Origin: Flavobacteriaceae bacterium | Lineage (GTDB): Bacteria > Bacteroidota > Bacteroidia > Flavobacteriales > Flavobacteriaceae | Assembly (NCBI GenBank): GCA_965224465.1 | Contig: OZ245049.1 | Location: forward strand, 4,470,001-4,502,000 | Direction: 5' to 3' | DNA: 32,000 nt | Part shown: positions 1 to 32,000 of the stretch, in pieces | Numbering within the stretch: position 1 is the stretch's first letter | Layout: each line of letters opens with the position of its first letter | Notes under the pieces: generated by a model | The model's database searches: none | Told to the model about the DNA's origin: nothing | Seen by the model: the letters and a program-made list of their open reading frames with translations, nothing else | Translations under genes and position numbers: made by a program

Positions 1-267
1 TCTAAGCAAATAAAAAATCAACTCCTAGATTTAGAATTTTTAAATAATGATTTAGAAGTAGAAGAAGTTATTATAAAAATTAATAAGGTACTACAAGAAT
101 TCAATATTTTACTAATTATTATTGATATAGATAGTGATAGTTATCTTTTAAATAGGATCGAATTTGATAAAAAAGAAAGAGTTTTAGAGTTAGTTTCCTT
201 TTTAGGTTACGGTAAAATTAAGATATATCGTAACAAAAAGAAGAGCCGTTTTTTATTAGACGAATAA
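1..267 (+). CDS. 3' end of an immunity-like gene whose 5' end lies upstream of the window; near-identical paralogue of the last 88 codons of ORF 3147..3701
   Basis: Frame 1 reads SKQIKNQLLDLEF...KKKSRFLLDE then TAA at 265-267. DNA 1-267 equals 3435-3701 except one synonymous mismatch (63 vs 3497). Confidence 0.6.
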   Translation, partial: SKQIKNQLLDLEFLNNDLEVEEVIIKINKVLQEFNILLIIIDIDSDSYLLNRIEFDKKERVLELVSFLGYGKIKIYRNKKKSRFLLDE

Positions 268-327
268 CGGATTACAAGCAGTTCTTTGAAATACAGAAGT
301 AAATACCCTTTATGATTATAGCCAAGA
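1..327 (+). repeat. Left copy of a direct repeat of at least 327 bp (partner 3435..3761); probably continues upstream of the window
   Basis: By-eye alignment at offset 3434 gives 326/327 identical bases. Identity ends at 328/3762, just after ...tatagccaaga. Confidence 0.9.
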
Positions 328-405
328 TAGTGACGAAGAAGCATTGTTTAAAGGTGTAGCCTTAGGTTTTTTGTTTTTAGGAGCTGGGAAAGTTGTTGAG
401 AAAGG
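285..405 (+). repeat. Cassette-junction homology block, copy A (5' end of orphan toxin module)
   Basis: 121 bp matches 1765..1885 with one mismatch (385). After an in-frame TGA (287-289) it encodes NTEVNTLYDYSQDSDEEALFKGVALGFLFLGAGKVVEKG. Confidence 0.9.
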
Positions 406-838
406 GTTTAGGGCACTTAAAAACAGTAAAGCCATTGTCGAAGTAACAGAACAGGTTACTAAGAAAATAAGTAAAAGGCTACAGTTTTTAGGAAGAACAC
501 CTGGGAAATCCTCTAAAACAGGCAGAGAAGTTTTTGAAAGAATGTTAAACGGAAAACCTCCTACTGCAAGACTTGAGGACGATTTTGGAAATGTAACTAA
601 AGAGTTTTGGGATTCTGATAATAAGGTATGGAGGGATGTTATGGAAGCAGATATGGGGCATATTGAGGATGCCGTTTCGTATTGGAATAACACAGGAAGA
701 TACCTAGGGGCAAAATCTACAGAGGTACGTAAGTGGATGTTGGATTCAGATAATTATGTTTATGAGTATTTTAGAACGAATAGATCAAAAGGCGCAATAT
801 TAGGAAAAACAACAACTTATTTACCTCCAATTAATTAA
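344..838 (+). CDS. Orphan polymorphic-toxin C-terminal module, HNH/EndoVII-fold nuclease (GH-E-like)
   Basis: The frame is open from 290 with no in-frame ATG; the track start at 344 is TTG. The conserved junction is followed by GRTPGKSSKTGREVFERM ... DMGHIEDAVSYWNNTG ... NYVYEYFRTNRSKG, which fits my recollection of the GH-E family (PF14410) G-H...E...N pattern. Confidence 0.6.
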   Translation: MFKGVALGFLFLGAGKVVEKGFRALKNSKAIVEVTEQVTKKISKRLQFLGRTPGKSSKTGREVFERMLNGKPPTARLEDDFGNVTKEFWDSDNKVWRDVMEADMGHIEDAVSYWNNTGRYLGAKSTEVRKWMLDSDNYVYEYFRTNRSKGAILGKTTTYLPPIN

Positions 839-854
839 TAAGAAAAAACAAAAA

Positions 855-1295
855 ATGGCAATATTAGAAGCAATTATTTATGATGAGATTATAGTAATAG
901 GAAAAAAATCTGTAGAATCAATAAAAAAAGGAGATTTAAATAACTTCATTAAGTTTTCGGAATTAGCTTGGAATAAGTTTCCTGAGCCAAAAGAAAACTG
1001 GAATCAAACGTATAATTTTTGTAAAATGGTTTTTAAGCACTTGATAAATAGCAGTTTACTGTGTCAAGCTGAGGAGTGGCTAAACAGAATGGTTCTAAAT
1101 AACAACAAATTACACCTTTTTGATGTAGATATAGATTTCAATATTGGGAAATTGCATTTTGAAATGAAAGATTATACTAGAGCATTGGAAAAATGGAATT
1201 ATGTAGTAAAAGAAGCTGGTTATAGATATTTTGAAAGAGAAAATTCAAAATACAAAGATTTTTATCTAAATCCTGAAAAATACACAAATGAATGA
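855..1295 (+). CDS. Immunity-like protein, helical/TPR-like, paralogue of the next ORF
   Basis: Lies 17 bp after the toxin stop. Shares a motif pattern with ORF 1288..1746 (AWNKFPEPKENW vs ALNLLPIPKTNW; C-terminal GYRYFERENSKYKDFY vs GEDIFKDEDPKFRKSI). Confidence 0.5.
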   Translation: MAILEAIIYDEIIVIGKKSVESIKKGDLNNFIKFSELAWNKFPEPKENWNQTYNFCKMVFKHLINSSLLCQAEEWLNRMVLNNNKLHLFDVDIDFNIGKLHFEMKDYTRALEKWNYVVKEAGYRYFERENSKYKDFYLNPEKYTNE

Positions 1296-1746
1296 ATTAA
1301 ATAACGGTCTTTATTTAACAGTAGAAGAACTTAGCGAAGAAGGCAATGACTTATTCGAAAAAGAGCAATTTTTAGATGCCTTAAAGAAATATGAACAAGC
1401 ATTAAATTTACTTCCTATTCCAAAAACAAACTGGGAAGCAAGCACATGGCTTTATACGAGCATAGCAGATGTGTATTTTTCAATTAATGATTTAGAAATA
1501 GCCAAAAACAATTATTACAATGCTCTTAATTGCCCAGAAGGTATGGGCAACGCATATATTCATTTTAGTTTAGGTCAAGTTTTATTTCTACTAGGAGAGA
1601 TTGATAAGTCCAGACAATCATTATTGCGTAGCTATATGTTAGAAGGGGAGGATATATTTAAAGATGAAGACCCAAAATTTAGAAAAAGTATTGAAAATTA
1701 TTTAAAACCTCCGCCAAAAAAATCACGTTTTTTATTAGATGATTAA
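1288..1746 (+). CDS. Immunity-like TPR-type protein ending in KKSRFLLDD
   Basis: Overlaps the previous ORF by 8 bp. TPR-like helices (FLDALKKYEQALNLLP, LEIAKNNYYNALNC). The C-terminal tail is shared with ORF 3147..3701. Confidence 0.5.
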   Translation: MNELNNGLYLTVEELSEEGNDLFEKEQFLDALKKYEQALNLLPIPKTNWEASTWLYTSIADVYFSINDLEIAKNNYYNALNCPEGMGNAYIHFSLGQVLFLLGEIDKSRQSLLRSYMLEGEDIFKDEDPKFRKSIENYLKPPPKKSRFLLDD

Positions 1747-1764
1747 TTAAGGTAGTATAGTATT

Positions 1765-1885
1765 TTTGAAATACAGAAGTAAATACCCTTTATGATTATA
1801 GCCAAGATAGTGACGAAGAAGCATTGTTTAAAGGTGTAGCCTTAGGTTTTTTGTTTTTAGGAGCAGGGAAAGTTGTTGAGAAAGG
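1765..1885 (+). repeat. Cassette-junction homology block, copy B
   Basis: 120/121 identical to 285..405. Preceded by in-frame TGA at 1767-1769. Confidence 0.9.
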
Positions 1886-2381
1886 ACTTAAATCATTAAA
1901 ATTTACAGATCAAGTTCTTGATGTTGCTAATGCGACAAACAAACAAAAAGGTAATTTTGGAGAGATAAAAGCAGCTGCTAACCTGTCAAAAAATAAGAAG
2001 TTAAAAAGTGCAGGGTATGACCTGACAAGAATTGGTGATAAAGCCCCAACAGGATTTAATAATACCATTAAAAAAGGAATTGACGGTTTGTATGAAAACG
2101 CAACTCCACCACCCAAGTTTGTAATAGATGAAGCTAAGTTTAATACCGCTCAACTTGGTAAAACCAAAGATGGCAAGCAGATGAGTGATGGATGGTTGTT
2201 AGGAGAAAAAACAGGAAATAATAGGCTAATAGATCAAGTAGGTGATGTAAAAGCTGATGAAATAATGGAAGCACTAGAAAATGGAGAAGTGGAAAAAATT
2301 ATAAGCCGTGTTGACGTAAATGGGAATGTAGTTAGTAAACAATTAAATAGTGCAGGTAATATTATAGGTAATTGGCCATAA
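1824..2381 (+). CDS. Orphan polymorphic-toxin C-terminal module, restriction-endonuclease-fold (PD-(D/E)xK) nuclease, PoNe/Tox-REase-like
   Basis: The frame is open from 1770 with no ATG. After the junction come GNFGEIKA ... GIDGLY ... FVIDEAKF (an E...D...ExK arrangement) and then QLGKTKDGKQMSDGWL. Confidence 0.6.
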   Translation: MFKGVALGFLFLGAGKVVEKGLKSLKFTDQVLDVANATNKQKGNFGEIKAAANLSKNKKLKSAGYDLTRIGDKAPTGFNNTIKKGIDGLYENATPPPKFVIDEAKFNTAQLGKTKDGKQMSDGWLLGEKTGNNRLIDQVGDVKADEIMEALENGEVEKIISRVDVNGNVVSKQLNSAGNIIGNWP

Positions 2382-2394
2382 CTAATATATAAAT

Positions 2395-3141
2395 ATGAAA
2401 TTAAGAGATGTATTAAATACAGAAGAAGGATATCAAGAAATAATAGATAAAAAAGATCGATTTATTAATTCTAGGTTTGATAAAATAAAAAAACTAAAAA
2501 AAGATGAAATTGATGGGATTCAACAATATCCTAAGCCTAATTATGACATTATTATAAGTTCCAAAAAAAGCATTCTAACTTTTTATCGTGAAATACTTGA
2601 GACTAAATATTCAGTAGGAGAAGAATTGTCTGTAATTAAACAGTATTATTTAGATGTTATTAACTTTATAAATGATTCTAAAACTCATTCAGGTTATGCA
2701 AATATTTTAAGATTAATTTCTATGGGGATTATGTTTGAAATAAATGAAGATGAGTTTAAGATACTAATTGAATTAGTAGAGAGGTATTTAAAGAAAACAA
2801 AAGATGAAGATTTTTTAATTGATTTTTTAATTAATTTCTATAAACCGGATTGGATACAATCCAATACTTTTTTAATAAATATACCTTATAAAAACATTAA
2901 TGGTATTATAGAATTATCAAAAAAGAGTAAGATAGAAGCATCAGTGAAATTAAATACATATATATCAAAATGTTGGTACAGAGGTATTATTGAAGTCGAA
3001 ACTCATAAAAGCAAGTGGAATATTCATACAGGTTATTGGAGTTGGGAAGCAGGTGCAATAGCAAAAATCCTAAATTTAGATGATAGTAGTTTAAAAGATC
3101 AACAATACTACCCTTATGATATGGTACATTTTAAAGATTAA
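2395..3141 (+). CDS. Immunity protein, PoNi/DUF1911-like
   Basis: Lies 13 bp after the toxin stop. The C-terminal GYWSWEAGAIAKILNLDDSSLKDQQYYPYD resembles the conserved DUF1910/DUF1911 (PoNi) C-terminus as I recall it. Confidence 0.5.
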   Translation: MKLRDVLNTEEGYQEIIDKKDRFINSRFDKIKKLKKDEIDGIQQYPKPNYDIIISSKKSILTFYREILETKYSVGEELSVIKQYYLDVINFINDSKTHSGYANILRLISMGIMFEINEDEFKILIELVERYLKKTKDEDFLIDFLINFYKPDWIQSNTFLINIPYKNINGIIELSKKSKIEASVKLNTYISKCWYRGIIEVETHKSKWNIHTGYWSWEAGAIAKILNLDDSSLKDQQYYPYDMVHFKD

Positions 3142-3146
3142 TAATA

Positions 3147-3701
3147 ATGTGTTACATTTTAGAACTATCTTATTTATTAGTGAATAAGGATCAGAAAGAT
3201 CAAATAAACATTCAAAAAGAAGTAAAACTATCTGTCAATAAACCTAAAGAATACTTTTCCTTATTTGCAAGTGATTTAGCAGAAAGAGGTATTGAGAAGC
3301 CAATTGTTGAATTGCCTTGGTTTGCAATGATTAATGGATTGTATCGTGAGGGGTTTCTACAAGAATTAGATTGGAAATCTTATCCTGAAGATTTTGTAGA
3401 AGCGACTTTAGCGTTAATTAAATGTCATTCAAATTCTAAGCAAATAAAAAATCAACTCCTAGATTTAGAATTTTTAAATAATGATTTAGAAGTAGAGGAA
3501 GTTATTATAAAAATTAATAAGGTACTACAAGAATTCAATATTTTACTAATTATTATTGATATAGATAGTGATAGTTATCTTTTAAATAGGATCGAATTTG
3601 ATAAAAAAGAAAGAGTTTTAGAGTTAGTTTCCTTTTTAGGTTACGGTAAAATTAAGATATATCGTAACAAAAAGAAGAGCCGTTTTTTATTAGACGAATA
3701 A
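3147..3701 (+). CDS. Second immunity-like protein of cassette B; C-terminal half duplicated at 1..267
   Basis: 184-aa ORF 5 bp after the previous stop, ending KKKSRFLLDE. No family recognised with confidence. Confidence 0.45.
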   Translation: MCYILELSYLLVNKDQKDQINIQKEVKLSVNKPKEYFSLFASDLAERGIEKPIVELPWFAMINGLYREGFLQELDWKSYPEDFVEATLALIKCHSNSKQIKNQLLDLEFLNNDLEVEEVIIKINKVLQEFNILLIIIDIDSDSYLLNRIEFDKKERVLELVSFLGYGKIKIYRNKKKSRFLLDE

Positions 3702-3761
3702 CGGATTACAAGCAGTTCTTTGAAATACAGAAGTAAATACCCTTTATGATTATAGCCAAGA
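3435..3761 (+). repeat. Right copy of the 327-bp direct repeat
   Basis: See 1..327. Confidence 0.9.
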
Positions 3762-3795
3762 CGACAAGACTAATAAATACATTTCGGTTGTGTAA
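3724..3795 (+). pseudogene. Truncated third junction copy: toxin-less stub marking the end of the array
   Basis: After TGA (3721-3723) it reads NTEVNTLYDYSQD, then diverges to DKTNKYISVV-stop. Only 43 bp (3719-3761) of the junction block is retained. Confidence 0.6.
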
Positions 3796-3820
3796 TTTAA
3801 ACTCTGTCTGCTTGTTTTTT

Positions 3821-3924
3821 TAGCTAGACGAAAAATGGATGGATAGCCCTGCTATCGTTCTGTTTTTCAACAACGCTAGTACATAAAATAAACTATTTAT
3901 ATCGGTTATTTTGGATTGTAATGG
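3821..3924 (+). repeat. Intergenic repeat family, copy 1 (contains an imperfect 18-bp-arm hairpin at 3830-3868)
   Basis: tagctagacgaaaaatggatggatagc-cct-gctatcgttctgtttttcaacaacgctag...ttttggattgtaatgg. The same element occurs at 16215, 26203 and 26314, all in the same orientation. Confidence 0.85.
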
Positions 3925-3969
3925 GGCTTACTTTATGAATCTCTTTGGTTTTATTCTTATCGTCCATAC

Positions 3970-6900
3970 TTAAGCAATTACGCTATGCTTCTTGAAATGC
4001 TCCGCCTGTTCAAAAATTTCTCGGTATACTTCATCTCTATCTACAGGAGGATAGCCATTTTCTCCTAAGAGAAGAATAAGATCCACTTTTAGTGCTGCTT
4101 TGATGTCGGCTCTATTGTTCCAATCGGTGTATTGGGCTTTATCGTCTACCACTTTTTTTACATGCCTGGCTAGTACTATTAATTTATCTTCAGGATAATC
4201 AAAATCATATTTATGAGCTAACTGTTTTAGAATGTCGTAAAAGGCTTTCTCTTCAAAATCAATTCCTAATTCGTCTCCTGCTACAAAAGCTTGTTTGATT
4301 TGTAGTACTAAGGTGGTTAGACTTTCTGCCATATCTTCATACACCTCCGAATTTAAAATATCTGAATCCTTACGTTCGTTGTATTTTTCTACCAAACTTT
4401 GGAATTGTTTTGTGAAATCTACTCCCTGCATTTTGTTTACACTTTTAATGTCTGCAATTGCTTTGAGTAGCAGTTGCTGTAGGAGTTTGATTTTTGTATT
4501 TGGTAGTTTTATTTTATTAATCTTAGCTAAATAGTCTTCATCAAATATATCAATCTGGGTTTCGTTTTCGTCTCCAAGTTTAAAAATTTCATGTACACCA
4601 TCGCTTTGCAAAGCATCTTTTATCATTTCTCGCACCTTCGCATTCATTTGTGATGAGTCAGGAGCGTTCCCTTTTGTTAGCTTGAATACAATAGATCGTA
4701 CGGCTAAATAATAATGAATATAATCGCGTTGTTCTCCATCAAAGGCTTCGCTTCCTGCACAGATATCATAAGCAGCTTTTAATCGTTTTACGAGGTGCAT
4801 AAATCGCTTTTCAAGTCCCAAGGTAGCCTGTACAAATTCGGCTGATTTATTCAAACACTGTAACTGCTCCAAGGAAGAGCTATTGAAATAATCGGTATTA
4901 TCAAAGGTGTGAAATATCCTACTTAAAATATCCAAGTGATCTTTTACCACCACTACAGACTGTGCAATATCCTCAAAATTTTGTGAATCCGCTTGGTTAT
5001 ACATTGCCAAAGCTAAATTCATAGCCTTTTTAATCCCAATATAATCCACGACCAAGCCTTTATTTTTACCTTTAAACTTTCTATTTACACGAGAAATAGT
5101 TTGAATAAGATTGTGTTTTTGCAAAGGCTTGTAAATATAAATAGTGTCCAAAAACGGTACATCAAAACCAGTCAACCACATATCTACAACAATCGCGATT
5201 TTAAAATTTGATTTTCCTTTTTTAAATTGTTTCGCCAATTCTTTACGATACTCCTTATTCCCTAAGAGCTTGTACATTTCCTTAGGATCATCTTTACCAC
5301 GGGTCATAATCATTTTTACCCGCTCGATTGCCTTGATTTCCTTTTGCTCTTTTTCAGAAAGTGTTACGCCTTCTTCTGCAACCAACACCTCGCCCCATTC
5401 AGGTTTTAAAAGTAGTATTTGTTGATGTAATTCATAACCAATAGTACGATTTGAACATACAAACATTGCCTTTCCTATCACGGTAGCACCTTCGGATACT
5501 CGTTTTACATAATGTTTTACAAAGTCACTAGCAATAGATTTTACCACATCAGGATCGCCCAAAATGGCGTTCATATTCCCCATGGCTTTTTTACTTTCTT
5601 CTACTTGATAATCACTGGCACCATCTGTTTCGCATTGTTCGTAGTATTGCTCTATCTCAGCAAGCTTACTATTATCCAAAACCACTTTTGCAGCACGTCC
5701 TTCATAGACGATACGAACCGTAATTTCATCCTCTACGGATTCCGTCATAGTATAGGCATCCATAATTTCTCCAAACACATCCAAGGTGGCATCAATAGGT
5801 GTTCCTGTAAACCCAACATAGGTAGCATTAGGTAAAGAATCGTGTAGGTATTTTGCAAAACCATAGGTTTTTTCTATACCGGTGTCTGTTACTTTTATTT
5901 TTTGATCTAAGTTTATTTGACTTCGGTGTGCCTCATCAGAAATACAAATAACATTGTTTCTATCGGTCAGTAATTCTATATCCTCGTTAAACTTGTGAAT
6001 GGTAGTTAGAAAAACTCCTCCAGACTGTCTGCCCTGGAGTAAGTCTCGTAAATGAGAACGACTCTCTACCGAAACAATAGTAGCATCGCCAACATAGCCT
6101 TTGGCATTGGTAAATTCTTCTGACAACTGACTGTCTAAATCCGTTCTGTCAGTAATAAGAATAATGGTAGGACTTTTAAAATAGGTACTACGCATTAACA
6201 AACGTGTTAAAAACAACATAGTAAAACTTTTACCACAACCTGTTGCTCCAAAGTAAGTCCCCCCCTTACCATCACCCTCTGGTTTTTGATGCAACTTTAT
6301 ATTTTTAAATAATTTATTGGCTGCATAAAACTGGGGATAACGACACAGAATTTTAATTTCCTTATTACCCGAATCGGGCATATATATAAAGTGATGGATA
6401 ATTTGCCGTAAACTATCCGTATTCAACATACCTTTTACTAAAGTGAACAGACTTTCAATACCATCTACCTCTTTCTTTTCTTCAAATAACTGCCTGTCGG
6501 ATGCCGACCTCCATGCATAGTAAAACTCAAATGGGGCAAAAAAAGATCCTGCCTTGGTATTTACACCATCAGAAATCACACAAAAGGCATTGTACTTAAA
6601 CAATTCAGGAATATCACGTCGGTAGCGTGTGGTTATCTGTGTATAGGCATCTTGGATGGTTACATTTTCGTTTATAGCCGTTTTAAACTCAAACACCACC
6701 AATGGGATTCCATTAGTATAGATGATACCGTCTGGTATACGCCCTTCTGGATGATGCTGTACAATGTTCAATTGGTTTACAAAGCGATAGGTATTCTTGT
6801 CTTTTTCGCTAAAATCTATCAAGCGAATAAAAACATCTTTTTTGGTATGATCTTCACGCTTCAATACAAAACCATTAGAAATCCAATCCATGAGTTGCTT

Positions 6901-7134
6901 ATTAGAATCGTATAAATCCGAGCTAGGAAGCACTTCTAGTTTTCGAACAATCGATGCTATTTCTGCCTTAGAAAGTTCTACATACTGTGAATGTAAGTAG
7001 TTTTTTAAATCTTCTTTTATCAAGACTTCATCATTCTTTCGATTGATTTCATCTCCTCTTAAGTGTTTAATTCCTTCGGAATCTAACAGGGCTATAAAGG
7101 CATTTTCTAATTGTGCTTCGTTGAATTTGTTCAT
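3970..7134 (-). CDS. hsdR: Type I restriction enzyme, R subunit
   Basis: 1054 aa with helicase motifs GATGCGKSFTM (Walker A), ISDEAHRSQ (DEAH) and QTISRVNR (motif VI). Lies in a locus with hsdM and hsdS. Confidence 0.93.
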   Translation of the reverse strand: MNKFNEAQLENAFIALLDSEGIKHLRGDEINRKNDEVLIKEDLKNYLHSQYVELSKAEIASIVRKLEVLPSSDLYDSNKQLMDWISNGFVLKREDHTKKDVFIRLIDFSEKDKNTYRFVNQLNIVQHHPEGRIPDGIIYTNGIPLVVFEFKTAINENVTIQDAYTQITTRYRRDIPELFKYNAFCVISDGVNTKAGSFFAPFEFYYAWRSASDRQLFEEKKEVDGIESLFTLVKGMLNTDSLRQIIHHFIYMPDSGNKEIKILCRYPQFYAANKLFKNIKLHQKPEGDGKGGTYFGATGCGKSFTMLFLTRLLMRSTYFKSPTIILITDRTDLDSQLSEEFTNAKGYVGDATIVSVESRSHLRDLLQGRQSGGVFLTTIHKFNEDIELLTDRNNVICISDEAHRSQINLDQKIKVTDTGIEKTYGFAKYLHDSLPNATYVGFTGTPIDATLDVFGEIMDAYTMTESVEDEITVRIVYEGRAAKVVLDNSKLAEIEQYYEQCETDGASDYQVEESKKAMGNMNAILGDPDVVKSIASDFVKHYVKRVSEGATVIGKAMFVCSNRTIGYELHQQILLLKPEWGEVLVAEEGVTLSEKEQKEIKAIERVKMIMTRGKDDPKEMYKLLGNKEYRKELAKQFKKGKSNFKIAIVVDMWLTGFDVPFLDTIYIYKPLQKHNLIQTISRVNRKFKGKNKGLVVDYIGIKKAMNLALAMYNQADSQNFEDIAQSVVVVKDHLDILSRIFHTFDNTDYFNSSSLEQLQCLNKSAEFVQATLGLEKRFMHLVKRLKAAYDICAGSEAFDGEQRDYIHYYLAVRSIVFKLTKGNAPDSSQMNAKVREMIKDALQSDGVHEIFKLGDENETQIDIFDEDYLAKINKIKLPNTKIKLLQQLLLKAIADIKSVNKMQGVDFTKQFQSLVEKYNERKDSDILNSEVYEDMAESLTTLVLQIKQAFVAGDELGIDFEEKAFYDILKQLAHKYDFDYPEDKLIVLARHVKKVVDDKAQYTDWNNRADIKAALKVDLILLLGENGYPPVDRDEVYREIFEQAEHFKKHSVIA

Positions 7135-7153
7135 TTTAAGTTAAATTTATTAG

Positions 7154-7213
7154 ACTACTTATTGTACTACCTATTATACCACCTATTGTACTACCTATTA
7201 TACCACCCACTTA
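7154..7213. repeat. Tandem 12-bp repeat, 4 good units plus 1 degenerate, in the spacer upstream of hsdR
   Basis: actacttattgt / actacctattat / accacctattgt / actacctattat / accacccactta. Equivalently, a perfect 24-bp unit twice (7160-7207). Confidence 0.9.
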
Positions 7214-8542
7214 TTTTATTTCATTATCGCTAGTATTTGTAATAACCCAAATACCTCTAGTACCACCTGCTCTTTTAATAACTCCTTTGTTTTTTAACAA
7301 GCCTATATGTTCTTGTGCAGCAGATCTATTAATTTTTAGATGATCAGCAATTTGAGAAATAGAAACTTTAGGATTATTTACAATAAGCTTAAAAACCTCT
7401 TTTTGCCTGGCTGTTAAATCACTGACTTGTTCGGTAACATGGTCAGTGACTTGTACGGTGACTTGTTCGGTAGTTGGAAAAACAATGCGTAAAAAATTGT
7501 CAGAAAATTTAAAACAATCTTTATTATAAGCTGCTAACATTCTTGGCACACCCGAACCTAATTGCTCTACTAAATCTAAATCCTTAAAAATCCGTATCAG
7601 TTCTTTATTTCTAGGAATAGAAAATCCTTCAAAAAATTCTGATTCACTTAAACCTTCCACCAGAGACCCTGCCGATGTAATCTCTATTCTATCCTTAAAA
7701 ATTTCAAATTTTGGAGCTACTTCACGGCTAAAATCATTGTGTACAAAAGCATTTATTACAGCCTCACGCAATGCCATAGCATTCCATAAGCGATGTTCTA
7801 TGCGGTCCTTTTCTGTAATTTTAGCAAGCGTACGGTTTTCTATGGCTAACTTATCCAATACACTTTTACAGGCTTTAATTAAGGAGCAATACCCATACTC
7901 ATTGGTTTCTGTAAGAGCTACACGATCCGTACCTGCATATTTGGCTACCTTTATGGATATATTATTAATATCCGATAATAAATACCCTGCGTAATTCCAT
8001 TGATCATCTTCGTTTTTCAGCTCTAAATTAACAGCAAACTGCCCATTTAATGTCTTTTCTTTTTCTTGATAATAAATATGCAGCTGTTCAAAAGCTAAGG
8101 ATCGTTTGGGCGACAGTATTTTACTAATCGTGTTTCTGGTCCTGGAAGCATATAATGTATCAATAATACGTTGCGGCATAGGTTCGGATGCCGTTCCTAT
8201 CCGTACATAACAGCCCTTTTCAGACATTCCGTACTTCTTTTTGAAATACGGTTTTTCGCTACCACTAGCCACCGTTACTTTTACCAATTGTTTGCCCTCT
8301 TGCTCCATAAGCGAAATATCAAACAAGCCCATACAGGAGGGTTGGATATTGGTTTTTAAACGGTCTTTTATACGCAACATCACATCATCTACATCACTTA
8401 TTCCAACAAATACTCCGTGTTTGTTCACTCCAAAAATTACCACACCTCCTAGCTGATAGTTTAAAAAAGCAATCACTTCCTTTTCTAGGTCTATGTCCTT
8501 GGTGAGTATTTCTTTATATTCGATGCGATTGGTCTCTGTCAT
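7211..8542 (-). CDS. AlbA_2 (Schlafen-like) + HATPase_c_4 + C-terminal wHTH protein, often annotated as a RecG-like putative transcriptional regulator
   Basis: N-terminus IEYKE...EVIAFLNYQLGGVVIFGV (AlbA_2-like). Mid-region REAVINAFVHNDF...IEITSAGSL...IPRNKELIRIF...EQLGSGVPRM (HATPase_c_4-like). C-terminal HTH SISQIADHLKINRSAAQEHIGLLKNKGVI. Confidence 0.8.
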   Translation of the reverse strand: MTETNRIEYKEILTKDIDLEKEVIAFLNYQLGGVVIFGVNKHGVFVGISDVDDVMLRIKDRLKTNIQPSCMGLFDISLMEQEGKQLVKVTVASGSEKPYFKKKYGMSEKGCYVRIGTASEPMPQRIIDTLYASRTRNTISKILSPKRSLAFEQLHIYYQEKEKTLNGQFAVNLELKNEDDQWNYAGYLLSDINNISIKVAKYAGTDRVALTETNEYGYCSLIKACKSVLDKLAIENRTLAKITEKDRIEHRLWNAMALREAVINAFVHNDFSREVAPKFEIFKDRIEITSAGSLVEGLSESEFFEGFSIPRNKELIRIFKDLDLVEQLGSGVPRMLAAYNKDCFKFSDNFLRIVFPTTEQVTVQVTDHVTEQVSDLTARQKEVFKLIVNNPKVSISQIADHLKINRSAAQEHIGLLKNKGVIKRAGGTRGIWVITNTSDNEIK

Positions 8543-8566
8543 GGGGTAATTGTTAATACTTAATTA

Positions 8567-9721
8567 TTAATGGTTGATGACTCCTTTTTCCTCTTTTAGT
8601 AAAAGTACTATCTTTTCAACTAATGAAAAGAATTGATCTTCTTCTAATTTTGAAATTAAAAAATCTGTCAGATTATAAATCTCATCATCATTCAAAACAT
8701 ATGTTTTTGTAGCAAAATGAGCCCATTTTTTATTCTTATCTTGAGTGAAATTATTTACTAGATGTTTATTTTCTTCGGAAGACAATTTTAAATCGGCATA
8801 TTGTTCTTTATTGTTTAATGCCTTGTTTTGTAATTCAACAATTATCTTTAACTCTTTTATGGGAGTCAATAATCCAGCATATATAATCGTAAACATTATA
8901 TTAGGATTGCTCCTAGAAACAAAATAACGTAAAATCTTTTTTAAGTTCCCACTAGACTGATTAAGCGTAAACTCTTTATTATCTTTAGGAATAACTTCGT
9001 TTATTTGTTGCGTAATATGTTCCCTTGCTATTTCACTAATTTTAATGACACTGTTTATAGCTTTTTGATTTTTTATATAAAATTCAAAATCTTCTTTTTT
9101 CATCGTAGGAGTACTTAAATTATAAATGTTTTGTGCAAAATCCTTTAAGAAAACAATGTATTTATCCTTGGATTCTATCAAATAAGGACCGCTATTTCTC
9201 ATTACTTGTTGCATGAGTTGCTGATGGGTGATATTTATGAATTTCTCACTTCCCAACTTATGCGAATACATGACCGCTTTTAAAGAAAGTATCACACCTA
9301 TATATCCGTTTTCACACGCATTCTCTTTGACAATAGTTTTCCAATAATCTACTAAATCATTACCTTCGATATGATGCTTTACTTTATTTTCTATAATAAT
9401 GGCTTGTTGCGAATTTTCAAGTAGAAGATCTATTCTCCCGTTAGCTATCGTACTATATTCCGTATGTATTTTAAAGTTAGAAAAATCTTGCAGTCCTGTT
9501 TTCTTTTTCCCTAATTCGGAGGCAGCAATGAGCTCTATAAAACTTTTAATAAACAAATCCCCCAAACTATGTTCTTCATTTACATTAAAGAAAAAAGCAT
9601 AGATATTAGACAATACATTTTCGTAATGTGGCTGCTTGGCGATGCCTAAAAAAGTTAAGGGCTTTTTTTTAATAACAGGAATTTTATTTTCCGATAAAAA
9701 TTTCTCTAATAATGCTAACAT
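8567..9721 (-). CDS. PD-(D/E)xK nuclease superfamily protein (PDDEXK_4-like)
   Basis: HYENVLSNIYAFFFNVNEEHSLGDLF, then GRIDLLLENSQQAIIIENKVKH (D...ExK core). Confidence 0.65.
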   Translation of the reverse strand: MLALLEKFLSENKIPVIKKKPLTFLGIAKQPHYENVLSNIYAFFFNVNEEHSLGDLFIKSFIELIAASELGKKKTGLQDFSNFKIHTEYSTIANGRIDLLLENSQQAIIIENKVKHHIEGNDLVDYWKTIVKENACENGYIGVILSLKAVMYSHKLGSEKFINITHQQLMQQVMRNSGPYLIESKDKYIVFLKDFAQNIYNLSTPTMKKEDFEFYIKNQKAINSVIKISEIAREHITQQINEVIPKDNKEFTLNQSSGNLKKILRYFVSRSNPNIMFTIIYAGLLTPIKELKIIVELQNKALNNKEQYADLKLSSEENKHLVNNFTQDKNKKWAHFATKTYVLNDDEIYNLTDFLISKLEEDQFFSLVEKIVLLLKEEKGVINH

Positions 9722-9817
9722 GTTTATTTAATTTATAATTAATCATCAACCATTAATATTCCTCTTTCCTAATCTCCCCTTCCGCAAAATCTTGCACTAC
9801 AGATTGTATGGAATAAT

Positions 9818-10102
9818 TCACAAAACATTCAAACAACTTCCAATTTCTGTGCTTGGCCATTTGCTTTCATCGGTGCACCAACCGAATAGTATTTCTTCCA
9901 AAAGATATTCGAAATTTGCTTTTAAAAAAAGGATTGATTCCTCCGTACAATCATATTCTGGAATTAAATACACGGTGGATTCATCATGTTTATTAGAAGC
10001 GTCCTTATGTATAGGGTCTTCTGGAAATATGCTGTTTACCCAATCAAATAAGGCTTGTTTGGGCGTGATAATTAAAGCGGTTCTGTTTACGGATGCTAAC
10101 AT
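9818..10102 (-). CDS. Small conserved hypothetical protein, probably truncated by a 1-nt frameshift near 9855-9858
   Basis: 94-aa ORF co-oriented with its neighbours. The shifted frame stays open for a further 37 codons (KQMAKHRNWKLFECFVNYSIQSVVQDFAEGEIRKEEY) down to a stop at 9753. Confidence 0.45.
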   Translation of the reverse strand: MLASVNRTALIITPKQALFDWVNSIFPEDPIHKDASNKHDESTVYLIPEYDCTEESILFLKANFEYLLEEILFGWCTDESKWPSTEIGSCLNVL

Positions 10103-10128
10103 GTTTATCTAATTTATTTCATATATAA

Positions 10129-11139
10129 TTAACCCTTATTTTTTTCTAATCCTTTTACCATTTTATCAAAATCGGATACAATTTTCTGAGTTTTATTAAA
10201 CACATCATACTCGGTATGTGCTTTTTTTTCTGCTTGTTTTTTAGATTTTTTACCTAAACCTTCTAAAACCAAGTATTCATTAAAACTTAAAAATTTATTT
10301 ACACTCAAAGCCAATTGCTCCATGGTAAAGGTGTTTTCTCTTTCAATTAAACCTTCTATATAATCAAAGTACCCTGTAACTGTGCGTTCTAATTGTTTTA
10401 TCTCTTTTTCTTGCAAATAATTTTTAGCAACACTTGTGTCCGACTTAATAATACGACCCTCTGGTGCATTTTTCCAATTGGTTAAACCCATATTTTCTTG
10501 CCTACGATCCGCCTTTAAATAGATGATTTCTGCGGCTGTTTTACCTGTAATCGCAAAGTGGAATTTGTTTTGGATTGTTGCATAAAACCTTTTAGTTACA
10601 GATGAATTCTTATCATAATCAATGCTACACTCAGCAAAAATATCGGTTACTTGTTGGTAAATGCGTCTTTCACTTGCGCGAATAGAGCGAACCCTTTCTA
10701 GTAATTCTTTAAAATAATCTTTACCAAATAATGTTTTCCCTTGTTTTAAACGTTCATCATCTATGGTAAACCCCTTGATGATATACTCTTTTAACGTTTT
10801 TGTTGCCCAAATACGAAACTGAGTAGCTTTTGTAGAATTAACGCGGTACCCAACCGAAATAATAGCATCTAAATTGTAAAAAGTTACTAATTTGGTTTGA
10901 GTTTTCCCAGTAATAGCACCATGTTGAGTGGTTGTTTCCAATTTGGAAATAACCATCTCTTTTTTCAATTCTCCGCTTTCGAATATATTACGTAAATGTT
11001 TGCTAACCGCTGGCACACCAACAGAAAAAAGTTCCGCCATCGCTTTTTGTGTAAGCCAAACACTTTCCTCCATAAGTACTACATCTAAACGAATATCTCC
11101 GCCTGGAGCTGTGTATAATAAAAAATTAGTCTCTAACAT
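10129..11139 (-). CDS. rhuM: RhuM family (virulence protein RhuM-like) DNA-binding protein
   Basis: N-terminus LYTAPGGDIRLDVVLMEESVWLTQKAMAELF...VSKHLRNIF...YNLDAIISVGYRVNS..ATQFRIWAT is the characteristic RhuM pattern. This family is a frequent passenger in type I R-M loci. Confidence 0.8.
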   Translation of the reverse strand: MLETNFLLYTAPGGDIRLDVVLMEESVWLTQKAMAELFSVGVPAVSKHLRNIFESGELKKEMVISKLETTTQHGAITGKTQTKLVTFYNLDAIISVGYRVNSTKATQFRIWATKTLKEYIIKGFTIDDERLKQGKTLFGKDYFKELLERVRSIRASERRIYQQVTDIFAECSIDYDKNSSVTKRFYATIQNKFHFAITGKTAAEIIYLKADRRQENMGLTNWKNAPEGRIIKSDTSVAKNYLQEKEIKQLERTVTGYFDYIEGLIERENTFTMEQLALSVNKFLSFNEYLVLEGLGKKSKKQAEKKAHTEYDVFNKTQKIVSDFDKMVKGLEKNKG

Positions 11140-11233
11140 AGGTGTCTCTTATTCATTTATAATTAATATTACGCTTTCCTTTATGTGTTTGATACCTCCT
11201 AAATTTCTATATATATTCATGATGGTTTTTTTA

Positions 11234-11440
11234 TTATTTATTTCCCTTCTCCACCTCCAACATAGCAACTGGAACCGACAACTTACCCGAGATTAATTGA
11301 GGTAATAAAGTGTTGCGAAGTTTGGTGAGTGATTGATTTTTTTTTGTTTTTACAACTGAATATCTAAAATTTCTTTCATTCAACAGTCGCTCTAGTTTTA
11401 ATAGAATAGGTTTGTTACCTATCATATAAGTCACGCACAC
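11234..11440 (-). pseudogene. Remnant of an hsdS 3' end (last ~31 codons plus stop region)
   Basis: ...LTKLRNTLLPQLISGKLSVPVAMLEVEKGNK versus the intact HsdS C-terminus LTKLRDTLLPQLISGKLSVPDAMLEVEKEIN. DNA ~11248-11330 matches ~11666-11748 with about 6 mismatches. Confidence 0.7.
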
Positions 11441-11636
11441 ACCTATTTATGTAACCATTTAATCCAGTTCCGTTTCTCGCAAGACTTTTCATTTCCTCAA
11501 CATTATCCCTGCCAGCTCTAGTATAACTGTAGCTATAAATTCTAGAATTTCCACTAAATTTGACTGAAATGTTATCTAAGCCTATTTCATAAGCTTGTAC
11601 ACCAGAATTACCACTATTATTGCTATAAGTCTCCAT
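11415..11636 (-). CDS. KTSC domain-containing small protein
   Basis: 73 aa. AYEIGLDNISVKFSGNSRIYSYSYTRAGRDNVEEMKSLARNGTGLNGYINRCVR fits the KTSC (PF13619) pattern (..Y.....L.V.F..G..Y.Y......y..l.....G.y.N..i). Confidence 0.6.
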   Translation of the reverse strand: METYSNNSGNSGVQAYEIGLDNISVKFSGNSRIYSYSYTRAGRDNVEEMKSLARNGTGLNGYINRCVRDLYDR

Positions 11637-11650
11637 ATTATACTTTTTTC

Positions 11651-13009
11651 TTAATTAATTTCTTTCTCTACCTCCAACATAGCATCTGGCACCGACAACT
11701 TACCCGATATTAATTGAGGTAATAAAGTGTCGCGAAGTTTGGTTAGTTTACCAGAAAGAATATTGTTACTGTCCTTTTTAGAATTAAAATTTGATAGAGA
11801 ATTTTCAATTAAACATTGTCCACTCTTTGGTGGAACTAGAACTTCAACTTCTGATAAGCGTAATCTACTGAGTTCTGTTTGACCTGTACTTCCTTCTCCC
11901 ATAGCTTCAATATAATCTTCAATTGAAAACATTAAATATTGAAAAAAACTAGTTTCTAATATACTTTTATTTCCCCTTACAACTGTAACATGAGAATCTA
12001 CTATGGTAGGCTCATCTAAAGATAAAATAGTCGCAATTCTTCCTAATGTTCCAGTTCCTGTGGAATTAATTACAATATCTCCGATTTCCAGTAACCTTCC
12101 TTCTGTTTTTCTTTTGGTTGGATCATTCCTTCTGGCTAAAGAATAATTTACAATATGATTTCTAATACATTTTTGATTAAGAACTCTAATCCCTCCATCT
12201 TCAATATATTTTGGAGAAACACCTCTTCTTAATTCCACTGTAATATCTTTTAGCGGTTTTACTCCCCACCCTACAGGAATCCATTTCTCCAACACTTCAT
12301 TAAACACAAAGCTATCTGGAAACAGTTCATTAATTTCAGGTGTATTTTTCTTGGTAACTGCTAACCTTAGCCCTCCTTTTTTACGCAAAGGCTCTGGCAA
12401 GGCTTCTACATTTCCACCATTTTTTACCAAGAAATTATCTAATACAGGATCAAAATCTACAAACCAAGACTGAAACAAGGCTTGTGCCATGGCTTCTAAA
12501 CTTTCGTTCATCTTGCGGTTGAGTTCTATTTTTGCATCTAAATCGCCCAGTATTTTAGCTATTGCTTTTTGGGTTGGGAGGGGTGGTAGTTTGAATTTGT
12601 ATTGTTCAATTGCGTCTCTGTCCCCCCGAGGCATCTTTGTCCCTTTAGCTGTAGCTACGGTGTAATCTATAAAATCTTGCCCTGACAGAATGGAATACAA
12701 GAACTTAGGAGCTAATTTCCCTGAAGACCTAAATACTAATACATCATTAGAACATCCTCCATCGCGATCTGCGAACCAAACTTTTTTAAAATAAGTTCTA
12801 ATATTTGAAAAAAGGACATCGTTTTCTATATACGACCTAGCCGTAGTCGCAGAAGGTAATCCTGACGAAACTGATATCCCTCCAAGGTCAGGCATCATAT
12901 TTTCTGTTGAGATATAATTATCCAAACTAAGTTCTGACACTTTTATTTTCTTTGAAACAAACTCAATAACATCCCCCAAAACAACTTCTCTCCATCCACC
13001 ATTACTCAT
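11651..13009 (-). CDS. hsdS: Type I restriction-modification system, specificity subunit
   Basis: 452 aa with two target-recognition halves. They are separated by the conserved helix LPPLPTQKAIAKILGDLDAKIELNRKMNESLEAMAQALFQSWFVDFDP, and the protein ends with LRDTLLPQLISGKL. Overlaps hsdM by 8 bp. Confidence 0.9.
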   Translation of the reverse strand: MSNGGWREVVLGDVIEFVSKKIKVSELSLDNYISTENMMPDLGGISVSSGLPSATTARSYIENDVLFSNIRTYFKKVWFADRDGGCSNDVLVFRSSGKLAPKFLYSILSGQDFIDYTVATAKGTKMPRGDRDAIEQYKFKLPPLPTQKAIAKILGDLDAKIELNRKMNESLEAMAQALFQSWFVDFDPVLDNFLVKNGGNVEALPEPLRKKGGLRLAVTKKNTPEINELFPDSFVFNEVLEKWIPVGWGVKPLKDITVELRRGVSPKYIEDGGIRVLNQKCIRNHIVNYSLARRNDPTKRKTEGRLLEIGDIVINSTGTGTLGRIATILSLDEPTIVDSHVTVVRGNKSILETSFFQYLMFSIEDYIEAMGEGSTGQTELSRLRLSEVEVLVPPKSGQCLIENSLSNFNSKKDSNNILSGKLTKLRDTLLPQLISGKLSVPDAMLEVEKEIN

Positions 13010-14567
13010 AACCCAACATTTTTAAGTTAGTACGAATCGCCACATCCAAATCCTTAGCCTCCTCCATTTGAGTAAATAATAATTGGGTCAATGACCCCAT
13101 TTTGGTTTCAAAAGGAATACCATCGCCTTCTTCTTCGGCAACACCAACATAACGCCCAGGCGTTAATACAAAGTCATTTTTTTCTATTTCGGCTAAAGTG
13201 GCAGATTTACAATATCCTGCTATGTCTTCGTAAGTTCCGTCTTTACTTTCACCTCTCCAAGCGTGGTAGGTTCTGGTAATTTCGGCAAGGTCGTCTGTAG
13301 TTAGTTCTTTATGGGTACGGTCTACCATAGTTCCCATATTACGGGCATCTATAAATAAGGTTTCACCTTCTCTATTTCTATGGTTTCTGGTTTGGTCTTC
13401 AAATTGTTGTTCCTTCTTGTTCTTAGTCATAAACCATAAACAAACAGGAATTTGAGTGGTATAGAACAACTGCCCTGGTAAGGCAATCATACAATCTACC
13501 AAATCGTTTTCTAGCATTTGTTTACGGAGTTTTCCTTCACCCGAGGTATTGGAACTCATAGAACCATTTGCCAATACAAAACCAGCGGTTCCGTTTTCGG
13601 ACAATTTAGAAATCATGTTTAAAATCCACGCATAATTAGCATTACCTGTAGGTGGTGTATCGTAACCGTTCCATCTAGCATCGTCGGTTAATTCATCTTT
13701 TCCACGCCATTCCTTTTGGTTAAAGGGTGGGTTTGCCATGATATAATCGGCTTTTAAATCGGGATGTTGGTCTTTAAAAAACGTATCGGCAGGCACAGCA
13801 CCAAGGTTGGCAGAAATACCACGAATGGCTAAGTTCATTTTTGCCAGTTTGTAGGTCGTAGCCGTGTACTCTTGTCCATAAATAGAAATGTCTTTGGTGT
13901 TTCCCTTATGGTTTTGCACAAACTTAATAGACTGCACAAACATACCTCCCGAACCACAGGCAGGATCGTAAATTTTCCCTTTGTAAGGTTCTAGCATTTC
14001 GGCAATCAGGTTTACAATACATTTTGGGGTGTAGAATTCTCCACCACCTTTTCCCTCGGCAGAAGCAAATTTCCCTAAAAAGTATTCGTAAATACGCCCT
14101 ACAATATCGTTTTCCTTGTCGGCAATGGTATCAATATCGTTAATGGTATCCAATAAAGACGATAGCTTACTCGGATCTAAATTTAATCTCGAAAAATAAT
14201 TATCAGGTAAAGCTCCTTTTAAGCTTGGGTTGTTTTTTTCTATGGTGCTCAATGCCGTATCTATTTTTAATGCGATATCGGTTTGCTTGGCATTTTCTAT
14301 AATATATTCCCAACGAGATTCTGGCGAAAGGTAGAATACGTTTTTCATGGTATAGAACTCCACCATGTCTAGGTATTTATCTTTGCCTTCGGAGATGAGT
14401 TCTTGTTTTCGTTCTTCGAATTTATCGGAGGTAAATTTCAGGAATATCAATCCTAAAACTACGTGTTTGTATTCAGAACTTTCTACAGTTCCTCTTAATT
14501 TATTTGCGGAATCCCAAAGCGTTTCTTCGATAGATTTTGATTTTTTTGAGGTAATTTTTTTTGCCAT
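13002..14567 (-). CDS. hsdM: Type I restriction-modification system, N6-adenine DNA methyltransferase subunit
   Basis: HsdM_N-like N-terminus (LWDSANKLRG), motif I DPACGSGGMF and motif IV MANPPFNQKEW. Confidence 0.93.
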   Translation of the reverse strand: MAKKITSKKSKSIEETLWDSANKLRGTVESSEYKHVVLGLIFLKFTSDKFEERKQELISEGKDKYLDMVEFYTMKNVFYLSPESRWEYIIENAKQTDIALKIDTALSTIEKNNPSLKGALPDNYFSRLNLDPSKLSSLLDTINDIDTIADKENDIVGRIYEYFLGKFASAEGKGGGEFYTPKCIVNLIAEMLEPYKGKIYDPACGSGGMFVQSIKFVQNHKGNTKDISIYGQEYTATTYKLAKMNLAIRGISANLGAVPADTFFKDQHPDLKADYIMANPPFNQKEWRGKDELTDDARWNGYDTPPTGNANYAWILNMISKLSENGTAGFVLANGSMSSNTSGEGKLRKQMLENDLVDCMIALPGQLFYTTQIPVCLWFMTKNKKEQQFEDQTRNHRNREGETLFIDARNMGTMVDRTHKELTTDDLAEITRTYHAWRGESKDGTYEDIAGYCKSATLAEIEKNDFVLTPGRYVGVAEEEGDGIPFETKMGSLTQLLFTQMEEAKDLDVAIRTNLKMLGYE

Positions 14568-14792
14568 GTATGCGTTTCTCTGTGATTTTTAATAGTCGCC
14601 TTAAAAATAAGAAAACTATTCCAACTATAATTATGGAAACCCGTAATTGTATGAGAAATAGTTTTCTGCTAATTAAGTCCAGCCTATTCCAACCATTTTA
14701 GTCAAATCCTAGTTCTTATTTAAACGTATCTACTTATACAATACGTTTTTAGGAATGATGGCGAATTACAACTAATATGAATTGATATTCAT

Positions 14793-15883
14793 GGCTCAAC
14801 TTGTAAATAGCGTATTTATTTCGTAACTTACTGAAAAACAGAATCATTATGGATAATTCAGCTATTTTAAAATATTTTGACTGTCTAGATGTAACTAAGC
14901 AGGATATTTTGCTTAAAGAATTTCAGTCTCTTTGCAAATCAGGAAGTTATGTAGACATTATTAAAATGAGAGGGAATGCTTTAGATGACAGAAGGGGTGA
15001 ATGCCCTTACTGCAATGGCTATCACTATATAAAAGCAGGTGTTGATAAAAACAGCAGGCGTTATAAATGTAAAGATTGTAAACGTACTTTTACTGAATTT
15101 ACCGGCAGTTGGCTAGCTGGGATACACAAAAAGCAACGCATACCAGCCTTTTTAAAAACACTTGAATTGAATTTAAGTTTGGTTAAAACAGGAAAGGATC
15201 TTTCCATAGATCCAGGGACGGCATTTAGATGGCGTCATCGTTTTTTGTCTGCTATGTTTCAAGAAACCACAGGTTATTTCAAAGGAATCACCGAGAGTGA
15301 TGAGACCTTTTATTTACACAGTCAAAAAGGTAAAAAGTGTGTACATAGACCTCCCAGAAGTAGATCCGAAAAGAAAGGGGCAGGTATAACAAAAGAATAC
15401 GCAACGGTATTAACAACCCAAGATAGAGCAGAACTATGCGTGTCTAAATTTACAAATATGGGCAGAATTACCAAGAGTAATATAAAAAACACTATCGGAA
15501 GCATGGTAGATAATAGAACCATATTTTGTTCTGATGGACACCGTAGTTTTACAGGGTTTAGTAAGGATTTACATTTAGAGCATCATGTTTTAAACAGTAG
15601 TAAAAACCAACGAGTCAAAGGGACTTATCATATTCAGCACATCAATAGTTTGCATAGTAGGTTAAAGACATTTTGTAACGTGAAATTAAAAGGAGTATCC
15701 ACAAAATATCTTCAAAAATATTTAAATTGGCAAACAATTAAAGATTCATATCGTAAAGAATCAAATTGGGTAGTTACTGTCCTTAAGTACTCAATGAAAC
15801 GTTCAAATGCAATTAAAATATATAACAATATCCAAACTGATTATGACAAAATTTTTATAACAACGCTAAATGCTAGTTGAGCC
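14793..15883 (+). mobile_element. Complete IS1595-family insertion sequence (1091 bp) with 8-bp target-site duplication
   Basis: Imperfect terminal inverted repeats: GGCTCAACTTGTAAATAGCGTATTTAT (14793-) and the reverse complement of the right end GGCTCAACTAGCATTTAGCGTTGTTAT (21/27 match). The direct repeat ATATTCAT lies at 14785-14792 and 15884-15891. Confidence 0.85.
14849..15880 (+). CDS. IS1595-family (ISXO2-like DDE) transposase
   Basis: N-terminal zinc ribbon CPYCNGYHYIKAG...YKCKDCKRTF. Catalytic candidates SDETF, FCSDGHRSF and HINSLHSRLK. The stop codon lies inside the right inverted repeat. Confidence 0.85.
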   Translation: MDNSAILKYFDCLDVTKQDILLKEFQSLCKSGSYVDIIKMRGNALDDRRGECPYCNGYHYIKAGVDKNSRRYKCKDCKRTFTEFTGSWLAGIHKKQRIPAFLKTLELNLSLVKTGKDLSIDPGTAFRWRHRFLSAMFQETTGYFKGITESDETFYLHSQKGKKCVHRPPRSRSEKKGAGITKEYATVLTTQDRAELCVSKFTNMGRITKSNIKNTIGSMVDNRTIFCSDGHRSFTGFSKDLHLEHHVLNSSKNQRVKGTYHIQHINSLHSRLKTFCNVKLKGVSTKYLQKYLNWQTIKDSYRKESNWVVTVLKYSMKRSNAIKIYNNIQTDYDKIFITTLNAS

Positions 15884-16214
15884 ATATTCATCTGATTATT
15901 CATAAGGATTGTAAAACCCTGAACCTTTAGATGTAGTACAATCTATAGTTATACTCCCGTCTTTAGATTGCACTAGACCACAACCTTCACAGTTTTTACA
16001 TTCCTGTCTTTTTCTACCCAACTCATTTTTTCTTTTTTTCATCATTTTTTATCTTTACAATTAAATATTGCTTTCAATAGAAGCAACATTTAAGAATAGG
16101 ACATTTATTTAAAAATGGTTGGATTGGGTTTTTATCGGAAAAAATATTTTTGTTTTCACATACGTATTTCCATAAACTCATCTGATAAAATAAGAGTATC
16201 AATTACAGGAGTTA

Positions 16215-16325
16215 TATCTAGACGAAAAATGGATGGATAGCTTAGCTATCGTTCTGTTTTTCAACAACGCTAGCACGTAAAAAAAACCTATTTATATCGG
16301 TGATTTTGGATTGTAATTGGTATCA
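16215..16325 (+). repeat. Intergenic repeat family, copy 2
   Basis: tatctagacgaaaaatggatggatagc-tta-gctatcgttctgtttttcaacaacgctag...ttttggattgtaattggtatca. The stem is identical to copy 1 and the loop differs. Confidence 0.85.
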
Positions 16326-16371
16326 TATAGACCTAGATAAGGTTACTGAGAAATGACTGTGAGAAAACATA

Positions 16372-16407
16372 GGGTTGGTCTTGTATTGAAACTGTATTTT
16401 CCAACCC
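16372..16407 (-). terminator. Candidate intrinsic terminator of the ABC/TonB operon
   Basis: A 7-bp GC-rich stem GGGTTGG/CCAACCC lies 32 nt downstream of the stop at 16439, and on the - strand it is followed by tatgttttctc. The 22-nt loop is unusually large. Confidence 0.3.
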
Positions 16408-16438
16408 GTTTTCTACGCTAAAAGAATAGACTTCTTTG

Positions 16439-18715
16439 TTAATTCCGATTTCTTCTAATAAGTAAAATAGATCCACCAAGCAGATATATTATTGCAAAAG
16501 GATATATAATCCAAAACTCCAATCCTTTTAATTCTTTAGCTGTGAGGCTTACAAAAACATCTCGTCCTTTTATACTAGTTATATCTAAAGGAGTTGTACC
16601 TCCAGAAAGCCAATGTAGTAAAGAGACGAAAAAAGTCTCATTATCTGAATTAAATCCTTCTCTATTTGTATTCAACTCTTTATTTGAAATAAAATCAGCG
16701 TTACTCACCACAACAATACGCTGTTTGTTTTCTTTATAATTACGTTCCATACCTAAAGCAGGCGTATAATTTTTCCACGTTTTAATTCTTTTTGTTATAT
16801 CGTAACTTAGGTTTTTGTTATCGATGGATATACATTTATTATCATAAGTTGTAAGTAATGGAAAGGATTCAAAACTAGTTCCAAGATTGTATGTTAGTGA
16901 TTTTGCTTCTGGGAGTATAACACATTGCCCCGCAACCCCCATCTTACTAGTAGACGAAACTTGACTGGTTGCAATACAAGGGATCACTTTCGTATCTATT
17001 ATTTTCTGTGGAAATAGGATCATTTCCGGCTTAGTCTCAATTCCCACTAAATCCAATAAACGATCTTGCCTACTACTATTTTTATCTCCTAGAAAAAACA
17101 TACAGTTCTTCCCATCGTTTATATAATCTTTAATAAGGTTGTAGCTCTGTTCCGAAAATTTAGACGAAACAAAATCACTTACAAATACGATATCAATATC
17201 CTTGGGAATACATACGAGGCTGTCCAAGTTCAATTTTGTTACATTAAACCCTTGATTAATCGCAGCATACCGATTCCCTTTTTGAACTAACACCGATCCG
17301 TAACCAATTTCTTGAGAAACAGAAAGAGTCCTGTCTGTAGAAGATGTAACAAACCCAATATTGGTTTTATCTTCTAATAATGCTTTAAAAGCTAATGAGA
17401 TTTCATTTTCTTTTGGATGCATCATCATATCGTCATAAATTCTCAATACGGAAGTTTTTCTTCCTGATTCAGTCTCAAGAATTCTAAAAATAGAATTATT
17501 TTCTAATTCAAAATTCACATTATTTATCTTCCAAAAAGGTTTTAAGTCAGAATATTCCATTCTATAGGATTCACAAAAGACCCTTGCAATACTAGAAGTA
17601 GGCATTCGATTGGGCGAATTATAGTCTGAGTTTCTTAGAGGTTCTGCTTCATAATAAACATAATTCATTAAAATATCAGGTTTAAAACGAAGGTGTTTTC
17701 TAAATCTCTTCTTATCTGTATTTATCTCAGAAGGAACTGCAACCCAATTTAAATAATCTGCCATATTTACATATGTTGTAATTTGTACAGGTTCATCTAT
17801 CTTGTTTAAGATAGCTACACTTTGTTTTGAGAGCGTATTCTGTTTGTTTGCTGTAGCATCATAACATTTTATAAAATAAGGTATTTCAATAATCTTTAAT
17901 ACTAAGATCACCCCTGCAACAAAACTCAAATACATTACAAATCTAGATGAGATTTTTGGTTGCTTTTGTACATTATAAAGCTGTAAGAAAGCCAAACACA
18001 GAAAAGAAAATGACACTAAAATAAAGTATAAAATATCATTAGAACAGATTAATCCATCTATAATACTATCTGTTCTGTCAACAACTGCCAAATTAAAAGC
18101 AATATCTCTAAAATAAACTGAATATTTTCCAATATCACCAATTTCTCTAAATAGATATAAAATAGCTAATGTAACAACAGCGCTTAAAACACTGTAACGT
18201 GTCATAGAAGAAACAAACAGCCCTACAGAAGCATACAAAACAAATAAGATAAAAAGTCCTAACACCCCCGAGGCTAAGAGACCTAAATCAAGATGAGGAA
18301 TTTTAAGCATTGCTGTTATAAAAACAGGAAAAAGGGCAAGAAGTAAGACAGCAAAGAAAGAAAGTAAACTAAAGAACTTACCTATTATAATATCTCTCAG
18401 TTTTATAGGAGATGAAAATAATACTTTATAAGTCCCTTGACTATACTCTTTACTAAATATCCCCATTGTAATAAGAGGAACATATAAAAATAGCACTTGT
18501 ATTAATTGATTAAAAAGCCCTTGAGAAGAACTGAATATACTATACGTAATATCCATAGCGCCTCCAAACAATTCTTGCTGAGAGACCGTTTCTTTCAATA
18601 ATTCCGTGAATATATAACCACTATGTACAGAAAATATAGCAACTATAACCCAAGGAATTGGGGAGAAATATAAACTCTTTAATTCTAATTTTAATATTGA
18701 AAAAATGATTCGCAT
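16439..18715 (-). CDS. Fused ABC-2 type permease (GldF-like) + GldG-like auxiliary domain
   Basis: 758 aa. The N-terminal ~250 aa are polytopic and hydrophobic (ABC-2 permease-like). A large soluble domain follows, and the protein ends with a C-terminal TM anchor (IIYPFAIIYLLGGSILLIRRNRN). Lies 3 bp after the ATPase gene. Confidence 0.65.
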   Translation of the reverse strand: MRIIFSILKLELKSLYFSPIPWVIVAIFSVHSGYIFTELLKETVSQQELFGGAMDITYSIFSSSQGLFNQLIQVLFLYVPLITMGIFSKEYSQGTYKVLFSSPIKLRDIIIGKFFSLLSFFAVLLLALFPVFITAMLKIPHLDLGLLASGVLGLFILFVLYASVGLFVSSMTRYSVLSAVVTLAILYLFREIGDIGKYSVYFRDIAFNLAVVDRTDSIIDGLICSNDILYFILVSFSFLCLAFLQLYNVQKQPKISSRFVMYLSFVAGVILVLKIIEIPYFIKCYDATANKQNTLSKQSVAILNKIDEPVQITTYVNMADYLNWVAVPSEINTDKKRFRKHLRFKPDILMNYVYYEAEPLRNSDYNSPNRMPTSSIARVFCESYRMEYSDLKPFWKINNVNFELENNSIFRILETESGRKTSVLRIYDDMMMHPKENEISLAFKALLEDKTNIGFVTSSTDRTLSVSQEIGYGSVLVQKGNRYAAINQGFNVTKLNLDSLVCIPKDIDIVFVSDFVSSKFSEQSYNLIKDYINDGKNCMFFLGDKNSSRQDRLLDLVGIETKPEMILFPQKIIDTKVIPCIATSQVSSTSKMGVAGQCVILPEAKSLTYNLGTSFESFPLLTTYDNKCISIDNKNLSYDITKRIKTWKNYTPALGMERNYKENKQRIVVVSNADFISNKELNTNREGFNSDNETFFVSLLHWLSGGTTPLDITSIKGRDVFVSLTAKELKGLEFWIIYPFAIIYLLGGSILLIRRNRN

Positions 18716-18718
18716 TAT

Positions 18719-19636
18719 TTATTTTATATTAACTAAAGAATGATATACATCCTCAATTGATGGTGTAATTGGATATATCGCATAAATCTTAATTTTATGT
18801 TCAAAAAGCAGTGTCATCACACGTGTAACATCACCTCCAAGCTGCTCAAAGATTAAAAGTTGATCTGTTGATTTTTTTTGCACCGTAAATTCATTTGTTT
18901 GCAAAATTTCTAAAGCCCTCCCAATATTTTCTTTTATAGTCACTATAATTTGATTGTTAGGTAGCATATTTCTAAAATCCTCAAGACTTTTATCAATAAT
19001 TAATTTCCCTTGCTCCAAAACAATTATACGGTCACTAATTTTCTCTATTTCAGAAATTATGTGCGTAGAAAGCAATATCAGAGTATCCTTTGCTATAAAA
19101 TTCACCAATTGTCGCAACTCTATAATTTGCTTAGGATCTAATCCATTAGTGGGCTCATCTAAAATTATAATAGGAGGGGAATGTATTATAGCTTGAGCAA
19201 TACCAACTCTCTGCTGATATCCCCCTGAAAGGTTTTTTATTAACCTATTCTTAAAATGTGTCAAACCACATTTTTCCATAACTTCAGCTACAGCATTTGA
19301 CACTAAGCTCTTTTCTATATTCTTAAAATCTGCTATATGTGTAAGGAACTCCCTTATTGTTAATTCAGGATACAAAGGAGGTTGTTGAGGTAAAAAACCA
19401 ATATTACTTAAGTAACTTATTCTGTTTTTAGCGATGGAACAGTTATTAATTGAAATTTCTCCCTCTTTGGGATGCAACAGACCACAGATTAAGTTCATTA
19501 AAGTTGATTTTCCTGCTCCATTTGCCCCTATCAATCCAACAACACCAGTCGTATCAATAGAAAAACTGACATCGTTTAATGCTTTCTGCTTTCCGTTATA
19601 AGAGTAAGAAACATTTTTTATTTCAAGTAAACTCAT
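18719..19636 (-). CDS. ABC transporter ATP-binding protein (GldA-like)
   Basis: Walker A GANGAGKST, signature LSGGYQQR, Walker B IILDEPTNGLD. Confidence 0.92.
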   Translation of the reverse strand: MSLLEIKNVSYSYNGKQKALNDVSFSIDTTGVVGLIGANGAGKSTLMNLICGLLHPKEGEISINNCSIAKNRISYLSNIGFLPQQPPLYPELTIREFLTHIADFKNIEKSLVSNAVAEVMEKCGLTHFKNRLIKNLSGGYQQRVGIAQAIIHSPPIIILDEPTNGLDPKQIIELRQLVNFIAKDTLILLSTHIISEIEKISDRIIVLEQGKLIIDKSLEDFRNMLPNNQIIVTIKENIGRALEILQTNEFTVQKKSTDQLLIFEQLGGDVTRVMTLLFEHKIKIYAIYPITPSIEDVYHSLVNIK

Positions 19637-19638
19637 CC

Positions 19639-20547
19639 TTACAAATAACTTTTAGGTATGTCGTTATCAATTACAATATTGTAATCCCCTTTGGAAAAAT
19701 CTAACGCTTCTCCTTCAACTGCATACTGGACACTAATTACTTTTGTTACCAACGTAGGGTTGTATAATTTTAAGTAATAATTTATTCCTGATCTGTATGC
19801 GCTATGAAAATCACCATTAATATGAAAAAAAAGTTGCCCTTCTTTATGTAATTTAGAAATCCAATAAGCCATAGTTGCATCTTTTAGAGCTTGTGCTTTT
19901 ATAAGGTTTTCTACAGAGCTTTTTTTCATCGAATGCATTCCCTCCATTTTCAACATATTTAAAAAATCCACATAACTTTTTTCAGTAAAATTGAATGCAA
20001 TAGGAAGAGGAGGCAGATAACGCTTAGCTTCATCAGACAGCTTATCTAAAACAGCATCTCCTTGTTCTGAGACCAAATTAGCATAGCGACGAGGGACATT
20101 GGTACAATAAAATGGAATTTCATTCTCGTAGCAAATTTTTAGTAATATTTGATAGTCTGTTTCAAAATTTTGCCACTGCTTAGAACTACGCTTATAACTA
20201 TCAATATCAATGAGTTTTTCTTTTATATATTCATCTGTGATGGACTGCTGATCTCTCTCCCACATTTCTCCTCCAAAGACCAACTTACCAGGGTTTGTTT
20301 TATTAAAACCTTCCAATAACTTTATCTCCAACCAGTGAGCAATAGGATCGTTATGAAACTCTCCCATTAGGCAAACATCAGCTTTGGATAGTTCTTTTAA
20401 CATTGATGAAAATGAAACAGGCTTCCCTGTACTATCATAAATGGTGTGTGTGACAAGTCTATTCTTATTCCCTGAGTACTGACCAATAGCATACATGATA
20501 GCAGCAGAAAAAAACAGTAAAAACAGTACTAAAATCTTTTTTTTCAT
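19639..20547 (-). CDS. ChaN-like (haem-binding uptake, Tiki superfamily) secreted protein
   Basis: Signal-like N-terminus MKKKILVLFLLFFSAAIMYA. ADVCLMGEFHNDPIAHWLE matches the ChaN/Cofac_haem_bdg GE.H motif region. Confidence 0.6.
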   Translation of the reverse strand: MKKKILVLFLLFFSAAIMYAIGQYSGNKNRLVTHTIYDSTGKPVSFSSMLKELSKADVCLMGEFHNDPIAHWLEIKLLEGFNKTNPGKLVFGGEMWERDQQSITDEYIKEKLIDIDSYKRSSKQWQNFETDYQILLKICYENEIPFYCTNVPRRYANLVSEQGDAVLDKLSDEAKRYLPPLPIAFNFTEKSYVDFLNMLKMEGMHSMKKSSVENLIKAQALKDATMAYWISKLHKEGQLFFHINGDFHSAYRSGINYYLKLYNPTLVTKVISVQYAVEGEALDFSKGDYNIVIDNDIPKSYL

Positions 20548-20571
20548 TTTTAATATATTTATAATATAATG

Positions 20572-22068
20572 TTAATAATTAAGTCTCATACCAATAACAG
20601 ATTCATAGAAATACGTATTTTTATAAAAATTGTCACTCCTATTTTTTACATAACGAGAATTGAGAAAAATATGTAGATTTTTTTTTCTAGTTGGACAAAA
20701 ATCAATATTTACGACACCTCCTAATGTTTCAGAAGTCCAATAATCATTAAGCCTATTTCCAATCAATTCCATAAAATTATTAGAAACGGAGGCATGCTCC
20801 TCCTTTTCAATATTTAATAATCTCGAGATCTCACATCCAAGGGTCAGTATTGGTTTCAAACGACTCCTAGGAATTAGACAAAACGAAGTATTTATAGTAG
20901 TATGTAGTTTATTGTACGCAAGTTTATTTCCGTAATTCTTATCACGAATACTTCGAATCAACATAGAAGTTTTTATCTCAGCCCTCCTTAGAAAACCCGT
21001 TTTCTTCTCGTAATTCAAAGAATAATCCATCGTCATTTTCTTATTCCAATAAGCTTGTAGATAATTTATTCTGTTATTCTCTTGCCAATATGAATCTCCT
21101 TTTGAAAAAACCACCCCAAAAAAAGAAGAAAGCATTCCACTGCTAAGTTTTATTTTTGTCAAATAATCTGCACTGAAAGTTATTTGTTCATACTTATATG
21201 GCTTATTAAACTTCAGAACATCCTTTATTAACTTATTTTCCCATACACAAGAAGAGAAAGCACCTTTCAAATGCATTTGATGTTCAAATTTATCAGTTGA
21301 ATTTGAAACAAAAAAGACAGCACTTGGCTCAAATGTTTTTACATCAAAAGAGTAGCCAGGCTTTTCATCAACGGTTCCAAAACCAATACTCATATAGTGT
21401 TTGTAAGTAGTATCATCATAGCCATGTTGGTAAATAGACGAAAGAGTTGGTTTGGTTTTTTTCCAATCAACAAGAATATCTAAGCCTACTGTCCAAGTAT
21501 CATTCAACTCTTTTCCTAAACTCAATCCAGTTTTAATCTTTAATAAGTTTTGGGTGTTTCTCAAATCTGTTTTTCTATAAAACGATCCTCCTTCATAGTC
21601 AAATATTAGCCCTAAATACATGCTTTTATTGAAAATATTCCTTGAAGCGACTGTACTGAAAATATAGGAGATAACTTGTGATGAAGTGCTCTTGTTTTGG
21701 AATAAAAATATAGGTGAAAATTCAGAATGAAAAGCAGACAAAATAGCGTTTGACTTATCAGAGAATAGGTTTTCATAATGAAATGAACCATACAAGTTCC
21801 ATTTAGAAACTTTCAGGAAAGAGGAGGTAGTAAATGTACCCCCTTTAATCCCGCTAACTGAAATAGGGGAGAATAAATCTCCCCTTTGCACTTTATAACT
21901 TAATGCAACTGAAGTTGTATCTGGCTGGGGGTTTTTCTTCAAAAGGAAAGCATTCTGTTCCGTTTGAGCATAAAAAGCATCCACAACTTTCGCACGCCCT
22001 ACTAAAGATTGACTAAAAGCAGAAAAAACAGTAAAAAGGAGCGCAACAATTACAGTAAGTTTTGTCAT
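20572..22068 (-). CDS. Outer-membrane beta-barrel protein of unknown function (possibly DUF6850-like)
   Basis: Signal peptide MTKLTVIVALLFTVFSAFSQS, alternating beta-strand-like composition rich in aromatics, and a C-terminal ...GMRLNY ending in an aromatic residue. Confidence 0.5.
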   Translation of the reverse strand: MTKLTVIVALLFTVFSAFSQSLVGRAKVVDAFYAQTEQNAFLLKKNPQPDTTSVALSYKVQRGDLFSPISVSGIKGGTFTTSSFLKVSKWNLYGSFHYENLFSDKSNAILSAFHSEFSPIFLFQNKSTSSQVISYIFSTVASRNIFNKSMYLGLIFDYEGGSFYRKTDLRNTQNLLKIKTGLSLGKELNDTWTVGLDILVDWKKTKPTLSSIYQHGYDDTTYKHYMSIGFGTVDEKPGYSFDVKTFEPSAVFFVSNSTDKFEHQMHLKGAFSSCVWENKLIKDVLKFNKPYKYEQITFSADYLTKIKLSSGMLSSFFGVVFSKGDSYWQENNRINYLQAYWNKKMTMDYSLNYEKKTGFLRRAEIKTSMLIRSIRDKNYGNKLAYNKLHTTINTSFCLIPRSRLKPILTLGCEISRLLNIEKEEHASVSNNFMELIGNRLNDYWTSETLGGVVNIDFCPTRKKNLHIFLNSRYVKNRSDNFYKNTYFYESVIGMRLNY

Positions 22069-22072
22069 GTTA

Positions 22073-23317
22073 TTAAATTTTCGGTTTTACTACATCTAAA
22101 TCTACCGAAGAATTATTGGTGTCTTTATACACAGTAAAACCTAATTTACTAGTCAATTCCTCATCCTTTTTTCTATGTACTCCTTTACCTGTCAAAGAAC
22201 CATCACCTTCAGCAAACAAATAATAAAAACCATTATCTATTGACTTTGGAAGACGCTTGTGATCTTGAGCTGTTGCATTACCAAGACAATCAATTCCATC
22301 AATTATAGTCTTTACGTCAATCCCTATTAATTTTACACTTCCAGAACTAGTTCCATCATCTTCTATAAAATCAATAACATCCGAATCAGAAAAGGTTTTA
22401 TCCGTTCTAAAAATAACAGCACTCGTACCTGACTGATCCCAATAGCATGCGTCAGAACTTAGGAAGTGTATTTTCAAGTTCGGAACATCAGGATTATTTT
22501 GATCGAAATAAAAACCAAATCCTCCTCTTGCTTCTAAGTAGTCTGTAGCATAAGTTTCTAAGTCAGCGTTAGAAAGGTCTATAATTGTATATTTATCTAC
22601 CGAAGCATCAATTTCTTTAGTGAAATCTATCGCATTAAAAGCTATTGTAATACTTTTTCCTGATGCTACAGGATATTCTTCCCCTGAGCCAGGAATCTGA
22701 ATAATCCAATTTGCATATACTTTTTTTGTTATATCATATTGTTCTGAAACAATAAATGATTTTCTCGATTCAGAGTAAGCGGATGTTCCATGTAAATTAG
22801 CAACATATAAGCCATCTGCATAAATAGTCTCAGAAGAATTATTGTGTATTTGTATAAATTGATCTTTAAACAGTATGGAGTAATTAGGTTCATTACTACC
22901 TGAATAATAGAGTTGCTTGATAACAAGTCCTGCATTAGCAACACCTAATTTTAGTTGCAATTCCTTTTTAGTAATTTGATTGCTTGTTACAAGAACTCCT
23001 GCTAGGTTTCCTGTTACATTAATTCCTTCTATTTTTTCATCAACTATAATGTTATATGTTCCTTCAGGAACACTACTTATTTGTACGAGTCCAGAAGCAC
23101 TAACAGAAGCCTCTATTTCATTTTTATTTGTAACATTAAGTATTTTAGCCTTAAGATCTGCTAAGTTAACTTTTGCTCCCTTTGGCAATATAAGTTGCAG
23201 TTCTAATTGTCCTAAGTTATCGTCATCATCCTCCTCACAAGAAGTGAAGAATAGGCAACTTGTCATAACTAAACAAACTACTACTAATTTTTGAATAATA
23301 CTTTGTGAATTTCTCAT
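22073..23317 (-). CDS. Surface lipoprotein with Ig-like/CarboxypepD_reg-like and lamin-tail-like regions (possibly DUF4876-like)
   Basis: Lipoprotein signal ...LFFTSC followed by EEDDDD. GLVIKQLYYSGS...FKDQFIQIHNNSSETIYADGLYVANL resembles a lamin-tail domain. Its start overlaps the receptor gene stop by 4 bp (ATGA). Confidence 0.5.
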   Translation of the reverse strand: MRNSQSIIQKLVVVCLVMTSCLFFTSCEEDDDDNLGQLELQLILPKGAKVNLADLKAKILNVTNKNEIEASVSASGLVQISSVPEGTYNIIVDEKIEGINVTGNLAGVLVTSNQITKKELQLKLGVANAGLVIKQLYYSGSNEPNYSILFKDQFIQIHNNSSETIYADGLYVANLHGTSAYSESRKSFIVSEQYDITKKVYANWIIQIPGSGEEYPVASGKSITIAFNAIDFTKEIDASVDKYTIIDLSNADLETYATDYLEARGGFGFYFDQNNPDVPNLKIHFLSSDACYWDQSGTSAVIFRTDKTFSDSDVIDFIEDDGTSSGSVKLIGIDVKTIIDGIDCLGNATAQDHKRLPKSIDNGFYYLFAEGDGSLTGKGVHRKKDEELTSKLGFTVYKDTNNSSVDLDVVKPKI

Positions 23318-25965
23318 GATTTCTGTAAATTAATTGTTAAACTTAATCCAAAATAAATATCTGAATTTAAGGACCATCTCATTCCTTTATCTTCATAAGT
23401 TGGCGTATGCCATAGAAAATTATGAACATAAAATTGTAATGAACTTCCCTTATTAAATTCCTTTCTAGCCTGTAAGTGAAAATTTGGATAAAAAGGAGGT
23501 TTTATACTTCTAGTGTATTCTCTAGGAGAAAGAAATAAATCTTTATTTTCTATATTTCTACGTCCTTTCTTTGACAGGGAAGTATAGTTGTTCTCTCTTG
23601 TGTAATATCCTATAGGGAAAATAGAAGAAGACTTATAGTCGTAATAGTCAAATAAATTTAATTCTGTACGTAATGTAAATATTAACTTTAGGGCTGGAAT
23701 ATGCTGTATTACAGTGATGCTTCCAACACCTTTGTAGTGTTCTTTTATTGGATTTTCGTACACTCCAATTCTTGGCAAATTATCACCCAATGTATATTGG
23801 GAATTCACCATTCTAAATGCCTTATTTTTTTTCTTAGTGTTTAAGAGAGATAATTGAAAATCAAAAGAGGTTTGAGTCGCCTTTATTTTTTTGGAAGAGA
23901 ACACAAGTTCCACTCCTTTTGTATTCATTTCAATATCATTTTTCATCCTGTTAAATTGGAGCATTATTTTCTGCACTTGCCCTAAAACAGGTGCAACGTC
24001 GGGCATTCTATCTGGATATCTTTTTATAATTTTGTACGTTTGTTTTGAAAGAATTAAAAGTTCAGGAGAACTAATGATTCCTCCTTTTATTTTCTTTTCA
24101 AATACCGTTAATCTAAGTTTTCCGTATTTTTTCAGATTCAAATCAACTCCAAATTCTAAAGTCTCTCCTTTTATCGGCTCTAAATGATTATTATTTTGTT
24201 CTATTTTAGTCGTTGTTATTAATCCCATTCGTTCTTTTTTATTGTCAGAAAAGAAACTCATGTTTGTAAAATCTATGTAGGTAGGTCCTGGGTATAAATG
24301 TATCAAAGCAGGCGCTTTATAGGAAACGCCCCACGCTCCTCTCACCCTAAGCCAATCTGAAACCTGAGCATATGCCGAAAATCGAGGCGACCACAGATTA
24401 TACATTGTATTTATATTATCATAACGCAAACCAGAAGTTAATGCAATGTGTTGTTTGTTAGAAAAGTAATAACTGGTTTTGGCTTCGTAGTACGTTGATC
24501 ATATTTCCAGCGCTGGAATTTCTCTAAAACTTGCGGCTCTACTTCCTATTGCACCTGTAGCCCCAACAATAGATTTCCCTCCAATGCGCCCTTCTCCAAA
24601 ATTTTTATCAAATGAAAACTGAATACCACCTTTGTTTATCAAATGAAATTTCCCCCACTCCTTTCTATCAGAAAAATTAAGTTGACCTTGAAAATTTATG
24701 GGCATCCCAATAATTTCTTCTTTTAATCTGTATATAAATGGGCTGAAAGGGACTTTGTATGTTCCTGTTTCTAAACCTTCTAATAGGGGTAAAGGACCAT
24801 TGTTTTCTTTAGTGTCTCTATATGAATTTTGCTTCCTAATATCAGTTGAAAATGAATAGTCTAGCCTTACACCAAGATCTAAATTTCCTGCAACAGACAT
24901 ACTAATATTTTTAGTTGTAAACTTTTCATCATTCTTAAAAACATCCTCATCCTCAAAATCTTTACTGTTAAGTCCATAGCCTCCCTGTAGCGAAAGAGTG
25001 TTTACCCAATTAAATTTTGTAGATAAGGTTGTGTTCCAAAGCAATGTTCCCGAAAATGATTGATAATAATCCTTTTGTTGTGTAGGACTTAACGTAGCAT
25101 AGGTGCCAGAAAAACTATAAGACAACACCCCTCCATTAGGAAGTTCTAGCCCATGATGTACTGCCAACTGATAATTTGTTGCATTCAAAGAAGAGCTTAG
25201 CGAAAAGTCTTGAGGAGTAACCTTCCTTTTTATAAGCACCACCCCTGAAGCAATATTACCATATTTTACAGATGGAACTCCCGAAATAACCTCTATACTC
25301 TCTATACTTTCTGGAGTAATTGCTCTCAAATCAAATCCTCCTCCAACAGCAGACTTACCTCCAAAAATTCCTTGTGCTGGATTATATGCCTGCAAATTTG
25401 CATCATTAGAAAGACTTACTCCGTCAATTATTATCTTAGAAGTAAAAGCATCTATTTCTGTATTCTCTGTAGTTCTTGTAGTAAATTGCTGAACATTAGT
25501 CATACTAGGCGGGCTGATTACATGCCCCGGAAGAACAGAAAGAATATCTCCAAGACTCATAGCTTGCACCTGTTTTATTGCTTGATTACCAATTTTATAA
25601 GCAGAAGTGCCATTATCAGAACTCTTTAATTGTGCTGTAACTACAACCCCAGGTAACATCAAAGACTCTTCTTCTAAGAAAAACATTGAATGCTTATTAT
25701 TCAAAACAGCTATAACCTTAGTTCTATAACCCAATATAGAGAGCTCTAACTTACATGGATATGTTTTTACATCAAGAGTAAAGTTTCCATTACTATCTGT
25801 GGAGGTATATTTATTATTTGCCTTATTAATAACCAGAACAAAAGAGATTGGTTGATCTTGAGAATCAACAACCTTCCCCATCATCACATTCTCTTGTGCA
25901 TGCAATAGATTATTTGCACCTGCTACTACTAATAATATATAAATCCTCAATCTATTTACCATCAA
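23314..25965 (-). pseudogene. TonB-dependent receptor (883 codons) interrupted by a single in-frame TGA at 24499-24501
   Basis: The N-terminal ORF (24499..25965) has a signal peptide, a CarboxypepD_reg-like segment (GKVVDSQDQPISFVLV...TDSNGNFTL) and a plug (IESIEVISGVPSVKYGNIASGVVLIKRK). The barrel ORF (23314..24429) is in the same frame. The 23 intervening codons are open (STYYEAKTSYYFSNKQHIALTSG). Confidence 0.8.
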
Positions 25966-26202
25966 TTCTGTAATTCTATTTTTTTGTGTAAAAATTATAA
26001 CCTAATAATCAATATTTTGATATGAAACAAAGAATTATTTTTAGTTTTATAATTTAAGTTCGGCAAATATACTACTTATTTAGACTTAATAAGGATAAGA
26101 ACGATCGCATTTAAGAATTTTAATGAACGTTGGTTAATTTTTACTAGTAAGTATCTGTAGATAAGCTTTATATAGAGGATGTGTAAAATGATATTGGTAT
26201 TA

Positions 26203-26313
26203 TAGCTAGGCGGAAAATGGATGGATAGCCGTAGCTATCGTTCTGTTTTTCAACAACGCTAGAACATAAAATAAACTATTTGTATAGGTCATTTTGGATT
26301 TTAATTGGTATTA
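26203..26313 (+). repeat. Intergenic repeat family, copy 3 (first unit of a tandem pair)
   Basis: tagctaggcggaaaatggatggatagc-cgta-gctatcgttctgtttttcaacaacgctag...attttggattttaattggtatta. Confidence 0.85.
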
Positions 26314-26424
26314 TAGCTAGGCGAAAATTCTTAGGATAGTCTTAGTTATCGTTCTGTTTTTCAACAACGCTAAAATGTATAAGATACTATTTATATTGGT
26401 GATTTTGGATTGTAATTGGTATCA
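26314..26424 (+). repeat. Intergenic repeat family, copy 4 (second, more diverged unit of the tandem pair)
   Basis: tagctaggcgaaaattcttaggatagtcttagttatcgttctgtttttcaacaacgctaa...attttggattgtaattggtatca. Confidence 0.8.
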
Positions 26425-26519
26425 ACAGGTAACTATAAGGGAAGGGGAGAGCACACATTAATTTAAAATCGAAACAACGAAGGCTGCTAAAGTATTTTGT
26501 AAAAGACAAGTGAAACAAT

Positions 26520-26550
26520 AAAAAAAAGCTTAATTCTATAGCTTCTTTTT
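26520..26550 (-). terminator. Candidate intrinsic terminator downstream of rnz, possibly bidirectional
   Basis: AAGCT-9 nt-AGCTT hairpin (26526-26544) flanked by an A8 run upstream and a T-rich run downstream on the + strand, which gives a U-tract on the - strand. The stem is weak. Confidence 0.35.
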
Positions 26551-26591
26551 ATGCCTATTTATTATTATAAAGTCGTGTTATTATAAAGTTA

Positions 26592-27506
26592 TTAAACGTC
26601 AAATTCTTTTCCTGCGGCTGCAAGTTCTGTGTTTTCAAATAGCTCTTGAGCTTCTTCTTTAAAGTCGTTGAGGTTTGTATATCGAGAAGAAAAATGACCG
26701 ATAATAAGTTTTTTGACATTTGCTGCTTTGGCTATTCTCCCTGCTTGTATGGCTGTAGAATGCATGGTGGTTTTTGCCAATTGGTCTAGGTCTTTTAAGA
26801 ATGTAGTTTCGTGATAAAGTAAATCACAATTTTTGATGATAGGGATAATGCTTTCTAGGTACATGGTATCGCTACAAAAGGCATAGGATTTGGGAGCTTT
26901 AGGAGCAAGAGTTAAAATGGTGTTTTTCACACTACTTCCATCGCTGTTTTTAAAGTCTTTTCCTAATTGTAAATTTCGATAATCACAACGTTGTATTTCA
27001 TCATTTTTGATGATTTTAGCCATGTTTAATTTACGTTTTCCTTCTTTTTCTTTAAAGAGGTATCCGTTTGTGTAAACTCTATGTTTTAATGGAATGGTAT
27101 GTACCTCTACGTTGTCATCTTCGTAGATTAATTCAGAAGATTTACTTGTTAATTCGTGAAAATAGAGTCCGTAATTAATCCAAGTTTTAGAAAGTTTTAA
27201 TTGAAGAGTGATTACTTCTTTTATTCCTTTTGGACCGTATATATGTAGCTCATTACTTCGTTTATGCAGCATAAATGTAGAGATAAGCCCAATCAAACCA
27301 TAAAAATGATCTCCGTGTAAATGAGAAATAAAAACACATTGAATTTTAGAAAACCGCAATTTATATTTACGCAACTGTACTTGTGTACCTTCGCCACAAT
27401 CAATTAAGAAAGTACGATTATTAATTTCTAAAAATTGTGAAGTAGGGTGTGCGTTTACTCGTGGAGTGGCTGAATGGCAACCTAAAATAGTGAGTTTTAG
27501 ACTCAT
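26592..27506 (-). CDS. rnz: Ribonuclease Z (metallo-beta-lactamase fold tRNA 3' endonuclease)
   Basis: 304 aa with LTILGCHSATP...FLIDCGEGTQ...FISHLHGDHFYGL (HxHxDH motif) and a C-terminal GHFSSRY. Confidence 0.9.
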   Translation of the reverse strand: MSLKLTILGCHSATPRVNAHPTSQFLEINNRTFLIDCGEGTQVQLRKYKLRFSKIQCVFISHLHGDHFYGLIGLISTFMLHKRSNELHIYGPKGIKEVITLQLKLSKTWINYGLYFHELTSKSSELIYEDDNVEVHTIPLKHRVYTNGYLFKEKEGKRKLNMAKIIKNDEIQRCDYRNLQLGKDFKNSDGSSVKNTILTLAPKAPKSYAFCSDTMYLESIIPIIKNCDLLYHETTFLKDLDQLAKTTMHSTAIQAGRIAKAANVKKLIIGHFSSRYTNLNDFKEEAQELFENTELAAAGKEFDV

Positions 27507-27865
27507 CTAATCACCAACCTTTTCGAAACTATTTCCGTATCGGTTTGTAGGGAGTAGATATACATGCCGTTTTGCAAGTCCTCTCTTTTAAAAGGAATGT
27601 AGTTTCTGCCTTTTTTTGTATGGATACGTTCCATAAAAACTGTTTTTCCAAGTAGGTTTTTTACAGTAAAGGTAACTATTTGTATTTCTGAAGAGGTGAA
27701 ATTGATGCGTGTTGAAACTTGGAACGGGTTAGGATACGCAGTTACTACGGTCAATGTTTTTAATGCTACTTTTTTTACAACTGTAGTTTTCCAAATATGT
27801 TGCTGTGCAATTATAGGGGAGCTTAGGAATAATAGTAAAGTTATAAATAGTAGTTTTTTCATCAA
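27503..27865 (-). CDS. Small secreted protein consisting of a signal peptide plus a T9SS type A C-terminal sorting domain
   Basis: MMKKLLFITLLLFLSSPIIAQ, then AYPNPFQVSTRINFTS...GMYIYSLQTDTEIVSKRLVIR (Por_Secre_tail pattern). Confidence 0.75.
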   Translation of the reverse strand: MMKKLLFITLLLFLSSPIIAQQHIWKTTVVKKVALKTLTVVTAYPNPFQVSTRINFTSSEIQIVTFTVKNLLGKTVFMERIHTKKGRNYIPFKREDLQNGMYIYSLQTDTEIVSKRLVIR

Positions 27866-27880
27866 TAGACATTTGTTTTT

Positions 27881-28213
27881 TTAAAATCCTAATTCTCGTT
27901 CTATGGCTTCCATTTGTAAAATATCTTCGGCCTCTGTAAATGTTGGTACAACTATCAGTTCTTCTGGTAGTTGATCCATATAAGTTTGAGTAGAAACAAT
28001 TACAAAAGACATGCCATTGTCTTTTGTTTCTGAATTTACAGTCAAAAATAGTAATAATTCTTGAATTGTAACGTTGTTTTTACAAGAAATATCAATAATT
28101 AGGTGTTGATTTTTAAATTCGTTGTTTTTTTTCGAGAATTCTGATAGAAAATTCTCAATAGAATTGCCGTCTAACGTTAGGCTTGTATACAATGCTGTTT
28201 TAGCTATAATCAT
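27881..28213 (-). CDS. Hypothetical protein (STAS-like fold suspected)
   Basis: 110-aa ORF packed between pyrB and the CTD gene (gaps of 6 and 15 bp). No catalytic motifs recognised. Confidence 0.4.
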   Translation of the reverse strand: MIIAKTALYTSLTLDGNSIENFLSEFSKKNNEFKNQHLIIDISCKNNVTIQELLLFLTVNSETKDNGMSFVIVSTQTYMDQLPEELIVVPTFTEAEDILQMEAIERELGF

Positions 28214-28219
28214 TGGTTC

Positions 28220-29149
28220 TTATCTTTTAATTTGCTGAGCCAATAAATAAATGACTGCCATTCTAACGGCAACTCCATTTTCTACTTGGTTTAAAATTAT
28301 AGATTGGTCAGCATCGGCTACATCACTTGTGATTTCTACACCTCTGTTAATGGGGCCGGGATGCATAATAATGATTTTTTTTGACAAGGCATCTAATAAA
28401 TCTTTATTTACCCCAAATAATTGTGTGTATTCTCTGGTAGAAGGGAAGTAGTTAATGTCCATACGTTCATTTTGAACTCGTAACATGTTGGCTACATCAC
28501 ACCATTCTAATGCTTTTTTTAAATTGGATTCTACTTCAACTCCTAGACTTTCAATATGTTTTGGGATCAAAGATTTTGGGCCACATACTTTTACATTGGC
28601 TCCTTGTAATTGCAATGCATAAATATTGGATAGTGCAACTCGGGAATGAAGGATGTCTCCTACAATTACTACATTTTTTCCTTTTACATTACCTAGTTTT
28701 TCTTTGATGGAATAGGAATCTAATAATGCTTGTGTGGGATGTTCATGGGTGCCGTCTCCTGCATTTATTATGCGGGCATTTACATTTTTTGATAAAAAAT
28801 CACAGGCTCCTACATGTGGATGCCGCATTACAATTAAATCTACTTTCATAGATAAAATATTATTGGCTGTGTCTATCAACGTTTCTCCTTTGGATACAGA
28901 AGATCCGCTTGCAGAAAAATTAATAACGTCTGCGGATAATCTTTTTTCTGCGAGTTCGAAAGATAATTTTGTTCGTGTGCTGTTTTCAAAAAATAGATTG
29001 GCAATGGTGATATCACGAAGTGAAGGGACTTTTTTTATAGGTCGGTTTATCACTTCTTTAAAATGATCAGCTGTATTGAATATCAATTGGATATCGGAAG
29101 CTTTTAAGTGTTTTATTCCTAAAAGATGTTGAACGCTAAGTTGATTCAT
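28220..29149 (-). CDS. pyrB: Aspartate carbamoyltransferase catalytic subunit
   Basis: STRTKLSFE, HEHPTQALLD and MHPGPINRGVEI motifs; 309 aa. Confidence 0.95.
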   Translation of the reverse strand: MNQLSVQHLLGIKHLKASDIQLIFNTADHFKEVINRPIKKVPSLRDITIANLFFENSTRTKLSFELAEKRLSADVINFSASGSSVSKGETLIDTANNILSMKVDLIVMRHPHVGACDFLSKNVNARIINAGDGTHEHPTQALLDSYSIKEKLGNVKGKNVVIVGDILHSRVALSNIYALQLQGANVKVCGPKSLIPKHIESLGVEVESNLKKALEWCDVANMLRVQNERMDINYFPSTREYTQLFGVNKDLLDALSKKIIIMHPGPINRGVEITSDVADADQSIILNQVENGVAVRMAVIYLLAQQIKR

Positions 29150-29153
29150 AGTG

Positions 29154-29693
29154 TTAATTGTTTTGTATGTAAACGGCGTCTAATCCGTCTTTTTCTTTCC
29201 ATTGAACCAATACTTTTTCTTCATTTATGACGTCTACTTGACGACCTAAATAGGTAGGTTGGATGGGTAAATGACGGCTAAATCGCCTGTCTATTAATAC
29301 AAGTAGTTCGATTTCTAAGGGGCGTCCAAAAGATTGAATGGCGGTGAGTGCAGCTCTGATACTACGTCCAGAATAGAGTACGTCATCTATAAAAACTACA
29401 TTTTTATTCTCTACAATAAAATCGATGTTTGTTTTATTGGCCTCAATAGGAATCTCTCTTCGCCTAAAATCGTCTCTATAAAAGGTAATATCAAGTTGTC
29501 CTAATTGAATATCATTTATTTCGTAGCTGTCTTGTAGGATGTTACGCAACCTTTCAGCCAAATGAATGCCTCTAGGTTGAATTCCAATTAAAACAGTTTC
29601 CGAAAAATCAGTGTGATTTTCGATCAGCTGGCAGGCCAATCGATTTAAAATGATATCAATTTCTTTCGCACTAAGCAGTATTTTTTGACTCAT
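29154..29693 (-). CDS. pyrR: Bifunctional pyrimidine operon regulator / uracil phosphoribosyltransferase
   Basis: PRPP-binding loop VVFIDDVLYSGRSIRAAL. I prefer the ATG at 29693 (MSQKILLSAKEI...) to the track's GTG at 29705. Confidence 0.88.
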   Translation of the reverse strand: MSQKILLSAKEIDIILNRLACQLIENHTDFSETVLIGIQPRGIHLAERLRNILQDSYEINDIQLGQLDITFYRDDFRRREIPIEANKTNIDFIVENKNVVFIDDVLYSGRSIRAALTAIQSFGRPLEIELLVLIDRRFSRHLPIQPTYLGRQVDVINEEKVLVQWKEKDGLDAVYIQNN

Positions 29694-29820
29694 AAGTTCC
29701 AACACGTTGTTTGGAGTACAAAATTACATATTTTTTGTTAATTAGATTGTTAAAAAGATTTTTGTTTTTTAGGGAACTTCCCCTATCTATTGCTTAATTT
29801 TGTCCAGTAAGAGAAACCCT

Positions 29821-31215
29821 ATGGAGGAGCAGTATTCAGAATATAATAAACCCTTGAAGAAATTTGAGTCGATGCTTAAGACTAATAATGTGTATTTTTT
29901 TGATTCTTTAGAATTCGAAGAGATTATACAGTATTATATAGACTCGGGAAAAACAGCTCTTGCAAAAAAAGCATTAATGCTTGGTTTGGAGCAGCATCCG
30001 ATGTCTATATCCTTAAAATTATTAGATGCAGAGATTCTGATTTTTGATAATAAATACGCTGCTGCCATTGAGATTTTGGATATCATTCAAGCAATGGAGC
30101 CTACCAACGAAGAGGTTTTTATTCAAAAAGCAACTATTTTTTCAAAAACAAATGCCCACGAGAAAGCGGTCGATATATTAAAAACGGCATTAGAATTTGC
30201 GGATGATAAAGCAGAAGTCTATGCGTTGTTAGGGATGGAATATTTGTTTTTATATAATTTTAAGGATGCTCGAGATAATTTTATAGCTTGTTTGGAAGCA
30301 GATTTTGAGGATTATTCTTCTCTTTATAATGTAGTCTATTGTTTTGATATGGAAAACAAGCATGTAGAAGCGATCGAGTTCTTAAAAGAATATATAGAAA
30401 AAGATCCTTACAGCGATGTTGCATGGCATCAGCTGGGACGTCAACATTACGTATTGGATCAGTTTAACGAGGCATTGCGTGCATTTGATTTCGCGGTCTT
30501 GGTAGACGAATTTTTTGTTGGAGCTTATATCGAAAAAGCTAAAACCCTTGAGAAATTAGAACGTTATAGTGAGGCAATTGAGAACTACAAGGCTACCTTG
30601 GAACTTGAAGATGCCACTACATTTGCCCTTTTACGGATAGGTGAATGTTATTTAGAACTTGAAGATTTCGGAAATGCCTTAAAGTTTTACAAGCGTACGG
30701 TTCACGAAGATCCATTATTAGATAAGGGATGGATGGCCTTATCTTCCATTTATTATAAACAGAAGGATTATGAAAAGTCGCTATATTATATTAACAAAGC
30801 CTTGGATATTGATGAGGTTAACACGGCATATTTAAGACGTTTTGGAGAAATAAATATCAAACTTAGTTTTTACGAAGAAGCTGTAAAGGTTTTTGAAACA
30901 TGTATAGAACTAGGAGATGATGATTTGGATATTTGGTTGGCATTGATAGATGTACAGTATTTTCTAGGAGATTTTGAACTGGCAATGGACAGCTTAAAAA
31001 AAGCAGATACAGTGCATGCAGATTCTCCCGAATTGAATTATAGATTGTCTTGTTTTCATTTTCTTTTTGATACAGAAGAAAACGGTGTGTATTACCTGAA
31101 AAAAGCCTTGGGAATTGATTTTGATTACCATCTAATAATCAAGGAAATGTATCCATCCGTTTTTGATTTACACGTAGTGCAAGATATTGTGAGTTTTTAC
31201 AAATTTTCTTTCTAA
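29821..31215 (+). CDS. Tetratricopeptide-repeat protein
   Basis: Repeated 34-residue A/Y/L-rich helical pairs throughout (e.g. AWHQLGRQHYVLDQFNEALRAFDFAV, YYKQKDYEKSLYYINKAL). I prefer the ATG at 29821 to the TTG at 29800. Confidence 0.8.
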   Translation: MEEQYSEYNKPLKKFESMLKTNNVYFFDSLEFEEIIQYYIDSGKTALAKKALMLGLEQHPMSISLKLLDAEILIFDNKYAAAIEILDIIQAMEPTNEEVFIQKATIFSKTNAHEKAVDILKTALEFADDKAEVYALLGMEYLFLYNFKDARDNFIACLEADFEDYSSLYNVVYCFDMENKHVEAIEFLKEYIEKDPYSDVAWHQLGRQHYVLDQFNEALRAFDFAVLVDEFFVGAYIEKAKTLEKLERYSEAIENYKATLELEDATTFALLRIGECYLELEDFGNALKFYKRTVHEDPLLDKGWMALSSIYYKQKDYEKSLYYINKALDIDEVNTAYLRRFGEINIKLSFYEEAVKVFETCIELGDDDLDIWLALIDVQYFLGDFELAMDSLKKADTVHADSPELNYRLSCFHFLFDTEENGVYYLKKALGIDFDYHLIIKEMYPSVFDLHVVQDIVSFYKFSF

Positions 31216-31251
31216 GAAAAGAGTACATTTGTGTTCAAATATTGAAGACAG

Positions 31252-32000
31252 ATGCAAAAAAGAAGATGTATTGATTATCTTATTATTACCTTAAAAGGTA
31301 TAGCTATGGGAGCTGCAGATGTGGTCCCTGGCGTATCAGGAGGTACCATTGCTTTTATTTCAGGGATTTACGAAGAATTATTAGATTCCATAAGTTCGGT
31401 AAATTTAGCTGCTTTAAAAACATTAAAAGACAAAGGTTTTAAGTGTTTTTGGGAGGCAATTAACGGTAGCTTTTTGGCAGCATTATTTTTGGGAGTAGGG
31501 ATTAGTGTGGCTTCTTTGGCTAAACTGATTGCGTATCTCTTAGATGAACATGCCATCTTATTATGGTCGTTCTTTTTTGGATTGGTACTCGCGAGTGTGC
31601 TATACGTAGCAAAACAAATCACAAAGTGGTCTGTATTGAATGTCTTATTATTAATAATTGGCGCTTTTTTAGCTTTTTATATCACTACATTAACGCCTGT
31701 TACAAGCAACGAAATAGCTCCCCTTTATTTGTTCCTTTGCGGTGCTTTAGCTATTTGTGCTATGATTTTACCAGGGATTTCGGGATCATTTATTTTGGTG
31801 TTATTAGGAGCTTATCGCCATGTTTTGGATTCTGTACATGAGCGTGATTTAAAATCTATTGCTATTATTGGAGCAGGAGCTCTTGTGGGAATACTCACTT
31901 TTTCTAGATTGTTAAAATGGCTGTTTACCCATTATAAAAACGCAACGTTGGCTGTGTTAACTGGTTTTATTGTAGGATCTCTTAATAAGATTTGGCCTTG
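31252..32000 (+). CDS. DUF368 family integral membrane protein, 3' end beyond the window
   Basis: Open frame from ATG 31252 to the window edge; absent from the ORF track because it has no stop. GAADVVPGVSGGTIAFISG and a second ILPGISGSFILVLLG motif are typical of DUF368. Confidence 0.8.
   Translation, partial: MQKRRCIDYLIITLKGIAMGAADVVPGVSGGTIAFISGIYEELLDSISSVNLAALKTLKDKGFKCFWEAINGSFLAALFLGVGISVASLAKLIAYLLDEHAILLWSFFFGLVLASVLYVAKQITKWSVLNVLLLIIGAFLAFYITTLTPVTSNEIAPLYLFLCGALAICAMILPGISGSFILVLLGAYRHVLDSVHERDLKSIAIIGAGALVGILTFSRLLKWLFTHYKNATLAVLTGFIVGSLNKIWP

Follow-up and report, generated by a model that had tools for sequence, protein, structure and literature searches.

The Rhs, CDI (CdiA-CT) and MafB systems, including the PAAR-Rhs "paar islands" of the T6SSi of Pantoea agglomerans (PMC9796082), combine a conserved delivery part with a variable toxin end. 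Start-less copies of toxin ends lie downstream of the delivery gene, each with an immunity gene behind it, and a short conserved junction supplies the homology for swapping. Some of these orphans are decaying. A second group of related systems is formed by the specialised effectors that carry DUF4280, a PAAR-like tip in non-canonical T6SSs that include the one firing Fte1 (Fjoh_3275) of F. johnsoniae, as cited in PMC5014421. In this effector and in the DUF4280-fused forms of PoNe, a DNase that is neutralised by PoNi (PMC6688995), the accounts place DUF4280 at the N-terminus and a toxin at the C-terminus. The effector gene lies beside vgrG and T6SSiii genes, and PoNe/PoNi are among the payloads. 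A third group comprises the prePAAR or Tse6-type T6SSi effectors with Eag (DUF1795) chaperones, cited in PMC11883445, with a spike tip and hydrophobic helices ahead of a toxin that acts in the cytoplasm.

The locus reported here has traits in common with each of these groups. The window is the whole 32,000-nucleotide stretch of Flavobacteriaceae DNA that was analysed, and all of its proteins map to a single contig of 5,241,564 bp. Region 1-3761 of the window is the distal part of an orphan toxin-immunity cassette array, and the cassettes very probably belong to a family of DUF4280 T6SSiii effectors.

Organization of the orphan cassette array

A repeat search and alignment of the window located the junction sequence at 285, 1765 and 3719 (copies A, B and C), and all features of the array described below are on the forward strand. 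Copies A (285-421) and B (1765-1901) are 94% identical across 137 nt and near-identical until about position 409. Copy C (3719-3761) retains the first 43 nt of the junction, and homology ends at 3761. An in-frame TGA is present in each copy (287-289 in A, 1767-1769 in B and 3721-3723 in C). The open frames after the TGA (290-838 in A and 1770-2381 in B) have 39 residues in common, NTEVNTLYDYSQDSDEEALFKGVALGFLFLGAGKVVEKG, and are unrelated from there on. In A and B, no ATG follows the stop before the toxin domain begins, Met codons being located solely within the toxin domains. Public gene callers use an in-frame TTG at 344 (A) and 1824 (B) as the start, which gives P0111 of 164 aa and P0112 of 185 aa. 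The gap between the end of the toxin and the next gene is 16 nt in A (838 to 855) and 13 nt in B (2381 to 2395). A sequence-only reading of this DNA had claimed three junctions that each follow an in-frame TGA, two frames lacking an ATG start, a shared peptide followed by full divergence, and immunity-like genes shortly after the toxins; the repeats and frames bear it out on each of these points.

The same reading had described copy C as keeping 43 bp and having no toxin. Both points hold, and copy C is in addition the end of an exact duplicate rather than an isolated remnant. Positions 1-327 and 3435-3761 are 100% identical over 327 bp with a repeat period of 3434 bp, far more than chance would produce. 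The A and C repeats thus have in common the 3' half of a DUF6630 gene besides the junction. At the left edge of the window this gene is cut, leaving the last 88 codons and the stop (1-267, 100% identical to 3435-3701). From its sequence, the window opens within a further cassette of the PoNe type that extends upstream. Stub C is the cut-off right end of the array.

The left breakpoint is identical in all three window junctions, which indicates that one orphan junction was duplicated rather than three separate displacements having taken place. The source genome contains paralogues of two cassette proteins described below, three near-identical ones of the TPR protein and two of the DUF6630 protein (P0181 and P0182). 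It also contains P0001, which copies toxin B at 99%. The paralogues, together with the exact repeat at a period of 3434 bp, show recent unequal recombination between cassettes.

Two types of toxin-immunity cassette

Orphan toxin module A (290-838) consists of the junction (290-406) and a domain (407-835) that we assign as a divergent GH-E (HNH/EndoVII) nuclease from its sequence relatives. Against Pfam GH-E (PF14410), the window sequence reaches 19.3 bits, under the curated cut-off of 25, and 26 of the 32 toxin A homologues match GH-E at E ≤ 0.01 (best 2.5e-6). In their source records these homologues are called GH-E or HNH/EndoVII, and they occur as fusions to PT-HINT or Rhs. Toxin A contains the DMGH-IED motif and shares 70-77% identity with the C-terminal domain of the full-length protein P0099 and with an orphan in the related locus L004. 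Its structural model has a pLDDT of 88; Foldseek returned no significant match (nothing at E < 0.78), and the weak top matches are HNH nucleases, e.g., Cap5, Gme and GVE2.

The gene behind toxin A encodes a 146-aa protein (855-1295) that is likely the cognate immunity protein, as syntenic homologues are located right behind the same toxin in L002-L004. Pfam assigns it no family and gives a weak TPR match only. It is the sole member of its 90% cluster; the next gene, for a 152-aa TPR protein (1288-1746), is the one with three near-identical paralogues. The TPR protein has TPR Pfam matches and a KKSRFLLDD tail, and its synteny in the GH-E cassette is kept in L002 and L004. Cassette type 1 is composed of the GH-E nuclease, the 146-aa immunity candidate and the TPR protein.

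Orphan toxin module B (1770-2381) contains the junction (1770-1886) and a PD-(D/E)xK DNase domain of the PoNe family (1887-2378). Toxin B has no match among the Pfam models. It matches chain 9waq_B of the PDB ("VP14465") with an E value of 8.3e-8, and the motif GIDGLYE...VIDEAKF, read off the sequence, corresponds to D…(D/E)xK. The C-terminal domains of the full-length effectors in L001, L009 and L011 are 67-77% identical to toxin B. The downstream gene (2395-3141) encodes a PoNi immunity protein with PoNi_N and PoNi_C (formerly DUF1910/DUF1911; Pfam E values of 2.9e-20 and 4.9e-25), which matches the other chain of the PoNe structure, 9waq_A, with an E value of 4e-6. Both chains of the solved PoNe-PoNi complex are therefore matched, and the two genes are predicted to encode a PoNe-family DNase and its cognate PoNi.

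Third in the PoNe cassette is the gene for a DUF6630 protein (3147-3701; Pfam E value of 2.3e-24) with a KKSRFLLDE tail. It belongs to this cassette and does not serve as immunity gene for another toxin, as the order PoNe-PoNi-DUF6630 is kept behind the full-length effectors of L009 and L011. Cassette type 2 is composed of the PoNe DNase, PoNi and DUF6630. The earlier domain guesses (GH-E-like for A and PD-(D/E)xK for B) agree with these assignments, the latter domain being of the PoNe family, and the profile and structure-database searches place the ORFs in toxin and immunity families rather than housekeeping families.

A compact effector family with a DUF4280 delivery module

When the junction stretch at 290-421 (44 residues) was searched with phmmer against a set of 1.84 billion representative proteins, 21 matches were obtained. 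In approximately 10 of the 21, the junction is located at aa 165-225 of a protein of 329-518 aa; most of the remaining matches are shorter proteins with the junction closer to the N-terminus. DUF4280 occupies residues 1-105 of the full-length proteins (8 of 8 scanned, Pfam E values of 1e-13 to 5e-19) and is absent from the window. The C-terminal domains vary and belong to GH-E, HNH, NucA/NucB, PT-HINT, Ntox46 or no known family. These proteins are compact polymorphic toxins of marine Flavobacteriaceae (~335-390 aa) headed by a conserved delivery module of ~215 aa. Judged by sequence features, a full-length effector consists of the DUF4280 PAAR-like domain, a hydrophobic region of ~90 aa and a variable C-terminal nuclease. 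The hydrophobic region is rich in Ala, Val and Gly and is long enough for 3-4 membrane helices. The junction is predicted to cover the delivery module's acidic loop and its final hydrophobic helix (…LYDYSQDxDEEALFKxVALGFLFLGAGKV…), and the toxin domain starts straight after "…EKG". An AlphaFold model of the full-length effector had a pLDDT of 40.6 and was unusable.

A full-length member, P0115 (357 aa), is encoded on the window's own contig, and further full-length genes are found in relatives (P0113, P0099, P0105 and P0117-P0135). The sequence-only reading had anticipated a full-length delivery gene with this junction, in which it was correct, and had expected a large ORF, in which it was not, the gene encoding ~350 aa.

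The gene order vgrG, a conserved protein of ~283 aa, effector is found in all 10 loci with upstream DNA (L001-L005 and L007-L011). TssN, TssK, TssO, ClpV and TssE are encoded upstream of the effector in L009 and L011. TssN, three copies of Hcp and ClpV are near the effector in L010, and Hcp and a conserved 619-aa protein in L005 and L012. From these neighbourhoods of related loci we infer that the effectors would be delivered by the Bacteroidota T6SSiii via the DUF4280 tip; the sequence-only reading had named T6SSiii, T9SS or another route without choosing among them. The DUF4280 domain would sit on the VgrG spike, and the hydrophobic region might help the nuclease to cross the inner membrane of the prey, by analogy with Tse6-type effectors.

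Comparison with known systems

The arrangement differs from Rhs, CDI and MafB arrays in several respects. The delivery part is only ~215 aa and is made up of DUF4280 and the hydrophobic region. Neither YD repeats, a VENN or DPxGL-type motif, filamentous haemagglutinin repeats nor a MafB domain was found, DUF4280 being the only Pfam family in the delivery part. The junction, without a Pfam pre-toxin domain, is a predicted membrane helix here. The system would be a Bacteroidota T6SSiii, and each cassette carries two accessory genes, not one. Membership in the Rhs, CDI or MafB families was rejected as the YD, VENN and MafB domains are absent. The proposal of an orphan array of the Rhs/CDI/MafB type therefore stands for an analogue (start-less modules, immunity genes and a shared junction) and falls for a family member. 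The arrangement is real, yet toxin-swapping arrays of this kind are familiar.

Fte1 is likened to the present family by its description alone, not by sequence. In the literature searched, we found no published description of a long hydrophobic linker, a 283-aa partner or orphan arrays in the DUF4280 family. As for the prePAAR/Tse6-type effectors, the likeness extends to a small dedicated gene between vgrG and the effector, the product of which could, by analogy, shield the helices. The 283-aa protein has no Pfam family and a marginal TPR-like match only. The prePAAR-TMD/Eag class was rejected, since the tip is DUF4280 rather than a canonical PAAR and the 283-aa gene is not DUF1795.

A C-terminal tail on the immunity proteins

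In every case, the gene that precedes a junction carries the C-terminal tail KKSRFLLD(D/E), followed by a stop. It reads KKSRFLLDE on DUF6630 at 241-267 and again at 3675-3701, and KKSRFLLDD at 1720-1746. DUF6630 and TPR homologues of other genomes are without the tail, and the TPR homologues stop 10-13 aa earlier. The tail block also closes cassettes in two other genera. Its conservation is at the level of the peptide, the codons showing many synonymous differences. A C-terminal KSRFLL tail is common to otherwise unrelated immunity proteins. One speculative and on balance unlikely scenario is that the locus represents an undescribed compact T6SSiii effector family made of DUF4280, a bundle of membrane helices and a toxin, in which the junction would be the last membrane helix, the 283-aa partner a helix chaperone, and the KSRFLL peptide selected for docking immunity proteins to a common component, e.g., the delivery module or the partner.

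Toxin exchange at the junction

P0115 and P0113 share 211 of 214 N-terminal residues but show no relationship past "…EKG". The toxin of P0113 is present as an orphan (P0002) in the source genome. An orphaned toxin in one genome that is fused to a near-identical N-terminus in another amounts to a natural swap at the junction. N-truncated orphans with intact toxin frames are located downstream of a full-length gene in L004, L006, L007 and L010, and partial ones in L016, and their left breakpoints differ from genome to genome. Without a delivery module and a start codon, the orphans are most likely not deliverable on their own. These comparisons between genomes make it probable that the orphans are reused through recombination. 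If the full-length gene recombined homologously with an orphan at their junctions, the delivery module would acquire the stored toxin end, and the cell would fire a different toxin. Recombination between two orphan junctions would duplicate or delete cassettes. The immunity genes of the array would guard against sister cells or neighbours using those toxins. High homology between the cassette B orphan and L001, the closest available full-length gene, extends over ~60-75 nt only, which is short for efficient recombination.

The array could instead be evolutionary debris, in which displaced toxin ends are never reused and selection acts on the immunity genes alone for defence against the toxins of neighbours, the situation known from orphan-immunity or AID-type islands. 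Orphan immunity genes are well known to occur in arrays (PMC9796082, PMC13402684), the orphans are without start codons, and decay is seen in stub C and in degenerate orphans of L006 and L010 (28 and 19 codons past the junction, respectively). However, both toxin frames of the window are intact (143 and 164 codons), which may reflect recent origin only, the cassettes are near-identical duplicates, and the P0113 toxin, an orphan in one genome, is part of a full-length protein in a near-identical relative. We consider that the orphans are rather unlikely to be mere debris. It is improbable that they act as independent small toxins translated from the TTG at 344 or 1824, i.e., proteins of 164 or 185 aa made up of a single hydrophobic helix and a nuclease that would serve as cargo effectors or in a TA-like manner in the producer. 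The public annotation calls these very ORFs, but gene-caller starts are mechanical. Some orphans in L004 and L007 do retain an ATG where the hydrophobic region begins (MSFWEIV…), an orphan Rhs module working as a TA system is reported in PMC7043789, and PMC9796082 leaves room for cargo secretion of orphans. The window orphans, however, are without the PAAR-like domain and the greater part of the hydrophobic region, both of which are kept by every full-length member. No promoter stands out either, with 17 sites against 22 expected in a scan that does not cover Bacteroidota promoter types.

The recurrence of a conserved short block before each junction, and at the ends of cassettes from two other genera, would fit an integron-like system in which a site-specific recombinase moves cassettes bounded by the tail and the junction. 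The conservation of this block at the peptide level, with its many synonymous differences, argues against a DNA site. In addition, there is no integrase in or beside the array, the nearest mobile gene being an IS1595 transposase 11 kb off, and the left breakpoints vary between genomes, as homologous recombination predicts. Such a system is highly improbable. Reuse through homologous recombination remains our preferred reading.

A scan for terminators found no terminator-like site between the cassettes and one beyond the end of the array (3842-3856). After ~3970 the G+C content goes up, the strand switches and hsdR begins.

The junction repeats and their open frames

A 43-nt core occurs three times at the left end of the window, at 285 (copy A), 1765 (copy B) and 3719 (copy C). 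The repeat search and the alignment thus confirmed the three sites named in the sequence-only reading. Copies A and B share 94% identity over 137 nt (285-421 versus 1765-1901); they are near-identical to about position 409 and unrelated beyond it. The open frames 290-838 and 1770-2381 have the N-terminal start NTEVNTLYDYSQDSDEEALFKGVALGFLFLGAGKVVEKG in common and each begins directly 3' of an in-frame TGA. A reading-frame check found no ATG ahead of the toxin domains in either frame, so the start-less opening proposed earlier held for A and B. Public annotations (P0111 and P0112) place the start at an in-frame TTG, at 344 and 1824 respectively. The immunity-like genes were also said to follow the toxins closely, and the measured gaps are 16 nt after the stop of toxin A and 13 nt after that of toxin B. 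Copy C does carry the 43-nt core, as noted earlier, and is not an isolated remnant. As 3435-3761 is a 100% duplicate of 1-327, copy C terminates a long duplicated segment and the first bases of the window belong to another cassette. A scan with a sigma-70 promoter model, which is ill-suited to Bacteroidota, found sites to be rarer than in shuffled sequences.

Identity of the junction and the delivery module

With toxin B plus the junction as the query, some proteins were matched through the junction alone. When the 44 junction residues encoded by 290-421 were compared by phmmer with 1.84 billion representatives, 21 proteins were returned. About 10 of these carry the junction at residues 165-225 of a 329-518 aa protein, and most of the others are shorter, with the junction closer to the N-terminus. 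The full-length proteins share a ~215-aa N-terminal module, 65-81% identical between members, which consists of a DUF4280 domain (residues 1-105, with Pfam E-values as low as 5e-19), a hydrophobic stretch rich in Ala, Val and Gly (~118-177), and an acidic loop followed by a short hydrophobic segment (~193-212). Judged by these alignments, the repeated junction is the acidic loop and final hydrophobic segment of the delivery module. No Pfam pre-toxin domain was found in the junction, in agreement with the earlier remark that it was not recognised as a named one.

The domains past "…EKG" include GH-E, HNH, NucA/NucB, PT-HINT with a GIY-YIG-like domain, Ntox46, PoNe and some unassigned ones; several C-terminal domains of the family have no Pfam match. 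An AlphaFold model of the full-length member P0099, built on a 17-sequence alignment, was unusable (pLDDT 40.6). The orphan-specific peptides NTEVNTLY and DYSQDSDE had no relative among the representative genomes, which exclude the source species.

Toxins and cassette genes

Toxin B (1887-2378) has no Pfam match and is similar to chain B ("VP14465") of PDB entry 9waq, a PoNe DNase, with an E-value of 8.3e-8. The next gene (2395-3141) encodes the domains PoNi_N and PoNi_C, and its product is similar to chain A of 9waq. On these matches, the two genes are assigned to the PoNe/PoNi pair of DNase and immunity protein, which has been characterised (PMC6688995).

Toxin A (407-835) is assigned as a divergent GH-E nuclease, with the caveat that its Pfam score is below the cut-off (19.3 versus 25 bits). 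GH-E is matched by 26 of 32 toxin A homologues at E ≤ 0.01, and some homologues are labelled GH-E or HNH/EndoVII in their source databases. The homologues are C-terminal ends of PT-HINT or Rhs proteins. The AlphaFold model of toxin A is confident (pLDDT 88); its Foldseek matches were all insignificant, the best-ranked being HNH nucleases. The guess of a PD-(D/E)xK-like domain in B is borne out by the PoNe structure match, and that of a GH-E/HNH-like domain in A agrees with the GH-E homologues.

Cassette A continues with a gene for a 146-aa protein without a family (855-1295) and a TPR protein gene (1288-1746), and this grouping of GH-E toxin, 146-aa gene and TPR gene recurs in three related loci (L002-L004). 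In cassette B, a DUF6630 gene (3147-3701) follows PoNi. As PoNe, PoNi and DUF6630 also follow the full-length genes in L009 (Zobellia russellii) and L011, the DUF6630 gene is part of cassette B.

Two further observations concern sequence variation within the cassettes. A stretch of 96 nt near the 3' end of the PoNi gene (3007-3102) is 100% identical to 11720-11815 in the PoNi gene of the metagenome relative L001. The remaining protein is only ~37% identical, which suggests that the immunity gene is a mosaic and contains a recombination breakpoint. Toxin A (407-838) is the same as its counterparts P0110 and P0115 in the source genome except for the patch …ARLEDDFGNVTKEFWDSDNKVWRDVME… versus …ARVKRIGKKEIKEFWDYDNQKWRNIKE… and a single residue further on. 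No paralogue at ≥90% exists for the 146-aa protein, whereas the TPR protein has three. The patch may set specificity and vary together with the 146-aa immunity protein.

A full-length gene and a natural exchange at the junction

The 5,241,564-bp contig holds all the window proteins together with P0115, P0110, P0001 and P0002. In P0115, DUF4280, the hydrophobic region and the junction precede a toxin A variant. P0110 is an orphan-length copy of that variant, and P0001 and P0002 are a 99% copy and an 80% variant of toxin B. A full-length junction gene had been expected on the same genome and is present there; it is not the large ORF anticipated, as P0115 has 357 aa.

P0113 is encoded on a metagenome contig and shares 211 of the 214 N-terminal residues with P0115. 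Past the junction it carries the PoNe variant known in the source genome only as the orphan P0002. Compared at the sequence level, P0115 and P0113 represent a clean natural exchange at the junction. Between toxin A and P0115, protein identity extends ~54 residues past the junction. Against L001, the closest full-length gene at hand, the orphans are near-identical for ~60 nt (GACGAAGAAGCATTGTTTAAAGGTGTAGCCTTAGGTTTTTTGTTTTTAGGAGCAGGGAA) and ~70% identical upstream of this block. Three near-identical TPR paralogues occur in the source genome, along with two paralogues of DUF6630; from these and the 3434-bp exact repeat we infer a recent tandem amplification of a unit composed of one GH-E cassette and one PoNe cassette.

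N-truncated copies with intact toxin frames lie downstream of a full-length gene in L004, L006, L007 (Aequorivita, three copies) and L010 (Gangjinia, two copies). The truncation points in L004 are module residue ~95 and "FFFLGAGK". The breakpoints vary between genomes, in keeping with homologous recombination at different positions within the module. A metagenome scan added seven short family loci and one partial array (L016).

Delivery route and the 283-aa partner

The gene order at P0113 is vgrG (Phage_GPD, Phage_base_V), a 283-aa protein, the effector and PoNi. vgrG, the 283-aa protein and the effector form a triad in 10 of 10 loci with upstream DNA (L001-L005, L007-L011). TssN, a TssK-like gene, TssO, ClpV and TssE lie immediately upstream in L009 and L011, and the Gangjinia locus has TssN, ClpV and three Hcp genes (PF17642). 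Both TssN and TssO are specific to T6SSiii, the Bacteroidota type of the system (PMC13584744), and DUF4280 is a PAAR-like tip in non-canonical T6SSs, including Fte1 of F. johnsoniae (PMC5014421). The TssN/TssO neighbours and the tip role of DUF4280 thus point to T6SSiii as the delivery route of the family, and for the source genome we infer the same from its relatives.

In every triad locus, the conserved protein of ~283 aa (L001 9160-10011) is encoded between vgrG and the DUF4280 effector. It has no Pfam family, and a PDB sequence search gave only a marginal TPR-like match (E 0.03). By analogy with the Eag chaperones of TMD-bearing PAAR effectors (PMC11883445), it may serve the hydrophobic region as a chaperone or adaptor.

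Some genomes have two full-length family members in tandem, with more distant DUF4280 paralogues besides, and in Aequorivita a second vgrG directly follows the array. These observations were made at 10001-12702, 6709 and 16046 of L008 (Zobellia laminariae) and at 9571-10878 of L007.

A common C-terminal tail

The gene ahead of each window junction ends in KKSRFLLD[DE]* (241-267, 1720-1746 and 3675-3701). The loci, 204 kb in all, contain K-S-R-F-L-[LI] seven times, versus 0.18 expected, and all seven tail peptides are on the array strand, 0-5 residues ahead of the stop of an immunity-like ORF. The carriers are two DUF6630 proteins and one TPR protein of the window, and the ORFs at 5816 and 8986 of L007 and at 11596 and 14483 of L010; apart from the tail they are unrelated. 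In other genomes, homologues of the TPR and DUF6630 proteins are without the tail, and the metagenome scan found no further ones. The codons vary synonymously (Ser AGC/TCA/AGT/TCT, Arg CGT/AGG/CGA, Leu TTA/TTG), so the tail is conserved as a peptide; a DNA recombination site is ruled out by the same differences.

Proposed mechanism and relation to known systems

Recombination at the junction would join a stored toxin end to the delivery module, and unequal recombination between junctions would add or remove cassettes. The immunity genes in the array would guard against switched kin. By the same Eag analogy, the hydrophobic region would aid passage of the nuclease through the inner membrane of the prey, and the 283-aa protein would shield this region within the producer.

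The array would work as the orphan arrays of Rhs, CDI and MafB do, and it also resembles the PAAR-Rhs "paar island" of Pantoea (PMC9796082). The architectural comparison made in the sequence-only reading is right; membership of those families is ruled out because Pfam found none of the defining domains in the window or the full-length proteins. The array belongs to a DUF4280-type specialised T6SS effector system with PoNe/PoNi and GH-E payloads. Neither this compact family of DUF4280-hydrophobic-toxin proteins, nor the 283-aa partner, nor the orphan arrays are described in the literature searched. The strategy of stored toxin ends, known in Rhs, CDI and MafB, is now seen in marine Flavobacteriaceae, whose effector biology has been little studied, and is linked there to small DUF4280 effectors of the Bacteroidota T6SSiii. 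The junction peptide …DEEALFKxVALGFLFLGAGK… could serve as bait for new toxin-immunity pairs, and the 283-aa partner and the KSRFLL tail raise two testable questions. The general understanding of polymorphic toxins is unaltered.

Other features right of the array

The non-coding stretch 3812-3923 is 86% identical to L001 747-859, which is intergenic and precedes vgrG by ~6.5 kb. The match could reflect either a repeated intergenic element or an old flank. A terminator-like hairpin (3842-3856) falls inside the window stretch. A type I restriction-modification operon follows on the minus strand (3970-14567), with hsdM at 13002-14567, hsdS at 11651-13009 and hsdR at 3970-7134. Three extra genes lie between hsdS and hsdR: a RhuM-family gene (10129-11139), a PDDEXK_4 gene (8567-9721) and a Schlafen AlbA_2/HATPase_c_4/wHTH gene (7211-8542). 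An IS1595 transposase is located at 14849-15880. A TonB-dependent receptor on the minus strand (23314-25965) is split into two ORFs, CarbopepD_reg plus Plug (24499-25965) and the barrel (23314-24429), and is probably a frameshifted pseudogene.

What the first reader, a model, noticed from the sequence alone, without database searches (positions are those of the whole stretch)
3821..3924. ~105-bp intergenic repeat family with a conserved stem, variable loop and strand-specific G-U pairs
Four same-orientation copies lie at 3821, 16215, 26203 and 26314. The core GAAAAAUGGAUGGAUAGC-loop-GCUAUCGUUCUGUUUUUC folds into an 18-bp-arm hairpin with one 2x2 internal mismatch. The apical 6-bp stem is identical in three copies, while the loop differs each time (CCT, TTA, CGTA; CTTA in the diverged copy). 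Several pairs are G-U only when read on the + strand and would be A-C mismatches on the - strand. That points to an RNA-level structure on the + strand. A conserved 3' tail follows (AACAACGCTAG ... TATTTATATCGGTNATTTTGGATTGTAAT). I cannot match it to a named element. It could be a small ncRNA, a REP/MITE-like element or a protein-binding site.
Basis: seen in the sequence. Interest (0 to 1): 0.7.

Follow-up and report, generated by a model that had tools for sequence, protein, structure and literature searches.

The report
Palindromic miniature transposon (MITE) family
The four ~110-base repeats are real, but they are left-truncated copies of a 159-base non-coding palindromic mobile element found only in this Lutibacter-like flavobacterium, so this is an ordinary kind of genomic parasite, not a demonstrated new RNA gene.

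Summary
Four same-strand copies of a 108-111-nt unit sit at 3821, 16215, 26203 and 26314, where 0 are expected by chance. The hairpin, variable loops, + strand G-U pairs and conserved tail are as described.

Contigs from metagenome ERZ25073217 carry proteins identical to the source genome's. They supplied about 15 more copies and fragments. The complete element is about 159 nt and is an imperfect palindrome over its whole length (RNA MFE -46 kcal/mol, z -6.5). Its ends are inverted repeats, TACCAAATACA...TGTAATTGGTA. It has no ORF. Identical 3-nt flanks (TAA/TAA or TTA/TTA) occur in 6 of 10 copies. Deletion derivatives, solo ends and IS insertions also occur.

The window copies lack most or all of the left arm.

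Covariation does not support a conserved RNA: 87.5% of cells pair against 86.2% in shuffles, and two stem pairs are broken in 6-7 of 11 copies. A modest + strand wobble bias remains unexplained (7 G.T against 1 A.C).

There is no Rfam, plasmid, phage or viral match, and no relative in 80 other Flavobacteriaceae loci.

Verdict: a lineage-specific MITE family, a new member of a known kind. No autonomous partner was found.

The parts
3771..3785 (+). Remnant of the element's left terminal inverted repeat (TAATAAATACATTTC), preceded by TAA.
   Evidence: AAATACATTTC is identical to positions 5-15 of the left end TACCAAATACATTTCC of full-length copies.
3786..3821 (+). Solo 36-bp right-end inverted repeat of an IS256-family IS. 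It replaces the rest of the left arm of copy 1 and is not part of the family itself.
   Evidence: 100% identical to the ends of 9 IS256 copies in L083-L091.
3821..3927 (+). Copy 1: the 107-nt unit (central palindrome plus right arm). Central hairpin at 3830-3868. The right end has diverged (TGTAATGGGGC).
   Evidence: (146 bits).
16197..16322 (+). Copy 2: short left arm with an 11-nt left inverted repeat TATCAATTACA (16197-16207), then the unit at 16215-16322. Central hairpin at 16224-16262.
   Evidence: (146 bits). The left repeat matches the reverse complement of the right end at 10 of 11 positions, read directly.
16326..16342 (+). Degenerate start of a further unit after copy 2 (TATAGACCTAGATAAGG).
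   Evidence: Read. It resembles TATAGCTAGACGAAAATGG. This is an inference and a weak one.
26191..26202 (+). Remnant of a unit's right end (ATATTGGTA) plus TTA, just before copy 3.
   Evidence: It is the same TTGGTATTA junction as between copies 3 and 4.
26203..26310 (+). Copy 3: 108-nt unit of the ATGGATGG subfamily. Central hairpin at 26212-26251.
   Evidence: (148 bits).
26314..26421 (+). Copy 4: 108-nt unit of the TTCTTAGG subfamily, head to tail with copy 3 across TTA. Central hairpin at 26323-26362, largely degraded.

Best explanation
The repeats belong to a lineage-specific family of non-coding, non-autonomous DNA transposons (a MITE).

The complete element is about 159 bp. It is an imperfect palindrome over its whole length.

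Shown: the architecture, the copy multiplicity, the absence of any ORF, the flanking T(A/T)A trinucleotides, and decay products (internal deletions between short direct repeats, a 65-nt mini form, solo ends, IS insertions).

Inferred: a DDE transposase supplied in trans recognises the two inverted ends and inserts the element at TWA, duplicating those 3 bp. From my own knowledge of IS families, that footprint matches the IS1031/ISL2 subgroups of the IS5 family.

The four window copies are derivatives that have lost most or all of the left arm. All break at the base of the central palindrome (TA|TAGCTAG), so they are probably no longer mobile by that route.

The variable loop is simply the unconstrained centre of the palindrome. 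The conserved 'tail' is the right arm and transposase-binding end.

As a side effect (inferred), the central stem followed by a T-run looks like a weak bidirectional terminator. This fits the elements' position just downstream of gene 3' ends.
For: Family and ends: cmsearch and nhmmer find 6 full-length copies of 153-161 nt and about 10 partial ones in roughly 240 kb of the same species. Those contigs carry proteins 100% identical to ones on the 5.24-Mb source contig.

Palindrome: a full copy folds end to end, MFE -46.4 kcal/mol, z = -6.5, 0 of 200 shuffles as stable. The left arm and the reverse complement of the right arm match at 55 of 78 aligned positions, including 10 of the 11 terminal nucleotides.

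Flanks, read: TAA/TAA in L083a, L084a, L084b and L082b; TTA/TTA in L087b and L090a; a one-base difference in L087a and L082c. The repeats are direct, not inverted, and the 4th flanking base differs.

No ORF spans a copy.

Decay products typical of MITEs: L082b has a deletion between two GAAATGGA repeats. L082c has a deletion between GTTCT repeats and is split by IS1595 with an 8-bp TSD. L090a is a mini form with only the two ends. L091a and L093 carry solo left ends.

Orientation relative to neighbouring genes is mixed (gene tables).

Distribution: nothing in 1.45 Mb from 80 other Flavobacteriaceae, including the nearest MAG. Nothing in plasmids, phages or viral contigs.

MITEs with TIRs of at least 10-15 bp and TSDs of 2-10 bp are known by the thousand in Flavobacterium genomes (PMC11602168).

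The terminator-like pattern is found on both strands of c1-c3.
Against: No autonomous IS with matching ends was found in the DNA I could read. The 5.24-Mb source genome itself was not readable.

The TSD evidence is only 6 of 10. If TAA and TTA are treated as a mere flank preference, concordance gives Fisher p of about 0.07.

No empty site was available to prove insertion.

Five left-arm-less copies share the same left boundary, and c3 and c4 are head to tail yet belong to different subfamilies. Simple cut-and-paste plus random decay does not predict either fact.

The + strand wobble bias is not predicted by a purely double-stranded DNA mechanism.
Confidence: 0.7

Rival explanations
1. A multi-copy structured RNA that works on the + strand: either a small RNA gene family, or a cis-acting 3'-UTR or terminator module. 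Under this reading the hairpin is kept by selection on the transcript.
For: In the family consensus, transition mismatches between the arms are 7 G.T/T.G against 1 A.C. A.C mismatches appear only as singletons in individual copies. The + strand RNA MFE is lower than the - strand in all 5 full-length copies, by 4-14 kcal/mol, and in 9 of 11 central hairpins. One G-C to U-G double change occurs in L087b. All four window copies are on the same strand. The stem plus U-run passes a terminator pattern scan.
Against: There is no covariation: 87.5% of cells paired against 86.2% in shuffles, and the RNAalifold covariation term is +0.73. Pairs 17-44 and 18-43 are broken in 6-7 of 11 copies. The apical stem-loop is deleted in L084a and L084b. 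No Bacteroidota-type promoter (TTTG ... TAnnTTTG) lies in or beside the element. Orientation relative to flanking genes is mixed in other loci. There is no Rfam match. The 7:1 bias has a two-sided p of about 0.07 and may reflect the history of a single master copy. The terminator pattern is met equally on the - strand.
Confidence: 0.12
2. A palindromic element mobilised as single-stranded DNA by an HUH/Y1 enzyme. It would be REPIN-like with a RAYT, or an IS200/IS605-derived palindrome-associated element (PATE). The hairpin of one particular strand would be the recognition signal.
For: The palindrome spans the whole element, like a REPIN doublet. The wobble bias is strand-specific. Half-elements are frequent, comparable to REP singlets.
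Against: Concordant 3-nt direct repeats flank 6 of 10 copies, whereas such elements make no duplication. The ends are true inverted repeats, not subterminal hairpins next to a fixed tetranucleotide. No Y1 transposase appeared among the called genes of any locus, though sampling covers only about 5% of the genome.
Confidence: 0.1
3. The copies are fragments of the ends of a known IS or of a prophage.
For: The IS1595 right end contains TTTTTATAACAACGCTAAATGCTAG, which resembles TTTTTCAACAACGCTAG in the element. Copy 2 lies about 300 nt from an IS1595. Copy 1 abuts an IS256 end.
Against: In L082 the IS1595 is inserted into an element copy, with its own 8-bp TSD TTTTTCAA. In L084 it is inserted into an element's right end, with TSD ACTATTTA. 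The two are therefore separate entities. The ends of the IS256, IS30-like and IS1595 elements are unrelated to the element's ends. There is no match in the phage or viral collections.
Confidence: 0.04

Closest known systems
Whole-length palindromic enterobacterial MITEs (ERIC/IRU of about 127 bp, YPAL of about 168 bp in Yersinia). Recalled from my own knowledge.
   Same: The element is non-coding, intergenic and 110-170 bp. The whole sequence is an imperfect palindrome that can fold into one long hairpin when transcribed. Internal deletion variants exist. Copies often lie close to gene 3' ends.
   Different: There is no sequence relationship. The host phylum is different (Bacteroidota). The flanking duplication here appears to be 3-bp TWA. 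Effects on RNA processing are untested here.
Correia elements (CREE/NEMIS) of Neisseria and RUP of Streptococcus pneumoniae. Recalled from my own knowledge.
   Same: These are abundant species-restricted MITEs with inverted ends and short A/T-rich duplications. Size variants arise by internal deletion. They can carry promoter or terminator activity.
   Different: Those duplicate TA and are not palindromic over their whole length. No functional signal has been shown for the present element.
MITEs catalogued in Flavobacterium and Bacteroidota genomes (PMC11602168)
   Same: The operational definition fits: 50-800 bp, TIRs of at least 10-15 bp, TSDs of 2-10 bp, no transposase, genus- or species-restricted clusters.
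   Different: I could not compare against that catalogue. No hit to this family turned up in any collection I searched, so it is probably an undescribed cluster.
REPIN/REP elements mobilised by RAYT
   Same: Hairpin-forming doublets with decaying singlets, intergenic, hundreds of copies.
   Different: REPINs have no target duplication and carry a short conserved 5' tetranucleotide. Here there are 3-nt direct flanks and true terminal inverted repeats.

Membership tests
Bacterial MITE (non-autonomous class II element) | Small (50-800 bp) and without a coding capacity of its own | tested here: met
   108-161 nt. Only ORFs of 20-43 aa overlap the copies by chance, and none spans a copy or recurs between copies.
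Bacterial MITE (non-autonomous class II element) | Terminal inverted repeats of at least 10-15 bp | tested here: met
   Full-length copies: TACCAAATACA against TGTAATTGGTA at the tips, and 55 of 78 aligned arm positions identical. In the window, c2 has a 10/11 left repeat, c1 has a 15-nt remnant, and c3 and c4 have none.
Bacterial MITE (non-autonomous class II element) | Target-site duplication flanking each insertion | tested here: inconclusive
   Identical 3-nt flanks in 6 of 10 copies that have both ends (four TAA, two TTA), and two more differ by one base. Chance identity of random trimers is about 2%. A shared T(A/T)A flank preference cannot be excluded (p about 0.07).
Bacterial MITE (non-autonomous class II element) | Many dispersed copies in one genome or lineage | tested here: met
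   About 20 copies and fragments in roughly 240 kb of the species. None in 80 other Flavobacteriaceae loci.
Bacterial MITE (non-autonomous class II element) | A cognate autonomous IS with the same ends | tested here: not met
   No IS in the sampled DNA has TACCAAATACA ends. The IS1595, IS256, IS30-like, ISL3 and IS4-like elements were checked. Only about 5% of the genome could be read, and many MITE families lack a surviving partner.
Bacterial MITE (non-autonomous class II element) | Insertion polymorphism (filled against empty sites) | not testable with these tools
   No allelic contig covers a copy with an empty site. The nearest MAG is only 80.7% identical and its intergenic DNA cannot be aligned.
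Curated RNA families (Rfam 15, including the Flavobacteria/Bacteroidetes motifs) | Match to a covariance model at or near its gathering score | tested here: not met
   0 hits at gathering threshold in the window. Only chance-level hits with E above 0.5 around c1 and around two full-length copies.
Structured functional RNA (generic) | Base pairs maintained by compensatory change | tested here: not met
   1 double change, covariation score 0.157 against 0.137 in shuffles (58 of 500 reach it), two pairs mostly broken; covariation term +0.73.
REPIN/RAYT or IS200/IS605-derived PATE | No target duplication, and hairpins instead of terminal inverted repeats | tested here: not met
   Direct 3-nt flanks and true inverted ends are present.
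REPIN/RAYT or IS200/IS605-derived PATE | Cognate Y1/HUH transposase gene in the genome | not testable with these tools
   None appears in the gene tables of the fetched loci, and the full genome was not readable.
Intrinsic (bidirectional) terminator | G+C-containing stem followed by a T-run | tested here: met
   The pattern scan flags GATAGC-loop-GCTATC plus a T-rich tail on both strands of c1-c3, 2 sites per region against 0.1-0.2 in shuffles. This is a pattern match only. The stem has just 3 G-C pairs and function is untested.

The most novel reading that the evidence does not exclude
The 108-111-nt unit is not just a decayed MITE. It would be a discrete module whose + strand fold, as RNA or as single-stranded DNA, is under selection. 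It would spread or be rebuilt by a one-ended or site-specific route that always starts at TA|TAGCTAG and can stack units head to tail. That would explain three things: the shared left boundary of five copies, the c3-c4 junction between different subfamilies, and the 7:1 wobble bias.
Probability: 0.12. Interest if true: 0.5.

Novelty: new member of a known kind. Interest (0 to 1): 0.22.

Why it matters
For annotation, these hairpins should be masked as a mobile repeat and not called as sRNA genes or riboswitch-like motifs.

The family marks recently rearranged, IS-rich parts of a Lutibacter-related genome. Those parts include a type I restriction-modification and defence island, an immunity-gene array and a polysaccharide locus.

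It offers a small natural case for studying how palindromic MITEs decay. Examples are deletions ending at the base of the central hairpin, IS1595 insertions into the element, and head-to-tail stacking.

If the central stem plus T-run does terminate transcription, the element would also be distributing bidirectional terminators between genes. None of this challenges current understanding.

Tried and rejected
Collection scans. An exact 20-mer (GTTCTGTTTTTCAACAACGC) found 0 hits in genome contigs, 0 in viral contigs, and one unrelated GC-rich chance hit in metagenome contigs. In hindsight the 20-mer spans a C/T polymorphic site (TTTTT[C/T]AAC), so relatives could have been missed. A degenerate pattern on viral contigs was also empty.

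blastn in 'distant' mode, with the short and the full element, found nothing in plasmids or phages.

Source genome. Exact look-ups of window proteins returned 'not on record', although the proteins are in the collection on a 5,241,564-bp contig. I therefore reached the species through IS transposase cluster members held on metagenome contigs.

Group II intron or retron link. One copy (L083a) abuts a truncated RVT_1 gene. The link is rejected because no other copy does, and there is no Rfam intron or retron hit.

Derivation from IS1595. Rejected because the IS is inserted into the element with its own TSD.

IS30-like element as the partner. I considered it because IS30 targets its own ends and forms tandems. 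Its ends are unrelated.

Bacteroidota promoter motif. No acceptable -33/-7 pair was found.

A TA or 4-bp duplication does not fit the flanks. Only 3 bp fits.

An empty-site test against the closest MAG failed, because synteny at the DNA level stops at the gene end.

Full report
**1. The observation**

The four copies are real. The 28-nt core and the 29-nt tail motif each occur four times, all on the + strand, at the stated places. None was found in 100 shuffles. The repeat finder reports a 111-nt family, with 26193-26303 and 26304-26414 exactly head to tail.

Alignment shows the invariant block ATCGTTCTGTTTTTCAACAACGCTA. The 10 + 6-pair hairpin with a 2x2 internal loop is in the MFE and centroid folds of c1-c3. 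c4 has largely lost the stem.

**2. Context**

The window comes from a Flavobacteriaceae genome near Lutibacter. PyrB is 96% identical to MAG NORP167 and 86-88% identical to Lutibacter species.

- c1 lies between a DUF6630 gene (+) and hsdR (-).
- c2 lies between an IS1595-family IS (14793-15883, TSD ATATTCAT) and an ABC-2 permease gene (-).
- c3 and c4 lie between a split TonB-dependent receptor gene (-) and an MBL-fold gene (-).

No ORF spans a copy. Rfam gives nothing.

**3. Finding relatives**

Exact-pattern scans of the genome, metagenome and viral collections were empty or gave chance hits. So was blastn against plasmids and phages. A covariance model built from the four copies found nothing in 1.45 Mb around pyrB in 80 other Flavobacteriaceae. 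A 159-nt profile also found nothing there.

In the closest MAG, DNA-level synteny (80.7%) stops exactly at the stop codon of the MBL gene. Its equivalent intergenic region has no element.

The source genome is a 5,241,564-bp contig in the protein collection, but its DNA could not be fetched. Transposase cluster members led instead to contigs of metagenome assembly ERZ25073217. These carry proteins identical to those of the source genome, so they are the same species. The element is frequent in this DNA, which totals about 240 kb including the window.

**4. Anatomy of the family**

Six copies are 153-161 nt long: L083a, L084a, L084b, L087a, L087b and L082a. Each has a ~50-nt left arm that the window copies lack: TACCAAATACATTTCCAAGTGACGGTTTAGAAATGGAATTATTTTTTGTTC.

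The left arm is an imperfect inverted copy of the right arm. They match at 55 of 78 aligned positions, with the tips TACCAAATACA and TGTAATTGGTA. The whole element folds into one long hairpin, -46.4 kcal/mol, z = -6.5.

The three nucleotides on each side of the element are:

| Copies | Left / right flank |
|---|---|
| L083a, L084a, L082b | TAA / TAA |
| L084b (after removing an IS1595 and its 8-bp TSD) | TAA / TAA |
| L087b, L090a | TTA / TTA |
| L087a | TAT / TAA |
| L082c | TAC / TAA |
| L082d, L082a | discordant |

These flanks are read. The repeats are direct, not inverted, and the next base outward differs. This is the signature of a 3-bp TWA target duplication. With ten cases the statistics are only suggestive.

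Decay products are those expected of a MITE:

- a deletion between two GAAATGGA repeats (L082b);
- a deletion between two GTTCT repeats, plus an IS1595 insertion with TSD TTTTTCAA (L082c);
- a 65-nt mini form consisting of the two ends (L090a);
- solo left arms (L091a, L093);
- right halves (L086a, L093).

**5. The window copies**

All four lack most or all of the left arm.

- c1 keeps 15 nt of the left end (3771-3785). A solo 36-bp IS256 end follows (3786-3821), then the unit.
- c2 keeps an 11-nt left repeat (16197-16207, 10 of 11 positions matching) and a 7-nt linker.
- c3 and c4 have none of the left arm. They are joined head to tail by TTA, and a remnant of another unit's right end precedes c3.

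All of them, and a fifth copy in L093, start at the same point, TA|TAGCTAG, which is the base of the central CTAG...CTAG palindrome. c3 and c4 belong to different 5'-arm subfamilies (ATGGATGG and TTCTTAGG), both of which also occur elsewhere. They are therefore not a simple local duplication. I take the shared boundary to be a deletion hot spot at the foot of the hairpin. That is an inference, and the point remains unexplained (note).

**6. RNA or DNA?**

On 11 copies the central helix pairs in 87.5% of cells, against 86.2% after shuffling the 3' letters (56 of 500 shuffles reach this). There is one double change. Pairs 17-44 and 18-43 are broken in 6-7 copies, because the 5' arm varies while the 3' arm CGTTCTGTTTTT stays fixed. 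L084a and L084b have lost the loop and part of the apical stem.

On six full-length copies RNAalifold gives a covariation term of +0.73. No Bacteroidota-type promoter is present. Orientation relative to flanking genes is mixed in the other loci.

On the other side, the + strand does fold better. Its MFE is 4-14 kcal/mol lower in all five full-length copies. The consensus arms differ by 7 G.T/T.G against 1 A.C. A.C mismatches occur only as singletons. The two-sided p is about 0.07, and the bias may reflect the history of one master copy. I treat it as a weak, unexplained signal that keeps a strand-specific (RNA or ssDNA) reading alive at about 10-20%.

The apical stem plus T-run meets a simple terminator pattern on both strands of c1-c3. 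The copies lie 42-170 nt downstream of minus-strand gene ends. A terminator side effect is therefore plausible but untested.

**7. Comparison with known elements**

The element meets the operational definition of a prokaryotic MITE: 50-800 bp, TIRs of at least 10-15 bp, TSDs of 2-10 bp and no transposase (PMC11602168). The missing piece is a partner IS, which was not found in the roughly 5% of the genome I could read.

In architecture it is closest to the whole-length palindromic MITEs ERIC and YPAL. In duplication it is closest to IS5-family (IS1031/ISL2-type) elements. Both comparisons rest on my own knowledge. It is not a REPIN or a PATE, because it has direct flanks and true inverted ends. 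It is not a fragment of the IS1595, IS256 or IS30-like elements present here.

**8. Verdict**

This is a previously uncatalogued, lineage-restricted MITE family, a new member of a known kind. Its MITE-like alternative is right, and its RNA inference is unsupported though not excluded. Interest is low to moderate.

Noticed in passing
window 1-300 and 3435-3734; 285-327, 1765-1807, 3719-3761: There is a 300-nt exact duplication covering the 3' part of a DUF6630 gene and its downstream DNA. A 43-nt repeat (TTTGAAATACAGAAGTAAATACCCTTTATGATTATAGCCAAGA) follows three small genes in an array that includes PoNi and DUF6630 immunity-like genes. The arrangement looks like a cassette array of polymorphic-toxin immunity genes.
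   Followed up: no
window 3786-3821: A solo 36-bp right-end inverted repeat of an IS256-family IS. It is identical to the ends of nine full copies in the same species and abuts copy 1 of the repeat.
   Followed up: yes
window 7148-7207: About five tandem copies of a 12-nt unit (TATTRTACYACC) lie immediately upstream of the hsdR start codon at 7134. This could be a length-variable tract (family D7).
   Followed up: no
window 3970-14567: A type I restriction-modification locus (hsdR, hsdS, hsdM) has three genes inserted between hsdR and hsdS: Schlafen/AlbA_2-HATPase (7211-8542), a PDDEXK_4 nuclease (8567-9721) and RhuM (10129-11139). A 104-nt hsdS-like direct repeat lies at 11227-11330 and 11644-11747, 89% identical.
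   Followed up: no
window 14793-15883; L082 9945-11035; L084 5043-6133: An IS1595-family IS with 8-bp target duplications. At 2 of 6 independent insertion sites in this species it sits inside or at the end of a copy of the repeat element (TSDs TTTTTCAA and ACTATTTA). This suggests a preference for this AT-rich palindrome.
   Followed up: partly
window 23314-25965: The TonB-dependent receptor is split into two ORFs (24499-25965 and 23314-24429). The nearest MAG has an intact 800-aa gene at the same position (L002 13018-15420), so the window gene is probably a frameshifted pseudogene.
   Followed up: partly
L083 923-1556 (same as L085 14439-15072): One full-length element copy overlaps the 3' end of a truncated group II intron-type reverse transcriptase gene, inside a nest of five different IS families.
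   Followed up: partly
window 3894-3922, 16289-16317 and the equivalent right ends: Near the right end every copy carries T[TG]ATTTTG, one mismatch from the Bacteroidota -7 box TAnnTTTG and facing outward. No -33 TTTG lies at the right distance. An outward promoter is not supported, but it has not been tested experimentally.
   Followed up: partly

Follow-up and report, generated by a model that had tools for sequence, protein, structure and literature searches.

Gene content of the Type I R-M locus

The window, by which we mean the whole 32,000-nucleotide stretch from a Flavobacteriaceae bacterium (GCA_965224465.1 OZ245049.1:4470001-4502000), contains an intact Type I restriction-modification (R-M) system, hsdM–hsdS and hsdR, with all three genes on the minus strand. 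The hsdS–hsdR interval holds 4.5 kb of tightly spaced genes in the same orientation. The features of the locus, from hsdM to the end of the operon, are as follows.

13002-14567, minus strand: hsdM, Type I methyltransferase subunit, 521 aa (N6_Mtase 6e-109, 364 bits; HsdM_N; PADLOC MTase_I 1.4e-192)
11651-13009, minus strand: hsdS, specificity subunit with two target-recognition domains, 452 aa (Methylase_S, two stretches; PADLOC Specificity_I 2.6e-88, 295 bits)
11415-11636, minus strand: 73-aa ORF without a Pfam match, from a small-protein family that is widespread; at best KTSC-like
11227-11440, minus strand: leftover 3' end of an earlier hsdS, with a 68-aa ORF at 11234-11440 (PADLOC Specificity_I 8.6e-10)
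10129-11139, minus strand: RhuM-family protein, 336 aa, PADLOC candidate PDC-S05 (PF13310 4e-102; PDC-S05 3e-153 over the full length)
9753-10102, minus strand: frameshifted small gene, about 116 aa when intact (tblastn with intact homologues)
8567-9721, minus strand: PDDEXK_4 nuclease, 384 aa, PADLOC candidate PDC-S26 (PF14281 5e-20; PDC-S26 1.3e-47)
7211-8542, minus strand: prokaryotic Schlafen of the Schlatpase-HTH type, 443 aa (PF04326 SLFN_AlbA_2 3e-19; PF13749 HATPase_c_4 1e-14; wHTH families)
7148-7207, no strand assigned: tandem repeat, 12 nt x5 (24 nt x2.5), in the Schlafen–hsdR spacer; 0 expected by chance
3970-7134, minus strand: hsdR, Type I restriction subunit, 1054 aa (HSDR_N, SWI2_SNF2/ResIII, T1R_D3-like, T1RH-like_C; PADLOC REase_I 1232 bits)
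3842-3856, minus strand: terminator-like hairpin 3' of hsdR

A preliminary description of this DNA had read the locus as an R-M operon split between hsdS and hsdR by about 4.5 kb of passenger genes, and this was borne out for ORFs, strand and spacing: every ORF was recovered at its coordinates on the minus strand, and neighbouring genes either overlap or are separated by gaps of 14-96 nt. HsdM carries an N6-adenine methyltransferase domain, HsdS has both target-recognition domains, and HsdR joins an N-terminal nuclease to an SF2 motor, followed by a C-terminal domain. A search for a convincing terminator inside the operon found none, and the hairpin downstream of hsdR is likely to mark the operon end. 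Judged from the sequence, the whole locus would form one Type I R-M operon whose genes are presumably co-transcribed. The nested genes are neither mobility nor housekeeping genes; the sole mobility gene, an IS1595 transposase (14849-15880), adjoins hsdM and lies outside the operon.

The passenger genes and their families

The identities proposed beforehand for an hsdS remnant, RhuM, a small frameshifted gene, a PDDEXK_4-like nuclease and an AlbA_2/HATPase_c_4/wHTH protein all held on the profile and sequence matches listed above. The KTSC protein stood only in part: the ORF is present, but its name is weak because the protein has no Pfam match of its own, even at E values up to 10, and the only recurring family, KTSC (PF13619), was matched by just 2 of 30 relatives at E 0.0099. 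The family comprises 1044 representatives, and the gene also lies 3' of hsdS in two related loci (L047 and L055). The hsdS remnant carries one copy of a 104-nt direct repeat (D1), which matches the intact hsdS at 89% identity in its 3' end, where the other copy is located (11644-11747), at a spacing of 417 nt. The small ORF at 9818-10102 shows an apparent 1-nt deletion near 9852-9857; in tblastn comparisons the intact homologues of L093 and L109 align in one frame as far as '..KWP' and with their last 33 residues in another, ending at about 9753. No Pfam family was found for this gene.

RhuM matches its profiles over its full length (PF13310 with 341 bits, where the cut-off is 33.7; PDLC04868 with 508 bits, covering residues 3-334) and would be a putative toxin forming a single-gene module. 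The presence of RhuM inside R-M operons has been noted since 2013, and one PDC-S05 gene gave approximately 1000-fold protection against T7 and T5, with E. coli B protected against T7, T5 and T4. The window protein shares with this family the full-length match and the R-M embedding; the gene assayed came from a cold-seep microbe.

The PDDEXK_4 protein scored 72.6 bits with PF14281 (cut-off 22.3) and 161 bits with PDLC04975, and its PD-(D/E)xK triad (D98, E111 and K113) is invariant in 25 homologues. An AF2 model (pLDDT 85) gave weak structural matches to restriction-endonuclease folds. With its D...ExK site intact, the protein may act as a DNA nuclease module. A literature search for experimental anti-phage work on PDC-S26 found a listing but no such report.

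The third intact protein combines an AlbA_2 nuclease domain (PF04326, residues 3-122 and thus longer than 100 aa; 70 bits) with a GHKL-like HATPase_c_4 domain (54.5 bits against a cut-off of 26) and a C-terminal winged helix (residues 374-427) that resembles LexA and MarR. Its Ex4(E/D)xK motif, E3-TNRI-E8-Y-K10, is invariant in 22 homologues and kept in 15 of 17 distant relatives, and the GHKL residues E260, N264, G329 and G331 are conserved alongside E3, E8 and K10. The best Foldseek match, along the whole length of the protein (1e-16), was PDB 3LMM, a structural-genomics entry for DIP2311 of Corynebacterium diphtheriae, at a sequence identity of 16-17% and from a low-confidence query model (AlphaFold, pLDDT 65); histidine-kinase CA and LexA structures were also matched. 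This architecture corresponds to the pSlfn-HisKinase-HTH class, to which 19.2% of prokaryotic Schlafens belong (Perez Taboada et al., 2026, PMC13056530), and to the 'Schlatpase' supradomain, for which a mechanism has been described and whose modules occur in Type I R-M operons (bioRxiv 10.64898/2026.05.29.728809). The window protein shares with these the long PF04326 domain, Ex4ExK, the PF13749 GHKL fold, a C-terminal HTH and a defence-island context; it differs in that defence has been published for no member of its exact small architecture, and two Schlafen-HisKinase fusions tried in E. coli gave no protection on the phage panel used (PMC13056530). The protein is a stand-alone Schlafen and, since the catalytic motif is retained, probably a nuclease effector with its own ATP switch and not a sensor for another nuclease. 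By analogy with related proteins, the GHKL domain, on binding ATP, would drive assembly of an oligomer in which the Schlafen RNase becomes active and cuts tRNA on infection, with the winged helix as the likely nucleic-acid sensor; tRNA cleavage and phage protection are extrapolated here from RorSlfn5 and RzAgo, and the mechanism from the much larger SLFN-pAgo.

Relationships of the nuclease and Schlafen genes to each other and to hsdR

The preliminary description had proposed that these two genes form an effector–sensor pair, with the Schlafen-like protein as the sensor of infection and the nuclease as the executor. They are indeed adjacent and co-oriented in the window, with a gap of 24 nt, are adjacent in seven other loci (L003, L006, L011, L045, L053, L056 and L084) and share a locus in 17 of the 59 loci anchored on the nuclease. 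Co-occurrence was nevertheless low and asymmetric: among 80 loci anchored on close AlbA_2 homologues only 2 had the nuclease, an AlbA_2-like gene lies directly downstream of the nuclease in only 7 of the 59, and joint occurrence is not the rule among genomes carrying either family. In size, the Schlafen family exceeds that of the nuclease at least tenfold (more than 4333 among the matches listed versus 440). Neither adjacency, order nor coupling is conserved, as the pair takes five arrangements (including nuclease–AlbA_2, AlbA_2–nuclease, nuclease–RhuM–AlbA_2 and nuclease–hsdM–hsdS–AlbA_2), is split by hsdM–hsdS in five loci with the partners on opposite sides, and is separated by gaps of 3-163 nt with never a start/stop overlap. 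Such overlaps do occur between each gene and a different tight neighbour, hsdR for the AlbA_2-like gene and DUF6998 for PDDEXK_4; in roughly one locus in four, DUF6998 overlaps the start of PDDEXK_4, being its only translationally coupled partner elsewhere, and it is absent at the window locus. The Schlafen protein has a conserved nuclease motif of its own and PADLOC models PDC-S26 as a single-gene candidate, so a dedicated two-gene system is very improbable. It is quite improbable, too, that the AlbA_2 protein serves chiefly to regulate hsdR or the operon as a DNA-binding factor, with the 12-nt tandem repeats just 5' of hsdR as its binding site: its winged helix, the public name of its relatives ('predicted HTH transcriptional regulator') and the position of the 12-nt x5 array, exactly between the Schlafen stop codon and the hsdR start, would all suit this role, but nuclease and GHKL motifs that a pure repressor would not need are invariant, many homologues are distant from hsd genes, and most related loci have neither spacer nor repeat because the Schlafen gene overlaps hsdR. 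Furthermore, an HTH is present in more than 90% of Schlatpase proteins whatever their context (bioRxiv 10.64898/2026.05.29.728809). One frameshifted gene, one hsdS fragment and the transposase beside hsdM would fit passengers that now lack a function and are decaying as hitch-hikers, yet this is hardly credible when none of RhuM, PDDEXK_4 and the Schlafen is truncated relative to its family profile and all keep their catalytic residues.

In the prr locus of E. coli, the gene for the anticodon nuclease PrrC lies between hsdS and hsdR of EcoprrI. By analogy, one or both of the window nucleases could be silenced by the Type I complex and freed by a phage anti-restriction protein, with Schlafen tRNA cleavage and PDDEXK_4 DNA cleavage as a second line. 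The location is the same, a predicted tRNA-cutting nuclease in the hsdS–hsdR interval that is translationally coupled to hsdR in related loci, where, in 20 of 22 cases, the AlbA_2-like gene runs into (ATGA overlap) or adjoins the start of hsdR. PrrC itself occurs almost only embedded in Type I R-M systems (Payne et al., 2024, bioRxiv 10.1101/2024.01.29.577857). The PDDEXK_4 clade adjoins co-oriented hsd genes in 35 of 40 loci with full flanks. The hsd genes concerned fall into at least two to three divergent families of Type I systems, and the nuclease gene takes one of two places, immediately before hsdM or before hsdR; a matching position on a Vibrio plasmid extends this linkage to two phyla. 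Against this, hsd genes are lacking from 5 of the 40 PDDEXK_4 loci and from 13 of the 23 full-flank loci of close Schlafen homologues (10 of 23 have them), a copy on a Klebsiella plasmid has no R-M linkage, and many homologues of the Schlafen are far from any hsd gene. Whichever gene ends the slot must abut hsdR, and in the window a 76-nt repeat-filled spacer separates the two genes. The folds also differ, being Schlafen plus GHKL here and ABC-ATPase plus HEPN in PrrC. We regard this arrangement as unlikely; if true, these would be PrrC-like guards with new folds, latent under HsdMSR and released once a phage blocks restriction, and DNA and tRNA cleavage would provide back-up layers to restriction.

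The hsdS–hsdR interval as a candidate exchangeable slot

The reading we favour, with a probability of roughly 0.7, is that the interval is an exchangeable slot currently filled by three intact single-gene defence modules that are independent of one another, along with two decayed remnants and a further small gene. Two of the passengers match PADLOC candidate families that were themselves defined by R-M embedding (RhuM, PDC-S05; nuclease, PDC-S26); the Schlafen has no model in PADLOC-DB v2 and gave only weak partial matches. In 50 related operons, the hsdS–hsdR interval held OLD (10), GmrSD_N/HEC-05 (8), Thoeris ThsA+ThsB (5), AbiE (4), PDC-S06 (3) and Tmn (3), so that the view of this interval as a landing pad for defence genes, already put forward in the preliminary description, gains from known systems at the equivalent place in relatives. 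The operons with other cargo belong to Bacteroidota, and the order of modules differs between loci. The very strong R-M linkage of PDDEXK_4, together with a Schlafen gene that is translationally coupled to hsdR, suggests that these two modules may not be fully autonomous.

Defence genes nested in an R-M operon are an arrangement already described, and embedding in Type I R-M has been used to predict defence function as 'guilt-by-embedding' (Payne, Hughes, Fineran and Jackson, 2024, bioRxiv 10.1101/2024.01.29.577857). As in the embedded genes of that study (Type I R-M, BREX, DISARM and Hma), the host-system genes lie on one strand with the extra genes nested among them, and PDC-S05 and PDC-S26 are the study's own candidate models. 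The window slot differs in stacking three intact modules with two remnants, in belonging to a Flavobacteriia-like genome, and in a Schlafen module that falls outside the database. The modules may confer a defence phenotype in this host. Cargo would be exchanged through homologous recombination within the conserved hsd genes on either side; the second copy of the hsdS 3' end may be the scar of one such event.

Layout of the operon and its passengers

The operon is a run of co-oriented minus-strand genes extending from 14567 down to 3970 in the ORF listing, with gaps of 14–96 nt between operon genes, and its outer genes form a complete Type I R-M system by Pfam and PADLOC. The preliminary description had co-oriented, tightly spaced passenger genes lying between hsdS and hsdR. 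This was confirmed for the 4.5 kb interval with two qualifications: the KTSC label given to one gene is weak, and the frameshift proposed in another is verified. The genes are as follows:

13002–14567, minus strand: hsdM (Pfam, PADLOC)
11651–13009, minus strand: hsdS, two recognition domains (Pfam, PADLOC)
11415–11636, minus strand: 73-aa ORF, 'KTSC-like' at best
11234–11440, minus strand: hsdS remnant, part of a 104-nt direct repeat
10129–11139, minus strand: RhuM gene
9818–10102, minus strand: small frameshifted ORF, original end near 9753
8567–9721, minus strand: PDDEXK_4 nuclease gene
7211–8542, minus strand: Schlafen gene
3970–7134, minus strand: hsdR, with nuclease, motor and C-terminal domains (Pfam, PADLOC)

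A terminator search found no convincing candidate within the operon; there is a hairpin 3' of hsdR. Scanning for sigma-70 promoters was uninformative (34 sites versus 43 expected), and no intergenic spacer contains a Bacteroidetes-type TAnnTTTG box.

The ORF named as a KTSC protein is present after hsdS, but its name is poorly founded, as KTSC was reached weakly (E about 0.01) by only 2 of 30 sampled relatives. The 73-aa product had no Pfam match at E up to 10, gave spurious matches only in a PDB sequence search and returned solely itself from an indexed protein search; a full HMMER scan placed it in a large family of 1044 representatives. An NCBIfam scan of all passengers yielded wHTH noise and no family. 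The remnant copy of the 104-nt direct repeat shares 89% identity with the 3' end of the intact hsdS and, because this end is duplicated, we infer that at least one exchange at this interval may have proceeded via recombination inside hsdS.

The frameshift in the small gene is evident from intact homologues of about 116 aa in comparison loci L093 and L109, which change frame relative to it after 'KWP'; their last 33 residues match the gene in a different frame from the preceding part. The family is without a Pfam model. These homologues (L093:958–1449 and L109:447–806) lie directly upstream of a Schlafen–hsdR gene pair, and the small-protein family is therefore another recurrent R-M passenger. 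A 25-nt direct repeat (9712–9736 and 10093–10117, 96% identical) is shared by the beginnings of this gene and the PDDEXK_4 gene, taking in the initial codons M-L-A and the bases just ahead of them; it delimits a 381-bp unit and is a possible site of recombination between cassettes. The PDDEXK_4 gene is exactly enclosed by a perfect inverted repeat of 16 nt (8565–8580 and 9743–9758): its stop codon falls in one arm, and the stop that originally closed the frameshifted gene falls in the other. This inverted repeat was considered as a cassette boundary and dropped: 11% of Markov-simulated region sequences contain such a repeat somewhere, homologous loci have no flanking repeat above 10 nt and sequence conservation is lacking at the junctions.

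The hsdS–hsdR interval as a slot for defence genes

Two samples were examined: 59 genomic loci encoding relatives of the nuclease, and 80 metagenomic loci encoding proteins closely related to the Schlafen protein. The hsdM/hsdS to hsdR interval could be defined in 50 loci; the genes within it were clustered and recurrent clusters annotated.

Recurrent gene clusters in the interval (number of loci of 50)
DUF6998: 13
OLD-family nuclease: 10
GmrSD-like / HEC-05: 8
PDDEXK_15-like protein: 8
Thoeris ThsA with ThsB: 5
AbiEi/AbiEii: 4
AAA_13 / PDC-S06: 3
Tmn: 3

The view of the interval as a landing slot for defence genes is borne out, with known systems occupying the same interval in related operons. 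This reading is supported but follows an already published rule, the 'guilt-by-embedding' pattern of a 2024 study that also supplied the PDC models (bioRxiv 10.1101/2024.01.29.577857). The locus is a clean but ordinary case of a Type I R-M operon harbouring other defence genes. It stands out for its three stacked modules, two of which belong to families that lack functional data: PDC-S26, and the small Schlatpase-HTH form, which is more common in prokaryotes than any other Schlafen architecture. It also shows two linkages, of the nuclease to hsd genes and of the Schlafen gene to hsdR. Its practical value is as a compact natural cassette for assaying three families.

PADLOC, which had been proposed as a check, recognised the R-M genes and assigned RhuM to PDC-S05 and the nuclease to PDC-S26. 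The RhuM gene matches PF13310 (4e-102), and its product is covered full-length by PDC-S05. A 2013 description of RhuM-like genes within R-M operons put them forward as toxins, and in E. coli B one PDC-S05 gene is reported to lower T7 and T5 plating by a factor of about 1000. The nuclease matches PF14281 and PDC-S26 (1.3e-47), and residues D98, E111 and K113 are invariant in 25 homologues with 41–51% identity. Its AlphaFold model is confident (pLDDT 85), and Foldseek returned weak matches only, consistently to restriction-endonuclease folds of the generic PD-(D/E)xK type (R.BspD6I small subunit, MspJI, NucS, Cdn1 and LmuA), giving no assignment for the C-terminal half. The PDDEXK_4 profile matched nothing among PDB sequences, and a literature search found no functional study of a PDC-S26 nuclease.

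The Schlafen gene product comprises SLFN_AlbA_2, HATPase_c_4 (PF13749) and a winged helix. Its first ten residues hold E3-x4-E8-x-K10, corresponding to Ex4(E/D)xK, the catalytic motif defining prokaryotic Schlafen nucleases (PMC13056530). Close homologues show no variation in this motif or in the GHKL residues, and 15 of 17 distant relatives retain the motif. This architecture is that of the 'HisKinase-HTH' class, which accounts for 19.2% of prokaryotic Schlafens (PMC13056530), and it also fits the 'Schlatpase' supradomain with a C-terminal HTH; of 103,533 prokaryotic Schlafen proteins, 58.6% carry this supradomain, and stand-alone Schlatpase genes have been noted in Type I R-M operons (bioRxiv 10.64898/2026.05.29.728809). 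The AlphaFold model is poor (pLDDT 65) and was used for domain-level matches only: the best was 3LMM, a full-length uncharacterised protein (1e-16), followed by histidine-kinase CA domains, LexA winged helices and SLFN12. Within the gene, a 12-nt tandem repeat (7423–7471; 4.1 copies, 72% matches) encodes a TEQV/TDHV-like linker that joins the GHKL domain to the winged helix.

Candidate partners of the nuclease and the Schlafen protein

The suggestion that these two proteins form an effector–sensor pair was not supported, given their low co-occurrence, variable gene order and separate tight neighbours. When co-occurrence of the families was checked, the nuclease was present in 2 of the 80 Schlafen-anchored loci (L084 and L086 only), while an AlbA_2-like gene was found in 17 of 59 nuclease-anchored loci, mostly a distant one and directly downstream in seven. 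Some loci have the order nuclease–Schlafen; others have Schlafen–nuclease (L050), nuclease–RhuM–Schlafen (L038, L058), nuclease–Schlafen–RhuM (L084) or nuclease–hsdM–hsdS–Schlafen (L015, L019, L021, L044, L046). Gaps between the two genes are 3–163 nt and they never overlap. The families differ at least tenfold in size, and the conditional frequencies within R-M-linked loci (about 37% and 7%) are as would be expected for independent occupancy of a shared slot, an informal argument from the two anchored samples and from family sizes.

The comparative data favour other partners for testing than the pair proposed: DUF6998 for PDDEXK_4, and HsdR for the Schlafen gene. DUF6998 is absent from the window; elsewhere, 14 of 59 loci and also L086 have it upstream of the nuclease. 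This gene (PF22522, ~155 aa) ends at or just past the nuclease start, with a typical overlap of 3–7 nt, in about 10–11 loci (L005, L007, L008, L009, L013, L020, L023, L024, L036, L055 and L086), and the two are likely to constitute a two-gene variant of PDC-S26 for which PADLOC has no model. For the Schlafen gene the tight neighbour is hsdR: in 20 of 22 loci its end meets or runs into the hsdR start, most often with a 4-nt overlap.

Linkage of the nuclease to R-M genes was counted in the 40 nuclease loci with at least 5 kb on both sides: co-oriented hsd genes were present in 35, the closest within 3.5 kb in 34. The linkage spans hsdR genes very close to that of the window (29 loci) and divergent ones (8 loci), with the nuclease either directly before hsdR or directly before hsdM. 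In Vibrio alginolyticus, a relative with 26% identity lies directly before hsdR on a conjugative plasmid, an arrangement not seen for a copy on a Klebsiella plasmid. The Vibrio locus (L141, NZ_CP014052.1, 3730–12358) carries AbiE, hsdM–hsdS, two GTPase genes, the PDDEXK_4 relative and hsdR, repeating the embedded layout in another phylum. The five loci that lack hsd genes nevertheless resemble defence regions, their contents including a second PDDEXK_4 paralogue, a large methylase or an HD-CE/GHKL protein; the divergent paralogue adjoins the PDDEXK_4 gene at L025:11209–12294 and L041:8766–9986.

Together, the nuclease–hsd linkage and the Schlafen–hsdR coupling leave room for PrrC-like guarding, in which the nuclease and/or the Schlafen protein would be held latent by the Type I enzyme and freed when a phage blocks restriction. 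We consider this improbable; were it correct, the PrrC principle would apply to a Schlafen tRNase and a DNA nuclease as well.

Repeats and surroundings

A tandem array at 7148–7207 (12 nt x5, or a 24-nt period x2.5; GGTrGTAyAATA on the minus strand) fills the 76-nt spacer from the Schlafen stop to the hsdR start, where most related loci have an overlap and no spacer; the array may represent an operator, an inserted promoter or a tract prone to slippage.

The locus is flanked by a toxin-immunity array (PoNi, 2395–3141; DUF6630, 3147–3701) on one side and by an IS1595 transposase, ABC transporter and haem-related genes on the other. Homologues point to a source among Flavobacteriia-like Bacteroidota. 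The IS1595-family (ISXO2-like) transposase gene (14849–15880) is on the strand opposite to hsdM, 281 nt upstream of it. In the toxin-immunity array, a 300-nt repeat (1–300 and 3435–3734, 100% identical) and three copies of a 43-nt unit (285–327, 1765–1807 and 3719–3761) indicate recent cassette duplication beside the R-M operon. A family of ~111-nt repeats with a terminator-like hairpin (3810–3920, 16205–16315 and 26193–26414; 61–83% identical to the reference copy) flanks both sides of the R-M operon plus IS1595 block, with a tandem pair 10 kb further on, and could mark island boundaries or be a generic intergenic repeat.
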